DNA of 64,000 nucleotides from an uncultured Pseudomonadales bacterium. GTDB lineage: Bacteria; Patescibacteriota; Microgenomatia; UBA1400; PJMF01. The stretch is taken from assembly GCA_964648715.1 (NCBI GenBank), contig CAZYNM010000007.1, positions 1,436-65,435 of the forward strand. The letters are read 5' to 3'. The stretch's first letter is position 1, and the number at the start of each line of letters is the position of its first letter. The position numbers were made by a program, and so were the translations under genes. The notes beneath the pieces were generated by a model. That model had not been told where the DNA came from. It saw nothing but the letters and a program-made list of their open reading frames with translations, and did no database searches. Positions 1 to 64,000 of the stretch are shown here, one piece after another.

Positions 1-1359
1 CTCTGGGGGCATAAAACCACTAAAGCCATTATAGAGTGCTTTGCCATGGTGTAACTGATAGAGCATCCGATTGTCTTCAAGTCCTTCAAACGGTACCATA
101 TCCCACTGTGACAGTGGCAATTCTGCGAGCGTTTTTTCTGGTGCAGCGGCAACAGCTGCATAGATAGGTGGTATTGTGGTAGCAATGGGGATAAGGGGCA
201 CATAGGTGTACCGTAACCATAGCATGGCTGCCAGCCAGATGGTCCCCCCTGCTAGAAGTATGAAACGTGGTACTTGGCGTCTCGAAAGTACCTCTCCCAG
301 TGATAATGTAAGCCCAAAGTTAAGGAGTACACTCCAGCGTGTTACAGCTCGAAATGCTTGGATACCCGGAACAATGTAGTACAGAACAGCATATGGTAAT
401 GGAATGGCAAAACCAAGCGGTTTGAACGTAGTATCGCCAAGTTTAATCACCGGACCCAGCATGCACACTGCACCGGTGCCGGCCATGATTAGCCAAGTAG
501 TTAGGTCAGAATTGTTCTGCTTGCCCTGGACGTGCCACACACGCTCTAGCACTATAGTGAAGATAAGTAAGCCTAGTACGTCTGGCCACAAAAGACGAGT
601 AATGGAAAACGAAAAATGGGCAGTATCACGGATGCTGCGTGCAGCGTGATAGGTGGCAGCTGTCTCTACCCATGGCAGGTAGTACCAAGCACACACTCCC
701 AACGTTACACTCACAATACTGAGAAACATATTGTCGGTGAGGACCGCACGCACTTTCTGTTCTGAAACAACTAATACTAGCGCGGCGGCAGCACACACGT
801 AGCCAGTAAAGGGAGAGTTGAGTGCTTGGGCCACAAAAAAAACTGCCCACAAGAGTGCATAGAATGGGCTTTTTGAATAGAGATACCTCTGGAGAGCCCA
901 GATACTTAGAGGAAGTCCTGCTAGTAAGTACGTGTGTAGATGCACCATAAATTGGAGCTGCAAAAAAGATGTTGCAAACACCAGCGCGATACCAGCAGCC
1001 AGGGAAGATGACTTCCATAGCGAGCGCGCTAACACAAAAAAAGCCAGGAAATTGGTCATACTACCCAAGACAATAAAGGTGTTGTGTTGGGCTATGGGAT
1101 TACTGGTGAACTGCGCAATGATCACTGCTACTGCACCAGCAGTGATAAAAGGATCTGAGTAGGTAACGGTGTATGGATATGGATGAAAAAAAGGCCAATG
1201 GTACCAGCTACCTGTCCCCTGCCAAGCCGTACTGCTTTGCTGTATAAGCCAAATAATGAGTGGGCCATCATTGGGTGAAGTGGTATGTGTGGTCCAGTGT
1301 GTAAAAAGTGTGAAATGAAACAGAATAAGGAGCAGCAGTGCTGCCAGAGCTGCTTTCAT
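1..1359 (-). CDS. Polytopic membrane protein, partial (C-terminus lies beyond window start). Candidate GT-C-type glycosyltransferase-like protein.
   Basis: Manual translation of the minus strand from ATG 1359-1357 (ATGA overlap with the mnmA stop) is open for 453 codons down to position 1. Product is very hydrophobic (MKAALAALLLLILFHF..., many W/F/L/Y-rich helices). Absent from the ORF track because it has no in-window stop. The listed ORFs 626..1018, 404..649 and 932..1162 are out-of-frame overlaps. Confidence 0.6.
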   Translation of the reverse strand, partial: MKAALAALLLLILFHFTLFTHWTTHTTSPNDGPLIIWLIQQSSTAWQGTGSWYHWPFFHPYPYTVTYSDPFITAGAVAVIIAQFTSNPIAQHNTFIVLGSMTNFLAFFVLARSLWKSSSLAAGIALVFATSFLQLQFMVHLHTYLLAGLPLSIWALQRYLYSKSPFYALLWAVFFVAQALNSPFTGYVCAAAALVLVVSEQKVRAVLTDNMFLSIVSVTLGVCAWYYLPWVETAATYHAARSIRDTAHFSFSITRLLWPDVLGLLIFTIVLERVWHVQGKQNNSDLTTWLIMAGTGAVCMLGPVIKLGDTTFKPLGFAIPLPYAVLYYIVPGIQAFRAVTRWSVLLNFGLTLSLGEVLSRRQVPRFILLAGGTIWLAAMLWLRYTYVPLIPIATTIPPIYAAVAAAPEKTLAELPLSQWDMVPFEGLEDNRMLYQLHHGKALYNGFSGFMPPE

Positions 1360-2441
1360 GACATGAGTGCTCCGCCAAGACAGACCGTGCGTCCATCTCG
1401 CTCGGTATAGAACACTGCTGCCTGACCTTCTGCAATACCTTGGATTGGTTCACTAAGTGTCACGGTGCCCTGCCCGTTATCTTGATTTTCTTGCAGTAGT
1501 GTACAGGTTATTCGTTTGCCAAGATGTCTTATGCGCACAGTGAGTTGTTCGCTAGGAAGTGGTGTCTCGATCCAATGGAGTTCACGGATGTTAAAAGTGG
1601 CTGCGTAGGTCTCTGCGCCAAACCCCACAACCAATGTGTTTGTCTCTGGTAGCTTCCGTACGACATAGTAGGGAGGAAAATTATCTTTTTCAAAGCTGCT
1701 GCCATCTTGCAAAGTTACCACAGTTTTCTTGTCTATTGTAAAGCCGTGCCTTTGACCAATGGTGTAGAACCACAACCCACTATGTTGTCCAATTGTACGA
1801 CCTTGCACATCTACAACTGGTCCCGGATTTTCACCTAGTCTCTCCTTGAGAAAGGCGTGCACATTGATATCACCAATAAAACAAATTCCTACAGAATCTT
1901 TTTTGTGCGCCACGGCTAATCCTCGTTCTTCCGCTTGTCGGCGTACTTCTGTTTTTGTATAGCTTGCCAGAGGAAAAACACAGTGTTTAAGTTGTTTTTG
2001 TTGCAAAAGATACAAGAAATATGTCTGATCTTTGTGTGTATCTTTGGGTATGCAGAGTGAAGAATTGTGGATAGCAGCGTAATGTCCAGTTGCTATGGCA
2101 TCATAGCCATGCTCAAGTGCCCAGTCATAAAACAGACCAAACTTGATTTCTTTATTACACAGCACATCGGGATTGGGAGTGCGGCCAGCAGCGTACTCAG
2201 AAAAGAAATACTCCACTACACTGTCTCTATATTTTTGCTTAAAATCTAATACTTGAAACGGAATTCCTAGATCAAGCGCAACCTTGAGTGCATCCGCCCG
2301 GTCTTGTTCGGTTCTACAGCCCGGTGCACGCCAGCACTCTAAGTATACTCCGGTTACCGCGTACCCCGCTTCTGTGAGGAGATGTGCACACAGGGAAGAA
2401 TCTACTCCTCCGCTCATACCAAGTGCAATTTTTTTCTTCAT
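1356..2441 (-). CDS. mnmA: tRNA-specific 2-thiouridylase MnmA
   Basis: N-terminal PP-loop SGGVDSS, and ...GRTPNPDVLCNKEIKF..., typical of MnmA/TrmU. 361 aa. Confidence 0.9.
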   Translation of the reverse strand: MKKKIALGMSGGVDSSLCAHLLTEAGYAVTGVYLECWRAPGCRTEQDRADALKVALDLGIPFQVLDFKQKYRDSVVEYFFSEYAAGRTPNPDVLCNKEIKFGLFYDWALEHGYDAIATGHYAAIHNSSLCIPKDTHKDQTYFLYLLQQKQLKHCVFPLASYTKTEVRRQAEERGLAVAHKKDSVGICFIGDINVHAFLKERLGENPGPVVDVQGRTIGQHSGLWFYTIGQRHGFTIDKKTVVTLQDGSSFEKDNFPPYYVVRKLPETNTLVVGFGAETYAATFNIRELHWIETPLPSEQLTVRIRHLGKRITCTLLQENQDNGQGTVTLSEPIQGIAEGQAAVFYTERDGRTVCLGGALMS

Positions 2442-2478
2442 GAGAAGCGTATTATAACAAGTACATAACTAACTAGTC

Positions 2479-3252
2479 TCAGTAGGTAATTTCTCTAAAG
2501 GGAAGCTCTAAAGTTGTGTACTGCTGTACCTCCGTCCGTGGTAATTGTTCCCCACCAGATACACGATAAATGCCAGGCCCTGTTTGTGAAAGACCATAAA
2601 AGTATACAAAGCCTTCTGGACTAAGCGGCACTGAGTCGTGTTGTTCCGTACCAGCACTAACCTGTGGTTGATAGCCAAAACGAAGTTTATATTCTAAATT
2701 CCCCACGGTATTAATGACGCCAAAAGCATTCCTACTCCGGCCTGCGGAGATCGCTGTACAGGCTTGTTCTTTGGACCATTCTAAAAAGGCATAGTCAAGC
2801 AATGCACCTACCGATGATCTGCCACCTGCAGGCAGCTCGATACGATCATTGGCACGAAATGCAATGCTAGAACGGTGCGTGTGGGGAGCAAAGGTGAATA
2901 CCAGTGTGGCAACGACTTGAGCTTCCTGAGAGATACTAATGAGGTAGACATCTTTTTCTTCTTCACACTTATGCACATACCACTGTGGTGTGGCGAGAAG
3001 CTCGTAACCTTGTTCATTCATCTTTGCAGTGTAGTAAGGTAACCAAGCCTCAAATGCAGCAGCGTCAAGCTTCTTACACTCTTGTGTGAGATGTGCTTGT
3101 GTCATGACATCGCCACGCTTCCTGAGGAATCCGCGCAGCGACTTGCTCTTAACGGCAGAAAGTATGTCTGGAGCATGAATGGGGAAAAACCAACTCACTT
3201 TTTCTGGTCTCTGAACGGCATGCGGGGTGAGGTCAAATAAGTTGTGTTGCAT
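2479..3252 (-). CDS. Hypothetical protein, paralog B of a tandem pair. Possible GNAT-fold FemAB/CelD-like (PF13480-like) aminoacyl/peptidyl transferase.
   Basis: Clearly paralogous to the 3233..4021 product. Both start MQH... and share ...LASPQWY..., GRSxNAFG...LE[FY]K. Start placed at the internal Met (MQHNLFDL) by analogy with the paralog; the ORF upstream of that Met overlaps the neighbouring gene. The C-terminal G-R...FGA block loosely resembles the DfgrG..YK..FGA region of CelD/FemAB-like GNATs. Confidence 0.5.
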   Translation of the reverse strand: MQHNLFDLTPHAVQRPEKVSWFFPIHAPDILSAVKSKSLRGFLRKRGDVMTQAHLTQECKKLDAAAFEAWLPYYTAKMNEQGYELLATPQWYVHKCEEEKDVYLISISQEAQVVATLVFTFAPHTHRSSIAFRANDRIELPAGGRSSVGALLDYAFLEWSKEQACTAISAGRSRNAFGVINTVGNLEYKLRFGYQPQVSAGTEQHDSVPLSPEGFVYFYGLSQTGPGIYRVSGGEQLPRTEVQQYTTLELPFREITY

Positions 3253-4021
3253 AGGGGTGGAGTAACCTTTCGATTCCTGGCGTTCCGTACTGTTTTTCAA
3301 GTTGTTCGGTGGACAGGGTGTCACTTGCCACAAAGAGACGTAATGTAGCTGTAGTGGGGCCGGAAAGTACGTACGCTGCGACACCTGGTTGACCTGCAGT
3401 TGCTGCAGGAATGGTGGTGAGAAGTTCTTCTCCGGGAATATATACTGGTTCATAAAAGTTGGTTTTGAACTCTAAATACCCCAACGTTGTCTGGGCGCCA
3501 AATGCATTATAGGAGCGGCCACCAGAAATAGTGGCTACTTGTTCTTGACAGCATGCACGAATAAAGAAGTAATCGATGAGAGAGCCAAGTGAACTATTTG
3601 ATTGTGAGGAAAGTGACAAAAGCTCACTGGCCTTAAACGCAAGAGTCGCAAGCTCTGTGCCTTTTTGTGAGACAATACCTGTACCCACCAGTAAGTTTTG
3701 TTTGTAGAAAAACAGACCACGGATAATCTTGCCTTCAGCAATTTTTTCATCATACCATTGTGGAGATGCCAATAAGTCATGGTTTCTTGCATTCATTCTT
3801 GTCTTATAAAAAGGCAACCAGTCAAGATAGTTTTGTCGTGTGAGCTGTTCGTACTGCCAGCGAATACCATTGGCAGCAAGGTTTTCTTCTGCCCGTAACA
3901 CAAACTTTCGCAAAGACTTACTACGTATCCCTGCAAAACATTGATCTCTATCACCGTGATAATACCAACGAATCCGCTGTGGTCTAACGAAGCCGAGAGG
4001 TCTGATGTCAATGTGTTGCAT
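3233..4021 (-). CDS. Hypothetical protein, paralog A of a tandem pair. Possible GNAT-fold FemAB/CelD-like transferase.
   Basis: Paralog of 2479..3252 (MQHIDIRPLG..., DLLASPQWY, ISGGRSYNAFGAQTTLGYLEFK). A start at MQH gives a 14-nt overlap with the upstream gene end (4008). Confidence 0.5.
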   Translation of the reverse strand: MQHIDIRPLGFVRPQRIRWYYHGDRDQCFAGIRSKSLRKFVLRAEENLAANGIRWQYEQLTRQNYLDWLPFYKTRMNARNHDLLASPQWYDEKIAEGKIIRGLFFYKQNLLVGTGIVSQKGTELATLAFKASELLSLSSQSNSSLGSLIDYFFIRACCQEQVATISGGRSYNAFGAQTTLGYLEFKTNFYEPVYIPGEELLTTIPAATAGQPGVAAYVLSGPTTATLRLFVASDTLSTEQLEKQYGTPGIERLLHPYATQLI

Positions 4022-5699
4022 CTGCTTCCACTGGATTGAATAAACTACGGTAAGAAACCATGGTAGCGCGTTCAAGTACGGCATGCCAAGGGCTCTGCGG
4101 ATCCGTGACTTTCTCAAACGGAATTTTACCAATCATAAAGTAGTCAAGCAGATCGAGGATAGCATCACGACCAAGTTCTTCTAAATAATCATGGAGTTTT
4201 TCGGTATGCGCAGGATCTTGATCTACCTGTGAGCCCAAAAAAGTCCGAGCTATCGCCTTACCAATTTTAGTGATGTACTGCACGTTGAAATCTCTGGTTG
4301 CTTCAATATGTGGGTGTGTTCTGTCATTATTTTCTAATGGCAGCATGCGCTTGAAGAAGTCAAAAAGTGCCATTTGACCCTCAAAATAAATGGTGTCTTT
4401 GGGGAAGGTTTCTGCAACCAACAGGGTATGTGCTGTGCCAGCTTGGCTGATTGTAACAGGAACTGCTTGGTGATTGAGGGTGGTCCCTCGCTGAATACGC
4501 CACAGAATATCTCCCGCATCTTGTTCGGGAATACCGTACTCTCTCAATTGAGTGTAGATATCTTGTAGCGAGTGTTTGGCTTTCACTGTTCCATCTACAT
4601 CAGCTGCTGTCTTGAGACAGAGTGCAATTGCATAGTAGCGTGCAGCCATCTTTGCTTGTCGCTCATGACCAAACAACTCACCAGCCAAAAGCTCTGCTAG
4701 GACCGCAAGACCTTCGTCGGTTGTCTCGTATCCTTCTGTTCCCTCTTGGAGCAATGTCACTGATTGCCGGGATCCATTCTCGCCACGTATGATATGAACA
4801 AACTCATGCGACACAAATAACTCAATTTCTGTGGGGTCATATGTTTCACTTTCAGGTATACGAATCACTTTTGCTTTGGCATTGACTGTTGTTGCCACTG
4901 AGGCATCAATAATAACGTTCCAACTATCTGCAATACCCAACCTTTTTAAGAAGACGGTATATAAGTGTTTAGTTTCTTGTGGTTGAAGTGGTTCATCAGA
5001 ACTCAGCCGTTCCAATGACAAAGGGGCCAGTTCAGCATCAGTCAAACGAAAATAATTTTGAAATGAATCTGTCTTGTGTATATCTTCTTTTTGAGTTGCT
5101 TGGGACAGCTCAAGTACCGTGCGGGCTGCATCCTCATACTGGAGTGTCACCTCACCACGTTGTTGGGTTTTCTCCAGATCAAGGAGAACAGATAAACGCG
5201 GTGAGCCGGCTGCATTGGTAAATTCTGGAGTTCCTATGACTTGCCCTGTCTCACAAAACTGCAACCAAGCAGTTGCCTTCTCTGCATACGCCTCTTTGAC
5301 TGCTGCGGGGATCTGCGCACCTTCAAGCATGTGTAAAAAGGCGTTGAGCTTGTGGTGATATGCAGCAAGTTGTTGGGGCATATGAAGGGCGATGACCTCT
5401 TGAACACTTGCTGGAGCAGTGGCACTATCTTGGTGAATGGTATATAAAGGGGCTGCGGGTTGAAACTCGGTTATCTTTTGTTGATAGTTTTGTTCGAGCG
5501 TTTTTTTGAACATGGTGCGATAGGCGGCGGGAACCCCCACAGCATCCAAAATCCCAAAATTATTTTTAGGAAGCAATTCCTCCCATTGCTGTACGACTTC
5601 GGCGATACACTCTGCTTCGCCCTGGTCTTTGACAACTTCTTGTTGAAGCGTTGTGCCACCATCAAGAAAAGCTAGTAATTCGGCAGTCTCTTTGTTCAT
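4008..5699 (-). CDS. DUF1704 family protein (flavohemoglobin expression-modulating QEGLA-motif / MATCAP-like predicted zinc metallopeptidase)
   Basis: 563 aa. Contains HExxH (SHEFVHIIRGENG) followed by LLQEGTEGYETTDEGLAVLAELL, resembling the QEGLA signature of TIGR02421/PF08014. ATGA overlap with the upstream ATP-grasp gene. Confidence 0.65.
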   Translation of the reverse strand: MNKETAELLAFLDGGTTLQQEVVKDQGEAECIAEVVQQWEELLPKNNFGILDAVGVPAAYRTMFKKTLEQNYQQKITEFQPAAPLYTIHQDSATAPASVQEVIALHMPQQLAAYHHKLNAFLHMLEGAQIPAAVKEAYAEKATAWLQFCETGQVIGTPEFTNAAGSPRLSVLLDLEKTQQRGEVTLQYEDAARTVLELSQATQKEDIHKTDSFQNYFRLTDAELAPLSLERLSSDEPLQPQETKHLYTVFLKRLGIADSWNVIIDASVATTVNAKAKVIRIPESETYDPTEIELFVSHEFVHIIRGENGSRQSVTLLQEGTEGYETTDEGLAVLAELLAGELFGHERQAKMAARYYAIALCLKTAADVDGTVKAKHSLQDIYTQLREYGIPEQDAGDILWRIQRGTTLNHQAVPVTISQAGTAHTLLVAETFPKDTIYFEGQMALFDFFKRMLPLENNDRTHPHIEATRDFNVQYITKIGKAIARTFLGSQVDQDPAHTEKLHDYLEELGRDAILDLLDYFMIGKIPFEKVTDPQSPWHAVLERATMVSYRSLFNPVEADATH

Positions 5700-6748
5700 A
5701 CAACCTTTGCACTCAATTCTGGGAACATGACAAGGACAAACTCACGGTCAGTGTATCGTTTTTGTCCTTCATATGGAAACTCATGAATACACAATCCAGG
5801 TGAGCTGTTAATCTCAACAATGATGTATGTGTCAGGTGTTTGTGGCTGTGTAATGTCTTGAGACATGAAGTCCACCCCGGCAAAGTGGAGACCTGGAATA
5901 GCACGCACTGCCTGTACTGCAATCTCTTTAACAGAAGGATGCACACGGTCAGTCATATCAATACTGTCTCCCCCTTGCATTACATTGGAGACAGAACGTA
6001 AAAATACTTTTTGACCAGCAACAGGAATGCTTTGAAGTGTTAGGTTTTGGCGAGTAAGGTTGGCCATCATGTCGTCATTTTTTTCAATAATGAAAAGTGC
6101 ATAATCAAGTGTGCGGCCACGACGTGGGTCAGCATTTTTACGATCAACTAATGTCTCAACAGTACTTATGCCGTCCCCCACTACATTGGCTGGTTCTCGA
6201 TGAATGATACCTACTACTTTTTCTCGAGTAGTAAGTACTCGATATTCCTTACCAGAAAATTGTTCTTCAACTAGTGCCCCAGCGTCTTCATCGCTGGTAA
6301 ACGATAGCGCTTTTTTGAGTGCAACCCGATACGCATCTAAGTCTTGAATATTCATACTAATGGCCTGTCCTTGCAAACCATGTGTAGGCTTCACAACCAC
6401 GGGTTTATGTAGTGCTTCAAAGACACGTGTGGTGTAGGCATCAGTATCAGTAGCGTCAACTTTGTATCCGTTCGCTACCTGTATACCGGCGTTTCTGAGC
6501 AATGTATTGGTGGTGTTCTTATCTAGACATGAAGAAAAACCAATGTCTGTCGTATCAGCTGACACTTGGTAGCGGAAATACTTCGTTGTGCCATGATACG
6601 TAAGCTCAAGGATTCGTGTTCCAGGAATGGGTCTCCATTCTACTCCAAGTGCCTCAGCTTGTTCCAAAATGAGTTTAGTGCTGAGAGGAATAGGAATCTC
6701 GCGAAATCCGTCTATTGTGCGGATGGTGTGAACATATGTTGTGCTCAT
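5696..6748 (-). CDS. ATP-grasp ligase, cyanophycin-synthetase (CphA) N-terminal-like, standalone (no Mur-ligase domain)
   Basis: 350 aa. ...VVGDGISTVETLVDRKNADPRRG..., ...MQGGDSIDMTDRVHPS..., ...EINSSPGL... match the CphA ATP-grasp half (GDGxxT...DPRRG, DVTD.HP, EVNAxPGL). ATGA overlaps on both sides. Confidence 0.7.
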   Translation of the reverse strand: MSTTYVHTIRTIDGFREIPIPLSTKLILEQAEALGVEWRPIPGTRILELTYHGTTKYFRYQVSADTTDIGFSSCLDKNTTNTLLRNAGIQVANGYKVDATDTDAYTTRVFEALHKPVVVKPTHGLQGQAISMNIQDLDAYRVALKKALSFTSDEDAGALVEEQFSGKEYRVLTTREKVVGIIHREPANVVGDGISTVETLVDRKNADPRRGRTLDYALFIIEKNDDMMANLTRQNLTLQSIPVAGQKVFLRSVSNVMQGGDSIDMTDRVHPSVKEIAVQAVRAIPGLHFAGVDFMSQDITQPQTPDTYIIVEINSSPGLCIHEFPYEGQKRYTDREFVLVMFPELSAKVV

Positions 6749-7701
6749 AGGTGCTCCTGTACGTACTTGAGTATACTCCCTGCTACATTTCGAGGACTAC
6801 CTTGTAATGGGTAGTGATGCATTCGTAGCCCCGGTGAGGCATTGACTTCAATGACTCCTGCGTTCTTTTGCATTGTAATGGGCGTGGTGAGAGATGTGCA
6901 CATGATATCTATACCAATCACGTTGAGATCACAGACACGTGCAATCTGTTCAAATACTGCTGCATTTTCTGGACAAACAGTATCTGTAACATCCCATGCT
7001 TCACCACCGGTGGATAAATTGGCAGTTTTGCGCAAGTGCACTTCTGTGCCTTGCAGCGGCACCGCATCAAGTGCAGAGCCTTGTTCGTTCAAGTATTCGG
7101 TAACTAGTTCATCCACGGTAATGAGACTTAAATTATTTTGATGACCTTCACCTCTCCAAGGATGTTTATTCTTTTCAGTGATCAGTTGTTGTACGGTGTG
7201 TACTCCATCACCAATCACATGAGCTGGCTTACGAAATGCGGCTGCGACAAACTGGTAACCCACACAAACAATACGATACTCTGTGCCAGACAGCATCTCT
7301 TCAAAAAGAACTATACCTTTTTGTGCACTAAAGTGGCGCTGTGCTTCTTCCATGGTCTTGATACCGACAATTACACCTTTGCCGTGACGTTCATCTACTG
7401 GTTTCATCACTAGTGGAAACGTAAGTGTTTTCAACTGATCTAATTCTGTTTCTGTTTTGACGACACAGCCACGTGCAGTGGGTAGTGAAAAGTGTGTCAA
7501 AATTTTTTTGGTGAGTGGTTTGTAGTCTGCAATTGTTTTTCCCACAGAAGATTGCAGGCTTGTTCGCGAACCTCTGGTATACCACTGCTTCTCATCTTTC
7601 TCCATGAAAATAGTTTCATTGTCATCAAAGAGTGTACATTTTATTCCTTGTTTCAGTGCACTCTCGTGCATGATGCGTGAGCTTGCATTTAATGTGAGCA
7701 T
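6745..7701 (-). CDS. ATP-grasp ligase, cyanophycin-synthetase N-terminal-like, standalone. Tandem paralog of 5696..6748.
   Basis: 318 aa. HVIGDGVHTVQQLITEKNKHPWRG, LRKTANLSTGGEAWDVTDTVCPEN, IEVNASPGLRMHHYPLQGSPRNVAGSIL are near-canonical CphA ATP-grasp motifs. The start may be the internal MHESALKQG (7671). Confidence 0.75.
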   Translation of the reverse strand: MLTLNASSRIMHESALKQGIKCTLFDDNETIFMEKDEKQWYTRGSRTSLQSSVGKTIADYKPLTKKILTHFSLPTARGCVVKTETELDQLKTLTFPLVMKPVDERHGKGVIVGIKTMEEAQRHFSAQKGIVLFEEMLSGTEYRIVCVGYQFVAAAFRKPAHVIGDGVHTVQQLITEKNKHPWRGEGHQNNLSLITVDELVTEYLNEQGSALDAVPLQGTEVHLRKTANLSTGGEAWDVTDTVCPENAAVFEQIARVCDLNVIGIDIMCTSLTTPITMQKNAGVIEVNASPGLRMHHYPLQGSPRNVAGSILKYVQEHL

Positions 7702-8651
7702 ACTTCCTTTACTACATCATCAAAATAATTTTGACTGCCTATTGTAGATATGTGATTGAGATACTGATCAAGTTCAAGAAAAAAGGTAGGAAGTGAAAGT
7801 TGTTCACTGGTAACTGTAGTAGAGAAGTTCCGTAATTCTTCTAGAGAAAGCCGACCCCAATACAGCTGGTGCGGATTACTTTTTTGATGAATGAGCCAGT
7901 CATAGACTTGAATACTTCCTTCCAAGTAGCACATCTCACGGCTAAAGAGTCCTGGCTGACTTGTGTCTGTCAAACCACGCTTTACTTTCACGGCGGTGTT
8001 CCAACTGGTCTGTTTTGATCGACCCAACCGTACTAATGTGTCAAATACTTCCGCAAAGGAAGCTTTTTGAGCTGTATATGCTGCGACATAGGAGAAAAAA
8101 GATTTATAAAATCGCTTATCTTGCCTAAGAAGATGGGTGTGCAAGTTGGCAATGCCCTCTTCTGTTCTACGAATCTCATGTTCTGGGCTTTCATAGGTGG
8201 ACCATGCTTGTGCTGCGTGGTTGCGGTAGCGTAAGACGTGTGTCTCAAGTTCGTGGCGAAGTAGGTCACCAAGCTGCTCTTTTGAGTACACTAACGGCAA
8301 TTGAAAATACAGTGCCGTAGGCGTGACCTTACAACGAGACACGAGATTACTATCAAAGTGAACTTCAAGCGGTGTATGAAGAGGGAACCGCTGATTAAAT
8401 GCGGCAACTTGGCTCACAATATCTTCTTGTGAAACGCGATCTGAGATTGCTGTGCTGCCAGGTGCAGGGAACCGCTGCAACATGTCATAGGCATATTCAT
8501 AGAGTCCTTGATGAGGCACGCCCCATTGGGTTAATAGTTCTGGTGCAGGTATGTCTGCATAGGTGAACTGTGGATTATAGGATACGTCGGCAAAGAATTT
8601 CTCTCTTTCCTCCAAAAGATTCGTCGGTTTAACTGCCATAAGCAAGTTCAT
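7689..8651 (-). CDS. DUF1704/QEGLA-like HExxH protein, second copy (predicted metallopeptidase)
   Basis: 320 aa. HExxH in ...LRHELETHVLRY..., then TEEGIANLHTHLL resembling the QEGLA region. Shorter, divergent relative of 4008..5699. 1-nt overlap with the upstream gene. Confidence 0.5.
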   Translation of the reverse strand: MNLLMAVKPTNLLEEREKFFADVSYNPQFTYADIPAPELLTQWGVPHQGLYEYAYDMLQRFPAPGSTAISDRVSQEDIVSQVAAFNQRFPLHTPLEVHFDSNLVSRCKVTPTALYFQLPLVYSKEQLGDLLRHELETHVLRYRNHAAQAWSTYESPEHEIRRTEEGIANLHTHLLRQDKRFYKSFFSYVAAYTAQKASFAEVFDTLVRLGRSKQTSWNTAVKVKRGLTDTSQPGLFSREMCYLEGSIQVYDWLIHQKSNPHQLYWGRLSLEELRNFSTTVTSEQLSLPTFFLELDQYLNHISTIGSQNYFDDVVKEVCSH

Positions 8652-9940
8652 TATTCGTTCTCCCCCACCAGAAATCCACTCAGATCATTACGTCCTACTT
8701 CAATCTTGTACACAGATTTATCAAGTCGTCTGAGTACCACCATTGCAGTTTTTATTTTACGTTCCTTAAGGCGGAAGCTCACTTCTATCACTGGTGCTTT
8801 GGTTTCATCTTTCTCTGTTTGAAACCATAATAAATCGTCTGTACTTAACAGAGACAAGTCCTCAGCAAGCTGGCGTGAGATCGCACTGCGAAACCGGCCT
8901 GTGTTGAGTAATGCCTCGACCGTGTGTTTTGCCTTGGATTCATTCCCAGCATAGACAGCAATTGACGTGCGTGGTGGCGCAATAAGGAGACCATCTTCAG
9001 CTTTAATTTTATCCGCAAAATTTGCAGCAAATAATGCTTGACCAATTTTCACGCCATGTTCTGCGCTTAACACTTGGAGATCACTCACCCGTTCCAATCG
9101 TCTTCTCAAACCAGCACGATTAGCAAGTTGTATAGAAAGTCCTGGATTGGCATTGAGTTCCACAACAAGAGGTCCACTTGTTTCGCTAATGAATAGGTCA
9201 ACACCACAAAACATCAAACCTGCAGCGCTTGCTGCTTCAACAGCAGTTTGCAACGCTTTGCGCCAAACGGGGATTTTAATGCCATTGAGTTTCTTTTTGC
9301 CATCTGCCATGGTAAGTATAGGTTGACCAGTTCCTGTAATGCCATACGTGGTAATACCGGTCGCAATATCAATCCCTACCCCAATAGCACCCTGGTGCAA
9401 ATTTGCCCTTCCTTCGGACTCGGGGGTGGGTAATCGCAGCATAGCCATAACAGGGACTTGATTAAAAACAATGATACGCACGTCTGGCGTTCCTTTATAG
9501 GCATATTTTTGGAACATGGGATGAATGGGGATGCGTTCTTCAATAATAACATTGTGATTTGATCCGTAGGTACTGTACTGTCCATCAAGAATGTCAAAGC
9601 AATGGAGCTTGACCTCATTGAGTGTCCATACTGTGCCAGTAGAATCATGCCAAGCAAGCTCTTTTTCTACTTTACTGCGGAAGATTGCCACGCCTTTACC
9701 AGCATTGCCATCTGTGGGTTTAATCACAAAGTTACTTTCGAGTGTATCCCAAGGAAATTCATTAACATCTTCAATTGAAGTTAAGATGCCATGAACACGT
9801 GCTGTGCCAATATTGCTATTTTGCAGTAAGATCTTGGTAGCATATTTTGAGCTACAAAAACTTTTCGCTTTGGCTGAGTTGAGCGAACAATACTGCTGCT
9901 GACGAGCATTCATGCCGAGAATATCAGAAGATTTCACCAT
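8651..9940 (-). CDS. RimK-like ATP-grasp (alpha-L-glutamate ligase-related, TIGR02291-like) with ~110-aa C-terminal extension of unknown function
   Basis: 429 aa. ...VIKPTDGNAGKGVAIF..., ...MLRLPTPESEGRANLHQGAIGVGIDI..., ...VELNANPGL... are typical of RimK-related ligases usually found next to DUF1704 and 7TM proteins. The C-terminal ~110 aa has no recognisable motif. Confidence 0.7.
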   Translation of the reverse strand: MVKSSDILGMNARQQQYCSLNSAKAKSFCSSKYATKILLQNSNIGTARVHGILTSIEDVNEFPWDTLESNFVIKPTDGNAGKGVAIFRSKVEKELAWHDSTGTVWTLNEVKLHCFDILDGQYSTYGSNHNVIIEERIPIHPMFQKYAYKGTPDVRIIVFNQVPVMAMLRLPTPESEGRANLHQGAIGVGIDIATGITTYGITGTGQPILTMADGKKKLNGIKIPVWRKALQTAVEAASAAGLMFCGVDLFISETSGPLVVELNANPGLSIQLANRAGLRRRLERVSDLQVLSAEHGVKIGQALFAANFADKIKAEDGLLIAPPRTSIAVYAGNESKAKHTVEALLNTGRFRSAISRQLAEDLSLLSTDDLLWFQTEKDETKAPVIEVSFRLKERKIKTAMVVLRRLDKSVYKIEVGRNDLSGFLVGENE

Positions 9941-9946
9941 AGGTTG

Positions 9947-10870
9947 TTATGACTCGATAATAGTGCGGAAACGCAGATACTCCAATAAGCGGAGCCCTTG
10001 GTACTTACCAGCAAGAATATTGCCCAATGCCACAAAGATAATTGTAAGTTCTGGATTAATGAGAACGGTCTGTTGCAGCCCTTCCCAGCCAATCAATAAA
10101 GAACAAACCACTGCAATAAATAGTGTTTCTAGGGTAAGTTGTACTGCTTGCGATTTGGTACTAGAAAGCTGAGTCTCCATGAAGTTTTCCATGAGTAGAA
10201 TCATGATGAGGAGTGGAAAAATGTTAATTCCAATGATCGCATTGAAACCAGTGACTGTGGCTGCGATGAGCATAATCAAGATGACGAGTGACACACCCGA
10301 AATAAGAAGCGCGGTACGCGGAAGGTACTGCAACTTGAGTCGTTGTGTGAGCGGCCTTAACACGACAGTTGCTAACAAAACAACGGCAAACAGTAGCACC
10401 CCTGTGCTAATGCCTGTTGATACAAAAGCCACAGACAACACAGCAGGTATATAGATACCAAAGCCTTGCAGCCCAATCAAGTGCCTTGAAGCAGAGATGA
10501 TTGCTGTGATAGCAGGAAACAAAATGATAAGAACGACGATATTTGCAGGTAGGCCTTTATCTATGGCTCTACGAATGCCATGCTGAAGAAGATTGTGCCA
10601 GCTAAGTGGCTCAATAGGATGTTCATCAAGGTACGCAGCAAGTTTACTTTTTTGTTTGCCTGTTGTTTCAGTGATATCACGATCGCGTTTTTCTTGGATT
10701 TTTTCTTCAACCAGTGCCGAAGCAGATGCCTGTGCACTGGGAGTAGCTGGCTCAACAAGAACAAGCGGAACCTCCGTTGCCTGTGCTTTAACAGCAGTCT
10801 GTGCGGCAACCTGTGTATGGGTGATGCCAAGAAGGAACACCAAGACGCAGGCAGATGCCAGCAGTTTCAT
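9947..10870 (-). CDS. 7TM membrane protein (7TM module of the ATP-grasp/DUF1704-associated family, without fused transglutaminase domain)
   Basis: Start at MKLLASACVLVFLLG (signal-like). N-terminal low-complexity ectodomain, then about seven hydrophobic helices, ending ...LLEYLRFRTIIES. Sits 6 nt upstream of the RimK-like gene, as in described 7TM/ATP-grasp/QEGLA neighbourhoods. The longer listed ORF start (11047) is probably a spurious upstream extension. Confidence 0.6.
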   Translation of the reverse strand: MKLLASACVLVFLLGITHTQVAAQTAVKAQATEVPLVLVEPATPSAQASASALVEEKIQEKRDRDITETTGKQKSKLAAYLDEHPIEPLSWHNLLQHGIRRAIDKGLPANIVVLIILFPAITAIISASRHLIGLQGFGIYIPAVLSVAFVSTGISTGVLLFAVVLLATVVLRPLTQRLKLQYLPRTALLISGVSLVILIMLIAATVTGFNAIIGINIFPLLIMILLMENFMETQLSSTKSQAVQLTLETLFIAVVCSLLIGWEGLQQTVLINPELTIIFVALGNILAGKYQGLRLLEYLRFRTIIES

Positions 10871-10896
10871 ACGGATATTATACCGCACTCTGAGTT

Positions 10897-11259
10897 TTAA
10901 ATGAAGATTTTGACTAATGGCTGAAAAAAGCCGATCAGTAGAGAGATAATCATGATAGAAAAAAACTGATTGACATGGACTCCAAAAATGAGCATAGCGC
11001 TGATAGAGAATCCGGGAACCAAATAGAGTGCCAAGTACAGTAAGCATGTGTTGAGCACTGTAGAAAAAAGGCCAAGGGTAATGATATTAATAGGTAGAAA
11101 GAAAATTTTGAGTACCGGGCGAATAACGCCATACAGTATTGTTAATACAACACTGGCAATGAGAAGTGTAAGCCAGTTACTAAAGTTAACTGTTGGCAGT
11201 ACCCAAGCCAAGACGAACAACGTAATTGCGGTGCGAATAATAGGTCGTAACATAGCCAA
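10897..11259 (-). CDS. Small 4-TM membrane protein (PF04020 / phage-holin-4-like family)
   Basis: 120 aa, four hydrophobic segments; the pattern resembles the DUF360/Phage_holin_4_2 family. No lysis genes nearby, so a holin role is not implied. Confidence 0.45.
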   Translation of the reverse strand: MAMLRPIIRTAITLFVLAWVLPTVNFSNWLTLLIASVVLTILYGVIRPVLKIFFLPINIITLGLFSTVLNTCLLYLALYLVPGFSISAMLIFGVHVNQFFSIMIISLLIGFFQPLVKIFI

Positions 11260-11271
11260 AGTATACCGTAT

Positions 11272-12594
11272 TTATTCTTGTTCTACCATGGCACGTGTTG
11301 CTCTCCGGTGATGTTGTTTTTTGGAAAAACGATGTGCTTCGTCTCTGAGTTTTTGCACGATCATCAATGCTGGATTTTGTGGAGGCAGTAGCAGCTCTTT
11401 ATACTGCCAGGCATGACTCTTTTCTGAGTGTTGTTTGTGCAACCACAGCTGCAACGGGAAGATCAGCCGATCAGGGTCTTTGGCAATACTTATCACCGGT
11501 GCGTGTCCGTTCCAGGTAAGTAGTGCAGCACGAAGCTGTCCTTTGCCTCCATCAATTACCAGAAGATCAGGGGTACCCCACTCGGGATGGTTCTGGCGAC
11601 GTGTGAGTGCTTCTTTCAGCATGTAATAGTCATTGGGCGTGGTGAGGGAACGTATATTAAACAAGCGATATTCACTGGGTTCTGGCTCTCCATCAATGCT
11701 CACCACTTGTGCCACAGCAGCGTTGGTTCCTTGGGTATTACTGACGTCATAACACTCTATTCGTTTTAGTGGATAGGTTTGTGGAGTCCCACAGTACTCA
11801 TGAAGATAGTGGGTCAGTTGGATGATCCCATTCTCGGTGGTGCTGGTGGCAAGATGGGCCTGAAGTAACAGGTCTGGTTTGAGTTTGTACTGTGGACTAG
11901 TTACTTCTGTAATGAGGCGGGCTTGATCACGAAATACAGCAGCTTTCTCAAATTCTTTTGTGGCTGCTGCCTCTTTCATCTTGTGGGTGAGATCTTTTTT
12001 TACTTCAGATGTTTTGCCGCGCAAAAAAAGCACAAGGTCATGCATGCTGTCTTTGTATTGTTCTGCATCAACAGTGTGGGCACATACTCCAGGGCATAAG
12101 TGAAGGTGATAATAAAAGCAAGGTCGAGTGTTCGCGTTTACGCGTTGAGCATTGCACCAAGGGAAAATAGGGCGAACAATACGTAAGACTTCTTTTACTT
12201 TGTATGCACTTTGAAAGGGTCCAAGTATAGTTCCTTTAGGTTTTTTCTTATCAAGTTCTTGTTTACGCATGGTGAGCACTCGAGGAAAGGCTTCCTCCGT
12301 AATATGAATGTACAGAGGGCTTTTATCATCTTTAAGCAAGATGTTGAAAGGAGGAAGATAGGTGTGAATGAGCTCTGCCTCGGTGAGCAATGCTTCTAAT
12401 TCGCTCTCAAGAACCAGATGCTTCAGTGCGACAGCAGTGTGGACTAATTGTTTTGTTTTGGGTTGCAGGCGAGTAACGTAGGTATACGATGAGACCCGTT
12501 TTTTAAGGTCTTTGGCCTTGCCAACATACAATACGCTACCGTTTTCGTTTAAAAACCAGTAGACCCCAGGCAGAGATGGCAACGATGAGACCAC
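11272..12594 (-). CDS. uvrC: Excinuclease ABC subunit C, short form lacking C-terminal (HhH)2 domain
   Basis: GIY-YIG (PGVYWFLNENGSVLYVGKAKDLKKRVSSY) and Endo-V-like region (LVIDGGKGQL ... KLRDEAHRF); ends right after, so the HhH2 domain is missing. No ATG between the upstream gene's stop and the GIY motif. GTG at 12594 is proposed as start, giving a 59-nt overlap with the upstream gene. Confidence 0.75.
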   Translation of the reverse strand: MVSSLPSLPGVYWFLNENGSVLYVGKAKDLKKRVSSYTYVTRLQPKTKQLVHTAVALKHLVLESELEALLTEAELIHTYLPPFNILLKDDKSPLYIHITEEAFPRVLTMRKQELDKKKPKGTILGPFQSAYKVKEVLRIVRPIFPWCNAQRVNANTRPCFYYHLHLCPGVCAHTVDAEQYKDSMHDLVLFLRGKTSEVKKDLTHKMKEAAATKEFEKAAVFRDQARLITEVTSPQYKLKPDLLLQAHLATSTTENGIIQLTHYLHEYCGTPQTYPLKRIECYDVSNTQGTNAAVAQVVSIDGEPEPSEYRLFNIRSLTTPNDYYMLKEALTRRQNHPEWGTPDLLVIDGGKGQLRAALLTWNGHAPVISIAKDPDRLIFPLQLWLHKQHSEKSHAWQYKELLLPPQNPALMIVQKLRDEAHRFSKKQHHRRATRAMVEQE

Positions 12595-14392
12595 CTGCGA
12601 CCACAGTAAGGACTTGGGTTTGGTCTGAGATTGTGCGGAGAACTTTGGGTCCGGCTGTGAGAGTGGCGGTATGCGTTGTGACATAATTTTCATTGGAAAG
12701 TGCGGCAGATACTGTCACATTTCCTGTTTGTATACTGTACCCGTTGCTTGGAGCACTGTGAACTACAATTTCTTTAGTTTGAAACGGAAGTAGCGTATCA
12801 ATAGTGTAGCGACCGGGATCTATCAGTGCCCCATTGGAACCAACCAGTTGTACATCTACATTATACCAGGCTACTCCAGTCTTGTTAGTTACTGCAAGAG
12901 TGTGCAATCCGGGTATTTTGAGACCCAGGAGCGACTTGGGCATGAACATAATGGCGAGATCAGGTTGGGTATCTGGGAAGGTAGTAGCTAAATCAACAGA
13001 GATATCTTGAGTTGAAACATGATCAGCTTTATAAGAGCCAGCTGGATACGGTGTGGTGCTTGATATGCCGTTTATTGCAAAGGTGATGTGGTTGAGGTCA
13101 AATTGATGAAAGTAGTCAACTCCACCTGTCGTATTTTGCCAAGTTGGATCAACTTGTTTCCAGTGTTGTGTTGCTTCATCAAAATATTCTGGCCAAGCAT
13201 GTAATACATCGGCAGCATAACTAAGCGGTTTAAGTGCTTTATTTTGTGTGTAGGCATATCCGGTGAGGCGTCGAGCAGCCACTCCTTGTGCCCGCGCCAA
13301 TGCCACAAAGAGATCAGTGAACTCTTGGCATACTGCTTGAGTGGGTGCTGCAAGCGCGGCACGAGCTCCTTTGCGAGGGAGTATCTCTCCTTTATCAACA
13401 CTCTCATATGAATAGGTCAAACTCTTCACGACATAGGTGTACAAGCTCTCTACTCCTGCATGTGAAGCAGCAAGCTCTTTGATCTTTGCATCAGTACTTT
13501 CCCAATACTTTTGGTCAGCAAAGTGATCTGGAGTGGGATGCTGGGTGGTCACGATAGTAGAAGGCTCAAGCGTCACTTTTACATTGGCTGTAAGGTACAC
13601 AGGTTGTTGGGTATTGGGAGGAATGTGATAGGTAGCTATCCAGTTGCCGTCCGCATCAACCGAGATGTCATTGGTAGGTGGCTCAAGTGAGAGATACTGT
13701 ACCCGCTGGTATGCGGTATCTGGTGGCAGCGCAACTTGCATAAAACCAGGGTTACTACTGGCATTTTGGAGGTTATATCGCAAGGTGAGCGTGAAGAATT
13801 GTTCAGTCCCAAATACAGCCACAATTGGTTGCTGATTCACATCAGCGAAGCGCGTTGTAATGAAAGCACCATCAAGTTGTGAGACGCCCGTTTGTGGAGA
13901 AATTCGCACTGGGTTTCCAAAAGAAAATGGAGTGCGTAAAATGATGCTGTGTTCTTTATAGTTTTCATCTGTACTAAACGGGGGGATCTGCACTTCTAGA
14001 ACTTTACCTGCTCTTTGTGCAAGCTCAGTGCTCTCATATCGTACGGTGAACGTGTGGCTTTTGCCCTCTCCCACTACATCGTCTGGAAATGTGATGAGAA
14101 TACTAGTGGCTGTACCAGAAGTAGTGATGGTTGGTTCAAGATTTTTGCCATTGTACTCTACCGTTACATTACTCAAATTGGTAGCGTAAAGCGATAAGGA
14201 GTACTGTTTGAGAAAAACGGTGGGGAGCAAATTCTTAATGGTAAATTGATGTGTGATAACAGTGTTGCCAGATTCGGAAACTGTATATGTAGTAGTGAGG
14301 CGGTTCTCAAATGACTGCTCCGCTTTGACTGGCGAGACACCCCACGCCATGAGTGTTACACATATAAAAAAAACTACTAGTGCACCACGCAT
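12536..14392 (-). CDS. Secreted transglutaminase-like (papain-fold Cys-His-Asp) protein with C-terminal TM anchor
   Basis: 618 aa. Signal peptide (MRGALVVFFICVTLMAWGVSPVKA). Transglutaminase core AVCQEFTDLF ... LHAWPEYF ... WKQVDPTW (Cys/His/Asp intact). C-terminal hydrophobic anchor plus KRKR. Confidence 0.75.
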   Translation of the reverse strand: MRGALVVFFICVTLMAWGVSPVKAEQSFENRLTTTYTVSESGNTVITHQFTIKNLLPTVFLKQYSLSLYATNLSNVTVEYNGKNLEPTITTSGTATSILITFPDDVVGEGKSHTFTVRYESTELAQRAGKVLEVQIPPFSTDENYKEHSIILRTPFSFGNPVRISPQTGVSQLDGAFITTRFADVNQQPIVAVFGTEQFFTLTLRYNLQNASSNPGFMQVALPPDTAYQRVQYLSLEPPTNDISVDADGNWIATYHIPPNTQQPVYLTANVKVTLEPSTIVTTQHPTPDHFADQKYWESTDAKIKELAASHAGVESLYTYVVKSLTYSYESVDKGEILPRKGARAALAAPTQAVCQEFTDLFVALARAQGVAARRLTGYAYTQNKALKPLSYAADVLHAWPEYFDEATQHWKQVDPTWQNTTGGVDYFHQFDLNHITFAINGISSTTPYPAGSYKADHVSTQDISVDLATTFPDTQPDLAIMFMPKSLLGLKIPGLHTLAVTNKTGVAWYNVDVQLVGSNGALIDPGRYTIDTLLPFQTKEIVVHSAPSNGYSIQTGNVTVSAALSNENYVTTHTATLTAGPKVLRTISDQTQVLTVVAGGLIVAISAWGLLVFKRKR

Positions 14393-14425
14393 ATGGCCTC
14401 ATTGTAGAAGAAAAAGATCTCTTTG

Positions 14426-17389
14426 TCAGGATGCGCTCTCGAACTCTTCTTTAAGGAAGACCCCCGTATGTGATTCTGGGTTTTGAGCCACCTCCCTGGG
14501 CGTGCCTGTCGCAATCACTTCACCACCGTGTGCTCCGCCTTCTGGCCCCAGATCAATGACCCAGTCAGTGTTTTTAATAATATCCAAGTTGTGCTCAATG
14601 ACAATGACAGTATTGTCTTGTTTGACTAGCTGGTTAAGAACATCGAGTAATTTTTGAACATCAGCGAAATGGAGTCCAGTCGTTGGCTCATCAAGAAGGT
14701 AGATAGTGTGTTCATAACTTCGTGTAGAAAGCTCTTTAGCCAGCTTAACGCGTTGTGCTTCGCCTCCGCTCAATGTAGGAGCTGGCTGCCCAAGATGAAT
14801 GTAGCCCAATCCAACTGCTTGCAGTGTCTCCAACTTGCGAGCAATGGTCCCGGTATCTTTGAAGAACACCGCTGCCTCATCAACCGTAAGTTCAAGTACT
14901 TCTGTGATGTTTTTGCCCTTATAGAGCACTTCAAGTGTTTCTTGGTTATAGCGCTTACCATGGCACACATCGCACGTTACATAGACGTCTGGCAAAAACT
15001 GCATCTCAATTTTGAGTTGTCCATCACCCTGGCACGCCTCACAGCGACCACCTTTGACGTTGAAGCTAAATCTTCCTGATTGATAGCCACGAATGCGCGC
15101 GTCTTGTGTTTGGGTAAATAGCTGGCGGATGTAATCAAATATTTTGGTGTAGGTTGCTGGATTTGAGCGAGGTGTTTTACCAATAGGACTTTGGTCAATC
15201 AGTGAGACTCTTTTGACAGTATCTGGGACACTGATGCGCTCTATCTCTCCTCCAATCCCTTCAGTTTGCTTGTTGAGATGTTTACACAAATGATAGTACA
15301 ACGTCTCATACAGGAGCGTTGACTTGCCTGATCCAGAAACGCCCGAAATACAGACTAGTTTACCCAACGGAAATTCCACATCAACGTGCTTAAGATTATG
15401 GTGGTGTGCCCCAAATATTCTTAAGTATGGTGATGCGGATTGTACGTCTGGATCAGTGTACGAACGCTCTGTGGTATGCTCACGAGCCAGTGACACATCT
15501 TTTTTGCGGCTAAGGTACTTGCCCGTGAGTGAAGTACTCTGCTTCATGAGCTGTTCTGGCGTTCCAGCTGCCACAATGGTCCCGCCGTGTTGTCCTGCAC
15601 CCGGCCCAAAATCAACAATGTGATCTGCAGCTAACATGACATCTCGGTCATGTTCTACTACTACCACAGTATTCCCTTTTTCTTGCAAATTCTTGAGTGT
15701 TTCAATAAGACGCCTATTATCTCGTTGATGTAATCCAATAGTTGGTTCGTCCAAGATGTACAAAACACCCGTCAAACCAGTACCAATTTGTGAAGCAAGT
15801 CTGATGCGCTGTGCCTCTCCACCCGCAAGAGTGGCAGCTTCACGGTGAAGTGTGAGGTATTCTAAGCCTACAGCAGTTAGGAACTCCAATCTACTGATTA
15901 TTTCTTTAAGGATTGAAACAGCTATTTTTTTATCTTTATCAGAAATGCTTTCACTTTGATTGAGTAAAGTCATAAAATAGAGACATGCATCTATGGGCAT
16001 CTTGACTACCTCAGCAATAGATTTTTCTGCAATTTTTACATTGAGTGGCTCTGGTTTCAAGCGATCTCCCAAACAACTGGGACATACCTGCCTATTCATA
16101 AATGCTTCGATTTCAGAACGAATAAATTGTGAATCGGTCTCGCTGTAGCGACGCTCTAGGTTGGTCACAAAACCTTCAAACTTTTCTTGAATAGCAGTTT
16201 CTTTACCAAATCTGTTCTCACCACTCACAGTGTATATTTTGTCTGAACCGTACAATAACAATTGTTGTGTGGGAACTGGAATCTCTTCAAAGGGTGTTTT
16301 CCTAAAATCAATACCCGCCTCCTCTGTTACTGTTCTTACTAGCCTTGACCACCAGCTATCGCTGCTGAGTACACGAGCAAAGGGAATAATTGCACCCTCG
16401 CTGAGGGAAAGTGCTGGAGCCAGCATCTTGTGTGTGTCAATTTTGAGCAAGGTTCCTAATCCGTGGCAAGTCTCGCAAGCTCCTTGTGGCGAGTTGAAAG
16501 AAAAGGCTCTGGGCTCTAGTTCGGGAAATGAGGTCCCACAGGTGTTGCAGGCACGTTTTTCGCTATAGGTAGTATCACTATATTTTTGTGGATGATCCGG
16601 AAAAGTAAGACTTTCATCAAGAATACAGCTAGCAACTACCGTACCATCAGACAATTTGAGTGCTTCTTCTACTGTTTGAGTAATTCTACTTCGCAGAGTT
16701 TTATATGATGCTTCATTCTTCAGTTCCTGTGATGAGATGACCACACGATCAACAATCACTTCTATAGTGTGTTTATTGTTTTTAAGCAAGCTAAATTGTT
16801 CAGCAAAACTAAAAACACTACCATCAATTCTCACACGGTTGTATCCTTTTTTTTGGAGATTCTCAAATAAGCCCTGGAACTCTCCTTTGCGATCTTGGAC
16901 AACAGGTGACAAAATGAAAAAACGTGCAGGTTGTAAAACTGAATGGTCTCTCATCTGTACAAAGATTTTCTCAACTATCTCATCAACTGTCTGTGTAGAT
17001 ATCGGCGTAGAACAAGTGGGACAGTACTGCACACCAATGCGTGCAAATAATAGACGCAAATAGTCATAAATTTCGGTAATGGTACCTACTGTGGAGCGGG
17101 GGTTGTGTGATGTGGTTTTCTGATCAATGGAAATAGCAGGCGACAAACCTTCAATATGATCAACATCTGGTTTGTGCATGACTCCCAGAAATTGACGTGC
17201 GTACGAAGAAAGACTTTCTACATAGCGTCGTTGTCCTTCTGCATAGAGAGTGTCAAATGCTAATGAGCTCTTTCCACTACCGGACAATCCAGTGAAAACC
17301 ACTAGCTTGTTTTTGGGAATGGTAAGCGAAACATTTTTGAGGTTATGTTCGCGTGCACCAGTGACTGTAATCGTATCGTGTGTACTCAT
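14426..17389 (-). CDS. uvrA: Excinuclease ABC subunit A
   Basis: N-terminus VTGAREHNLKNVSLTIPKNKLVVFTGLSGSGKSSLAFDTLYAEGQRRYVESLSSYARQF; two ABC ATPase halves; zinc-finger Cys clusters. Start taken at MSTHD. Confidence 0.95.
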   Translation of the reverse strand: MSTHDTITVTGAREHNLKNVSLTIPKNKLVVFTGLSGSGKSSLAFDTLYAEGQRRYVESLSSYARQFLGVMHKPDVDHIEGLSPAISIDQKTTSHNPRSTVGTITEIYDYLRLLFARIGVQYCPTCSTPISTQTVDEIVEKIFVQMRDHSVLQPARFFILSPVVQDRKGEFQGLFENLQKKGYNRVRIDGSVFSFAEQFSLLKNNKHTIEVIVDRVVISSQELKNEASYKTLRSRITQTVEEALKLSDGTVVASCILDESLTFPDHPQKYSDTTYSEKRACNTCGTSFPELEPRAFSFNSPQGACETCHGLGTLLKIDTHKMLAPALSLSEGAIIPFARVLSSDSWWSRLVRTVTEEAGIDFRKTPFEEIPVPTQQLLLYGSDKIYTVSGENRFGKETAIQEKFEGFVTNLERRYSETDSQFIRSEIEAFMNRQVCPSCLGDRLKPEPLNVKIAEKSIAEVVKMPIDACLYFMTLLNQSESISDKDKKIAVSILKEIISRLEFLTAVGLEYLTLHREAATLAGGEAQRIRLASQIGTGLTGVLYILDEPTIGLHQRDNRRLIETLKNLQEKGNTVVVVEHDRDVMLAADHIVDFGPGAGQHGGTIVAAGTPEQLMKQSTSLTGKYLSRKKDVSLAREHTTERSYTDPDVQSASPYLRIFGAHHHNLKHVDVEFPLGKLVCISGVSGSGKSTLLYETLYYHLCKHLNKQTEGIGGEIERISVPDTVKRVSLIDQSPIGKTPRSNPATYTKIFDYIRQLFTQTQDARIRGYQSGRFSFNVKGGRCEACQGDGQLKIEMQFLPDVYVTCDVCHGKRYNQETLEVLYKGKNITEVLELTVDEAAVFFKDTGTIARKLETLQAVGLGYIHLGQPAPTLSGGEAQRVKLAKELSTRSYEHTIYLLDEPTTGLHFADVQKLLDVLNQLVKQDNTVIVIEHNLDIIKNTDWVIDLGPEGGAHGGEVIATGTPREVAQNPESHTGVFLKEEFESAS

Positions 17390-17424
17390 ATTAAACGAGA
17401 GCATCCAGTATATCGTATGTTCGT

Positions 17425-19689
17425 CTATTTTTCGAGTGTGAGTATGGTGTCTCTAAGGATAGCAGCGAGCTCATAATCCAGGTCTTTTGCTGCCTCATTC
17501 ATTTTGCGCTTCAACTTTTGTGCCATTCTTTTTTTATCACTAGGAGTCATATCCTCGGGGTTGAGTGTCGCAAGATCAATAGCTTCACCTTTACTGAGTT
17601 TAATTTCTGAACGCAGTGGCAGCTGTCCAATAGTGCCAGAAGTGTCATCTTCAGTTTCTTTAATCATGCGTTCGCGGATGGGTTTAGCAATACCTTGTGG
17701 CGTAATCCCATGCGTCTTGTTGTGAGCAAGTTGAATGGTTCTTCTACGCTGACTTTCAGTAATAGCAGCTTTCATTGAGCCTGTCAGTCTGTCCGCATAT
17801 AAAATAACTTGACCTGTCTCATGTCTAGCAGCTCTCCCCATTGTCTGAATCAGTGAAGTGCGTGAACGCAAAAATCCTTCTTTATCTGCATCAAGGATAG
17901 CGACCAGTGATACCTCTGGTAGATCTAGACCTTCTCGTAATAAGTTGATCCCAAATAGGACATCGTAGACTCCTTTACGAAGGTCTGTCAAAATATCTGA
18001 TCGTTCCAGTGTCTCTATGTCAGAATGCAAATATGCCACTTTGGGAAACTGAAGTGTTGCAACTGTAGGCAATGGAGTCATATGCTGTGATCCATGCATG
18101 AGGTGAGCTGGTATAGGGCCTATCTCCATGCTTTCAATAGGAAGTAAGCCATCAACTAAACGAATAGACTCACTGGTATCTTCTTTTTCAGCTTGCTGTA
18201 CTTTTTGTGTACGATTATGTAGTAAAGAGCGGACTTTATGCTCATCGTTGAGGTATTCAGTGAGTGCTTCTGCCATACGTTTGGTGAGAGTGGTCACCAG
18301 CGTTCGTTGCCCTATCTGTTTACGATTGAGAACCTCTATAACAAGGTCCTCAATCTGACCAGTAATGGGTCTAATCCAAATGGGTGGATCAACAAGTCCT
18401 GTTGGACGAATCAGTTGCTCGACTGCTTTACTACCACTTAATGATAACTCAAGCTCTTCGGGCGTCGCAGAAACGTGTACACATTGTGGCAATTTTCCCA
18501 AAAACTCGGTAAAACGAAGTGGCCTATTATCCAGCGCACTTGGTAAGCGAAAACCATATTCAATAAGTGTTTGTTTACGAGATTGATCACCATGGTACAT
18601 ACCTCTCACTTGAGGAAGCGTCATGTGGCTTTCATCAACAAAAGTAAGGAATTTTCCGTTCGTGAACTTGCGAGCACACGCAGAAAAGTAATCAATGAGT
18701 GTAAATGGTGGATCACCAGGCTTTCTCCCATCAAAATATCGTGAGTAGTTCTCTACTCCATTGACGTAACCCAGCTCTCTCAGCATATCTAGGTCATGAC
18801 TTACTTTTTGCTGGAGTCGATATGCTTCTATAACCTTGCCTTGAACTTTGAGTTCAGCAACACGCTGCTGCAAATCATGCTCAATATGCTGGAATGCGTC
18901 ATGCTGACTTTGTTGATTAAGTAGGTAGTGCTTGGCAGGATACAAAGTGATTTTCTTACTCTTCCCTTCTTGGGATGAGTGATCGGCAGTACGAATGAGA
19001 GAGCCCGTAACGCCATCAATAGTATGAATAGCAACAATATGGTCAGTAAGTGTCTCAACAGAAAGAGCAGTATCCAGGTATGCTGGCCATATTTGAATAG
19101 TGTCTCCTCGAAGCCGATAACTTCCTCGTTTTAGCTCTACATCTGATCGTTCATATTGCAAGTTAGCTAGTTGCAGTACTAACGTCTCGCGAGAGATAAC
19201 CTCACCCTCCATAAGCTCAAGGGTGTGCTCTCCATACTCAACAGGAGAACCAAGATTATAAATGCATGACACTGAGGCAATCACAATACTGTCTTTTCTT
19301 GTGAGCAAGTTGGTAGTAGCAGCGAGTCGCAATTTATCTATCTCATCATTGATAGTCGCTTCTTTTTCAATATATGTATCCGATGCAGGAATATAAGCTT
19401 CTGGTTGGTAGTAATCGTAGTACGACACGAAATAACTTACTGCGTTTTCTGGAAAGAAGTCGCGAAATTCCTGGTACAGTTGAGCTGCTAGGGTTTTATT
19501 ATGAGCAATAATGAGTGTAGGTAGTTGCGTGTTTTGAATGACATTGGCCATAGTGAAGGTTTTGCCCGATCCAGTGACACCAAGGAGCACTTGATGCGCG
19601 TCACCACGCAACACACCTTGACTCAGCGTGGCGATGGCTTGGGGCTGGTCTCCAGTAGGGCTAAAGGGTTGTGAGAGTTTAAACTGCAT
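17425..19689 (-). CDS. uvrB: Excinuclease ABC subunit B
   Basis: Walker A GVTGSGKTFTMANVIQ, helicase motifs, C-terminal UVR domain (DYELAAILRD). Start at MQFKL (19689), not the longer ORF start. Confidence 0.93.
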   Translation of the reverse strand: MQFKLSQPFSPTGDQPQAIATLSQGVLRGDAHQVLLGVTGSGKTFTMANVIQNTQLPTLIIAHNKTLAAQLYQEFRDFFPENAVSYFVSYYDYYQPEAYIPASDTYIEKEATINDEIDKLRLAATTNLLTRKDSIVIASVSCIYNLGSPVEYGEHTLELMEGEVISRETLVLQLANLQYERSDVELKRGSYRLRGDTIQIWPAYLDTALSVETLTDHIVAIHTIDGVTGSLIRTADHSSQEGKSKKITLYPAKHYLLNQQSQHDAFQHIEHDLQQRVAELKVQGKVIEAYRLQQKVSHDLDMLRELGYVNGVENYSRYFDGRKPGDPPFTLIDYFSACARKFTNGKFLTFVDESHMTLPQVRGMYHGDQSRKQTLIEYGFRLPSALDNRPLRFTEFLGKLPQCVHVSATPEELELSLSGSKAVEQLIRPTGLVDPPIWIRPITGQIEDLVIEVLNRKQIGQRTLVTTLTKRMAEALTEYLNDEHKVRSLLHNRTQKVQQAEKEDTSESIRLVDGLLPIESMEIGPIPAHLMHGSQHMTPLPTVATLQFPKVAYLHSDIETLERSDILTDLRKGVYDVLFGINLLREGLDLPEVSLVAILDADKEGFLRSRTSLIQTMGRAARHETGQVILYADRLTGSMKAAITESQRRRTIQLAHNKTHGITPQGIAKPIRERMIKETEDDTSGTIGQLPLRSEIKLSKGEAIDLATLNPEDMTPSDKKRMAQKLKRKMNEAAKDLDYELAAILRDTILTLEK

Positions 19690-19723
19690 TGAGTCAACCA
19701 TTATACTGTATACTACCTGTACA

Positions 19724-20473
19724 ATGAAAGTCACACCAATCAAAACACCTATCGTTCATGCTCATGATTCACTCATTGCGCTCCTCGCAGACGCACTGCC
19801 TGACTCTCTGCCAGAGAGGTGCATTCTTGCAGTAACTTCAAAAATTATTGCACTGTGTGAAGGTTCAGTTGTTCCCAAAGAAGCAAACACAAAAGATGAA
19901 AAGTATGCTCTTGTTATGCGAGAAGCAGAAAGATACGTCCCTCCCAGCAATTCAAAATATGGTGTACTGCTTACCATCAAAGATCAAGTGCTTGCCGTCA
20001 ACGCTGGCATAGATGAATCAAACGGTGATGGTATGTATGTGCTGTGGCCTCATGACTCGTATGGAGCCGCGCAAGCAGTGTGGGAGTGGTTGCGTGAGAC
20101 TTACTCACTCAAGCAGTGTGGCGTTATCGTAACGGACAGTCGTACCATTCCACTCAAGTGGGGTACTATTGGGACTTGTCTTGCCCACTGTGGGTTTAAG
20201 GCGCTTAATAATAAAATTGGCGAAAAAGATTTGTTTGGCCATGAGATGCAAATGACTCAAGTTAACGTAGCAGAAGCCCTTGCTATTAGTGCAGTTTTTG
20301 AGATGGGTGAGGTGGCAGAAGCTACTCCATTAGCTGTGATAGAGGATGCATCAACAGTGGTATTCACCACAACACCACCTACCGAGGAAGAAAAACGGAG
20401 TCTAGTCATTGCGCCTGAAGATGATGTATATGCACCAGTGCTCATGTCTGCACCTTGGACTACGCAAAAATAG
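19724..20473 (+). CDS. F420-0:gamma-glutamyl ligase (CofE)-like protein
   Basis: Start at MKVTPIK. AVTSKIIALCEGS, GIDESN, VIVTDSRTIPLKWGTIGTCLAHCGF, AEALAISAVFEMGE match the CofE family pattern. Confidence 0.65.
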   Translation: MKVTPIKTPIVHAHDSLIALLADALPDSLPERCILAVTSKIIALCEGSVVPKEANTKDEKYALVMREAERYVPPSNSKYGVLLTIKDQVLAVNAGIDESNGDGMYVLWPHDSYGAAQAVWEWLRETYSLKQCGVIVTDSRTIPLKWGTIGTCLAHCGFKALNNKIGEKDLFGHEMQMTQVNVAEALAISAVFEMGEVAEATPLAVIEDASTVVFTTTPPTEEEKRSLVIAPEDDVYAPVLMSAPWTTQK

Positions 20474-20492
20474 CGGTATACTAGCACCATCC

Positions 20493-20954
20493 ATGTTTGA
20501 ACCATCACCAGAAAAAAGAACTGTACTTCGAGAGGTGCGGTATATTTTGCAGCATCGTACTACTGAACTAGAAGATGCAGTCCCCGAAGATATTATAGAG
20601 TTTACGCCAGAGGGAACTACCCCAGTACAACAAGAGACCAAGCTGTTTATGGATGATGCGCGCATGGATGAGCGTGCACTGACTGAAAAACAGATCACTC
20701 AGGAGCCATATATCATCCAGGCAGTACTGGAACTTACCAACGGGTTTGTTGATGAGCAGCTGGCACGATATAAGCGAATACTGGTGGGGTATAAAAAACG
20801 AGCGGAGTCATGTGGTTGTCGCAAATGCTGGGCCGATTACGAGCATCTACGTGACGAATATGTTACACACTTTGGTGTCCCGGATGCAGAGCAAGATGTA
20901 GCTCCTAGAGAAGTAGCGCAGTTTATTGAAAAATATGTCCCAAAGCTTGATTAG
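20493..20954 (+). CDS. Hypothetical protein
   Basis: ORF starting MFEPSPEKR; no recognisable motifs. The listed longer ORF start overlaps cofE. Confidence 0.45.
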   Translation: MFEPSPEKRTVLREVRYILQHRTTELEDAVPEDIIEFTPEGTTPVQQETKLFMDDARMDERALTEKQITQEPYIIQAVLELTNGFVDEQLARYKRILVGYKKRAESCGCRKCWADYEHLRDEYVTHFGVPDAEQDVAPREVAQFIEKYVPKLD

Positions 20955-21937
20955 GTGCGAATAATGTCGTAATCGTATACAGGTTGTGCCACAGCTCCAA
21001 AACGGAACTTGTACTCTTCACTCCCTCGCAAGAAGTCATATACCTTTTTACCCTGAAGTAGTGCGTCTTTGATGGTGTATGCAGTGAGAACTGTTCCCAC
21101 ACTCAGTTGACGATACTCGGGGTCAAACCCTGAATTGTACAAGTAGTAGCCCATATCATCGGTAAAAACTAACATGGTAGCCACTGCTTTTTTTTCAACA
21201 TGCATAAAAAACAAGCGTACTCTTCCATCTCGAGCTAGTGCGGGAAGCGCTGTGTCAAAGAATGCTCTATGTTCATCGGTCCAAAATGACTGTTTCTCTT
21301 TTGATGATAGTTCGTGCAGTTTCACAAACATAGGTAACGCGCGCTTCACATCTACTTCGCTTGTATAGACGGTGTATTCAATACCATGCTGCTCACTGTT
21401 TCGTACTTTGCGTCGTAGCTCATGACGTTCTTTGCGTCCTAAACTGGCTAAGTATGATTCCCAATCTTGTGGCAGCTTAATTAGGGGACAAACATCTTGT
21501 TGGGTTTGTAATGCATGCGGATACTGTTTCATAAGCCAAGTGCGAGTGGATGAGGTTTCTGGCAAACTGCATAGATATAGTCGATTCCACTGTATATCTC
21601 CTTGGAGCCTAGTGGCAAATTCTTGGTAGACCTCTGTTTCGTAGCTGGGATCTACTAGCACATCAAGGTAGTCTGATACAGCGACACAGCCAATAAAGCT
21701 AATGACAGTGTCTCCATTTTCTGTTGTTGTCTTCATGCAGGGTGCCAAGCCACGCAGCACGCCATCTTCAGAGCGTACAGTGATACACCACAATTCTCCA
21801 GAACCCAGTGTGTCCCACCAGGACAGGAGGAATGCTGGTCGCTGGAAGATATGGGTGCCAGTTCGTTCTTGCAGACTATTCCACTCCGCGATAAGTGAAG
21901 TAAGCTCAGAGACGTTAGTGAGAACTGCTGTGTTCAT
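20951..21937 (-). CDS. GNAT-fold protein, CelD/FemAB-like (Acetyltransf_6 / PF13480-like)
   Basis: C-terminal ...VYDFLRGSEEYKFRFGAV... matches the DfgrG..YK..FGA signature of the PF13480 family. Start at MNTAVLT. Confidence 0.6.
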   Translation of the reverse strand: MNTAVLTNVSELTSLIAEWNSLQERTGTHIFQRPAFLLSWWDTLGSGELWCITVRSEDGVLRGLAPCMKTTTENGDTVISFIGCVAVSDYLDVLVDPSYETEVYQEFATRLQGDIQWNRLYLCSLPETSSTRTWLMKQYPHALQTQQDVCPLIKLPQDWESYLASLGRKERHELRRKVRNSEQHGIEYTVYTSEVDVKRALPMFVKLHELSSKEKQSFWTDEHRAFFDTALPALARDGRVRLFFMHVEKKAVATMLVFTDDMGYYLYNSGFDPEYRQLSVGTVLTAYTIKDALLQGKKVYDFLRGSEEYKFRFGAVAQPVYDYDIIRT

Positions 21938-21980
21938 ACTGCTGGTGTAGTATACTCTGCCTACTGGAGGACACGCTAGT

Positions 21981-22553
21981 ATGCCAAAATCTACTGGGCG
22001 CACAAAAAAACTACTGCTTATTTCTACCAAAACCGGTGATGCCGGTGAAACTGGCTTGGCCAACGGTGAGCGCCTCAGTAAAGCTTCTCCTTTATTTGAA
22101 ATTATTGGCACTCTTGATGAACTTAACTCTTGGTTAGGGCTTGTAGCGGTGGATATTCATGAGAAAAACCCACAGCGTGCAGTGGTGTATGCCATTCAAA
22201 ATACTCTTTTTGTGGTAGGTGCAGAGCTTGCTAAGTCGCCAAAGGCGCAACTCAAACAGGCTGAGTTGGACCGGATAGAACAACAGGCAGAAGAGCTGCA
22301 GCGTGCTATGGCAGACAACTGGCATACGAAGTTTTTGTTACCAGGCGGGACCAAGAATGGTGCTCACTGCGATATTGCGCGTACTGTCAGCAGAAGACTT
22401 GAACGTGTGTTGGTCTCGTTCCACCACATATATCCGGTACGGTCCCTGATCTTGCAGTACATTAATCGACTCTCCGACTACCTCTACGTGTTACGCTGCT
22501 ATCTCAATGAGCAAGAGGGGTACCAGGAACAAGAGTTCAAGGTGCACAAATGA
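21981..22553 (+). CDS. ATP:cob(I)alamin adenosyltransferase, PduO-type (MMAB family)
   Basis: LISTKTGDAGETGL motif (TKTGDxGET); ~190 aa helical-bundle family. Confidence 0.75.
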   Translation: MPKSTGRTKKLLLISTKTGDAGETGLANGERLSKASPLFEIIGTLDELNSWLGLVAVDIHEKNPQRAVVYAIQNTLFVVGAELAKSPKAQLKQAELDRIEQQAEELQRAMADNWHTKFLLPGGTKNGAHCDIARTVSRRLERVLVSFHHIYPVRSLILQYINRLSDYLYVLRCYLNEQEGYQEQEFKVHK

Positions 22554-23164
22554 CACAAATATATGTGGTACGCCATGCTGAGAGTGAAGGAAATGTGCAC
22601 CATATTCTCCAAGGGCAAGCAGATTATCCTCTCAGTGAAACGGGGAAGCAGCAAGCACGCTTACGGGCGCGTGAATTGGCCACTATTCCTTTCGCGGCAG
22701 TTTTCTCTTCAGATTTGCTGCGTGCCCACCACACTGCTGAAATTCTAGCTACCGAACACGTGTTGATTACTATCACAAAGAAAGCTTTACGTGAACGGAA
22801 CTTTGGTGCCTTCAATGGTTCGGCTACAGGCCAATTCAATGCTGCTCTTAAAGACCTTTTGGCTTACCGAGAAACACTCTCAGATCAAGAGCGCTTTTCC
22901 CACAAATTAGCACCAGATATAGAAAGTGATGAAGAGCTCATGCTTCGTTGTACTACATTTTTGAGAGAAGTTGCACTGGCGTATCCCAGTCAACCAGTCC
23001 TTGTGGTGACGCACAGCACGGTTATTAAAACGCTGCTTATTCATCTTGGTCGTTTCACCTATGCGCAATCACCACAAGTATATATTCGCAATACTGGGTA
23101 TTGTATTGTTGAGTGTGATGGTGTGGAGCTGAACGTGACCGAGCTGCATGATATTAGTATTTAA
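22550..23164 (+). CDS. Histidine phosphatase family protein (phosphoglycerate-mutase-like)
   Basis: IYVVRHAESEGN (RHG-type catalytic motif), ...LLRAHHTAEIL...; 204 aa. ATGA overlap with the upstream gene. Confidence 0.75.
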   Translation: MTQIYVVRHAESEGNVHHILQGQADYPLSETGKQQARLRARELATIPFAAVFSSDLLRAHHTAEILATEHVLITITKKALRERNFGAFNGSATGQFNAALKDLLAYRETLSDQERFSHKLAPDIESDEELMLRCTTFLREVALAYPSQPVLVVTHSTVIKTLLIHLGRFTYAQSPQVYIRNTGYCIVECDGVELNVTELHDISI

Positions 23165-23781
23165 AATTGGTATTTACGAATCAAGCCACATACTCTTCCT
23201 TGGATCTGCACGTGTGTTGCATAAATGGGACTCATGCTTGAGTTAGCAGGCTCTAAGCGAACACGGGTGAGTTCACGATAAAAACGCTTAAGCGTGGCAA
23301 GTCCGTTATCAAGCAACGCAACCACGATATCTCCATCACTCACATCCTGCGTTTCTTCAATGACCACATAATCTCCATCCTGAATATGGTCTTCGATCAT
23401 TGACTCACCTTTAACTTGGAGAACGTATGAACGTCGCTTACCACTGATCATTTCTGGAGATACTTTGAAGGTAGCATTGGGGTCATGATGAGGTTCGATT
23501 GGCGAACCGGCGGCAATAAAACCAAGCAGTGGCAAGTCAATTGAATCAGAAACCTTGAGAAAGGTACGATCAATGAGCTCAATACCTCTCACCGATCCCT
23601 CATGTTTACGGATCACCTTTTTGCGCTGGAGGGCTTGTAAGTGTTCATGGACAGTGGCTAAGGAAGAAACGCCAATAGAATCCCCTATTTCCCGCAGGGT
23701 CGGAGAATACCCATTTCTTTGTAAGTACTGTGCTACAAAATCGACGATTTGACGCTGGCGTTTGTACAGTGTAACTGGCAT
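23161..23781 (-). CDS. lexA: LexA repressor
   Basis: N-terminal wHTH (LTKRQRQIVDFV...GYSPTLREIG) and S24 peptidase domain with GESM...IEDHI.DGD.VVI and the Ser/Lys dyad region. Confidence 0.9.
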   Translation of the reverse strand: MPVTLYKRQRQIVDFVAQYLQRNGYSPTLREIGDSIGVSSLATVHEHLQALQRKKVIRKHEGSVRGIELIDRTFLKVSDSIDLPLLGFIAAGSPIEPHHDPNATFKVSPEMISGKRRSYVLQVKGESMIEDHIQDGDYVVIEETQDVSDGDIVVALLDNGLATLKRFYRELTRVRLEPANSSMSPIYATHVQIQGRVCGLIRKYQF

Positions 23782-23955
23782 ATGAGCTATTCCCCTTAAG
23801 TTATTGTTTCGGGCGTATGATTACCGAAGTACACACAGAATAACCAAAAAGACCACGAACATACAATAACATCTTTGTTGATCAAACTATATCAATTTAA
23901 TCTTAACTCGAGAGGAACGCATGGGACTCATGTTTTCGGATCAAAAAAAATCATA

Positions 23956-25812
23956 CTACACAAGTGCTCGACCTGTCATTGAGCTTGGCTTTTCTATACC
24001 CATAACTTTCAGTATGGTCGGCGCAACGTCTGCAAGGATGCCAGAGGGCAGCATGCGTGGCTGATTGAATTCTTTACCAATAATAAAAAGTGGGACGGGA
24101 TAAATAGAGTGCTCAGTATCCTTGGCGCCAGTTTGATTATTGATCATCTCTTCTACATTCCCGTGGTCAGCAGTGATAAACACTACTCCATTCATAAGTA
24201 GCACCGTGCTTACTATTTTTCCCACGACATCGTCAACGACCTCACATGCTTGCACAGCAGCATCTAAATTACCTGTGTGTCCTACCATATCTCCATTGCA
24301 AATATTAGCAATGACGACGTCAATGGTATTGGTCCGTAGGCGTTTTATCATTTCATCACAAATTTCATACGCACTCATTGCAGGTGCTTGATCGTAAGAC
24401 TTGACACCTTTGGAGGGAATAATGACCCGAAGTTCACCAGGGAAAACATCCTCACGTTGTCCATTCATATAGTACGTAACAAACCGCTCTTTTTCTGTTT
24501 CGGTAATTCTTAGCTGCCTCAAGCCCATGTCTGCAAAAACTTTCCCGATGGGGTTTTTAATATTCTGCGGAGGAAATGCAATGTCTACTGGCAATCCATC
24601 TTCGTAGTTTGTCATGGTAACAAAGTACAAGTTAGTGATAATTTTTTGACGTTGGAAGGTCAGGATGTGTTTCTGCTCCTGAATATTTGTGTTTTCATAC
24701 TTCTCCGTGTAAGGGTCAAAAGCCATGTGGTGAATGCCTCCTTCAAAGTTGGGCATTACAAACGCTCGGGTTAACTCACGAGGGCGGTCTATGCGGTAGT
24801 TAAAAAAGATGGCAGCATCGTTGTCATTAATAACACGGTGGCTACCATCTTCATTGCATACACAGATAGGTTCGATAAACTCGTCTGTGGTTCCTGCATC
24901 ATATTGTTGTTGCACCGCTGCAATAAGATCGGTGGTACAGGCACCCACAGCTAAAGTCATTGCATTATAGGCTTTTTCAATTCTGTCCCACTTGGTGTCA
25001 CGATCCATTGCGTAGTAGCGGCCCATGATGGTAGCTATTTTGCCTACCCCTACTCGCTGACAGTGATCTTGTAGTTGCTGCAGATATGTAATCCCAGAAG
25101 TAGGTGGTGAGTCTCTGCCGTCAGTGAAGGCGTGGATATACACATTGGTGAAGTTTTGCTGCTGGCATAAGTTGAGCAGTGCATACAAGTGTTCAATATT
25201 GGAGTGGACCCCACCGGCTCCCACAAGCCCCATTATATGGAGTGCAGAATTCTGGTTGCGAGCATGTGTAATAGCATTGAGAAATGCAGATGTGGTGGCA
25301 AAACTACCATCGGCAATAGCCATGTTAATACGTGGAAGGTCCTGGTACACAATATGTCCCGCTCCTATATTAAGGTGTCCAGTTTCAGTGTTACCATCTT
25401 CGCCTTGTGGCAAGCCCACTGCCTGTCCGGATGCCTCCAACTGGGTATGTAGATAGGAGAGCCAGTACTTATCAATATTGGGTGTTTTGGCACGCTTAAT
25501 GGCGTTGCCTGGGTTGTCAGGACCTATCCCCCAGCCATCAAGGACAAGCAGCACGACTGGACGCACGCCCTTATACCTGTTCTGAGGTACCATCTTGTCA
25601 AATGGTTTATCGGTGATGAGATAAGTAGGATTCACAGCTCCATCACTTTGAGCTGTTTCAGTCGGCGCTGGTTGTGCAGTATCTTGTGTATTTGCCTCGA
25701 GCGGCGGAGTGGTTTGGGGTACAACGACTGTTGACCTCATAAATGACGGCAAAAAATCAGGCTGAGCAGCAGGTTGAGCCGGCTTCTCTTGAGGTTTTTG
25801 TACGTTGATCAT
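23956..25812 (-). CDS. gpmI: 2,3-bisphosphoglycerate-independent phosphoglycerate mutase, possibly with low-complexity N-terminal extension
   Basis: VVLLVLDGWGIGPDNPGNAI...TPNIDKY...GLPQGEDGNTETGHLNIGAG are canonical iPGM motifs. Start chosen at MINVQK (7 nt after the eno stop); a start at MVPQNRY (25593) would remove the ~75-aa Q/P/A/T-rich extension. Confidence 0.85.
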   Translation of the reverse strand: MINVQKPQEKPAQPAAQPDFLPSFMRSTVVVPQTTPPLEANTQDTAQPAPTETAQSDGAVNPTYLITDKPFDKMVPQNRYKGVRPVVLLVLDGWGIGPDNPGNAIKRAKTPNIDKYWLSYLHTQLEASGQAVGLPQGEDGNTETGHLNIGAGHIVYQDLPRINMAIADGSFATTSAFLNAITHARNQNSALHIMGLVGAGGVHSNIEHLYALLNLCQQQNFTNVYIHAFTDGRDSPPTSGITYLQQLQDHCQRVGVGKIATIMGRYYAMDRDTKWDRIEKAYNAMTLAVGACTTDLIAAVQQQYDAGTTDEFIEPICVCNEDGSHRVINDNDAAIFFNYRIDRPRELTRAFVMPNFEGGIHHMAFDPYTEKYENTNIQEQKHILTFQRQKIITNLYFVTMTNYEDGLPVDIAFPPQNIKNPIGKVFADMGLRQLRITETEKERFVTYYMNGQREDVFPGELRVIIPSKGVKSYDQAPAMSAYEICDEMIKRLRTNTIDVVIANICNGDMVGHTGNLDAAVQACEVVDDVVGKIVSTVLLMNGVVFITADHGNVEEMINNQTGAKDTEHSIYPVPLFIIGKEFNQPRMLPSGILADVAPTILKVMGIEKPSSMTGRALV

Positions 25813-25819
25813 TGCTTTA

Positions 25820-27127
25820 CTATACTGCTTCTTTTGGCGATTGGGCAGTGGAAGATGAGGTGTCTGCCAGATTACGCTGGAGCATCTCAAAATTAATTTG
25901 AAGCAGTCGATTATATTTTGCTGTTCGTTCACCACGGTTGGGTGGTCCAAACTTGGCATATTCGGCGCCCGTGCCTACGGCAAAATCAGCAATGAAATCA
26001 TCATTGGTTTCCCCACTGCGGTGAGACATTACACAGGTCCAGCCTGCTTTTCGAGCAATTTGCATCACTTCAATAGACTCACTGAGCGTGCCAATCTGGT
26101 TGGGTTTGACCAGCAAGGTATTGCATGATTTCTGGGCAATAGCGGTTTCGATTTTTGCTTTGTTGGTAGCCAGGAAGCTGTCACCCACAATTTTGGTAGT
26201 TTCACCAATCTCTGTGGTCACTCCTTGCCAGGAGGAGAGATCATCTTCTTGGAAAGGATCTTCCAGGTAAAACACGTTGTACATATCGCGGATCTTTTTG
26301 TAGTACTCCAAGAGTTCGGGACCAGTGTAGGGCTGTGCTCTATCTTTAAGTGAATAGCGTCCATTGCTAAAGAGTTGTTCTGCCGCTACGTCTACACCAA
26401 AGAAGAGGTCTTGGGTAAAGGTATACGGCGTTGCTTTGATTGTTTCCACCAAGATCTCAAATACGTCACTATTGCTGTATAAATTGGGGGTAAATCCGCC
26501 AACTAAGCCGACCGAGTGGATTGCTCCTTTAATAACCAATACTTCTTCAAGTTTTTGAAAAATGGTAACACCCATATCAAGCGATTCCTCAAAGGTGAGA
26601 TGACTGGCAGGGATGACTTGAAACTCTTGGATATCAAGGTTGTTGGCGCCGTGCTCTCCGCCATTGATGACAGAGTAAATGCAGGTAGGTATCGCCATTT
26701 GGGGTGATAGCTTGTATTTTTCATGCATATAATAATACAAAGGCAAATTTTCAGAAAGAGCGCCAGCTTTCATAACTGCTTGAGAAACTGCCAGCACAGA
26801 ATTGGCCCCAAGTTTGCTCTTATTGGGAGTCCCGTCCAGGTTTATAAGTAATTGATCAATCTCAGTTTGGGCGGTAGGATCTTTACCTACTATTTGTGGA
26901 GCTATAACTGTGTTGACAATATTAACTGCTTTGAGCACACCTTTACCCAGCATTCTACTGGGATCTTTGTCTCTTAACTCAAGCGCTTCGTACTTCCCTA
27001 TAGATGTGCCACTGGGAACGCTGGTTGCCACAATTCCGCCAGTATCCAACCACAATGTACATTCGATGGTGGGAATACCACGCGAATCAAGGATCTCTCG
27101 AGCGTAAATGCCTTGTATGACCGCCAT
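25820..27127 (-). CDS. eno: Enolase
   Basis: MAVIQGIYAREILDSRGIPTIE..., ...SHRSGETED-like SHRSGETND; 435 aa. Confidence 0.95.
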   Translation of the reverse strand: MAVIQGIYAREILDSRGIPTIECTLWLDTGGIVATSVPSGTSIGKYEALELRDKDPSRMLGKGVLKAVNIVNTVIAPQIVGKDPTAQTEIDQLLINLDGTPNKSKLGANSVLAVSQAVMKAGALSENLPLYYYMHEKYKLSPQMAIPTCIYSVINGGEHGANNLDIQEFQVIPASHLTFEESLDMGVTIFQKLEEVLVIKGAIHSVGLVGGFTPNLYSNSDVFEILVETIKATPYTFTQDLFFGVDVAAEQLFSNGRYSLKDRAQPYTGPELLEYYKKIRDMYNVFYLEDPFQEDDLSSWQGVTTEIGETTKIVGDSFLATNKAKIETAIAQKSCNTLLVKPNQIGTLSESIEVMQIARKAGWTCVMSHRSGETNDDFIADFAVGTGAEYAKFGPPNRGERTAKYNRLLQINFEMLQRNLADTSSSTAQSPKEAV

Positions 27128-27130
27128 AGA

Positions 27131-28984
27131 TTATTTCACGACTCGTAGTCGTTCTGCTTCGTAGACTGTCTCTCGAGCAATCTGTACCGCTTGCGACTTT
27201 ACTACAATACCATGATAGCCAAGTTTGACTGCTGTTACCACTAGTTCTTGATTGAATGACTCAAGATGAAGATTGAGTTTAAGGGGCGCATGCACTCGCA
27301 GTGTATTAAGCCGCTGTACTGAAGCGCTGAGTCTTGATAAGAGCGATTCAAGTGCTGTAGTATCACTTTGATAGTGTTCTGCGGTGCTCGGATTGTCTGG
27401 ATCACTGCCAGTAAGTAGCGCTTGTAATGAGGTCACGTTCACCGATATGCCTGCTAGTTTATGAGTAGGATAGGCCTCAATATTTAAGATGTTTTCGGGG
27501 GTATTGGCCTGAAGCCATACTGAAACATGCGTATGTGCTAGAAGACCTGATCGTTCAATTTTGAGCATCAGTGCGGACAGTTCCTGAGGGTGGCGGACAA
27601 ACGGTAGGAGGTACCCAAGGGCTGCTTGTGATCGAGTGGCAACGGTAGCAAGTGCCATGAGTTCACACTGCAAAAGTGCGTCATCAGCAAGCAAGCGTAA
27701 CCCACCACGCAATCCAAGGTACGGATTTTCTTCTTCGTTCTCAAAGGTGTTCGCGTACTTCAAGCGAGTCAGTTCGGCTGATGTGCAGTTGAGTGATCGA
27801 AATAACACAGGTTTAAAGGGCACCATTTCTTGGTATTGCGTAATAGTGTGGGTAAGCGCGTGAACCACTGCCGCTTCCTTGCCCGCCCGTACTAAATGTA
27901 GAGGGTGCACCCCAAAAGTAAAGTACGTGTATTCGCTACGTAAGACACCTATGCCATCAAAGCCACTACCCTGGAAAGGGCGTTTCTGCGGATTACCTGC
28001 AGAAATATAGACTTGTGTGATGGTTTTTTTGTGACTGGGCACTAGTGTGTGATCATCTTCATCTTCAATAACTTCTGTAACCCATAATCCTTGTGAACCC
28101 AATTCCCACTGAATTTTGTGGTGAAAGAGATTTTTTTGCTTTATGCTCTGCCCTACTTGTGCAATTGCCACAGCTTGTTCATCACTGAGACAGGGGTAGC
28201 TTTCATATTTATTGGGTACGGCAGTACGCAACAATTTCTCTGCTGTGCGCTCGTAACGGTGTTTTTTTTGAACTGCCGCTTTGTGAACTACTTGCCAGGT
28301 GCGCACATCAACCTGGTAGGTATCAGCTGCTGTTTCAAACAGTGTGGGGTCTGGGCTGCCCCAGATAGCTGTGAGTGTGATAGCTGGTGCTGCTGCACTG
28401 GTGTGTGATGTGCGGATAAAACCAGATACAACAGGCTGCATCTGCTCCTCAACAATCAGAGGGACTTGTGTAATAGTTGCTAATGATGGTCGATCAGCGT
28501 GATGAATAAGTGCTTGAGCTACGGTGCCCCAAGCTTTTTTAAATGACTCAATGCAATTACTGTCTCCTTGAATCTCGCTAAATTGAGTGCCAGCATATCC
28601 CGGTACATGTTCGCCTGGTACAATTCGGCAAAAGCCTGCAGTAAATAAATGGGCATATGCACGATGAATTTCTACGGTAAACCATTCAGGGAGCATACAG
28701 TATTCAAGTGATTGCTGAATATGTGTGAGAATAGTTGCTCGCTCTGCTGCATGTGCTTGCTGAAGTGCAGCGAGGAGCTTGCCAAGTGAATGCTCAAGAT
28801 GCGATTCTCGAACAATGCGAGCCAGTGTCTCGCGAGGTATTGCGAATTGTTCAGGGAGAGGTACTCCCAGTGCGCTTAAGCGTGTCCGCTCCAGTGCACG
28901 AGACCCAATACTTGATCGAGCATGTTGAGAAAACGCTGACAAAGGAACAAGAACCGGGCAGGCCATACAATAATCATACCGCAC
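27131..28984 (-). CDS. PEP-utilizing enzyme family protein (PEP synthase / pyruvate phosphate dikinase-like)
   Basis: N-terminal PPDK_N-like ATP-grasp region (LSALGVPLPEQFAIP) and C-terminal PEP-utilizer TIM-barrel motifs (GIGVLRSEYTYF, ENPYLGLRGG). At 617 aa it is shorter than PpsA/PPDK; a central phosphohistidine domain was not recognised. Confidence 0.55.
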   Translation of the reverse strand: MRYDYCMACPVLVPLSAFSQHARSSIGSRALERTRLSALGVPLPEQFAIPRETLARIVRESHLEHSLGKLLAALQQAHAAERATILTHIQQSLEYCMLPEWFTVEIHRAYAHLFTAGFCRIVPGEHVPGYAGTQFSEIQGDSNCIESFKKAWGTVAQALIHHADRPSLATITQVPLIVEEQMQPVVSGFIRTSHTSAAAPAITLTAIWGSPDPTLFETAADTYQVDVRTWQVVHKAAVQKKHRYERTAEKLLRTAVPNKYESYPCLSDEQAVAIAQVGQSIKQKNLFHHKIQWELGSQGLWVTEVIEDEDDHTLVPSHKKTITQVYISAGNPQKRPFQGSGFDGIGVLRSEYTYFTFGVHPLHLVRAGKEAAVVHALTHTITQYQEMVPFKPVLFRSLNCTSAELTRLKYANTFENEEENPYLGLRGGLRLLADDALLQCELMALATVATRSQAALGYLLPFVRHPQELSALMLKIERSGLLAHTHVSVWLQANTPENILNIEAYPTHKLAGISVNVTSLQALLTGSDPDNPSTAEHYQSDTTALESLLSRLSASVQRLNTLRVHAPLKLNLHLESFNQELVVTAVKLGYHGIVVKSQAVQIARETVYEAERLRVVK

Positions 28985-29088
28985 TCTGTGTCACGAGACT
29001 AGCGTGAGGTACTAATTGTCATCATCAATACCAGCATTTATTTCTGACACAAAGTGTGGCCCTTTGGAGTAAAATGCTTACTCTCTCG

Positions 29089-30171
29089 TTACTTTGCTTT
29101 CTTGAGCTCATTCTTGAACCAATCCACCCATGGGATGGGGGCTGGGTCAATGTTGTGGAGCATAGACAAATAAAACGAGACGTATGCTCCAAAAGTAAGC
29201 ATCTCAAATGCTTGCTCAAGCTTGCTTGCCGTTTTGAGCTCAAGTGTGCGGAACTCTATGTTGTTTTTTTCCAGAACTTGTTCTGTTAGTGAGACACGCA
29301 GTTTGTTGTTGGCACCATACAAGTCTGAGTGCACCATAAAGAACAGTAGCGCATCATCTGTTTGCTCGGGGAAACGTAACCCTTCCATCAGGTGATGATT
29401 AATCTCAGGTATGACGCGGTACTCTGAATATGTCTTGGAGTTTTCATTGAGCTGATTGGCAAAGACGTGCCCCACTCCTTCTAGGTGCTGTGCCACGGTG
29501 ACCACAGGAATGCGAGTCGCAAACTCAAAAGCCAGTATTTTGGCTGGATTTGTTTCTGAATGTATGTTCATGCCGGACAGGAGGTGTGCTTGGGCAATTG
29601 CGTCAAGGACTTTGGTGTAAATGCCTTCATCAACCGTCAGCAGTCCACATTGCGCAAAAAGTGCGATCTGGCCAAAGATGGAGTAGCCCAAACCCATACG
29701 TGGTTGGTTTGAAGGGTTGTAGATAGGATCAAACGTCAAGACTGGGTACCCATGCGACTTCAGAAGCTCTGCCAGCTTACCGCCAGAAGTGATGCCAGTA
29801 ATCTTAGCACCCTTAGAAATGGCATCTTGAGTAGCAGCTAGGGTTTCTTCTGTAGATCCAGAATAGCTGGAGGCAATCACTAGCGTGTTGTTGTCCACAA
29901 ACTGTGGCATGTCATAATCGGGCACAATAGTCACCGGGACTTTGAGCTCTTCTTTAAAAACAGTTTGGATCACATGCGTGCCCAGTGCTGAACCGCCCAT
30001 CCCTGCTACCACTACGTTGGTTACCTCTTTATAAGAAGGATCAATGGTGAGCTTTTTTGCAGTTTCCCAAATTTGTTGCACTTGGCTACCGAGTTGCTCA
30101 ATGGAGAGCAATACTTGGCTTTTATCTAGCACGGCAATTTGCTCGCGTGAGTTAAGAATACTGTCTGACAT
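29089..30171 (-). CDS. Bifunctional phosphoglucose/phosphomannose isomerase (SIS-domain, archaeal-type PGI/PMI)
   Basis: VVVAGMGGSALGTHVIQ SIS motif; two SIS-like halves. Start at MSDSIL. Confidence 0.75.
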   Translation of the reverse strand: MSDSILNSREQIAVLDKSQVLLSIEQLGSQVQQIWETAKKLTIDPSYKEVTNVVVAGMGGSALGTHVIQTVFKEELKVPVTIVPDYDMPQFVDNNTLVIASSYSGSTEETLAATQDAISKGAKITGITSGGKLAELLKSHGYPVLTFDPIYNPSNQPRMGLGYSIFGQIALFAQCGLLTVDEGIYTKVLDAIAQAHLLSGMNIHSETNPAKILAFEFATRIPVVTVAQHLEGVGHVFANQLNENSKTYSEYRVIPEINHHLMEGLRFPEQTDDALLFFMVHSDLYGANNKLRVSLTEQVLEKNNIEFRTLELKTASKLEQAFEMLTFGAYVSFYLSMLHNIDPAPIPWVDWFKNELKKAK

Positions 30172-30190
30172 AGTTTCCTTTCTGCTCGCG

Positions 30191-31552
30191 TTATGCGAGA
30201 TCCTTCCGTATAAGTCCAAGCACCTCATCTCGCTTTTCTTCCATTTTTGCTTGTGTTGTTGCCTCGAGGTTTAAGCGCACCAATGGTTCAGTATTGGATG
30301 TTCGCACGTTGCAACTCCAGTCGGGGAAGATCACGGACACACCATCTACCTTCAGAATCTGTTGGGCTGTGGAGCCATAGGTTTCTTCTATACGTTGGAG
30401 GACAGTTTTACCATCAACACCTTTGGTATTTATTTCTCCAGAAATAAAGTAGACTCTGCCCAAGTCATCAAGGAGCTCATCAAGACGTTTGCTGCCTTTG
30501 GATAACATGTCCATAAGGTATAGCATAGGTGCAAGTCCCGAATCACACAGGAAAAAGTCCTTGAAGTAGTAGTGACCAGTCACTTCACCAGCAAACACCG
30601 CTCCTTCATCTGACATGCGTTTTTTGATAAATGCGTGACCTACTCTGTTGTACAGTGGTTTGCCACCTTTCTTGGTAATAAGGTCTGGGACAGCGCGTGA
30701 TGCGCGGATGTCATACACAATGGGAGACCCAGGATACTTGTCCAGGAAGTACTCTGACAAGAGCGCAGTCATGAAGTCACCAGAAACGAATCTGCCTTTA
30801 GCATCGATACAGAAGAAGCGGTCTCCATCGGGGTCACAGGCAAAGCCCAGATCTGCTTTTTCAGTCACCACTCGCTGCATAAGCTCTTTGCGATTTTCTT
30901 CAATAAGTGGATCTCCACCGTGGTTGGGGAAGGTGCCATCTGGTTCAAAGTACATTGGTATCATTGTAACTTGAGGAATGTGCTTGAATAATGCTGTAGC
31001 GGATGGTCCTACCATACCGTTGGCTGTATCAATGAGTACTTTCATAGGTTTAATAGAGGTGACATCAACGAGTGAAAGTATTTTTTCGATAAATCCATCC
31101 ATAATGCTCCACTGCTCTACCGTCCCTGGGATAGCAGCTTTGGCGGGGAACTCATCTTTTTCGATAACCATGCGAATGTCTTGAATGCCTTCGTCGCCTG
31201 ATAAGAGGTAGGGAATTTTTCTCACCATTTTGAAGCCGTTATACTCGGCAGGATTATGACTTGCAGTAATCATGATGCCTGGTAAACCTTTGAGCGCGCA
31301 TGCGTAGTAGTACATGTCAGTAGACACCATGCCAACATCAATGACGTTTACACCTGCATCAGTGAGCCCTTTGATGACATTCTCATGAAGTTGAGGGCTG
31401 GAGACACGTGCGTCTCGACCCACCACCACTGTACTTGGCTTCAAGACAGTACTAAAGCCTTGACCAACAACATAGGCGGTTTCATCAAAGAGATTTTTAC
31501 CATAGACACCACGTATGTCGTACGCCTTAAAGATGGAAGGATCAACGATCAT
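30191..31552 (-). CDS. Phosphoglucomutase/phosphomannomutase family protein
   Basis: YDIRGVYGKNL..., active-site TASHNPAEYNGFK, and GDPDGDR-like DPDGDR motif. Start at MIVDPS. Confidence 0.9.
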   Translation of the reverse strand: MIVDPSIFKAYDIRGVYGKNLFDETAYVVGQGFSTVLKPSTVVVGRDARVSSPQLHENVIKGLTDAGVNVIDVGMVSTDMYYYACALKGLPGIMITASHNPAEYNGFKMVRKIPYLLSGDEGIQDIRMVIEKDEFPAKAAIPGTVEQWSIMDGFIEKILSLVDVTSIKPMKVLIDTANGMVGPSATALFKHIPQVTMIPMYFEPDGTFPNHGGDPLIEENRKELMQRVVTEKADLGFACDPDGDRFFCIDAKGRFVSGDFMTALLSEYFLDKYPGSPIVYDIRASRAVPDLITKKGGKPLYNRVGHAFIKKRMSDEGAVFAGEVTGHYYFKDFFLCDSGLAPMLYLMDMLSKGSKRLDELLDDLGRVYFISGEINTKGVDGKTVLQRIEETYGSTAQQILKVDGVSVIFPDWSCNVRTSNTEPLVRLNLEATTQAKMEEKRDEVLGLIRKDLA

Positions 31553-31611
31553 AATTTCCTTTCTTAATAACTCTGTACAAAAGTATGACAAAGTATGATA
31601 GCGCCTTTACT

Positions 31612-32292
31612 CTACAGCGACAAGAAAAAAAGGTCAAGCTGTTGTTCAAGGGTCAGGGCTGATCGACTTTGCTTCTCTGCTAAATCTATCTCAAGAAGAC
31701 GAGCATGGAGTGCAGTTAATGTAGGGAGAGAAAAAAACTGTGCTTGTTTCTTGAGTTTGGCAATCATAAACGGTGCTCCCTTTAGTGTACCATCATCATG
31801 AGCAGCAATGAGCATGCGTATTTGCCGACACAGCATGGCAAAAAGGAAGTGAGCACCATCCTGGGCATACACTTGGTGGGCTGCAACAAGACACTCAGCT
31901 GGTGAGCAAAATGTCCCAAGCTTTTCCACAAACGCAAAGAGTTTCTTACTGAGAGGAAACGCAAACACCTGAGCTTTGGCGAAGGGCTTGAGCATGGTGG
32001 CGGTGAGCTCTCTTTTTTCCCATATGATGCAGTCTTTCTCGCTAGCTGCTATGCACTCAATGAGTGCAGTTTTTTGCTTTGAAGGTTGCAAACTATGCAG
32101 CTCCTCTATGACAATCACTTCTTGATCCTCAAACAGGGATGTACGCTGCAATAGCTCTTGGAGTGTGCTGAGCGTGAGTTCTTTGGCGTGAATAGTAACA
32201 CTCCGCACCCCTTTGGCAGTATAGGAGGTCTTAACTTCAACAAGTTTTTGCCGTGAGTGGGTAAGCTGTTCACCGTGTATGACTGTAAGCAT
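31612..32292 (-). CDS. holA: DNA polymerase III delta subunit (HolA)-like
   Basis: MLTVIHGEQ... start typical of delta subunits; ~226 aa helical. Low-similarity call. Confidence 0.5.
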   Translation of the reverse strand: MLTVIHGEQLTHSRQKLVEVKTSYTAKGVRSVTIHAKELTLSTLQELLQRTSLFEDQEVIVIEELHSLQPSKQKTALIECIAASEKDCIIWEKRELTATMLKPFAKAQVFAFPLSKKLFAFVEKLGTFCSPAECLVAAHQVYAQDGAHFLFAMLCRQIRMLIAAHDDGTLKGAPFMIAKLKKQAQFFSLPTLTALHARLLEIDLAEKQSRSALTLEQQLDLFFLSL

Positions 32293-32297
32293 GTGCC

Positions 32298-32969
32298 TTA
32301 GTATAGCGTACCGCCAAAGCGTTTGAACCACAGCCGGTGCATGAGATAGTCGGGACAGTACTGCTCTACCAAAGACCAGAAACGCGTTGAGTGGTTCATG
32401 TGGATCCTATGTGCAAGCTCGTGGATGACCACATAGTCTATATGGTCTGGTGATGCGTGGACGAGTCGCCAATTAAAGTTCAAGTTCCCCTGACTGCTAC
32501 AGCTGCCCCACCGTGTATCTTGTTCGCGCAGCGTGATTGTTCCATACGATACATGCATGACCTCAGCGTACTGTTTAACTCGATGCATGAGGTACACGCG
32601 AGCAGTTTTTTTGAGGAATGATGTTATTTTGTTGTCATATGCTTTTTGCCAAGTCTGATCATGTGTTGCCTCTGGCATATTACAGATAAGTGAGCTGCCC
32701 TGAATAAATACGCCTAAAGGTGCCTGAGAGTCATACTGAGCCTTTTTGTCATACTCTTTGCCAAATATGAGTACGCTCAATTGGTTGGGTGCACGCGCGG
32801 CACGACTTTGAAGTTGACCAGTGATCCATTCAGTGTGTTGTTCTACAAATCGTTTGACTATGAACGATGGTACCCAGGGAGGTGAAGTGACCACAACCTC
32901 GCCTATACGATTCACCTTTACGGTAAGACGCAGAGAGCGGGAACTAGTGACATGTTTGTACTCGATCAT
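32298..32969 (-). CDS. DUF45/YgjP-like (M48/SprT-like) HExxH metal hydrolase
   Basis: C-terminal DYVVIHELAHRIHMNHSTRFW (HExxH...H) is typical of YgjP/DUF45. Start at MIEYKHV; the longer listed ORF would run across tRNA-Leu. Confidence 0.7.
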   Translation of the reverse strand: MIEYKHVTSSRSLRLTVKVNRIGEVVVTSPPWVPSFIVKRFVEQHTEWITGQLQSRAARAPNQLSVLIFGKEYDKKAQYDSQAPLGVFIQGSSLICNMPEATHDQTWQKAYDNKITSFLKKTARVYLMHRVKQYAEVMHVSYGTITLREQDTRWGSCSSQGNLNFNWRLVHASPDHIDYVVIHELAHRIHMNHSTRFWSLVEQYCPDYLMHRLWFKRFGGTLY

Positions 32970-33004
32970 GTTGGTTCTTCTAGTGTACAATACGCTGGCT
33001 ACGT

Positions 33005-33091
33005 GCCGAGGTGCTGAAATTGGTAGACAGGCTGGACTTAGAATCCAGTGCCCCTCAACAAGGCGTGCAGGTTCGATTCCTGTCCTCGGCA
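33005..33091 (+). tRNA. tRNA-Leu(TAG)
   Basis: Acceptor GCCGAGG/CCTCGGC, anticodon stem CTGGA/TCCAG with loop CTTAGAA, long variable arm, T-loop TTCGATT, discriminator A. 87 nt, no CCA encoded. Confidence 0.85.
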
Positions 33092-33127
33092 CTCGGTAAG
33101 TAAAATAGATACAGGAAAGGTATCGAC

Positions 33128-33403
33128 ATGACTGAGTTAGCACGAAGTGTAGGTACAGATGCACAAGTATCACCAGAACTGACAAGAGTTGCTCAGGAGT
33201 TATTGGCCATACCAGGCCTATGGGATATGCTTGTTACCCTTATGGAACAGCCCACTGAAGAGAACGCTCTTATACACAGAAATGACACGACTGGAGAATT
33301 GCATGTGGAACCAGTCTCAGACCATCTCCTCGTGCCAGAAGCAGCACTGCATTTCATGAATTATCCATATAATGTGTCTGATCTAGAGGAAGTAGCTGAG
33401 TAA
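33128..33403 (+). CDS. Hypothetical small acidic protein (91 aa)
   Basis: ORF followed by a clear intrinsic terminator; no motif recognised. Confidence 0.4.
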   Translation: MTELARSVGTDAQVSPELTRVAQELLAIPGLWDMLVTLMEQPTEENALIHRNDTTGELHVEPVSDHLLVPEAALHFMNYPYNVSDLEEVAE

Positions 33404-33413
33404 GCACAAAAAA

Positions 33414-33442
33414 ATCCTGCCAGATGTGCAGGATTCTTTTGT
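33414..33442 (+). terminator. Rho-independent terminator hairpin
   Basis: ATCCTGCcagatgtGCAGGAT stem-loop followed by TCTTTTGTCTC, 10 nt after the 33128..33403 stop. Confidence 0.6.
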
Positions 33443-33548
33443 CTCAAGACGGCATTCCGGTGAGGAGATGTCCTCCTGAGGTATTGTTACTATATCAAAT
33501 TATTATAAGACTGTCAATAGTGAACAGAATATATCAGTATACAAACAA

Positions 33549-34235
33549 CTAGCGCTCAATAAATTCAAGTAGGTTAGCATCAGTCTTCTTTTCTTTTCCT
33601 AGCTTGCGATCATCATAGCGCATCTCCGCCATAAACTGGTTTACCGCAGAGGCCCAGCTTCCATCACGCTGTGCACTTGAGGGATTGTACTTGGACTCGA
33701 TGAGTTCAGTGGTCGTCAGGCCTTTATCAATGTAGTTCTCTTTAAGAATCTTAGCAGCAGCAGTAAAGTTGTCTCGGTATGTTTCAAATCCCCAAGTGCC
33801 ACGTTTATGTATGCCAAGACCCAAGCAGTTATGAGAACCCTCAGGCACAACTTTACACAAGTTGCTCTCTTGCATAGCTATGGCAGGCAGTAGGCGGAAA
33901 TCCATCTGATTTGTGTCAGCGAGTTCTACCAAAAACTGTGCAAATTGTGGATCCTCTTTCAAAATAGGTGAGTTGTATCTGGTAAGAAAGTTATGTACAA
34001 GAGGAACACGCGCATCTGCGCTTTCGAGTTGCATAGTTATTTCTTTGGGAAGGCTAGGTGCAGTGCTTCTCTTTTGTGTTAGGCGGTGAGCCGTCTGTGC
34101 ACCAAATGCTACTTGGGAAAGCGATTGCTGCGTGCTGAGCGCGTACCCATACAGGATAAACCAGAATGCCACGGCTCCGGTTAAGAAAAACCACAAACAC
34201 GCAAACTGGAGAAAGATTAGCTTCTTTTTGAACAC
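33549..34235 (-). CDS. Membrane-anchored protein with lytic-transglycosylase (SLT)-like motif
   Basis: N-terminal TM helix; LPAIAMQESNLCKVVPEGSHNCLGLGI resembles the SLT ES...GLMQ catalytic region. Low-similarity call. Confidence 0.35.
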   Translation of the reverse strand: MFKKKLIFLQFACLWFFLTGAVAFWFILYGYALSTQQSLSQVAFGAQTAHRLTQKRSTAPSLPKEITMQLESADARVPLVHNFLTRYNSPILKEDPQFAQFLVELADTNQMDFRLLPAIAMQESNLCKVVPEGSHNCLGLGIHKRGTWGFETYRDNFTAAAKILKENYIDKGLTTTELIESKYNPSSAQRDGSWASAVNQFMAEMRYDDRKLGKEKKTDANLLEFIER

Positions 34236-34306
34236 GCGTGCATCATTGTACCAGACGTCTTTTGACTGGACAAAACAGTCTTTCTTTGATATCCTATAAG
34301 TGTACG

Positions 34307-35296
34307 ATGAAATATATTTTTACTCTAATCATCGCGTTTTTGTTACTACTCATAGAGAGCGGGGAGCGTGTCATGGCCTCCGAGCCCACCAGCGTCATTG
34401 GTGTACACATATTGAATACAGGAGAGTTAGGAGAAGCAAAAGAACTTATTACTGTTGACCATGCTGACACATGGCAATATGTAACCATTCCTTTTACTTT
34501 GGCGGACATCGAAAAGAAAGATGAGTGGCAGACGTTTTTTGATTCAGCAAAAGTGCATAAAATTATCCCCCTTGTTCGCCTAGCTACTCGATTTGACGAT
34601 GGCTCCTGGTCTGTTCCTACCCGCAAAGATCTTGTGCATCTTATTACCGCACTCAATACGTTATCATGGCCCACTGATGCCCATCACATCATTATTTTTA
34701 ATGAAGTCAATCACGCCAAAGAATGGGGGGGGCGTATAGATCCTGCGCAATATGCTGATACATTGAGGTTCTCTATAGATTGGGCGAAAAGTGAAAATAG
34801 TAATTTTGTTGTGTTACCAGCGGCGCTTGATTTGGCAGCACCCAATGGCACACAAACACGAGAAGCATTTACATATCTTGAACAACTTCACGCAGCAGAC
34901 CCAGATGTTTTGGGTCGTATAGACGGATGGAACTCACACTCATACCCCAACCCAGGTTTCTCTGCTTCTCCACTTAAGACAGGAAAAAATTCTCTCCGTG
35001 GGTATCAATATGAATTAGCCTTTTTGGAGAAGCACGGTTATCCAGTAAAACCTGTCTATATCACCGAAACAGGCTGGGAAGAAAGTCGGTACACCCGTCA
35101 GGCATTGGTGGCATACTACGAATATGCGCTCAAATATATCTGGTCTGATCCACGCATCAAGGCAGTGACGCCATTTGTGCTACGGGGCGCGCCTGGCCCA
35201 TTTGCTGGTTTTAGTTTTGTTGATCAATCTGGTGCCCCGACTCGGCAGTATCAAGCTCTGCGTACCGCACTGAGTCGCCTGGGAAAATCATCCTAG
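34307..35296 (+). CDS. Secreted clan GH-A (TIM-barrel) glycoside hydrolase, cellulase/mannanase-like
   Basis: Signal peptide from MKYIFTLIIAFLLLL. IIIFNEVNH (NEP-type acid/base) and VYITETGWEE (nucleophile Glu) signatures. Confidence 0.65.
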   Translation: MKYIFTLIIAFLLLLIESGERVMASEPTSVIGVHILNTGELGEAKELITVDHADTWQYVTIPFTLADIEKKDEWQTFFDSAKVHKIIPLVRLATRFDDGSWSVPTRKDLVHLITALNTLSWPTDAHHIIIFNEVNHAKEWGGRIDPAQYADTLRFSIDWAKSENSNFVVLPAALDLAAPNGTQTREAFTYLEQLHAADPDVLGRIDGWNSHSYPNPGFSASPLKTGKNSLRGYQYELAFLEKHGYPVKPVYITETGWEESRYTRQALVAYYEYALKYIWSDPRIKAVTPFVLRGAPGPFAGFSFVDQSGAPTRQYQALRTALSRLGKSS

Positions 35297-35336
35297 AAAG
35301 CTCCACTTGTACCGATGAATACGTTTCCAGTATACT

Positions 35337-35963
35337 GTGCGGATTATGCACTTTGATTTACTTGAGTTACTCCGTTCTCTTGGACCACTGGCAACTGTTG
35401 CAACAATTGGCATTGTTTTTGCAGAGTCAGGTTTGTTCTTTGGTTTTTTTCTACCTGGAGACAGTTTATTGTTTACCGCTGGAGTACTTGCCAGTCAAGG
35501 CTTTATGAACATCTACCTGTTGACCATTGGGTGTTTCATTGCTGCTGTGTTGGGCGATTCGGTAGGGTACTGGTTTGGGCATCACTACGGTCGTAAACTC
35601 TTTACTCGCAATGATTCGTTCTTTTTCAACAAGGATCACCTGTTGAAAGCTGAGCAGTTTTATGAAAAACATGGTAAAAAAACCATCATTTTAGCTCGAT
35701 TTGTACCAGCTGTTCGTACGTTTGCCCCTATAGTAGCCGGCATGGCAAATATGCACTACGATACCTTCTTAAGTTATAACGTGGTTGGTGGATTTTTATG
35801 GACAGTAGGTATGACTGTAGGTGGTTACTTCTTGGGCAGTCTTATCCCTGCTAGCAAAGTAGATCACTATTTGTTGCCCATAGTTGGCACGATTATCGTT
35901 TTATCGCTTATCCCTGCTGTGTGGCATGTTGTTCAAGAAAAATACAGCTCAAACAATAAGTAA
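35337..35963 (+). CDS. DedA family membrane protein
   Basis: VFAESGLFFGFFLPGDSLLFTAGVLAS is the canonical DedA/SNARE-associated motif. Confidence 0.85.
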   Translation: MRIMHFDLLELLRSLGPLATVATIGIVFAESGLFFGFFLPGDSLLFTAGVLASQGFMNIYLLTIGCFIAAVLGDSVGYWFGHHYGRKLFTRNDSFFFNKDHLLKAEQFYEKHGKKTIILARFVPAVRTFAPIVAGMANMHYDTFLSYNVVGGFLWTVGMTVGGYFLGSLIPASKVDHYLLPIVGTIIVLSLIPAVWHVVQEKYSSNNK

Positions 35964-36068
35964 CGCATACGCATGTGATATACTTGCATCATAGTAGAAG
36001 GGACTATGATGCATTTGCTTATTATTTTTCTACTTACTATACTCTTGCTGTATCGCTATTTCACTACT

Positions 36069-37418
36069 ATGAAGAAACGTATATCAAGTGTTCCTGTGTT
36101 TGTATTAATTGCCTTAGTTGGCGTGGCTGGCATTGTATTTGCACAAGCCAGTACGTTACTTACCGGTTATTTTGATACTCGATCTCGTGCATCAGAAACT
36201 GCTCTAGGTGCATTGGCGACGGTGCCAGCACAAGTGCTTGACTTGACTTCTTGGAAACTCACGCTGCCTCAAAACACCAGTCTCAACGGTGATCCCGATG
36301 AAATTAAGTATGTAACAGACAGTAATCAGCCTTCTTTGAAGGACTTTACTAGCCAGTATTTTAAAGTAGGACCGCAAGGAAGTGGGGTTGTTTTTAGGGC
36401 GCATGCTGGTGGTGCAACAACAGGAGGATCAAATTATCCTCGTTCAGAACTGCGAGAAATGTGGCCGTATTATCAATCAGCTGCTTGGTCAAACACTTCA
36501 GGAACACATAGCCTATTTGTAGAACAAGCAGTTACTGCACTGAATCTGGATCGTAAACACGTGGTGGTAGGTCAAATTCACGATGCAGATAGCTATGAGG
36601 TGTTCTATAGGTTAGAAGACAACAGGCTCTATATTCAATCAAAGAATACCGATTTTGAACAACTCGGTTCTTTGCCGCGCACCAAAAAGCGTCTCATTGA
36701 TGGTAATTACACGCTGGGTAAACGCTTTACTATAGAGTTTGTGTCTGCCCAAGGCAAAACAGACATGTATTACAATGGCGCACTGGTTGCTACCATGGTT
36801 CAGAACATTACTGGAGCTTACTTTAAAGCTGGAGCATACTTACAAGCATCTTGTACATATGCAGCAGACGGATGGGCAAAAGAACGCAACTGTGACAACT
36901 ATGCTGAGGTACAGATTACCGCACTCCAAGTTTGTCATTCTGGCGTTTGTAAAGGCAGTCGCACTGCTGCTGCACCTGTGCCTACTATTGCACCCAGTCC
37001 CACAGCTTCTGTCTCTCCTACCCTGACCCCGGCACCAACTATTTTTCCAACTCCTACGGTGAAACCGACAACAAGTCCTACTCCTCGTCCTACAACAACC
37101 GCATCTCCTTCTCCACAACCAAGTCCTATGACCGGTGCACCGGTGCTTCAGAGTCTTGAATCACCCAAAGACAGCAGAATTACTGTTACTTGGATGGGCA
37201 TTGCAGGTGCAAAAGAGTATCGTGTATACCTATCAAAGCCAGACCAAAATAGCAACTTTTATGTAGAAAATACTGTTGATGCAAAACGAGATACTGCAGT
37301 CTATACTCGCACTTTAGAAAAAAAGAGTAATAAGCGCTATTATGTGTACGTTACCGCTGTAGACCAAAACGGAAAAGAGTCTGCAGCAAGTGCCACACTC
37401 TCTGTGCTGGTAAAGTAG
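36069..37418 (+). CDS. Secreted polysaccharide lyase family 7 (alginate lyase 2-like) with Pro/Thr-rich linker and C-terminal FN3-like domain
   Basis: PL7 signatures RSELREMW, VGQIHD, YFKAGAYLQ; then PTIAPSPTASVSPTLTPAPTIFPTPTVKPTTSPTPRPTTT linker and a ~90-aa beta-rich tail. Start at MKKRISS (signal). Confidence 0.7.
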   Translation: MKKRISSVPVFVLIALVGVAGIVFAQASTLLTGYFDTRSRASETALGALATVPAQVLDLTSWKLTLPQNTSLNGDPDEIKYVTDSNQPSLKDFTSQYFKVGPQGSGVVFRAHAGGATTGGSNYPRSELREMWPYYQSAAWSNTSGTHSLFVEQAVTALNLDRKHVVVGQIHDADSYEVFYRLEDNRLYIQSKNTDFEQLGSLPRTKKRLIDGNYTLGKRFTIEFVSAQGKTDMYYNGALVATMVQNITGAYFKAGAYLQASCTYAADGWAKERNCDNYAEVQITALQVCHSGVCKGSRTAAAPVPTIAPSPTASVSPTLTPAPTIFPTPTVKPTTSPTPRPTTTASPSPQPSPMTGAPVLQSLESPKDSRITVTWMGIAGAKEYRVYLSKPDQNSNFYVENTVDAKRDTAVYTRTLEKKSNKRYYVYVTAVDQNGKESAASATLSVLVK

Positions 37419-37421
37419 AAA

Positions 37422-37898
37422 ATGGCATCTTTCGCGCAAACCAACAAACATGTGCCCCTTACGTCAGAGGCGTATGCCGAGTTGACGACCAAGATTGCGC
37501 GTCTGCAAAAAGAGGTTCAAGAAGCACAAAAAAGAGTGAATGAAGCTCGTGAGCAAGGTGATTTATCTGAGAATGGCGCCTACAAATATGGCAAACTTGA
37601 ACTTGGTTCACTCCGTAGACAACTTTTTCAAGCTGAGCGATTGCTTGCCACTGCGTATGTGGCTCAACCAGAAACATCTCAAGAAATAATTGGATTTGGT
37701 AGTATAGTTACTATTCAATCACAAGGAATAGTTGCTACCTATACGTTGGTGAGTCATCATGAGTCAGATATTGCAGCCCGCAAGTTGTCACTACAAAGCC
37801 CGTTGGGCAAAGCATTGTGCAATAAAAAAGAGGGCGATGTGGTGTCTGTCTCTGCTCCCAAAGGCGTTCAAGAATGGCGCATCATGCATGTAGAATAG
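37422..37898 (+). CDS. greA: Transcription elongation factor GreA
   Basis: N-terminal coiled-coil with DLSENGAYKYGK; C-terminal FKBP-like domain. Confidence 0.85.
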   Translation: MASFAQTNKHVPLTSEAYAELTTKIARLQKEVQEAQKRVNEAREQGDLSENGAYKYGKLELGSLRRQLFQAERLLATAYVAQPETSQEIIGFGSIVTIQSQGIVATYTLVSHHESDIAARKLSLQSPLGKALCNKKEGDVVSVSAPKGVQEWRIMHVE

Positions 37899-37908
37899 CA
37901 CTACACAT

Positions 37909-38157
37909 TTGGTCTATACTGAAAACATGCTGCACGTTCTGCGTAAGCTTCTACACAAAAAGAAAGAACAAAATCCCACCCTCCTTTCTGTTGTGGCACT
38001 CGACCTCGCGGCCGTGATGGTGTGGCGTGGGGCATGGGGATTTATGGATTTGTATATTTTCCCTGATCACAAGGAAATGAGTTTTCTTACTTCACTTACC
38101 CTAGGCTTAGGACTATTTGCTGTATTGAAGTTGTGGAACAGTGGTGAGTCGGCGTAA
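37909..38157 (+). CDS. Small membrane protein (82 aa)
   Basis: Two hydrophobic helices; no motif. Confidence 0.35.
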   Translation: MVYTENMLHVLRKLLHKKKEQNPTLLSVVALDLAAVMVWRGAWGFMDLYIFPDHKEMSFLTSLTLGLGLFAVLKLWNSGESA

Positions 38158-38381
38158 AACCTGCTTGTGGATTCGCGTGCAGCAGTCTGTAAACAACGAT
38201 AAATCTTCATTGATTGAACAGCAATACTTAGAGCAAAAAAAAGTTCTCCAAGTTCTTGATTATGACCTACCATGAGCGGAATACATCTTTGCCGTCTTTC
38301 GCGATGTTACGAACAGTGTCTGAAAATGTTTTCATCACTGGAGTATTACAAATTATGACCCAATAAAGAATATTAATGAGA

Positions 38382-38786
38382 TTAATCTTGATTCGTTAAT
38401 GCATGTAATAAAGGCAAGCTTATCAATTCGCTGTAGATCTTAGATTCAAAAATTGCTGTGAAAAGATGCTCGCTTCCCTCCTGAACTGGGCGATTACTAA
38501 AAAAGATAAGTGGCAATTCTGGCCTGTGTGTATGGATACTTGAAGCAATTGTTTCTCCTTCAGTAAGTTCTTGAGACCATGCATGATTCCATAATCTACC
38601 GTTTATAATTGCACACACGAAACCTTGGGAAAGAATCGCTGGTATCTCTGCTACATCTGTAGGAGTACCTACTACCACATCAAGTTTGGGATTAAGGCGG
38701 AGGAGATATGCTTTCAGCAAATGAATTGAGATAGGATCATCTTCAAAAACAAGTACTTTTTTGTGTTCAGTTGTTGATGGCATCAC
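38382..38786 (-). CDS. Receiver (REC)-like single-domain protein, possibly pseudo-receiver
   Basis: KKVLVFEDDP... CheY-like N-terminus. At the expected phospho-acceptor position the sequence reads AIINGRL (Asn, not Asp). Confidence 0.45.
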   Translation of the reverse strand: MMPSTTEHKKVLVFEDDPISIHLLKAYLLRLNPKLDVVVGTPTDVAEIPAILSQGFVCAIINGRLWNHAWSQELTEGETIASSIHTHRPELPLIFFSNRPVQEGSEHLFTAIFESKIYSELISLPLLHALTNQD

Positions 38787-38818
38787 GCCCTTTCATGTGT
38801 GTATACTATCACATGTGT

Positions 38819-39220
38819 ATGAAAATCAAAAAAAAGACGATCTTAAACCTGGATTTTTTTACTATTACTGCTCTAACTGTTGCCGCAACCCGCATTTTTC
38901 TCGCTGTTATATGGGGTACCCCATTTATGGCAGCACAGCAAACTGATGCATGGCATCATTCTTATACAGGTCTGTTGATAGCTGTGTGTGCCTATTTTCT
39001 GCCTCAACGTTTTCGTCGTTTTGCTGCTGCCATTGGAGTAGGTCTTTTTATAGACGAAGCATATTTTTTGCATCAATTTATTGGAATAACAGAGTGCGCC
39101 GGTTATTGGTCTCTACAAGCATACGCAAACATTCTGGTATGGCTAATACTTACGTTTCTTTTTCTTTACTATGAGATTGCTGAAAAACTGACACAGCACT
39201 TACAAAAAAAGGGTGTGTAG
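38819..39220 (+). CDS. Hypothetical 4-TM membrane protein
   Basis: Start MKIKKKT; hydrophobic helices. Confidence 0.4.
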   Translation: MKIKKKTILNLDFFTITALTVAATRIFLAVIWGTPFMAAQQTDAWHHSYTGLLIAVCAYFLPQRFRRFAAAIGVGLFIDEAYFLHQFIGITECAGYWSLQAYANILVWLILTFLFLYYEIAEKLTQHLQKKGV

Positions 39221-39267
39221 TGTTTATTCATTGCAGTTCTAGTTTTTTTTCTTTACTATAAAATCAT

Positions 39268-41298
39268 ATGAGAAAAATCTTCAAGAGTCTTTTCATTGTA
39301 CTACCACTTTTGTTTTTGGTTGTATTGGCTGCACCGCTACGTGCTCTGGCAAGTGAAGAATGGCTTGGCTTGGGATTAGGTTGGAACAACTATACTACGC
39401 AAGATATTAAAGACCTTGGTGATCCCTGGGTATACAATTGGGGTGCAGGGGATACGGGAAATAGTAAACCAGTCAATGACAAAGACTACGCGTTCCATCA
39501 TCCAACTGATAGTGACTTCGCTGGCAAGTATGTTCCCACAATATTTACATGTACTAATGGTGCTGTTGACTCAGTATTTAATTGGATTACAGCAAATAAT
39601 TATGCTGGTCCAGTCATTGTGTTTAATGAACCAGATAATCCAGATCAAACAGCAGGTGTATGCAGCCCTGGGGGTGATGTTTCTCCTGCAGTTGATACAC
39701 TTGAATATGCGATTACCAAGCGAGATACCTATTATGCACAAACTAAGAATTACGTAGATCTTATTATTGGGGGAACTTACGCGAGTCCCAATGCTAACTG
39801 GAATTGGTGGCATGATCCAAATTCAAATGCTCCGTGGAAACATCCGTTTTGGATGGACCTCTTTTTAGCAGAGTGGCAAGAACAACACCCTGGACAACAA
39901 TGGCCAAATGTGGAAGGCGTGCACGTCCACTCCTACCATTTGTATAATGCCGGTGATCAGTCTGCCTGGTATATTCAAGCACTTGAAGGAAACTTCGCTG
40001 ATCAAAATGGCTGGAATGACTGGTTTGAGGCACACCCATATGCCCTAGGTACTAAGCAAGAGCTCTGGGTTACTGAGACAGGAATCTTAACGGGCAATGT
40101 ATCTGTGAACAACGTCAACACCATTATGAACGCTGTTTTACCTTTTTACAAAAACAACGTCCCAGAAATAAAACGTGTAGCTTGGTTCACGAATAGTACC
40201 AATAATTTTGCCAATGACATGAAAAATACTTCGTTGGTGGATAACACAAATGGTACAAAAACAGTGTTGTGGAACACCTTCAAAAACTTCTGTACTAACC
40301 AGGGGTATTGTGGTGATCCTTTGACTGATGTCAAAGATGCAACGGTGAGTGGCAATTTTATCACCAATACTAACAATGGTAACCCAGCCACAAGTTGTCC
40401 CGGAACGGGTGAGTGGTGCACGTGGAAGAACACTGCGACTTCACGATTCTTTGTGCAGAATAACGGTGACTTAGTGATTGCAGCTGATCCAGGCACTGGG
40501 TATGAGACCTGTTGGTTACAGTGGCTCAACACAGCTGCAGCGAATGGAGAAACATTTAGAGTAAAGGCCGATTTTAACAGCACCTTTGCCAGCGGAAAGT
40601 CATTTTTCCAGATTCAGACCTGGGATAAAACTAATTTCTTGCCATTCAACTCTACTTGGTCCACAACCGGAAAAACATCAATAGACCAGAATGTCACGGT
40701 CTATAGTTTATTTGGTGGTAGACTGGCACTCAAGTTTTGTGCCTATGGCACTGAAACGTTAACCTCAAGAAAGACTGCAACTTTACAGAATGTGTCTGTT
40801 ACACAAGTCTCTGGTGCAAACGTGAGCGTCAAAGACACAACTGTGACCAACAATCTTTTAACCAATACGGTGCAGTGGGATAATGCATGCGGTCATGGTC
40901 AATGGTGTAGATGGTATCGCGATGGAAATAGTACTACGAATACCAGTAATATTCTGTCCGGAAAGTTCAAGATCGGAACTCCTGGTACCTCGGGCAACTT
41001 TGGAATGTGCTGGATTCAATGGGTTAGTGGTGCAACAGCGAATGGTGCTACCTATCGTATGAAGGGTACCGCTGATACCAGTTTTGGCACCAACAAAACC
41101 TCGTTCCAAATTCAGACGCACTCAAATGAAGCATATAAAATCTTCTATGTGAATGGTGCGAATGCGTCTATTGATCAGACGTTTACGGTAACCGACAATG
41201 TTGATCCCAACTTTGTGGCAGCAAAGTTCTGCACCTGGGGTACCAATAGTGCAGCTGCTGAAGCTACTTTAAAGACTATATCTTTAGAGAAATTATAG
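39268..41298 (+). CDS. Secreted GH128-like (Glyco_hydro_cc-like) glycoside hydrolase with two tandem C-terminal beta-sandwich (CBM-like) repeats
   Basis: Signal peptide. VIVFNEPDNPDQ and QELWVTETG signatures. Two ~130-aa repeats (GEWCTWKN...CWLQWLNTAAANGETFRVKADFNSTF...FFQIQTW vs GQWCRWYR...CWIQWVSGATANGATYRMKGTADTSF...SFQIQTH). Confidence 0.6.
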   Translation: MRKIFKSLFIVLPLLFLVVLAAPLRALASEEWLGLGLGWNNYTTQDIKDLGDPWVYNWGAGDTGNSKPVNDKDYAFHHPTDSDFAGKYVPTIFTCTNGAVDSVFNWITANNYAGPVIVFNEPDNPDQTAGVCSPGGDVSPAVDTLEYAITKRDTYYAQTKNYVDLIIGGTYASPNANWNWWHDPNSNAPWKHPFWMDLFLAEWQEQHPGQQWPNVEGVHVHSYHLYNAGDQSAWYIQALEGNFADQNGWNDWFEAHPYALGTKQELWVTETGILTGNVSVNNVNTIMNAVLPFYKNNVPEIKRVAWFTNSTNNFANDMKNTSLVDNTNGTKTVLWNTFKNFCTNQGYCGDPLTDVKDATVSGNFITNTNNGNPATSCPGTGEWCTWKNTATSRFFVQNNGDLVIAADPGTGYETCWLQWLNTAAANGETFRVKADFNSTFASGKSFFQIQTWDKTNFLPFNSTWSTTGKTSIDQNVTVYSLFGGRLALKFCAYGTETLTSRKTATLQNVSVTQVSGANVSVKDTTVTNNLLTNTVQWDNACGHGQWCRWYRDGNSTTNTSNILSGKFKIGTPGTSGNFGMCWIQWVSGATANGATYRMKGTADTSFGTNKTSFQIQTHSNEAYKIFYVNGANASIDQTFTVTDNVDPNFVAAKFCTWGTNSAAAEATLKTISLEKL

Positions 41299-41320
41299 AA
41301 CAAAGTTCTGTGCATTACCC

Positions 41321-41992
41321 TCAACAAGCATGCTTGTTGGGGGTTTTCTGCGCAAGAACGGCATAGTAGTCACGACTATCTTTCCACTGTTTGATGGTGG
41401 TGAAGTTATGCATGTCTTCAGCTAGGAGTCTTTTGGTATAGATGAAGTGTGTTAGTCCCTGTTCATCGCCTAGTGTAGGGATGTAGGTGTGTGCTGCTAT
41501 TTTGCGGGCAGTTTTAATTAAGCAGTAGCGAACTTTTCTTTGTGAGTAGCGGCCACATACTGTTAAAAAGAGATACCCACCGGGTTTAATAATTCTGGCA
41601 CATTCAGCAAGTGCGTTCTGTATGTGCTCTCTGGTATTGTGTTGGAGGACTTGGATACTGATAACTGCATCAAAACTGGCAGTGTCATAAGGAAGAGGTT
41701 GATATATATCTCCCCGCGTTAAGATAAGAGTGTGATCCGCCTGGTGTGCTACTCTTCTGGCTTCTGCCAGGCCTTCTGCTGCACTGTCTATCCCAGAAAC
41801 GGCAAAACCTTGTGCTGCAAGAAATACTGCATTTCTCCCAGTCCCACAGCCCAAATCAAGAATGCTGTTTACGCTGTGGTGTTTAAAAAAGTCACTGATA
41901 CCCACCATATCTTCATGCGGTTCACGGAGATCATAGTAGGTATAGCTCTGAAGTTTCTTTTTGTAGATGGTGTTCCAGGAACTATCTGCCAT
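41321..41992 (-). CDS. Class I SAM-dependent methyltransferase
   Basis: Motif I ILDLGCGTGRNAVFLAAQGFAVSGIDSA; ...GGYLFLTV. Start at MADSSW. Confidence 0.8.
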   Translation of the reverse strand: MADSSWNTIYKKKLQSYTYYDLREPHEDMVGISDFFKHHSVNSILDLGCGTGRNAVFLAAQGFAVSGIDSAAEGLAEARRVAHQADHTLILTRGDIYQPLPYDTASFDAVISIQVLQHNTREHIQNALAECARIIKPGGYLFLTVCGRYSQRKVRYCLIKTARKIAAHTYIPTLGDEQGLTHFIYTKRLLAEDMHNFTTIKQWKDSRDYYAVLAQKTPNKHAC

Positions 41993-42090
41993 ACCGGTAT
42001 TATACCCCTCACCCTTGAACAAGCACAAAAAAACCGCAGGTTGTGCTGGTGCACTTCCTGCGGTTTGATCTATAAAGGCCTGAGATTTCG

Positions 42091-43245
42091 CTAACGCATG
42101 TGAGTCTTGAACTCACGTGCATTTTGGGCCATGCTTAATGGCCGGGCAAATTCTCGAGGTCCGCCCAAAGAGGTTTGTACATAGATGAGGGTCAGTTCCT
42201 GATATGCATGTGCCGAATGCAGCGCCTGAGATACACCGTCTGTGGTGTTTGCCATGTAGACGTTGTAACCCATGCGCGCTGCAGTCTCTGGAATGTGCGC
42301 AGAGCCAGACAACGATCTCTCCTCCGAACAGGAGCCGTAGGCTCCATTGTCCAGAATGATGTGAGTCATGTTGCTAGGTTGGTGGTGGCCGATGGTGACA
42401 AAGTTGCCAAAGTTAGTAAGGCAACTGGCGTCTCCTTCCACAACTACCACTCGTTTCTCTGGTCGCGAAACCGCAAAACCGAGTCCAATGGCGCTGGTAA
42501 GGCCGAAGCCACCAGCGTTATAGAACTGGTTTGGTGTGTGGTGACGCGCGAACAGTGAGCGGCTGATGAGTCCTGTTGACGAAACAAGTCCCACGTCGGG
42601 TGGCGTAGCACCATGAATTGCTGACAGGATGTCGTCGCGTAGAGCGCTTGCACCTGGCACGGTGTAGTCAAGGATGGTGCCATGGCCATGTGAGGCACTC
42701 ACAGGCGCGCATTTTAGCTGGTGGTGAACCCCTTTCTGTTGGGTCCAGCCACGCTTGACCAGAATGACTCCTGGTTTCTGTGTCTTCTGCATGCTTTGCA
42801 GGCATTCCTCGTACACAGTCCCCGCATTTTGCTCGGTCAAGCATGCATGCCACATGCCATAAGCGTTAAGTAGTGGTTCCGTTGCAGCCCCAGTGGCGAG
42901 GTGTTGAGTCGCATTCTCACCTGGAGCACCTCTGTAGGTGACCAGGAATGGGATCTCCATTTGACAGGGGATCAAGAGTGACCCAATGTCATTGGATGCG
43001 ACCAACATGCCACTGTTTTGCATGTACAGGAGCGGACGTTTGCCCGCTAGCCACATGCCTGCTGCGATACCAACTGCTTCTCGCTCATTGAGTCCAGGGA
43101 TGTGCACGGGCATCTGACCCAGTGCATGGATGAAGTGCCGAAGCACTCCACAGGGAACGCCTGATGATCCACTAACATTTGTGCCCCAACTCTTGATGAA
43201 GTGGCCGATGGGCCCTCCTTCAACGTTGATTGTTAGGTCGTTCAT
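42091..43245 (-). CDS. TPP-dependent decarboxylase, fused ComD/ComE-type (sulfopyruvate / phosphonopyruvate decarboxylase-like)
   Basis: ~385 aa. N-terminal Pyr-domain half and C-terminal PP-domain half with VVVVEGDASCLTNFGNFVTIG (GDG-like TPP/Mg motif ...N). The size and fused architecture match Ppd/ComDE. Start at MNDLTI. Confidence 0.65.
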   Translation of the reverse strand: MNDLTINVEGGPIGHFIKSWGTNVSGSSGVPCGVLRHFIHALGQMPVHIPGLNEREAVGIAAGMWLAGKRPLLYMQNSGMLVASNDIGSLLIPCQMEIPFLVTYRGAPGENATQHLATGAATEPLLNAYGMWHACLTEQNAGTVYEECLQSMQKTQKPGVILVKRGWTQQKGVHHQLKCAPVSASHGHGTILDYTVPGASALRDDILSAIHGATPPDVGLVSSTGLISRSLFARHHTPNQFYNAGGFGLTSAIGLGFAVSRPEKRVVVVEGDASCLTNFGNFVTIGHHQPSNMTHIILDNGAYGSCSEERSLSGSAHIPETAARMGYNVYMANTTDGVSQALHSAHAYQELTLIYVQTSLGGPREFARPLSMAQNAREFKTHMR

Positions 43246-43259
43246 ATGCCACCTCTTTC

Positions 43260-44333
43260 TTAGATTGGATTGTGAATGGACTGCCCTGCGTACTCGCTGT
43301 ACCACGGGCTGCGGTAGTTATCGTAACCCAATGGTCGTAGCGATGAAGCAAAAATGCCCTCTACGATCGTGCGGGCCTGCAAGTAGTAATCCAGCTCTTG
43401 TGCTGCTGGGTCACGCAGTGCTGCGTGATGCGGAAGATACACTTGTAAAAGATTCAGGAGTGGATGCCGGGTCAGTACGGGCAAAAAGCGAGGAAAGTGC
43501 TCTGCAATAGCCTCAAGGCAATCAAGCCCGAGGATGTAGAGCAGGTTTGTTTGCAACCCCCGCTCTTTAGCGTGACTCAGAATTTCCAAGTGCTTGTCCA
43601 GATGAACGCTAGATTTTTTGCGCTTCATCAGGTTGTCTCGCCGCTCGAAGCATTCGACTGTGTTGTAAAGTGCAAAGCGGCCTGCATTTGCCAACCGGTT
43701 GACTGCATCTAGCGTGTTAATCTGTGAGCCGATGTAGCGAATCTCTCCACTAAATCCGAGTCCGCCAAACACACGTTGGATCATCAGTAAGTGGTTGAGG
43801 CAGTCTGCATCGGTGCGGAAGCACCCGGTGACGACGCCGATACTTTCCATGTCTACGTAGCTTGGAACCAGGCCAGTGTCCAGAAAGCCTTGGGCCGCGG
43901 CGCGCATGTTCTGTTCTTCAAGTAAGTTGGAAAAATCCAGTGGTACCAAACTGCTGGTGCCACAGAACTTGCAGCCTCGGCAGGTGCTGCGGCTGTTGCT
44001 GTTGAGCGTCAAGGCTTTGCCACCCTTGCGGATATAGGTTTCTGCGCAGGTGTCGGGATGGACTGGGTCGGCTGGACCGATATACTCGCCAGCCAGCCAA
44101 ACATCTTTCCCATCGTGCAGGAAGGGAGATTCCTGGTCGATGGTCACCGCGAAAAAGTACGACCACCCACTGAGCTGAGGTGTGAGTTTGAACCGCCCTC
44201 GGTTGGTTACCGAGGTGTCAAAGCCAACCGTGCTAGTGCCCATCATATTCAACCCCATCATTAAGATGTCGATGAGGGGAACGTTATACTTATCTGCGAA
44301 CTGCTGTGCTTGTTGGATTGAACGGAAAAACAT
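43260..44333 (-). CDS. Fe-S / radical-SAM-like protein with non-canonical CX2CX2C motif
   Basis: NSRSTCRGCKFCGTS: the position of the usual first Cys of CX3CX2C is Thr, with an adjacent Cys instead. No other recognisable domain. The start is uncertain (MFFRS overlaps the upstream gene by 44 nt; MMGLNMMG is an alternative). Confidence 0.4.
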   Translation of the reverse strand: MFFRSIQQAQQFADKYNVPLIDILMMGLNMMGTSTVGFDTSVTNRGRFKLTPQLSGWSYFFAVTIDQESPFLHDGKDVWLAGEYIGPADPVHPDTCAETYIRKGGKALTLNSNSRSTCRGCKFCGTSSLVPLDFSNLLEEQNMRAAAQGFLDTGLVPSYVDMESIGVVTGCFRTDADCLNHLLMIQRVFGGLGFSGEIRYIGSQINTLDAVNRLANAGRFALYNTVECFERRDNLMKRKKSSVHLDKHLEILSHAKERGLQTNLLYILGLDCLEAIAEHFPRFLPVLTRHPLLNLLQVYLPHHAALRDPAAQELDYYLQARTIVEGIFASSLRPLGYDNYRSPWYSEYAGQSIHNPI

Positions 44334-44916
44334 AGTGTTGCTCCTTCCCTCTTTGAGGGATGAATGAAAATGCGCCCTGTTGGGCAAAAGTTGACAACAT
44401 TTCTTCCAACACTTTTTTGTATGGCTTGTCATAGTCAAAGCCATAGCTCAAAGCGCTGGTGAGCCAGAGAACGAGTTGTAGCTGTGTGACTGCTCCTTCT
44501 GACTTCTGAGTCTGCAGTATCTGCACCGCAAGGACAGTTTTGCCTGTCCTGTTAGCGCCCGCACTGCAGTGAATATAGGCAGTCCCTTCTAGTGAAACGA
44601 TGTGTTGAGCAGCAGTGATGAACGATGGCGCATCCTGTACAGTGAGTACGTGATGCTGCATGGTACTTGCCACTGCTTGACGAAGTGCTGCTACCCGCTG
44701 GCTCTCACCAGGGGCATCTGACTGTAGGGTTACTAGGTGGGTGACACCGTAGTGCGCTTGCAGTCTATTCAGTTGTTGAGGAGTTGGCCATCCTCCACGA
44801 TACATATGAGCTGACACTATCCCAAAGTTTTTGGGGACGTGTTGGTCATCCCAAGTCGCTCGAGGAGGAAGCATGATATGCAGTGAGTGATTGGCGATGT
44901 CGATTGTGAGTTGCAT
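44290..44916 (-). CDS. Protein tyrosine / dual-specificity phosphatase-like (CX5R)
   Basis: YIHCSAGANRTGK = HCxAGxxRTG P-loop of PTP-fold phosphatases. Start at MQLTIDI. Confidence 0.7.
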   Translation of the reverse strand: MQLTIDIANHSLHIMLPPRATWDDQHVPKNFGIVSAHMYRGGWPTPQQLNRLQAHYGVTHLVTLQSDAPGESQRVAALRQAVASTMQHHVLTVQDAPSFITAAQHIVSLEGTAYIHCSAGANRTGKTVLAVQILQTQKSEGAVTQLQLVLWLTSALSYGFDYDKPYKKVLEEMLSTFAQQGAFSFIPQRGKEQHYVFPFNPTSTAVRR

Positions 44917-45293
44917 ACGTACTTTCCTATTTGTCGGGAATAGCATAGGACGCTAGGAGTACTACAAGCAACAGAAGAATAAGGAACGGATCATGCATGG
45001 TGTTTTAACCTCTTTGGATGTTAATGATCTATACATATCAAATATGTATTAATGATATTATACATCAAGTCTTTCCGTATCTCAAATTATATATAAGGTT
45101 TCATGTATAAACTAAATTTGAGAGTTAAAATTCTTACTTTCTCTACGTTTTAAGCTAAGAGTAGGTTGAACATATAAAAAGTTTTTGCGTTATTTTTAAA
45201 TTATTCAACTACATGCAAAATAATTGCTGATGGGTGCTGTATGGGCATGCAGGATCTTATATCTAAAGATAGAGAAAATGACTAACAGTATCT

Positions 45294-46028
45294 TCACATG
45301 TTATTTTTCTTTTGTGCCAAAACCAACAGAGACGATCCTAGCGGGAGTGAAATAAAGCGAATACTATATGCTTCTAGTTTACACAAAAATAGGAAGATTA
45401 TTTCTAATAAAGGAGATATGGTGGGTATAACTGAGGCATGTCCTGTAGAGTGATGCAGTACTTTTCTTGTGAAAAAAACAAAGGGAAAAAGTGAAAAAAA
45501 TATATATGTTTTACGCAAGACAACAAAACCATGTTTTTCGAGAATTGTAGACATTTCTTCCAGAGTGAATCTTTGACGGGCGTGCATGACCGTGTCGTGG
45601 TGACTCCACAATTGTGGTAGTGCAGAATCTGTAATAATAATGTTTCCCTTTGGTTTAAGCACCCTTGAAAATTGTGCCACTATCTCGTCTATCTTGACTT
45701 TTTTATGATATAGCACATCAAAGCATGTTATGAGTGAAAAACTGTGCGGTGCAAATGGCAGTCTATTAGCATCTGCCTGTATGACTGCAAGGCCTCTTTT
45801 TTTTGCAACGGTACATGCAAACTGATTACGTTCAATTGCTTGTACAGTGCCAAATTTTTGCAAAAAAAGTGTAATGCCTCCTGTACCACAGCCAACATCT
45901 AATATTTTTTGTTTATTTGATGGGTCACGTAATAATTTCAAAAATGTCTCAATATACATTTTCTTTGCTTTGAACCACCAGTAGTTTTGATCAATTATAG
46001 CCAGTTTTTTATATTCATGATCTTCCAT
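45294..46028 (-). CDS. Class I SAM-dependent methyltransferase
   Basis: KILDVGCGTGGITLFLQKFG motif I; ...PKGNIIITD. An upstream ATG at 46061 is an alternative start. Confidence 0.75.
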   Translation of the reverse strand: MEDHEYKKLAIIDQNYWWFKAKKMYIETFLKLLRDPSNKQKILDVGCGTGGITLFLQKFGTVQAIERNQFACTVAKKRGLAVIQADANRLPFAPHSFSLITCFDVLYHKKVKIDEIVAQFSRVLKPKGNIIITDSALPQLWSHHDTVMHARQRFTLEEMSTILEKHGFVVLRKTYIFFSLFPFVFFTRKVLHHSTGHASVIPTISPLLEIIFLFLCKLEAYSIRFISLPLGSSLLVLAQKKNNM

Positions 46029-46066
46029 ATCTGTGCTATCCTCTATTCCATTACTACACATGTATC

Positions 46067-47602
46067 ATGCATAACAAATTATTAAAAGTATTGATTGTTA
46101 GTACCATAGCATTTTTAGTTATATTTGTTCAACATTTCCCCAATCTGTACGCATCTTGGTATACACCAGAAGGATATACGTATAATTACCAAGCCTCATG
46201 GTTTGACCCGTGGGATGTAAACGTGTATGTTACTGCTATTCGTAATGGTCAAGAAGGCAACATCTTGCTTAAAAACCATTACAATAGTATCCCACAATGG
46301 CGTCCTTCATTCATTTATCCCCTTTATACACTTGCTGGGCATTTAAGTCACGCCAACCCCTACCTTATTTTTCATACCTTGGCCATAATAGTTAGCTGTT
46401 TGACGACAGTTGTTGTCTTTACTTGTTATCAACATGTATTTGGCACATATAAATTAGCTGTGTTAGCTACGATTGTATGTTTGTTGGGCGGAGGTGTGGG
46501 TGCGCTACTTGGTAAAACAGATATCTCTGCTGCCTCACAAATAACAAGTTTTAATTTTCAAAGTGCTACCCAGCGAGCGCATGAAGGCATTGGGGTTACA
46601 ATTTATATTGTTGCTCTCATGACTACATTTTATTACTATGAGGGTAAGAAAACTAAACAAGCTGCTGCAGTTATTATTGGGTCACTATTGGTGGGTGTTG
46701 TTTTTTATCCATACAATATACTCAGCTATTTACTAATTACTTTTATCTACCTTTATCTTAAACTACGGGTCTTTAATGTACGCCCGTATGCTCTTTTATT
46801 TACTGTTGCTAGTATCGTGGGTACCGCAACACTTATTTATTATTTTCACTTACACAGTACTACATTCAGTGCCGCTGCATCTGAAAATCTGCCGAATGTG
46901 CCAATTACAAGCATGCTTATTGGATATGGTGGCTTCATCTCTTTTTTTGTACTACATACTTTTATTGAGAAAAGTACTTTTACAGCTGATCATAAAAAGA
47001 TGAGGTTATTCTTGATCCTGTGGGTTTCGATTTCTATAGTTCTTTCATACCTACCAGGACTGGGTTTCTCACGTTTTTATTTACGTGGTTTATTTTTTCC
47101 GCTCACAGGTCTGATGTTTTTATATTTGTTGTACACTAAGAATCACGTCATTAGATACTTTTTAACGACTTTTTCTATCATACTTTTATTGTCTTCAAGA
47201 CTGAACATTTTTATACTGAGAATGGAGGAAGTTAAAGGGACAAACCCATGGCTTTATACCCATAATGACGTAATTGACGCATTGGATTTTTTGAAGACTC
47301 GATCTGAAGATGGTGTTATAAGTCATAACTATCCAATTTCAAACTTTATACCAGCCTATACAGGAAAGCGCGTGTATGTGGGTCATATGCTTCAGACACC
47401 ACATGCTGCGGAAAGAATAGCATTACTTACTGATTTTTATTTGGGAAAGTTTTCTGAAGAAGAAGCTGCACTGTTTTTAAAATCTAATAATATTACGTTT
47501 GTTATTTACTCTGATCACTTTGCTGGTGACACAGTTCCAACGTACAGTTTCCTGAAAAACGTATTTAAAAATAGGACGGTTCAGATCTTTACTTCAAACT
47601 AA
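46067..47602 (+). CDS. Large polytopic membrane protein with C-terminal soluble domain (GT-C-like glycosyltransferase candidate)
   Basis: 511 aa, more than 10 predicted TM helices, then a ~120-aa soluble C-terminus. No catalytic motif confidently identified. Confidence 0.5.
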   Translation: MHNKLLKVLIVSTIAFLVIFVQHFPNLYASWYTPEGYTYNYQASWFDPWDVNVYVTAIRNGQEGNILLKNHYNSIPQWRPSFIYPLYTLAGHLSHANPYLIFHTLAIIVSCLTTVVVFTCYQHVFGTYKLAVLATIVCLLGGGVGALLGKTDISAASQITSFNFQSATQRAHEGIGVTIYIVALMTTFYYYEGKKTKQAAAVIIGSLLVGVVFYPYNILSYLLITFIYLYLKLRVFNVRPYALLFTVASIVGTATLIYYFHLHSTTFSAAASENLPNVPITSMLIGYGGFISFFVLHTFIEKSTFTADHKKMRLFLILWVSISIVLSYLPGLGFSRFYLRGLFFPLTGLMFLYLLYTKNHVIRYFLTTFSIILLLSSRLNIFILRMEEVKGTNPWLYTHNDVIDALDFLKTRSEDGVISHNYPISNFIPAYTGKRVYVGHMLQTPHAAERIALLTDFYLGKFSEEEAALFLKSNNITFVIYSDHFAGDTVPTYSFLKNVFKNRTVQIFTSN

Positions 47603-47704
47603 AAACATGGCATATACTCTACACTTGCAGCGGATCTTGTATAGATAGCACATGACTGATAAATCTGCTATCTTGAGTATATTGACACTGATGCGTGAAT
47701 TTGT

Positions 47705-48772
47705 ATGTCAGAGAGAAATAGTCCCAATTTGTCATATAGCAAAGCTGTAGATTCTACACCTCGAGAAACAGTTTTTTTATTCTTATCGAGACTGCAAGTA
47801 AAATTACGAGCAGTTTTTCAGGGTAGTGACGCTCATGATGCAACTAGTTTAGTGGCAGATTCCCAACTCCCGTTGGCAGATGTGCATGAACTAGAACGAG
47901 TACTAATCGATCCAGCTACTGGTCGAGTAAGAAGTGAGTTCAACTTTTCTGAAGATGCAAGAAAAATAGTTGAGCAGTTTCCAGGGGTTGAGTTCGTTGG
48001 AGCGGGAAATGAACATGTTGTTGTTCGCATGCATGAAACAAGACCTGATCAGATAATTAAGTATCAAAAAGAAAGGGCACGGTATTTTGAGACTTCACCT
48101 TTAGAAACAATAGAGGTCTATCATCTGCATAAATTACTTCACATGCTTCTCCCTGATAGCTTTCCCGATATCTATGCCACAAGATCAGGTTTAGACGTCA
48201 TTAAATCAAGATGGATGTATGTTGAAAAGGCGAAGCCAGAACAATTTAGCGAAGAAAAACGTCAACTCCAAGAGGATGTCCATTCAATTAGTTCCAGAAT
48301 TGATGAACAGATACAGGAACTAGGAATTCAGCTTGGGTTTTTTAACACCAATAGGGTTGCCTTTGATGCAAGTAAACGAGAAAATTTTATTGTAGATACG
48401 GAAGGTAAACTAAAATACATAGATAGACTGACAATTGGCCCTCAACCAATACGGCTTGATTTCTTACGACTTAACTCAGTGATCCATTCATTAAATAATC
48501 CTACGTTACAATTGAAAATTGTACGGCATCTACTGTCAATTATTGAACTAGAGGTTGTTAAGTATGCTTGGATTCATGCTATTTCACCTGATTCCAATGA
48601 ATTTGCTATGCTACGAGGAGATCTAGATAATAAATCTTGGAATTTGGTCCAGAAATATGCTCGTCGTGCGTTTTATGGTAACTTTAAACGTGATGATTTT
48701 TATTTTTGTAAAGAGAATGTGGTACAGAGACAACCATTTACACTTACAAGTGGCATAGCAATTCCCAACTAA
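47705..48772 (+). CDS. Hypothetical protein, possible atypical kinase-like fold
   Basis: 355 aa. ...AFDASKRENFIVDTEGKLKYIDRL... resembles a D..(K/R)..N catalytic loop plus DFG-like IDR of protein-kinase-like phosphotransferases; weak. Confidence 0.4.
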   Translation: MSERNSPNLSYSKAVDSTPRETVFLFLSRLQVKLRAVFQGSDAHDATSLVADSQLPLADVHELERVLIDPATGRVRSEFNFSEDARKIVEQFPGVEFVGAGNEHVVVRMHETRPDQIIKYQKERARYFETSPLETIEVYHLHKLLHMLLPDSFPDIYATRSGLDVIKSRWMYVEKAKPEQFSEEKRQLQEDVHSISSRIDEQIQELGIQLGFFNTNRVAFDASKRENFIVDTEGKLKYIDRLTIGPQPIRLDFLRLNSVIHSLNNPTLQLKIVRHLLSIIELEVVKYAWIHAISPDSNEFAMLRGDLDNKSWNLVQKYARRAFYGNFKRDDFYFCKENVVQRQPFTLTSGIAIPN

Positions 48773-48778
48773 ATTTGG

Positions 48779-48805
48779 TCAGCCACTTGGCCAGTGGTTG
48801 GAGCC
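48779..48805 (+). repeat. Degenerate tRNA 3'-end (T-arm + acceptor) remnant R1
   Basis: TCAGCCACTTGGCCAGTGGTTGGAGCC is similar to R2/R3 and to the 3' end of tRNA-Lys as read on the plus strand (TGAGCCAGCTGGGACTCGAACCCAGG). Confidence 0.5.
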
Positions 48806-48850
48806 TCTTTTGCTGAGTATCACAATCGTGATGTGATGAGAAATTCGATA

Positions 48851-49189
48851 TTATTCGATAATTGATTGAGGATATAAAGCACATGCTTGATTTTGAAGTG
48901 CCTTAATATTCGCTTTATTTAACTTAGGTTGATATTTGTAAATAATGGGTATAACTAGCTTATTTACTCCTGAGTTCTCTACAGTTTCCATACATCTAAT
49001 AGATTTACTGAAGATTGTTTTGCCTATATTACAACTTATTTCTATTGAGGGCATGGTTCCGTTCCTTAGCTGTTCCCTCATTCCATCTTGCGCATCCAGG
49101 TAGCAATGACTTAGAGAAGCTTCAGTAGTTTTATAGGTAATACCTAACCCAACTAGCAAAATGATAGTTATTACAAAAAGTATTTTCAT
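48851..49189 (-). CDS. Small secreted Cys-containing protein (112 aa)
   Basis: Signal peptide MKILFVITIILLVGLGITY...; 4 Cys; lies between remnants R1 and R2. Confidence 0.45.
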   Translation of the reverse strand: MKILFVITIILLVGLGITYKTTEASLSHCYLDAQDGMREQLRNGTMPSIEISCNIGKTIFSKSIRCMETVENSGVNKLVIPIIYKYQPKLNKANIKALQNQACALYPQSIIE

Positions 49190-49277
49190 ATAAATAATAC
49201 TATATGCTTTTTGATTTGATGTACATGGGTTGGATTAGTATATGCTGCATTTAAATATAAATTAGCTCTAAAATCAG

Positions 49278-49306
49278 TGAGCCACTTGGTCGGTGGGTGG
49301 AACACC
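49278..49306 (+). repeat. Degenerate tRNA 3'-end remnant R2
   Basis: TGAGCCACTTGGTCGGTGGGTGGAACACC: pseudo T-arm (GGTG-GGTGGAA-CACC) plus acceptor-like GAGCCA. Confidence 0.5.
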
Positions 49307-49519
49307 TGTTGAATAGTGTGGTTGAACTTCATTTAAAACTCATAGATCTAGAAGGAAAACATTGACGAGTATTGTAGAAGCACTCGGCACAGGTATCAAG
49401 CTGAGGTTAGTCTAGCAACTATGTAAAAGAAATAGTCTTTTACATAGAAGAATAGTTATCTGTGTAATGATTACTGCCATCAACAAATTGAGAATAAGAT
49501 TGACAATCTGTCAGATACA

Positions 49520-50173
49520 TTAAAACGCAATATTCTTTACCTCAGTAATCATTCTTGATTTAATTACGTCCCAATTTACATCTTTGATCATTCTAGGCAT
49601 CGGTTGAACTTCAGCATCTTCAAAATAAACGAGCGATTTTAAGATATGTGCTTGATTGTAGTCCACAGCCGAATACTTAGTCTTTGCTTTCTCAAGTAAC
49701 TCTGGCAATGAATATATCTCAAATAAAAAGTACAAATCTACAAAATCTTTTTTACTGCCGCGCATACTGACGGTTTGTAGCTTAGTGCAGGCAATATCAA
49801 GAATTGAACTGAGTTGCGTACCATGCCAGATATTCAAAGGTTCTAGCAAAGGATATCGATACTCCAGAAACTGAAGTTTGACACCATCAACATAGGTATT
49901 TACTGTTCCTGTAGCAAGTTCGGTGTTGCTGAGTTGTCCAAGTAACGCAATGTCCTTTTCTAATTGCAAGGTGTTGAAAGCTTCAGAATTAAAAAAGTCT
50001 AAATCTTCTGACTCACGATGCCCTATTTGTAGTGAAAGTCCAGTTCCACCAGATAAATAAAAAGACTTTAGAAATTCTGGCTGTGATTGATTAATTTTCT
50101 CGACAAGTTGTGCTGTTTTGGCAGGAAGTGTATTGGGGTAAAATGTGGCGTTCATGATAAATAAATCCGCCAA
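49520..50173 (-). CDS. AbiEii/AbiGii-family nucleotidyltransferase toxin (type IV TA)
   Basis: LSGGTGLSLQIGHRESEDLDFF matches the GGTAL...R.S.D.D signature of PF08843. Confidence 0.65.
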   Translation of the reverse strand: MADLFIMNATFYPNTLPAKTAQLVEKINQSQPEFLKSFYLSGGTGLSLQIGHRESEDLDFFNSEAFNTLQLEKDIALLGQLSNTELATGTVNTYVDGVKLQFLEYRYPLLEPLNIWHGTQLSSILDIACTKLQTVSMRGSKKDFVDLYFLFEIYSLPELLEKAKTKYSAVDYNQAHILKSLVYFEDAEVQPMPRMIKDVNWDVIKSRMITEVKNIAF

Positions 50174-50385
50174 AAATTACTTGATTTGGGTTGTAATTTT
50201 AATTGTGGAAGTAAGTTCTGAAGTTCGACTCTACTTGTCTGCTTAAAAAGCCATTTGAGTGCTTCAGTATTGCCTTTTTCAAGTAAAGTTTGGATGATGT
50301 ATTTTTTGTGTTGAGACCAATCTAATTCATTTAGACTATCACCCCAAAAATAGGTTTGCAATTGTGTCGGAATTTGTACCTTCAT
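50152..50385 (-). CDS. Small upstream partner of the AbiEii-like toxin (putative antitoxin)
   Basis: 77-aa ORF overlapping the toxin start by 22 nt in the operon position of abiEi; no HTH recognised. Confidence 0.35.
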   Translation of the reverse strand: MKVQIPTQLQTYFWGDSLNELDWSQHKKYIIQTLLEKGNTEALKWLFKQTSRVELQNLLPQLKLQPKSSNFWRIYLS

Positions 50386-50502
50386 TGACTCGTATTATAC
50401 CAAATTTGGTTGGTATTTTCTTGTTTAAAAAGTGTTTTCTTAACTACAGCCATCTGGTTCTGGAACACAGTCCAGGCTGAAAACTGAATAAAATGGGAAC
50501 TG

Positions 50503-50571
50503 CGAGAAAGAATATAAAATCTCCAGAGGAAACCAAAATTTGTGAGCCACTTGGTCGGTGTGTGGAACACC
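50503..50571 (+). repeat. 47-bp direct repeat copy A (att-like) fused to tRNA 3'-end remnant R3
   Basis: CGAGAAAGAATATAAAATCTCCAGAGGAAACCAAAATTTGTGAGCCA matches 55671..55717 with 3 mismatches in 47. It continues into the pseudo T-arm CTTGGTCGGTGTGTGGAACACC. Confidence 0.65.
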
Positions 50572-50659
50572 TTTTCGATAGTATAATCAAATTATATAGT
50601 AAACTTGTGGTTACGAATTTATAAATCAACAGTAGGTGGTGAAAGAAGTTCACATACAA

Positions 50660-52237
50660 CTACTGGGAAGCCAGTGCACGTGTAACAGAATGTGCCGTAG
50701 ATTTACTCTGTCCAATACCTGGCAGATCTTCGCTACATAGTTGAACTGTGTGAACAGAATCAATACTTTCTGCAATCAAATCGAATTGTTCTAAAAATGT
50801 CATATCCTCCTCAGTGAGGATACCCAAAAGTATATATTCTTGCACACTACTATTTTCACTAAAATGCTTTTTGAGATTTACAAGCTGTTGGATTTGTACA
50901 TCTACAACAATATCTGGTTGAAAAGTAGCAATAGCTTGTTGTGCATCCATGTTCAGAACAACTCCGTCAGTGTCAGACGATTCAAGATTACTCTCTGCAG
51001 CAATATATACGCACGGTACTCGACGAGCTTTGAGCTCATCGCTTATAAACCGAGAAAATTTACCATGACCGGCAGTAACTTCAAGAATGATAATTTCTTC
51101 ATGACCTGGTCGGACTAGTTCTCCTACTCTCTTCTCAATATAATCCGCCATTGCTGTCACCAGTTCCTGACTTATTACTTCATGAACATCATATAGTTTG
51201 CATATCAGATCCCACTCAGCTACTGCTAATTGATATTTACTGTCACTGAGTTGCGTCCCAATCCTGTGTTCTTTTCTCCACAATTCAAAATAGGACTTAA
51301 TTTCTGCAAGCGAAGGCAGCACATCAATTCTGCACAGGGGATTTAAGCTATCATGTAATTCATATCGACGTTGAAACTCAGAGTTGGCTAATGGAGAACT
51401 CTGCATAGAGACATCTGCATAGTATTCGGATTGGTGTCTATCGCATTGGGCAACAATAGCTGACCCGTCTTCCTGATCAGCTAGCCAATGTTCCAGTTCA
51501 TCCCAATCATTAATGCCAGTTATCGATGCTAATCTATCGTAATCAATATCAAGCTCCGGAGCAGTGAGGTGCTGTGAAAAATCGATGTTCGACTCAGCAA
51601 ATGTTTCAAGTCCAAGTTCATCGATAAAGTACTGCAGAACTTGCTCATACTCAGCTGGAGCTGCGACTTCTTCAATATTTCCCTTAATATACATTGCAAC
51701 CTCACTGGCTGAAAAGAAAAACATTTGTTCCATCCACTCAGTCGCAAAACAATTTTTGATAGTTTTTCTCCAGCAATCTTTTGTTTGGGCTCCGACAGCG
51801 AGTTTGTATCTCAGAACTCTTTTAACACCATAAATAATGTCTGCAACTGTAATGGGTTTTTCAAGATCAAGTAAAAACAATGTATCTGGTCGCGACTCAA
51901 AACCTGATGGTTTGATAACCTCACCTTGAGACGATAAAAAATAGGCTTCAAGATTATACTTTGGTTCCTGAAAAAGATATGCATTGTAATTTGCAACATC
52001 AGTTTCCACCCACTGAACTGGTTTGTCACTGTCAATTTGCGGAAAGGTTACGCCCAAAGGAACTACAACATCAAGGTCTTGTGCAGTCGCGGTGTGATAT
52101 ATCGTATCAAGTACCGTTGAACCTGCTATGTAGTATAAGCCTGGGGGCTCACTGTACTGCAATGTTTTAGTATCAATTTTCGCGCCCTCTTTAGAGAAAG
52201 TTTCGGTTTCACGGCCAAGCTCTAGTTGTTGTGTCAT
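50660..52237 (-). CDS. Hypothetical 525-aa protein, possible C-terminal Rossmann/methyltransferase-like domain
   Basis: Divergent from the MoxR gene. C-terminal IIILEVTAGHGKFS ... YIAAE ... DIVVDV loosely resembles class-I MTase motifs I/II/IV; the N-terminal ~380 aa are unknown. Confidence 0.45.
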   Translation of the reverse strand: MTQQLELGRETETFSKEGAKIDTKTLQYSEPPGLYYIAGSTVLDTIYHTATAQDLDVVVPLGVTFPQIDSDKPVQWVETDVANYNAYLFQEPKYNLEAYFLSSQGEVIKPSGFESRPDTLFLLDLEKPITVADIIYGVKRVLRYKLAVGAQTKDCWRKTIKNCFATEWMEQMFFFSASEVAMYIKGNIEEVAAPAEYEQVLQYFIDELGLETFAESNIDFSQHLTAPELDIDYDRLASITGINDWDELEHWLADQEDGSAIVAQCDRHQSEYYADVSMQSSPLANSEFQRRYELHDSLNPLCRIDVLPSLAEIKSYFELWRKEHRIGTQLSDSKYQLAVAEWDLICKLYDVHEVISQELVTAMADYIEKRVGELVRPGHEEIIILEVTAGHGKFSRFISDELKARRVPCVYIAAESNLESSDTDGVVLNMDAQQAIATFQPDIVVDVQIQQLVNLKKHFSENSSVQEYILLGILTEEDMTFLEQFDLIAESIDSVHTVQLCSEDLPGIGQSKSTAHSVTRALASQ

Positions 52238-52456
52238 ACTATTTTAGTTTACAATCTTAAAAAGATACACGATACATTCAAAAGTTATAAATATTTTTTA
52301 TGAGCGAAGAATCTGAAAAGAAAAAAATTATCTGGAATAAGGCTGGTAGCGATGAACAAAAACAGGCGATCAGAACTACCTTTGAGCGATATTTTGTTGC
52401 ACTTGCTCAAGCTCGACTTCGCCTACTACAAATAGCTCAAAAGAAGAACAACAAAG

Positions 52457-53917
52457 ATGCATGAACCAAAGTCTGAGGGATCACATGAATTCAATGTAGC
52501 TGACCTACTTGTTGGGATGACAACAGAGGCAAGGAAGCAATTAGCAGACCTGCTTATTTTGATCCAAGAACAAAAAGAAACCAACAGAGATGATTCCGCC
52601 ACATTAGCCCAGATAGAAGGTATTAAATCTGATATTGAGCATGCTACTGCTGAACTTCCAATTAGACTTGAACGAGACCAGGAACCATATTTAGCTGATC
52701 CCGAACTTGCGGAATTGTTGGATGACTGTTATGCACTTGGAAAACCTGTAATGCTTATTGGAGAGCCAGGTACCGGTAAAACTGCCGCTGCATACGCATA
52801 TGCAGCAGAACATGGGATGCAAGTTATCGATCTACAATGTAGAGAATCTGTGGATGCCAGTGAAGCTTTATATTCTATTAGATATCTGGACAAGTGGTCA
52901 GATGCACAATCGGGTACTGCTCAAGCTGGTTATGATAACTACATACAGTTAGGCCCTATAGGTCAAGCATTCATGTCTGATGAACCAGTTGTGTTATTGA
53001 TTGATGAAGCAGATAAGTTGGCTGAGGGTGGTCCTGATGCTTGGCTAAGAGCGTTTGAAGATTTTGCGTTTGTAATAAATGAAGGCAGACCTACATCTGG
53101 AGTTACTGAAAAAGTATCTGCAGAACAACGAATAGTTAAAGCAAAGCACAAGCCATTAATTATTATTACCTCTAACGGTATGCGTGACTTTTCTTCTGCA
53201 TTTCTTCGACGATGTGGGAGGTATTCAATACCATTCCCAGATTCTGAAAAACTTAAAGATATTGTGAAGTTGCATATACCGGATATGGAGACGCAACTAC
53301 TTGATAACATCATCTCAGAATTTATGCGCATCCGTGAAACTGAGGGATTAAAACACAAGCCATCGCCAGCAGAGTTGCTTGATTGGATTCGAGTTTTGCG
53401 TCGGAGAGGTGTTAGTGATGTCTCTCAGGGAAATTTAGAAGCACTCCACTTCTTGATCAAAGAAGAATCAGATATGCAACTGTTTGACATGAGTAAAGTT
53501 TCGCCTGAAGTATTGCATAAATCAGGTATGCCAATTGAAGTTGTGCATGCTATCAATGGCAGACATTTGGTGCAACTCAACAGTGCGCAACCAAAGGATT
53601 TACTACTGCAGTTATATAGAAAAAAAATAAAGTTCTCTGGTACCGCCACATATAGTGACCCATTGTTTATCCAGGAACCAGGTTGTCATACCGTTATAGG
53701 TAGCAACGATATGCGGTGGTATATCGTTACACCAGCAGTTCTCACTGTTTTGAACGAATGTAACGCGGTCGGTATGACTATGCGTTCGATTAATGAAGAC
53801 GAATTACCAGAAGTTACTGACTTTGTAAAAGCAAATAAGTACTTTCAACTCGTGAAGTTGGTAGATGGAAATTCGGCATACATCCGTAATGGAAAAGCCG
53901 TAATTATTCCTAGGTAA
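52457..53917 (+). CDS. MoxR-family AAA+ ATPase with ~90-aa N-terminal and ~170-aa C-terminal extensions
   Basis: Walker A LIGEPGTGKTAAA, MoxR-type VIDLQCRESVDASEALYSIRY, Walker B VVLLIDEADK, sensor/Arg AFLRRCGRY. 486 aa, longer than the typical ~300-aa MoxR. Confidence 0.75.
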   Translation: MHEPKSEGSHEFNVADLLVGMTTEARKQLADLLILIQEQKETNRDDSATLAQIEGIKSDIEHATAELPIRLERDQEPYLADPELAELLDDCYALGKPVMLIGEPGTGKTAAAYAYAAEHGMQVIDLQCRESVDASEALYSIRYLDKWSDAQSGTAQAGYDNYIQLGPIGQAFMSDEPVVLLIDEADKLAEGGPDAWLRAFEDFAFVINEGRPTSGVTEKVSAEQRIVKAKHKPLIIITSNGMRDFSSAFLRRCGRYSIPFPDSEKLKDIVKLHIPDMETQLLDNIISEFMRIRETEGLKHKPSPAELLDWIRVLRRRGVSDVSQGNLEALHFLIKEESDMQLFDMSKVSPEVLHKSGMPIEVVHAINGRHLVQLNSAQPKDLLLQLYRKKIKFSGTATYSDPLFIQEPGCHTVIGSNDMRWYIVTPAVLTVLNECNAVGMTMRSINEDELPEVTDFVKANKYFQLVKLVDGNSAYIRNGKAVIIPR

Positions 53918-53923
53918 TGTACT

Positions 53924-55597
53924 ATGTTTGAACATCTGTCTCCAGTAGGTTCTCAATTAAACAAGGGTAAACCTCAATTAATTGAGCTAGCTGCAGTATT
54001 AGGTGAAGTCCTACCCAAACAAGAAACTGAATTTGATCGTCTTCAAGACTTTTTTGAATGTTTACGAGCAAGCGGCATTCCCGTGAGTATGGCAGAATGG
54101 CTTGATGTTCAGAGACTACTTACAATGGGAAGAATAACTACACTGACTGAAATGCATTTCAAATGTCGAGCTTTTTTGGTCAAGGATGCCCGCTATGATG
54201 CGCTCTATGACCAAGTTTTTAAGAAAGTATTTCTACAGGAAGTTATAGATCATAGAAAAAGTGAGGAAATGTACTTTGATCAAGAATCTGTGAGTGAAGA
54301 AGAAAGACAGGCTGCAGAGCTTGAACAAATGCTTGATCAAAACAGGCCAGCAAGTGTAAGTGAGTTATCAGCGTTACAAACCAAAATAAATGAAATTACT
54401 CGGAAAATGGAGAAAATTAAAAGTTTGTATGTAACTCCAACGAATGACTTGAATGAGGTTGTTCAGTATCGGCGTGGTCAAATTTTGCCAACAAGTGAAG
54501 GTATGGGACGAAGATATCAAAGAGTAGAAAAATTCATGCATGGGCGTTGGTGGGAATCGCACCCAGAAGTTGATTCTGATTCTAGCTACACTGTTTCGCA
54601 TGTAGATTTTCAAGAAATGCAGCCTGCTGATTATGAGCAAATGCGAATGTTTGATTCATTATCAAAAAAACTAAATAAGAGAGCTGAACAAATAAAATCG
54701 GCACTCTCTCCCCTCTCAAAATTACAGCAACAGGTGAAACAAGTAATGAATGGTGATACTCCAATGCCATCACACCAAGAGGGCGGAAATGGTAATCCTG
54801 CAGATGGTTCTGTGCAGATGGATCGTTCCGCACAAATTAATTTAGATCTAGGACAGTTTAGTGGTGCGTTCGGTACAAGCCATGAGGAAATGGTTCAAAT
54901 CCTAGATAGGATTGAAGAAGGCACTTGGCTGGACAGTGAGACAGATAGAGTTTTAACCCCCGATCAAGTTAAGAAAGCATTAGAGAAATTAAAGAAAAAA
55001 TTTACAAATTATAGCCGAATTAAAACTTCTCGACTTGATATAAAAAAATCAGTTCTACGATCTTCAAAGAAACCTGGGCTTCCTGAGCTCGTTTACAAAT
55101 CTGAAGTACTTAAAGAGAAGCCCAACATTATACTTTTGGCAGATGTCAGTGGCAGTGTCCACCAGTTGATTCCACTCATGCGTTCTGTCGTTGAAGGTTT
55201 AAGTTCAGTGACCAATATGGTTGGTACTTTTTATTTTTTTGATAAAGTTGAGCAAGATGTCTACAGTGATGAAGGATTGAGTAGTAAACAAGATATTATT
55301 ACGGTCCTTCAAGAAAATAAGCAATCGTTAGTTTTGATCTATGGCGATACTTTATTCAAATCACAAGGTGATGATGATGAAGCATTTAAACTTCTTGGAA
55401 AAATTAAATCGAATTCTAAATCAGTAGTGTGGCTACAACCAAATATTGAAATATTTAACGCCAATAATTCTGGTGCTATAGACTATGATGATCCTGGTTA
55501 TGCGATGACATATGGCTTCGTTAGAAAGATAATTGATATCTTTCCACTCACATTTAATGGCTTACTTGATGCTGCTGAGCGGCTTCTGCGAAAATAA
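53924..55597 (+). CDS. VWA-domain protein (CoxE-like) partner of the MoxR ATPase
   Basis: C-terminal VWA with MIDAS ILLADVSGSVHQ (DxSxS); long N-terminal region. 6 nt downstream of the MoxR gene. Confidence 0.7.
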   Translation: MFEHLSPVGSQLNKGKPQLIELAAVLGEVLPKQETEFDRLQDFFECLRASGIPVSMAEWLDVQRLLTMGRITTLTEMHFKCRAFLVKDARYDALYDQVFKKVFLQEVIDHRKSEEMYFDQESVSEEERQAAELEQMLDQNRPASVSELSALQTKINEITRKMEKIKSLYVTPTNDLNEVVQYRRGQILPTSEGMGRRYQRVEKFMHGRWWESHPEVDSDSSYTVSHVDFQEMQPADYEQMRMFDSLSKKLNKRAEQIKSALSPLSKLQQQVKQVMNGDTPMPSHQEGGNGNPADGSVQMDRSAQINLDLGQFSGAFGTSHEEMVQILDRIEEGTWLDSETDRVLTPDQVKKALEKLKKKFTNYSRIKTSRLDIKKSVLRSSKKPGLPELVYKSEVLKEKPNIILLADVSGSVHQLIPLMRSVVEGLSSVTNMVGTFYFFDKVEQDVYSDEGLSSKQDIITVLQENKQSLVLIYGDTLFKSQGDDDEAFKLLGKIKSNSKSVVWLQPNIEIFNANNSGAIDYDDPGYAMTYGFVRKIIDIFPLTFNGLLDAAERLLRK

Positions 55598-55670
55598 AGA
55601 ATGTTGATATAACAGTAAATAATACAACATACTGTTTAGTACTTTGTAGCATGTGATCAAATGTAAACTA

Positions 55671-55717
55671 CGAGAAAGAATATAGAATCTCCAGAGGAAA
55701 TCAAAATATGTGAGCCA
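55671..55717 (+). repeat. 47-bp direct repeat copy B (spans 3' flank and last 7 nt of tRNA-Lys)
   Basis: CGAGAAAGAATATAGAATCTCCAGAGGAAATCAAAATATGTGAGCCA; see copy A. Confidence 0.65.
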
Positions 55718-55784
55718 GCTGGGACTCGAACCCAGGACACTTTGCTTAAGAGGCAAATGCTCTAACCAACTGAGCTACTGGCCC
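55711..55784 (-). tRNA. tRNA-Lys(CTT)
   Basis: Minus strand: GGGCCAG-TA-GCTC-AGTTGGTTA-GAGC-A-TTTGC-CTCTTAA-GCAAA-GTGTC-CTGGG-TTCGAGT-CCCAG-CTGGCTC-A. 74 nt, no CCA. Confidence 0.85.
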
Positions 55785-55878
55785 TCACACGAACTAGTAT
55801 TATACCTCAAGATTACATTGAGAGCGAACACTTATTTCACTTTCTTGCAGTCTAGTCAAGATTGAGTAATACTGAAGT

Positions 55879-57063
55879 ATGTCAGCTGTACATGAAGTAG
55901 CTCAACAGACACATGAACACGTACCCTCTCCTCTGGCTTTCAGTTACCCCATAGATGCATTTTTGCACCAGACCATACAGAACCTGGGAAAACAATTGGA
56001 AATAAACCCAGATGCGTTGGGTTGTCAAAACGTCTCATTTTGTCGTGGGGCTGTAAACTACATCCTCAAAGAAATCAAACAGGGCCCTGAGTTTTTTGAA
56101 GTGACTGCAGAACTGGAAAGTTTGGCAGGCGAGCTGGGAAACACGCCAGCAGCTCTTCGTTTTTTCTATTCTTTAGAATTGTATATTTACTATCAGCACG
56201 AGGTGGTGCGACATACAGAAAATAGAATATGTGAATTTTTACAAGTACTTACCTTTGCTGAGTTGAGCTTACTGGGTCCACTTTTGAGTGAGTTCCTGAC
56301 AGATGTCCCAACTCAAGAGGCAGATAAAAGATATTCTTTTTTACGGGATTTTTTTGCCAATGACTCTGCAGATTTCACAGCAACACTTGATGGGCTACAG
56401 ATGAAAAAGAATGAATACATTTTCCTACTTAATACACCACTCTTCACTGCGTTTCTTAAACCGCTTACTCGTCTACAGCCTGCCTTTGCGTATGAACTTG
56501 CACAGATTGTAAATGGATGTCAGGACGTTCACCTGAGAGAAGAAACTGAAAAAGCACTTATGCCAGTTGAGACACATTGGCGGATAAAACTCACACCTTC
56601 ACATGATGACTGGTATTTGTGTGAGCGGAGCGAAGAAAAGTTGGTAGATACACTCTCAGAACAAGGATGTCTAGCGCTGCTAGATGCAGCACAACGACCA
56701 CTTATTGTGGTTAAATTTAAAGGTAAACCATCTGGACTGGTACTACAAACATGTAAAACTGCTGATGGAACTGTGTTACCTGCAGGTACCTGGATTTCTC
56801 CTGTCAGTGCTCAAACTCGAGAACGTTTATACAAGGCATTTGACACAAACTATCAAAAAGTGAGTACACCAGTTTTCCATGGCACTTGGGCGTATATGCG
56901 TAGTGTAGTCCCAGACCGTCTGGAACAGAATGGAGCGCTCCTTACACTTACTAATATAGCGACTCAGCTACAGAGAAGAAGTGCCTATATTGGCCAGCAC
57001 CCTCGTTTCTCTCCAGACAGACAAGCATACCGTCTCAGATATAAAGAAGAAATGGGTGCTTAA
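55879..57063 (+). CDS. Hypothetical protein (394 aa)
   Basis: Long ORF between tRNA-Lys and tRNA-Arg; no recognisable motif. Confidence 0.45.
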   Translation: MSAVHEVAQQTHEHVPSPLAFSYPIDAFLHQTIQNLGKQLEINPDALGCQNVSFCRGAVNYILKEIKQGPEFFEVTAELESLAGELGNTPAALRFFYSLELYIYYQHEVVRHTENRICEFLQVLTFAELSLLGPLLSEFLTDVPTQEADKRYSFLRDFFANDSADFTATLDGLQMKKNEYIFLLNTPLFTAFLKPLTRLQPAFAYELAQIVNGCQDVHLREETEKALMPVETHWRIKLTPSHDDWYLCERSEEKLVDTLSEQGCLALLDAAQRPLIVVKFKGKPSGLVLQTCKTADGTVLPAGTWISPVSAQTRERLYKAFDTNYQKVSTPVFHGTWAYMRSVVPDRLEQNGALLTLTNIATQLQRRSAYIGQHPRFSPDRQAYRLRYKEEMGA

Positions 57064-57073
57064 GGTGACTCGG

Positions 57074-57147
57074 TGCACCCAGAGGGAATTGAACCCCCAA
57101 CCTTCTGTTCCGAAGACAGACGCTCTATCCAATTGAGCTATGGGTGC
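57074..57147 (-). tRNA. tRNA-Arg(TCG)
   Basis: Minus strand: GCACCCA-TA-GCTC-AATTGGATA-GAGC-G-TCTGT-CTTCGGA-ACAGA-AGGTT-GGGGG-TTCAATT-CCCTC-TGGGTGC-A. 74 nt. Confidence 0.8.
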
Positions 57148-57214
57148 GCACCGCTATTATACCTCAAAAAGTCCTCTTTTATTCCCTTCATCCAGTGCTA
57201 CAATACTTGAGAAG

Positions 57215-57901
57215 ATGGCAGCACGATATTACGATTTGGTTAATAAAGCATTACACTGGGGAACATTGCGCGAGTATTTACGAGAAAAGTTTGGTCTCAC
57301 TGAAGATTCTTTTATTAGTCCGTTTATCACTGTGGCCCGTGAGCCAGGAAGTGGTGGCGCCCCCATTGCACAAGCAGTTGCTCAAAAATTAGGCTTTGAG
57401 TATGTTGATGAACAAATTGTGGATGAAATTGCACGCTCCACCAAGCGTCGCAGAGCAATCATACAAGAAATAGATGAAAAAAGTCGATCACGTATTGAAG
57501 ATATTGTGCATTCTTTGGTTAATCTCGAGTATATTGATGAAGAGACATATATTTCTGAGCTAGTCAAAGTTATCCTGAGTTATGCACATAAAGGGAAGTG
57601 TGTTATTTTAGGCAGGGGTGCCAACTTTATCACTCCTTTCGCCAAAGGGTTGCATGTAAGTATCACTGCTCCATATGAGATTCGTGTGCAGAGAGCTATG
57701 CACTACGAGGGTTTATCTGAATCCCAAGCCAAGGAAGTCATCGCGAAGGTTGAAGAAGAACGTGACGAGTTTGCTCGTCAATACTTTAGAAGAAGCTTGA
57801 AGCATCGCAATGTCTTTGATATGACAATAAACACTACGTACTTTAATGTTCCTCAGTCAAGTCAAATTATTTGTGAAGCGTTTAAACAGAAGTTCCCATA
57901 A
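57215..57901 (+). CDS. Cytidylate-kinase-like family protein (PF13189-like P-loop protein)
   Basis: ITVAREPGSGGAPIAQAVAQKLGFEYVD is a CMPK-like P-loop. Start at MAARYY; the longer listed ORF overlaps tRNA-Arg. Confidence 0.65.
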   Translation: MAARYYDLVNKALHWGTLREYLREKFGLTEDSFISPFITVAREPGSGGAPIAQAVAQKLGFEYVDEQIVDEIARSTKRRRAIIQEIDEKSRSRIEDIVHSLVNLEYIDEETYISELVKVILSYAHKGKCVILGRGANFITPFAKGLHVSITAPYEIRVQRAMHYEGLSESQAKEVIAKVEEERDEFARQYFRRSLKHRNVFDMTINTTYFNVPQSSQIICEAFKQKFP

Positions 57902-57920
57902 TCTTTCCGTATAATTTTCA

Positions 57921-57939
57921 TTTTTTTTGCGGTACAATA
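57921..57939 (+). promoter_or_regulatory. Candidate tRNA promoter: T-tract + GCGG + TACAAT (-10-like)
   Basis: TTTTTTTTGCGGTACAATA, 12 nt upstream of tRNA-Leu(CAG). Near-identical to the motif at 58057. Confidence 0.45.
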
Positions 57940-57950
57940 CCCCCTGTGTT

Positions 57951-58037
57951 GCCGAAGTGGCGAAACTGGTAGACGCGCACGCTTCAGGAGCGTGTGGGTT
58001 CACCCCCATGGAGGTTCGAGTCCTCTCTTCGGCACCA
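57951..58037 (+). tRNA. tRNA-Leu(CAG)
   Basis: GCCGAAG...CACGC-TTCAGGA-GCGTG, long variable arm, GGAGG-TTCGAGT-CCTCT, CTTCGGC-A-CCA (CCA encoded). 87 nt. Confidence 0.85.
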
Positions 58038-58056
58038 GAGATCTTTGAAACAACTC

Positions 58057-58075
58057 TTTTTTTTGCGGTATAATA
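58057..58075 (+). promoter_or_regulatory. Candidate tRNA promoter: T-tract + GCGG + TATAAT
   Basis: TTTTTTTTGCGGTATAATA, 14 nt upstream of tRNA-Leu(GAG). Confidence 0.5.
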
Positions 58076-58088
58076 AGCATGAAAATAT

Positions 58089-58169
58089 GCCCGGGTGGTG
58101 AAATGGTATACACGTACGCTTGAGGTGCGTATGCCGAAAGGTGTGGAGGTTCAAGTCCTCTCCCGGGCA
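58089..58169 (+). tRNA. tRNA-Leu(GAG)
   Basis: GCCCGGG...TACGC-TTGAGGT-GCGTA, variable arm TGCCGAAAGGTGT, GGAGG-TTCAAGT-CCTCT, CCCGGGC-A. 81 nt. Confidence 0.8.
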
Positions 58170-58193
58170 CTTAAATACTCTGTATGGCTATGC

Positions 58194-58267
58194 GGACGCT
58201 TAGCTCAGTTGGTTAGAGCACTGCGTTTACATCGCAGGTGTCGGGGGTTCGAGTCCCTCAGCGTCCA
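58194..58267 (+). tRNA. tRNA-Val(TAC)
   Basis: GGACGCT-TA-GCTC-AGTTGGTTA-GAGC-A-CTGCG-TTTACAT-CGCAG-GTGTC-GGGGG-TTCGAGT-CCCTC-AGCGTCC-A. 74 nt. Confidence 0.85.
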
Positions 58268-58282
58268 CTTCTTGGGCTAGCA

Positions 58283-59593
58283 ATGAAACAGTTTGTCTTT
58301 TGTATAGCACTATTTTTTTTGGGGAGCTTCTTCTTTCATTACATAGTCACTGGACAAGCCGTCTATGGCGACGGAGTTGGATACTACGCCTATCTCCACA
58401 GTTGGTACTTTGACCATGACTGGGATTCCACCAACGAATACAAACACATCTATACTCCAGAAAATAATAACGCGCTACAGCCGCACTCTGCAGCTGAAGT
58501 GCAGATTGTCCATACGACCCAGAGTGGCCGAGCACTAAACCATTTTAGTCCAGGGACAGCAGTGTTGCTTTTACCTTGGTACGTACTCGCCGACGTTATA
58601 GTACAGCTGCTGCCAGATAGTCTGCAGGTGGCACGATCTGGTTATGGTGATATCTACCAGATAAGCGTTGGGGTGGGAGCAGTGGTTTTTTTGGGTATGT
58701 CGGTGTGGTTGGTGATGCGTGTTCTTAAGCTCATTAGCGTACCACCATTCCTTTCATATTTGACTGTGCTTTTTATGTACCTGTGTACCCCACTGGTCTA
58801 TTATGGTGGGTTTGACGTTATCAATTCGCATGCTATCTCGGCATTATGTGCAGCTACTACGTTATATATATATACCGCTCTGCCACATACTCTCAAAAAA
58901 GTCTTGGTACTGGGATTGGTGGTAGGCTATGCAGCGAGTGTGCGAATTCAAGATGTATTCCTCGGTATCTTCGTTATTGCTGAAATCTATACTGCTGCGC
59001 CAAAATGGCAACGCACACTAGTCCTGTATGTGACTGCCATGGGTGCACTACTTGTTGGCATGCTTCCGCTCCTTCTCCAGCTAACTGTGGGTATTTCATT
59101 GGTGGAACATACCTACACACAGGAGCTGGTTCGCTGGTTTGCGGCTCCTACTCTGGCAGGTTTTTGGGGAAGTCTCTTGAATAGCGATACGGGTTTATTA
59201 GCAAGAACACCAGCCCTAGTTCCCTTTTGTATATTCCTGGTCGTTGCATTCAAAACAAAAAAAATTCCTTCTCGCTGGTATCCTTCTCTCATGTTTGCTG
59301 TTGCCCAATATGTGATTATCAGCATGCAAGGCGGCTGGGTTGCTGCTGCCTTTGGTGGGCGAATGTACATCTCTAGTTTGATTGTGCTTACCCCTCTTGC
59401 TGCAGAGTTTGTCTCTATGGTGCGCACACGTTTTGGAATACAAGCAGTGACTGCCTTTGTGACGGTGTGTATTGTGGGTACTCTTGCGTCAGTGGGACAG
59501 TTTGTGCTGGTACGTAAAGCAACTGAGAATGGCACTATGGGAACTGAAGCCCGGACAGTTCAGCGCCTACAAAACTTCCTTAGGAAACAATAA
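58283..59593 (+). CDS. Polytopic membrane protein (GT-C-like / unknown), 436 aa
   Basis: Start MKQFVFCIALFFLG; more than 10 hydrophobic helices. The listed ORF start overlaps tRNA-Val. Confidence 0.5.
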   Translation: MKQFVFCIALFFLGSFFFHYIVTGQAVYGDGVGYYAYLHSWYFDHDWDSTNEYKHIYTPENNNALQPHSAAEVQIVHTTQSGRALNHFSPGTAVLLLPWYVLADVIVQLLPDSLQVARSGYGDIYQISVGVGAVVFLGMSVWLVMRVLKLISVPPFLSYLTVLFMYLCTPLVYYGGFDVINSHAISALCAATTLYIYTALPHTLKKVLVLGLVVGYAASVRIQDVFLGIFVIAEIYTAAPKWQRTLVLYVTAMGALLVGMLPLLLQLTVGISLVEHTYTQELVRWFAAPTLAGFWGSLLNSDTGLLARTPALVPFCIFLVVAFKTKKIPSRWYPSLMFAVAQYVIISMQGGWVAAAFGGRMYISSLIVLTPLAAEFVSMVRTRFGIQAVTAFVTVCIVGTLASVGQFVLVRKATENGTMGTEARTVQRLQNFLRKQ

Positions 59594-59667
59594 TCTGGCT
59601 ACATTCCCCACTGGGAAGTGAAAGAGAAGATGATATAATTTGGGGGTTAGTAATGGTCTGTGCACTT

Positions 59668-59740
59668 GCCAAGCTAGCCAAGGTGGTCACGGCGCGTGTC
59701 TGAAAAACACGAGATTGAGGTTCGACTCCTCAGCTTGGCA
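59668..59740 (+). tRNA. tRNA-Phe(GAA)
   Basis: GCCAAGC-TA-GCC...-CGTGT-CTGAAAA-ACACG-AGAT-TGAGG-TTCGACT-CCTCA-GCTTGGC-A. 73 nt. Confidence 0.8.
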
Positions 59741-59786
59741 CAATCGTAGTACAATATGGACTGCAGCTCCTTAACCCAGGAGAAGT

Positions 59787-59859
59787 GCGGAAATAGCTCA
59801 GTTGGTAGAGCGTCTCCTTGCCAAGGAGAAGGTCGCGGGTCCGAGTCCCGTTTTCCGCT
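59787..59859 (+). tRNA. tRNA-Gly(GCC)
   Basis: GCGGAAA-TA-GCTC-AGTTGGTA-GAGC-G-TCTCC-TTGCCAA-GGAGA-AGGTC-GCGGG-TCCGAGT-CCCGT-TTTCCGC-T. 73 nt. Confidence 0.85.
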
Positions 59860-59884
59860 CATTTTTTCTACTCTGTTTGAGATC

Positions 59885-60214
59885 TCAAAGATATAAGCTT
59901 TCACTGGGTAATGCAACTTTGTCTGCAGCACATTCTTCGTTGTGTGTTTGGATAAGGAGTGTCACTTTATTTTGAATACCCAATGGTGCATACATCATGC
60001 CTGCTATAAATCCCTGTTTCTGTACGGTAACTATACAGCTGCGGAGTTCCAGATAAATATCTTTTTTAGTTTTGCATGATTCTTCAAGAGAAAGTGCTTT
60101 TGCTGCCTCTGCAGTAGCTAAACAGTAGGTGTAGTTGTCTTTAGCTCTGCCTACTGTAGTGCTGTACAACACAAAGGCGCCAATACAAATACATGCAAGT
60201 AAGATCATTTTCAT
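59885..60214 (-). CDS. Small secreted protein (109 aa)
   Basis: Signal peptide MKMILLACICIGAFVLYSTTVGRA; several Cys. Confidence 0.4.
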   Translation of the reverse strand: MKMILLACICIGAFVLYSTTVGRAKDNYTYCLATAEAAKALSLEESCKTKKDIYLELRSCIVTVQKQGFIAGMMYAPLGIQNKVTLLIQTHNEECAADKVALPSESLYL

Positions 60215-60235
60215 GTATACTCACTATACCACACG

Positions 60236-60622
60236 ATGTTACACGATTTTTTTAGAAAGTTTGCCACTGGCGTTTCAATCCTTTTAGGATCACCTATTGC
60301 CTTTGTTTCTGCAACAGTTGTCCTAGGTGCTTGGTTATGTGCAGGGCCTTTTTTTAACTTTTCAGATACGTGGCAACTTGCCATCAATACAGTAACCACA
60401 ATTATTACTTTCCTGATGGTTTTCCTGATTCAAAATACACAAAATAGAGATACCAAGGCTATCCATCTTAAATTAGATGAATTGCTGCGGTCTGGGAAAG
60501 ATGCTCGCAATTCTTTGATAGAAGTAGAGTCACTTTCTGATAAAGAGCTTGAACTACTGCATGCGGAGTTTGAGGCGCTCCATGATAAAGCCGAAAAAGA
60601 GCTACACAAGCGTCGCCTGTGA
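60236..60622 (+). CDS. Low-affinity iron permease-like (PF04120-like) small membrane protein
   Basis: ...FSDTWQLAINTVTTIITFLMVFLIQNTQNRDTKAIHLKLDELLR... fits the bacterial Fet4-like ~130-aa family pattern. Confidence 0.55.
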   Translation: MLHDFFRKFATGVSILLGSPIAFVSATVVLGAWLCAGPFFNFSDTWQLAINTVTTIITFLMVFLIQNTQNRDTKAIHLKLDELLRSGKDARNSLIEVESLSDKELELLHAEFEALHDKAEKELHKRRL

Positions 60623-61183
60623 GTAATCATGTAGCCAAGAAATAAGTGTTTTTTTGGTGAGTAACGTTATTGCATGTTTCCGCAGTGAAGCACGCAGTGA
60701 CACTGGAGTGTCATGAAGGATTGCTATCCAAACATTCGTAGCGCCCAGTTCTCGAGCTGACTTAACGAGGCTTTGGGGTATTACATCCAACTGTGCAGAA
60801 TCATCAATAATAAAACGAAAGAGCGTTTTTCTATCTTGTACTCGTGCCTCAATATCGATGTAATGTGGAGTTACAAGTTGCACACACACCTGAGAAAATT
60901 GGTGAGCGCAGACCTTCATTAGATAGCGGGCTTGTGCAGGTGCTGGTAATAGTTGTAATTCAGTATATGTGTATGAGCGTCGCTGTAGATTTTTTTGAAC
61001 AATATACAGGATTGCGCAACAGGTGAGTGCCCCACAAATTTCAAGTAGCACCTGCCCACGTTCAGTGCGCGTAGTGACTGGAGTTACCTCTAGAAGTGGA
61101 ACAAGAAAACTGATGCCTACCATGCTACACACAACACACAGAAATGGTGTGAATTGAGATGCGCTAAAATGACGCACTGTCAT
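60602..61183 (-). CDS. Hypothetical membrane-anchored protein (193 aa)
   Basis: N-terminal TM; starts immediately 3' of tRNA-Gln on the same strand. Confidence 0.4.
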   Translation of the reverse strand: MTVRHFSASQFTPFLCVVCSMVGISFLVPLLEVTPVTTRTERGQVLLEICGALTCCAILYIVQKNLQRRSYTYTELQLLPAPAQARYLMKVCAHQFSQVCVQLVTPHYIDIEARVQDRKTLFRFIIDDSAQLDVIPQSLVKSARELGATNVWIAILHDTPVSLRASLRKHAITLLTKKTLISWLHDYSQATLV

Positions 61184-61184
61184 G

Positions 61185-61255
61185 ATGCCCCGTTTGGATT
61201 CGAACCAAAATAAACAGCTTCAAAGGCTGCTGTCCTGCCATTAGACCACGGGGCA
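61185..61255 (-). tRNA. tRNA-Gln(TTG)
   Basis: Minus strand: TGCCCCG-TG-GTCT-AATGGCA-GGAC-A-GCAGC-CTTTGAA-GCTGT-TTAT-TTTGG-TTCGAAT-CCAAA-CGGGGCA-T. U1-A72 pair as in many bacterial tRNA-Gln. 71 nt. Confidence 0.7.
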
Positions 61256-61340
61256 GCGTAGAGTGTGTGTGTTAAATAACGCCTAATTGTAACAAAAAAC
61301 CACCTTTCTCTCTAGTAGAAAATCGTGATACGATAAAAAG

Positions 61341-61856
61341 ATGTCAAGAAAATATACCGCTAAGCTTATGAAAGCTGCAGTTTTAGGTGCAAATGACGGG
61401 ATTATCACTACATTTGCAGTGGTAGCTGGAGTGGTTGGAGCCGGTTTGAGTGTGCAAACAATTATTATTTTGGGAATTGCCAACATGGTCGCAGATGGCA
61501 TTAGTATGTCAGTAGGAGATTTTTTAGGTGAACGTTCGGCAGCACGTATTGAACATGGAAAGGTCCCCAGTGAAATTTGGCATACAAGTCTGATAACATT
61601 CATAGCTTTTGTATTGGCTGGTGGCTTACCTCTTTTACCGTATGTGCTTGAGTTGGTGATTACTGTTCCTGGGAGCTTACCCCAATTTGAACTTTCGGTA
61701 GCGAGTACCTTGATATCGCTGTTTATAGTGGGTAGTTTACGTTCTCTGGTTGATGGTGGTAACTGGTTCCGCAATGGACTCGAAATGTTAGGTATTGGCT
61801 CAATTGCAGCCGCAGTTGCATACGGCTTGGGTGCATTTATAGAGCGGCTTGTCTGA
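61341..61856 (+). CDS. VIT1/CCC1-family (vacuolar iron transporter-like) membrane protein, short form
   Basis: VLGANDGIITTFAVVAGVVGAG is the canonical VIT-family motif. Confidence 0.7.
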   Translation: MSRKYTAKLMKAAVLGANDGIITTFAVVAGVVGAGLSVQTIIILGIANMVADGISMSVGDFLGERSAARIEHGKVPSEIWHTSLITFIAFVLAGGLPLLPYVLELVITVPGSLPQFELSVASTLISLFIVGSLRSLVDGGNWFRNGLEMLGIGSIAAAVAYGLGAFIERLV

Positions 61857-63378
61857 GCTTTATTTGAGCAAGTATCCGGTTAATATGGCCAATTTGTTGT
61901 GGACCTTCATAAATCATGCCAGTAATCATCTGAATAAGATCTGCCCCAGCCGCAAGCTTAGCTTGTGCATCTTCGGGGGAAAAAACGCCGCCAGTACCAA
62001 CTATCACAAATCGATCTTTAAAGTGTGTGCGAGTTAACTTAATTCCCCGTAGTGAACTAGCTGCAGTGGGTTTCCCACTCACATTCCCCTTTCTTGTTTT
62101 CCAGATAGCTCTGTCATCTGAATGCACAGCGGGATTTTCTTTATTTTTGGTAAGGTTGCCAAAAATAACACCTGCTACTGTGTGCACATCACAGACTGTA
62201 AGTAACTGCAGTGTTTCTTCATCCGATTGATCAATAGGCATTTTTACAAAAACTGGACGTGATACCTCAAGCTTATCCAGAGCCCGCAATAAAATTTCTA
62301 GCCGTTGTGGTGTAGTAAATGGCTCACCACCAAAAGTGTTTGGACAACTAATATTAAGTTCATAGTACGAGTGCGAAAGTGGCCCAGATTCAAAGAGTTT
62401 AAAACATGCAAGGATATCCATGATTTGAGCTTTTGTGTTTGCAAAATGCGTATTGGTACTGGCAATGCTAATGCCAACGGGTTGTAGGAACCGTACACCC
62501 TTGAGGCGTGTTATGATTGTTTCGGCACCGGCAGACTTGAGTCCTTTATTTACTAATAGTGCATGAGACCGTGAAAAACGGTCAAGACGTGGTGGTGTAT
62601 TTCCTGCATAGCATTGGCGAGTCACTGTACCAATGGTGTGCCAGCCAAAACCAAGAGCATGTGTAGCATGCGGAAGATGACCATCATAATCAAATCCAGC
62701 AGCAAGCCCAATGGGATTGTCAAAATGTATACCTGCTTTGAATATGTGCAGAGATGGGTGCTCGTATCTCCAAACAAACTGTAAGAACCACCGACCAACA
62801 CCGGACTCCCCTATCTTTTCCCCAAAAAGCGTAAACCAGTTGTGCACTGTCTCTGCAGAAAATAAGAACAATAGTGGTTTTAACAACCGTGTATAGAGAA
62901 AATGAGTAATGCTATGGGTGAATGCCTTCCATACACCATTGGACTCCGGTACGTACCTGTGTATGTAGAGTTGGGTGATCACACATAAGAGACTGGAGGT
63001 GCTAGCTGATATAAGACAGTACACACACCATGCTTGCAACAGGATCGCCATAATGAAAACAAGGTAGAGAGAAAAGCCAAATCCACCGATGGTAACAATA
63101 GTGAGAAAAGTGATTGCCTTGTAACGAAGTGCTTTTTGTTCAAGTTGCAGAACATGCCAAATCGCTAAGGAACATACCAGAAGATAGTACAGCAGCCCGA
63201 ACACTGAAAGTGGTATACCAAACAGTGACGCATAGGGACTGGAAAGTACTGCTTCACATTGAAACCCTGACGTACACGGAGGGATAATTCCCGTATATTT
63301 TTCATATGTGAGATATCCGGCGTCGGCAATACCAACCAATGACAGTACAACGAGACACAATGAAAGCATCAGCTGCAT
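61837..63378 (-). CDS. pyrD: Fusion protein: N-terminal VKOR (vitamin K epoxide reductase-like) membrane domain + class-2-type dihydroorotate dehydrogenase
   Basis: VKOR loop Cys pair PPCTSGFQCEAV and TM CXXC AWCVYCLIS in the first ~150 aa. Then a class-2 DHODH N-terminal extension (YTRLLKPLLFLFSAETVHN ~ E. coli YPFVRKALFQLDPERAHE) and core motifs NPIGLAAGFDYDG, GTVT, PRL, NISCPNT, VIVGTGGV. Confidence 0.75.
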   Translation of the reverse strand: MQLMLSLCLVVLSLVGIADAGYLTYEKYTGIIPPCTSGFQCEAVLSSPYASLFGIPLSVFGLLYYLLVCSLAIWHVLQLEQKALRYKAITFLTIVTIGGFGFSLYLVFIMAILLQAWCVYCLISASTSSLLCVITQLYIHRYVPESNGVWKAFTHSITHFLYTRLLKPLLFLFSAETVHNWFTLFGEKIGESGVGRWFLQFVWRYEHPSLHIFKAGIHFDNPIGLAAGFDYDGHLPHATHALGFGWHTIGTVTRQCYAGNTPPRLDRFSRSHALLVNKGLKSAGAETIITRLKGVRFLQPVGISIASTNTHFANTKAQIMDILACFKLFESGPLSHSYYELNISCPNTFGGEPFTTPQRLEILLRALDKLEVSRPVFVKMPIDQSDEETLQLLTVCDVHTVAGVIFGNLTKNKENPAVHSDDRAIWKTRKGNVSGKPTAASSLRGIKLTRTHFKDRFVIVGTGGVFSPEDAQAKLAAGADLIQMITGMIYEGPQQIGHINRILAQIKLRQAAL

Positions 63379-63390
63379 AGTGATAGTATC

Positions 63391-64000
63391 CTAACCCTGT
63401 TGTGGGGTTAGAACAAGATAGAGGTTGGCGTCACTATTTTTACCATCAGCAGTAAAGCTTTGATGTACTTCCCAGCCAGTTTGTTGAGCAAGATCTAGTG
63501 CTTCTTGATTTGTAAAACTATGACAGTATCGAGGGTATGTTGTTATTCCTTTCCAGCCCAAAAGGGTATCTCCTGGTTCAAGCTCACCGGGATCGATCCC
63601 GTGATCCTCAAGCTTGGCGAGTGGCGTGCGCTCGCTGAGGTGCTTGCCAAACTGCCAAAAGCTCAGGATGACTAGAGTGGTATGTGTTGCATGGGCGCGC
63701 AAGCTGCTCAGGAGTGCTTTCCTTAAGTTTTGAGAGGGAATGTGATGCATAAGCCCAAATGCTGCTACTACCGCAAAAGCACGATGCAATTCTTGAGGTA
63801 AGTCTTGACTGGTTATAAGTGAGTCCAGGATATCAAGCTGCATAAACTGTGGATTGATATGCTGATAGCTCTGTTTTTTTGCTTGAAGTAAAAGGCTTGT
63901 GGAACTATCAATACCAAGGTAGTCTGGTGCAAATGGAGCAGGAGTAGAAAGCTGATCGAGAAAAACAGCAAAACGTCCATTTCCACAGCCAATATCAAGA
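63391..64000 (-). CDS. Class I SAM-dependent methyltransferase, partial (N-terminus beyond window end)
   Basis: Reading in frame upstream of the listed MQLDILD ORF gives ...LDIGCGNGRFAVFLDQLSTPAPFAPDYLGIDSS... (motif I) with no stop before the window end. Confidence 0.65.
   Translation of the reverse strand, partial: LDIGCGNGRFAVFLDQLSTPAPFAPDYLGIDSSTSLLLQAKKQSYQHINPQFMQLDILDSLITSQDLPQELHRAFAVVAAFGLMHHIPSQNLRKALLSSLRAHATHTTLVILSFWQFGKHLSERTPLAKLEDHGIDPGELEPGDTLLGWKGITTYPRYCHSFTNQEALDLAQQTGWEVHQSFTADGKNSDANLYLVLTPQQG

What the first reader, a model, noticed from the sequence alone, without database searches (positions are those of the whole stretch)
61837..63378. VKOR-domain fused to class-2-type dihydroorotate dehydrogenase with Cys instead of Ser at the catalytic base position
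The N-terminal ~150 aa carry the VKOR hallmark cysteines (loop CX6C and TM CXXC). They are fused in frame to a DHODH that has the class-2 N-terminal extension, yet NISCPNT (Cys) where class 2 enzymes have Ser (NISSPNT) and class 1 have Cys.

Class-2 DHODHs hand electrons to membrane quinone, and VKOR is a quinone-dependent disulfide-generating module. The fusion therefore suggests direct coupling of pyrimidine biosynthesis to a VKOR-bound quinone or to disulfide-bond formation. That would be notable in a lineage that may lack quinone biosynthesis.
Basis: partly seen in the sequence, partly recalled or inferred. Interest (0 to 1): 0.6.

Follow-up and report, generated by a model that had tools for sequence, protein, structure and literature searches.

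The report
VKOR–dihydroorotate dehydrogenase fusion enzyme in CPR bacteria
This gene really encodes one membrane protein that joins a disulfide-bond-generating VKOR module (facing outside) to a pyrimidine-pathway flavoenzyme (facing inside); the pairing is ancient and widespread in ultra-small CPR bacteria that lack respiration, and it may show how such cells dispose of electrons from these two normally quinone-dependent reactions.

Summary
ORF 61837-63378 (-) encodes 513 aa: a complete VKOR module (PF07884, E=1.4e-24) followed after five residues by a class-2-type DHODH (PF01180, E=1.2e-44) with NISCPN instead of NISSPN.

It is not an artefact. All 120 closest database proteins have both domains. 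In 82 related genomic loci plus the window, 56 are fused, 6 have a separate but adjacent or clustered VKOR gene, and 21 have no VKOR nearby.

All five VKOR catalytic residues are invariant in 61/61 modules. Charge distribution places them outside the cell and the DHODH inside.

Cys is the norm for class-2-like DHODHs of CPR bacteria and DPANN-labelled archaea, fused or not (about 135 of 150 and 119 of 120 in two samples). It has a published precedent in respiration-independent fungal enzymes.

Exported proteins in these lineages show a strong even-cysteine bias, so VKOR probably runs in its normal oxidative direction.

Best model: two intact modules share a scavenged quinone, and the final electron sink is unidentified. 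Direction of coupling remains inferred. I found no paper describing the fusion.

The parts
61837..63378 (-). Whole gene: VKOR-DHODH fusion protein, 513 aa plus stop codon
   Evidence: ORF; two Pfam domains; 100% identical protein on record (P0001); AlphaFold2 pLDDT 94.6, pTM 0.89
62953..63378 (-). VKOR module, residues 1-142: four TM helices (2-29, 57-76, 88-114, 119-142)
   Evidence: PF07884 E=1.4e-24; alignment to 4nv6/3kp9; helices from the model; charge bias supports N-in/C-in topology
63256..63276 (-). Loop cysteine pair C35-x5-C41 (CTSGFQC), predicted extracytoplasmic
   Evidence: Translation; invariant 61/61 and 120/120; aligns with C50/C56 of Synechococcus VKOR
63238..63240 (-). S47, the conserved VKOR serine (VLSS)
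   Evidence: Invariant 61/61; identical VLSS in 4nv6
63016..63027 (-). Redox CxxC (C118-V-Y-C121) at the outer end of TM4
   Evidence: Translation; invariant 61/61; aligns with C130xxC133 of 4nv6
62773..62952 (-). Five-residue linker (143-147) plus the class-2 N-terminal helical 'quinone tunnel' domain (helices 148-170, 175-191, 193-202), including H179
   Evidence: Secondary structure and pLDDT above 90; H179 equals E. coli H19 and is 82/82 conserved; Foldseek alignment covers the N-terminal domain of E. coli and Mtb DHODH
61840..62772 (-). DHODH FMN-binding barrel, residues 203-513
   Evidence: PF01180 E=1.2e-44; PDB hits 8ofw 6e-37 and 1f76 2e-31
62338..62355 (-). Catalytic loop NISCPN; C345 (62344-62346) sits at the position of the class-2 catalytic Ser
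   Evidence: Cys in 82/82 clade members
62686..62688 (-). Y231, replacing the FMN/orotate-binding Lys of canonical enzymes (E. coli K66; GLDKDG becomes GFDYDG)
   Evidence: Unambiguous local alignment; Tyr in 82/82 of this sub-clade, Lys in other CPR/DPANN Cys-type enzymes
62578..62580 (-). R267, equivalent to the E. coli R102 tunnel arginine
   Evidence: 82/82 conserved
61924..61926 (-). I485, replacing the tunnel Tyr (E. coli Y318 / human Y356)
   Evidence: Ile in 80/82
63391..64000 (-). Upstream co-directional class-I methyltransferase (runs off the window end; its stop is 12 nt before the fusion ATG). Syntenic neighbour, probably unrelated in function
   Evidence: conserved in 19 loci; only weak generic hits (UbiG 36 bits against a cutoff of 103); next to an Elp3-type tRNA-modification gene in relatives

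Best explanation
The gene encodes a bifunctional membrane redox enzyme of CPR (Patescibacteria) bacteria.

Shown:
- A complete four-helix VKOR module has its catalytic cysteines on the outer face of the membrane.
- It is joined by a rigid five-residue linker to a cytoplasmic, FMN-type, class-2-derived DHODH.
- The DHODH keeps the membrane-facing acceptor tunnel (His179, Arg267) but has Cys345 as catalytic base.
- The pairing is ancient and is maintained as a fusion or as neighbouring genes.
- These lineages carry the sequence signature of extracytoplasmic disulfide formation.

Inferred:
- The VKOR module works in its normal direction. It oxidises a DsbA-like partner outside the cell and reduces a membrane quinone.
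- The DHODH oxidises dihydroorotate inside the cell, and its tunnel addresses the same quinone.
- The quinone is probably scavenged, because published CPR genome surveys report no quinone biosynthesis genes.
- The fusion lets two quinone-dependent reactions share one scarce cofactor, one membrane site, one regulation and one downstream sink.

The final electron sink is not identified. Candidates are quinol oxidation (O2, or a cyo-type oxidase where present) and a soluble acceptor at the Cys-type flavin site (fumarate, flavin or flavodoxin), as proposed for Cys-type fungal enzymes.
For: - Both domains are intact and significant.
- The model is confident as one body: pLDDT 94.6, pTM 0.89, linker pLDDT above 90.
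- All 120 nearest proteins are fusions with all five cysteines.
- In 61 VKOR modules, including the most distant fused lineages and six separate genes, C35, C41, S47, C118 and C121 are 61/61 conserved. Charges support N-in/C-in topology: loop 2 net +1.95, post-TM4 +0.75, Cys loop -0.23.
- Across 82 loci plus the window, 56 are fused, 6 linked but separate and 21 unlinked.
- The separate forms include an ATGA stop/start overlap (L027), a 35-nt overlap (L076), an intervening tRNA-Gly (L037) and operon-like clusters in three different gene orders (L023, L026, L028).
- Tunnel residues His19 and Arg102 (E. coli numbering) and the FMN/substrate residues N172, N177, K217 and N246 are 82/82 conserved.
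- Exported-like proteins have even cysteine counts in 46 of 61 families, against 127 of 302 for cytoplasmic-like proteins. This indicates active oxidative folding, and hence a forward-running VKOR.
- Literature: sampled CPR genomes lack quinone biosynthesis genes, yet some carry ubiquinol oxidase operons (PMC8407418). VKOR in Clostridia that cannot make quinones is proposed to use scavenged quinones (PMC12453122). Cys-type class-II DHODs work independently of respiration (PMC8520639).
Against: - Both modules would reduce quinone, so the model needs an unidentified quinol or flavin oxidant in organisms reported to lack most of a respiratory chain.
- By my own rough estimate, the pyrimidine flux would far exceed the disulfide flux. 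That could keep a shared quinone reduced and starve the VKOR.
- Parallel use of a cofactor does not by itself explain why physical fusion is selected.
- Quinone use is untested. The tunnel Tyr (E. coli Y318) is Ile and the FMN-side Lys (K66) is Tyr in this clade, so the acceptor site is remodelled.
- 21 relatives have no VKOR within 10 kb.
- No DsbA- or thioredoxin-like partner and no pyr genes were found near the gene.
- Whether a second VKOR or DsbB exists in these genomes is unknown.
Confidence: 0.5

Rival explanations
1. Series chain with DHODH as the terminal reductase. Electrons from exported thiols pass through VKOR to one captive quinone. From there they go through the DHODH tunnel to its FMN, and on to a soluble acceptor bound at the Cys-containing active site (fumarate as in class-1A enzymes, a flavodoxin or free flavin, O2, or even orotate). 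The two-module protein would then be a self-contained equivalent of the E. coli anaerobic route DsbB, menaquinone, fumarate reductase.
For: - This is the only arrangement in which a forward-running VKOR and the DHODH are complementary, one making quinol and the other consuming it. That would explain selection for fusion or tight linkage.
- Cys is the proton donor or acceptor typical of fumarate-using class-1A enzymes. Cys-type fungal class-II enzymes use non-quinone acceptors, and fumarase mutations improved one of them (PMC8520639).
- A flavodoxin gene overlaps the DHODH start in L023 and sits in the VKOR operon in L026 and L028.
- No other pyr genes were found in about 1.3 Mb of sampled DNA. 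This would fit a non-biosynthetic role.
Against: - Quinol-to-FMN transfer is about 170-240 mV uphill for published DHOD flavin potentials (-242 to -310 mV, PMC8520639) against menaquinone (about -74 mV, from my own knowledge).
- Whenever DHO reduces the flavin, the flavin would reduce the quinone in turn.
- No acceptor has been identified.
- K66 is Lys in class-1A enzymes but Tyr here.
- The pyr-gene absence comes from a biased sample.
Confidence: 0.2
2. Reductive export (closest to the first reader's idea). DHO reduces FMN, FMN reduces the quinone, and the quinol reduces the VKOR CxxC. The loop cysteines then reduce an extracytoplasmic disulfide. VKOR would run backwards as the electron outlet that lets DHODH work without a respiratory chain.
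For: - Overall the reaction is downhill: DHO/orotate about -258 mV against DsbA-type disulfides about -120 mV (own knowledge).
- The two modules would be complementary.
- It needs only a catalytic amount of quinone.
- It explains conservation of all VKOR cysteines and the tight linkage.
Against: - The even-cysteine bias of exported proteins shows that these cells keep structural disulfides outside. A high-flux thiol-generating outlet would work against that.
- The menaquinol-to-disulfide step is uphill.
- To my knowledge, no VKOR or DsbB is known to run in reverse physiologically.
- No reducing thioredoxin-like partner was found nearby.
Confidence: 0.15
3. No redox coupling. The VKOR module and the DHODH act independently, and the fusion serves only to anchor a monotopic enzyme in the membrane, or results from gene compaction in a reduced genome.
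For: - A different polytopic membrane module (PAP2) is fused in the same position in one lineage.
- Eukaryotic class-2 DHODHs also carry an N-terminal membrane anchor (own knowledge).
- Unfused clade members have only amphipathic N-termini.
- Most neighbouring genes show only lineage synteny.
Against: - The PAP2 fusion is narrow and recent (9 clusters, at least 80% identical). The VKOR association spans sequences down to about 34-40% identity and several CPR groups.
- Where the genes are unfused, VKOR still sits beside DHODH in five different arrangements. An anchor role does not explain that.
Confidence: 0.08
4. The C-terminal domain is no longer a dihydroorotate dehydrogenase. It would be a class-2-derived flavoenzyme acting on another substrate.
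For: - It scores below every curated class-2 equivalog cutoff (253 against 448; 250 against 267; TIGR01036 182 against 200).
- The active site is remodelled: K66 to Tyr, T247 to Leu, N139 to Ser, S175 to Cys.
- No other pyr genes appear in the sampled DNA.
Against: - The Asn residues and Lys217 that bind orotate and FMN are invariant.
- New invariant or near-invariant lysines (K278, K281) lie in the substrate loop and could replace K66.
- The best matches in every library are DHODHs.
Confidence: 0.05
5. Frameshift or assembly artefact joining two genes.
For: In a few genomes the two parts are separate ORFs (L027, L037, L076).
Against: The frame is uninterrupted here. Hundreds of independent assemblies carry the same fusion. 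The separate forms have proper start and stop signals, or a tRNA gene between them.
Confidence: 0.01

Closest known systems
Bacterial VKOR (Synechococcus VKOR-thioredoxin fusion, PDB 3KP9/4NV6; M. tuberculosis VKOR)
   Same: Same four-helix core. The loop Cys pair, the conserved Ser and the TM4 CxxC all align. The Pfam score is well above threshold. The active site faces outward.
   Different: There is no fifth helix and no periplasmic thioredoxin-like domain. Instead, TM4 runs straight into a cytoplasmic flavoenzyme. The host lineage is reported not to make quinones (PMC8407418). The partner protein is unknown.
Class-2 (quinone-dependent) DHODH, e.g. E. coli PyrD (1F76, 7T5K) and M. tuberculosis (8OFW)
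   Same: Same fold, including the N-terminal helical tunnel domain (TM-score to target 0.89-0.92). His19, Arg102, Asn172, Asn177, Lys217 and Asn246 are conserved. These are the best sequence matches.
   Different: The catalytic Ser is Cys, Lys66 is Tyr, the tunnel Tyr318 is Ile and Thr247 is Leu. It scores below all curated equivalog cutoffs. It is fused to a polytopic membrane protein.
Cys-type class-II DHODs of fungi from anoxic or microaerobic niches (ArUra9, SjUra9, DbUra9; PMC8520639)
   Same: Class-II sequence type with Cys at the catalytic-base position, found in organisms or conditions without respiration. This is the closest functional precedent for the Cys.
   Different: They are eukaryotic and arose independently. 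ArUra9 lost the N-terminal domain and uses free flavins. None is linked to VKOR. In CPR/DPANN the Cys type is the majority form, not a rare exception.
Class-1A DHODH (L. lactis PyrDa, 1DOR)
   Same: Cys as catalytic base; independent of respiration.
   Different: Only distant similarity (E about 1e-6; class-1 NCBIfam model 51 bits against a cutoff of 270). It is soluble, has no N-terminal tunnel domain and retains the Lys that is Tyr here.
E. coli anaerobic disulfide pathway: DsbA, DsbB, menaquinone, fumarate reductase (Bader et al. 1999, listed in the references of PMC12453122; the anaerobic fumarate-reductase step is from my own knowledge)
   Same: It works like the series model: a membrane thiol oxidase hands electrons via a quinone to a flavoenzyme that reduces a soluble acceptor.
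   Different: In E. coli these are separate proteins using a free quinone pool. Here they would be two modules of one polypeptide, and the reductase would be a DHODH. This is entirely inferred.
Giant-virus VKOR redox modules (PMC13486548)
   Same: VKOR is genetically coupled to a non-Dsb enzyme partner, forming a proposed quinone-based redox module.
   Different: The partner is a gamma-carboxylase-like epoxidase/desaturase, and VKOR there is proposed to supply reduced vitamin K. The setting is eukaryotic ER-type membranes.

Membership tests
VKOR family (PF07884) | Profile match above the curated threshold | tested here: met
   87.2 bits against a cutoff of 27.5, E=1.4e-24, profile positions 2-133 of 134
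VKOR family (PF07884) | Four conserved cysteines (loop pair plus TM CxxC) and the conserved Ser/Thr | tested here: met
   C35, C41, S47, C118 and C121 align with the Synechococcus residues and are 61/61 invariant
VKOR family (PF07884) | Four-helix membrane core with the active site on the extracytoplasmic face | tested here: met
   Model helices 2-29, 57-76, 88-114 and 119-142; positive-inside distribution. This is prediction only
VKOR family (PF07884) | Quinone reduction coupled to oxidation of a thioredoxin-fold partner | not testable with these tools
   No partner gene found nearby. Indirect support comes from the even-Cys bias of exported proteins
Class-2 (quinone) DHODH | N-terminal helical domain forming the acceptor tunnel, with the conserved His and Arg | tested here: met
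   Helices 148-202; Foldseek alignment to full-length class-2 structures; H179 and R267 are 82/82 conserved
Class-2 (quinone) DHODH | Serine as catalytic base (N-I/V-S-S-P-N) | tested here: not met
   Cys345; Cys in 82/82 clade members
Class-2 (quinone) DHODH | Score above the curated equivalog cutoffs (NCBIfam PRK05286 models, TIGR01036) | tested here: not met
   Best scores 253 against 448, 250 against 267, and 181.6 against 200
Class-2 (quinone) DHODH | Canonical FMN/orotate Lys (E. coli K66) and tunnel Tyr (Y318) | tested here: not met
   Tyr231 and Ile485; 82/82 and 80/82 respectively
Class-2 (quinone) DHODH | Uses membrane quinone as electron acceptor | not testable with these tools
   Needs an enzyme assay
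Class-1 DHODH (1A/1B) | Cysteine catalytic base | tested here: met
   C345
Class-1 DHODH (1A/1B) | Class-1 sequence type: no N-terminal extension; a PyrK partner for 1B | tested here: not met
   TIGR01037 scores 51 bits against a cutoff of 270; PDB class-1A hits about 1e-6 against 1e-37 for class 2; the N-terminal domain is present; no PyrK-like gene among the recurrent neighbour families within about 6 kb
Cys-type class-II DHOD (as defined for fungi in PMC8520639) | Class-II sequence with Cys at the base position, in a respiration-independent setting | tested here: met
   Sequence features met. The CPR lifestyle is taken from the literature (PMC8407418, PMC7507113). Activity not tested

The most novel reading that the evidence does not exclude
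The two-module protein is a complete, respiration-free disulfide-formation chain. Exported thiols reduce the VKOR, the VKOR reduces one captive scavenged quinone, and the quinone reduces the DHODH flavin. The flavin discharges to a soluble acceptor at the Cys-type active site (fumarate, flavodoxin or flavin, O2, or orotate). If the rest of the pyrimidine pathway is really absent from these genomes, as the sampled 1.3 Mb hints, the 'DHODH' would have been recruited mainly as a terminal reductase rather than as a biosynthetic enzyme.
Probability: 0.2. Interest if true: 0.85.

Novelty: new variant of a known kind. Interest (0 to 1): 0.64.

Why it matters
Two textbook quinone-dependent reactions are oxidative protein folding by VKOR/DsbB and dihydroorotate oxidation by class-2 DHODH. 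Both are found in CPR and DPANN organisms, which are reported to lack most of an electron transport chain and to lack quinone biosynthesis. How either reaction is driven there is an open question, and the same puzzle has been raised for VKOR in Clostridia.

A deep, repeatedly maintained genetic coupling of exactly these two enzymes points to a shared solution. It also supplies a single, compact, expressible protein on which that solution can be tested.

The work also shows that Cys-type class-2-like DHODH is a large natural family typical of respiration-less lineages. This extends the fungal finding that Cys accompanies respiration-independent function. It may matter for annotation too, since these proteins are currently named 'quinone-dependent DHODH', 'VKOR family protein' or 'hypothetical'.

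Tried and rejected
- **Artefact or frameshift:** rejected.
- **Cys as a fusion-specific adaptation:** rejected. Unfused relatives have it too. The first evidence was biased, because one scan pattern contained NISCP. It was therefore re-tested with an unbiased whole-library phmmer search and a second family sample.
- **Upstream methyltransferase as a quinone methyltransferase (UbiE/UbiG/MenG):** rejected. Only weak generic hits far below cutoffs, and it sits beside an Elp3 tRNA-modification gene.
- **Conserved DsbA, thioredoxin or pyr neighbours:** none found by neighbour clustering, by a CxxC scan of the window, or by searches for PyrB, PyrC, PyrE and PyrF (the PyrB and PyrE queries were validated).
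- **N-terminal TM anchors in unfused relatives:** none found; they have only amphipathic helices.
- **PAP2-DHODH as evidence for a general anchor role:** it is a narrow, recent fusion.
- **Crp-like regulator as an O2-sensing FNR:** by eye, the L023 copy has a single Cys and no FNR-type cluster motif.
  - The look-up of encoding contigs has no record for the window protein.
  - The afdb50 fold library was unavailable.
  - Model coordinates are not exposed, so inter-site distances could not be measured.
  - Five targeted literature searches found no description of the fusion or of CPR DHODHs.
- **Own error:** one search had a numbering offset error, corrected.
- **Alignment ambiguity:** the apparent N111-to-Val change is probably a one-residue alignment shift. 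Invariant N277 likely plays that role, so I do not count it.
Full report
**1. Observation**

The ORF lies at 61837..63378 (-) and encodes 513 aa. Pfam finds VKOR (PF07884) at residues 8-135 (E=1.4e-24) and DHO_dh (PF01180) at residues 215-504 (E=1.2e-44).

NCBIfam ranks ten class-2 'quinone-dependent DHODH' models first, at up to 253 bits. Class-1 models reach only 51 bits. Every class-2 score is below its curated cutoff.

Against solved structures, the best hits are M. tuberculosis and E. coli class-2 DHODHs (6e-37 to 2e-31) and, for the N-terminus, the Synechococcus VKOR (4e-9). In those alignments NISCPNT lies over NVSSPNT and NISSPNT. A separate alignment of residues 1-153 puts C35/C41 on C50/C56, matches an identical VLSS, and puts C118xxC121 on C130xxC133.

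**2. Not an artefact, and not rare**

All 120 best hits among 5.8 billion proteins carry both Pfam domains. They are 49-79% identical to the query and come from many independent assemblies. The few that are named are labelled Pacebacteria or Patescibacteria. All 120 have NISCPN, the CxxC and the loop pair.

Full-length matches occur in records labelled Pacebacteria/Paceibacterota, Woesebacteria, Roizmanbacteria, Gottesmanbacteria and Microgenomates. Many 'TPA_asm' records are titled Pseudomonadales or Gammaproteobacteria, but their proteins nest among CPR-labelled sequences. I regard those titles as unreliable.

An AlphaFold2 model built from a 64-sequence alignment has pLDDT 94.6 and pTM 0.89. 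It shows four TM helices (2-29, 57-76, 88-114, 119-142) and a five-residue linker. Three helices of the class-2 N-terminal domain (148-202) follow, and then the barrel. Foldseek aligns about 350 columns to full-length class-2 DHODHs, with a TM-score to target of 0.89-0.92.

**3. Linkage evidence**

I built HMMs of each half from the family alignment and searched all ORFs of the 82 fetched loci plus the window. The result was 56 fused, 6 with a separate VKOR gene nearby, and 21 with no VKOR within the available flanks.

The separate forms are natural:
- L027 has an ATGA stop/start overlap.
- In L076 the DHODH ATG lies 35 nt inside the VKOR gene.
- L037 has a tRNA-Gly(UCC) gene between the two genes.
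- L023, L026 and L028 place VKOR and DHODH in one cluster in three different gene orders.

That cluster also contains an L-lactate dehydrogenase (TIGR01771, 345 bits against a cutoff of 304), a short flavodoxin and a Crp-family regulator. The Crp-like gene is next to DHODH in seven loci, both fused and unfused. LDH is adjacent in five.

A rough NJ tree without support values shows the CPR DHODHs as one clade, far from E. coli and M. tuberculosis, with the three states interleaved. That implies repeated fusion or fission.

The remaining neighbours (Elp3-type radical SAM, methyltransferase, RecQ, MgsA, MazG-like, VIT1, nuclease) look like lineage synteny. Among the recurrent neighbour families I saw no obvious pyr, DsbA or thioredoxin genes, judging from the sequences alone.

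**4. The Cys is a clade trait, not a fusion trait**

All 21 unlinked and 6 separate DHODHs also read NISCPN. That scan was biased toward NISCP, so I repeated the test with an exhaustive phmmer search of 1.84 billion cluster representatives. It returned 10,378 hits at E<=1e-3 and 436 at E<=1e-30.

Of the best 150 representatives, about 135 have Cys. Ser-type sequences appear only at the bottom of the list, at about 33-35% identity.

A second sample around a Peregrinibacteria protein gave 119/120 Cys-type. It included Peregrini-, Gracili-, Davies-, Curtiss- and Woykebacteria, and proteins labelled Pacearchaeota, which is a DPANN group.

Three sub-types are visible, written as base / K66 position / Y318 position:
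- Cys/Lys/Tyr;
- Cys/Lys/Ile, Val or Leu, which is the common CPR/DPANN form;
- Cys/Tyr/Ile, which is this gene's sub-clade, both fused and unfused.

In 82/82 members of this sub-clade, E. coli K66 is Tyr and S175 is Cys. Y318 is Ile in 80/82. H19, R102, N172, N177, K217 and N246 are invariant, and new lysines appear in the substrate loop.

There is a published precedent. Fungal class-II DHODs from anoxic or microaerobic niches have Cys at this position, as do only 3 of the 331 other fungal orthologs. They support anaerobic, respiration-independent pyrimidine synthesis. One uses free FMN/FAD, and the Cys is essential in one case but not in another (PMC8520639).

**5. State and orientation of the VKOR module**

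In 61 modules, including the most divergent lineages and the six free-standing genes, C35, C41, S47, C118 and C121 are invariant. So are G16, D19, V44, G61, Y65, S103, S124 and A125.

Loop 2 and the post-TM4 segment are net positive (+1.95 and +0.75), and the cysteine loop is not (-0.23). This fits N-in/C-in topology. The VKOR active site is therefore outside and the DHODH is in the cytoplasm, attached to the inner end of the same helix (TM4) that carries the CxxC at its outer end.

Direct flavin-to-cysteine transfer is therefore implausible, and a mobile lipophilic carrier is required.

**6. Do these cells make disulfides?**

I ran a Dutton-style test on genes called in the loci. Predicted exported proteins have even cysteine counts in 45 of 58 cases in the fusion loci. 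Across all loci, counting one protein per family, the figure is 46 of 61 (75%, p=9e-5). Cytoplasmic-like proteins are 42% even.

The signal-peptide call is a simple heuristic, so the figures are approximate, but the contrast is large. It argues that an oxidative folding pathway operates. The invariant VKOR is the obvious catalyst.

**7. Pathway context**

No quinone-tailoring gene was found. The conserved upstream methyltransferase has only generic hits and sits beside Elp3.

No PyrB, PyrC, PyrE or PyrF homologue and no OMP-decarboxylase motif occurs in about 1.3 Mb from 82 loci plus the window. The recalled E. coli PyrB and PyrE queries match the PDB sequences over their full length. If the pathway genes were present and randomly placed, about five hits would be expected. 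The sample is biased toward one neighbourhood, so this is a lead and not a result.

Literature:
- Sampled CPR genomes lack most electron-transport-chain genes and lack quinone biosynthesis genes, yet some carry ubiquinol oxidase operons (PMC8407418).
- VKOR in Clostridia that cannot make quinones is called intriguing, and scavenged quinones are proposed (PMC12453122).
- Giant viruses couple VKOR to non-Dsb enzymes (PMC13486548).
- No paper containing 'dihydroorotate' together with 'Candidate Phyla Radiation' exists in the library, and the three with 'Patescibacteria' are irrelevant. None of the VKOR plus DHODH papers concerns a fusion.

**8. Mechanism**

Firm: this is a bifunctional membrane protein with two intact redox modules on opposite membrane faces, and the association is under long-term selection.

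Inferred: the modules communicate through, or at least share, a membrane quinone that the cell must scavenge.

Three directional models remain.

- **(a) Convergent.** VKOR and DHODH both run in the textbook direction and reduce the same quinone, which is drained by an unidentified oxidant. This needs no new chemistry and fits the even-Cys result. It leaves both the sink and the advantage of fusion unexplained.
- **(b) VKOR to quinone to DHODH flavin to a soluble acceptor.** This is complementary and self-contained. It is analogous to the E. coli DsbB, menaquinone, fumarate reductase route, and it fits the Cys and the flavodoxin linkage. It requires an uphill quinol-to-flavin step. By detailed balance I estimate about 1e-3 per second at best. 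By my own rough estimate that could still suffice for an ultra-small, slow-growing cell.
- **(c) DHO to quinone to reversed VKOR to outside disulfides.** This is also complementary. It conflicts with the evidence for stable extracytoplasmic disulfides, because my rough estimate puts the pyrimidine flux several hundred times above the disulfide flux.

I give (a) 0.5 in its broad form (VKOR forward, shared quinone, sink unknown). I give (b) 0.2, (c) 0.15, anchor-only 0.08, changed substrate 0.05 and artefact 0.01.

**9. Comparison and novelty**

Each half belongs to a known superfamily. The VKOR half passes every sequence-level membership test.

The DHODH half is class-2-derived but fails three class-2 criteria: the Ser base, the curated cutoffs, and the K66/Y318 residues. 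It is best described as a Cys-type class-2-like subfamily typical of CPR/DPANN.

The architecture is present in public databases under automatic names such as 'dihydroorotate dehydrogenase (quinone)', 'VKOR family protein', 'hypothetical' and 'DHODH/uncharacterized membrane protein'. I found no description or experiment on it. I rate it a new variant of known kinds, of real interest because it makes the electron-sink problem of respiration-less cells experimentally approachable.

Noticed in passing
L023:7464-11125; L026:9995-13746; L028:7472-11074; also L019:8927-9925 and L020:8304-9959: Where VKOR and DHODH are separate genes, they sit in a cluster with an L-lactate dehydrogenase (TIGR01771 above cutoff), a short flavodoxin and a Crp-family regulator, in three different gene orders. 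In L023 the four genes overlap like an operon and the flavodoxin stop overlaps the DHODH start. LDH is also adjacent to the fused gene in L019 and L020. This may be a redox-balance module.
   Followed up: partly
L020, L023, L026, L028, L059, L061, L065 (next to the DHODH gene): A Crp/cNMP-binding regulator recurs beside DHODH in seven loci, fused and unfused alike. By eye, the L023 copy has a single Cys and no FNR-type iron-sulfur motif. Its ligand is unknown.
   Followed up: partly
L037:10382-10456: A tRNA-Gly(UCC) gene lies exactly between the VKOR gene (stop at 10379-10381) and the DHODH gene (ATG about 10462) in a Woesebacteria genome, where relatives have a continuous fusion.
   Followed up: yes
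P0154 and P0270-P0277 (Peregrinibacteria/Gracilibacteria proteins): A different fusion: a PAP2-family membrane phosphatase N-terminal to a Cys-type DHODH (550 aa). It is restricted to nine clusters that are at least 80% identical. Other odd architectures include P0142 (C-terminal cytidylyltransferase-like domain), P0243 (705 aa) and P0188 (133-residue N-terminal extension of unknown type).
   Followed up: partly
82 loci plus window (about 1.3 Mb): No homologue of PyrB, PyrC, PyrE or PyrF and no OMP-decarboxylase motif anywhere in the sampled DNA, although the PyrB and PyrE queries were validated. The DHODH may be an orphan of the pyrimidine pathway in these genomes. Whole genomes are needed to tell.
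   Followed up: partly
window 62686-62688 (Y231), 61924-61926 (I485) and clade-wide: Beyond the Cys, this sub-clade has Tyr in place of the FMN/orotate Lys (E. coli K66) and Ile in place of the tunnel Tyr (Y318). It also has Leu for T247 and new lysines at 278 and 281. Other CPR/DPANN Cys-type enzymes keep the Lys.
   Followed up: partly
window 4011-9940 (-): A run of five genes alternates ATP-grasp (RimK-like, ATPgrasp_ST) and MATCAP-family peptidase-like proteins. It may be a peptide-ligation and trimming cluster.
   Followed up: no
window 42000-44450: A G+C-rich island (53% against about 44% elsewhere) encodes a TPP-dependent enzyme (PF02775) and a 394-aa protein with no Pfam match that contains a CRGCKFC motif. 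It is flanked by methyltransferase genes and may have been acquired horizontally.
   Followed up: no
window 55711-61255: Eight of the window's nine tRNA genes are concentrated in about 5.5 kb just downstream of the fusion gene's neighbourhood.
   Followed up: no
window 59885-60214 (-) and 48851-49189 (-): Small predicted exported proteins with four cysteines in the mature part. The first is conserved near the fusion gene in five loci. They are plausible disulfide-bonded substrates.
   Followed up: partly
window 61837-61856: The 3' end of the fusion gene overlaps the 3' end of a convergent VIT1-family (iron/manganese transporter) gene by 20 nt. The VIT1 neighbour is conserved in 13 related loci.
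   Followed up: no
L001, L003-L005, L008-L011, L019, L020, L025, L030 and others (record titles): Many TPA_asm MAG records titled 'uncultured Pseudomonadales' or 'Gammaproteobacteria' carry genes that nest among CPR-labelled sequences. The organism labels look wrong.
   Followed up: no
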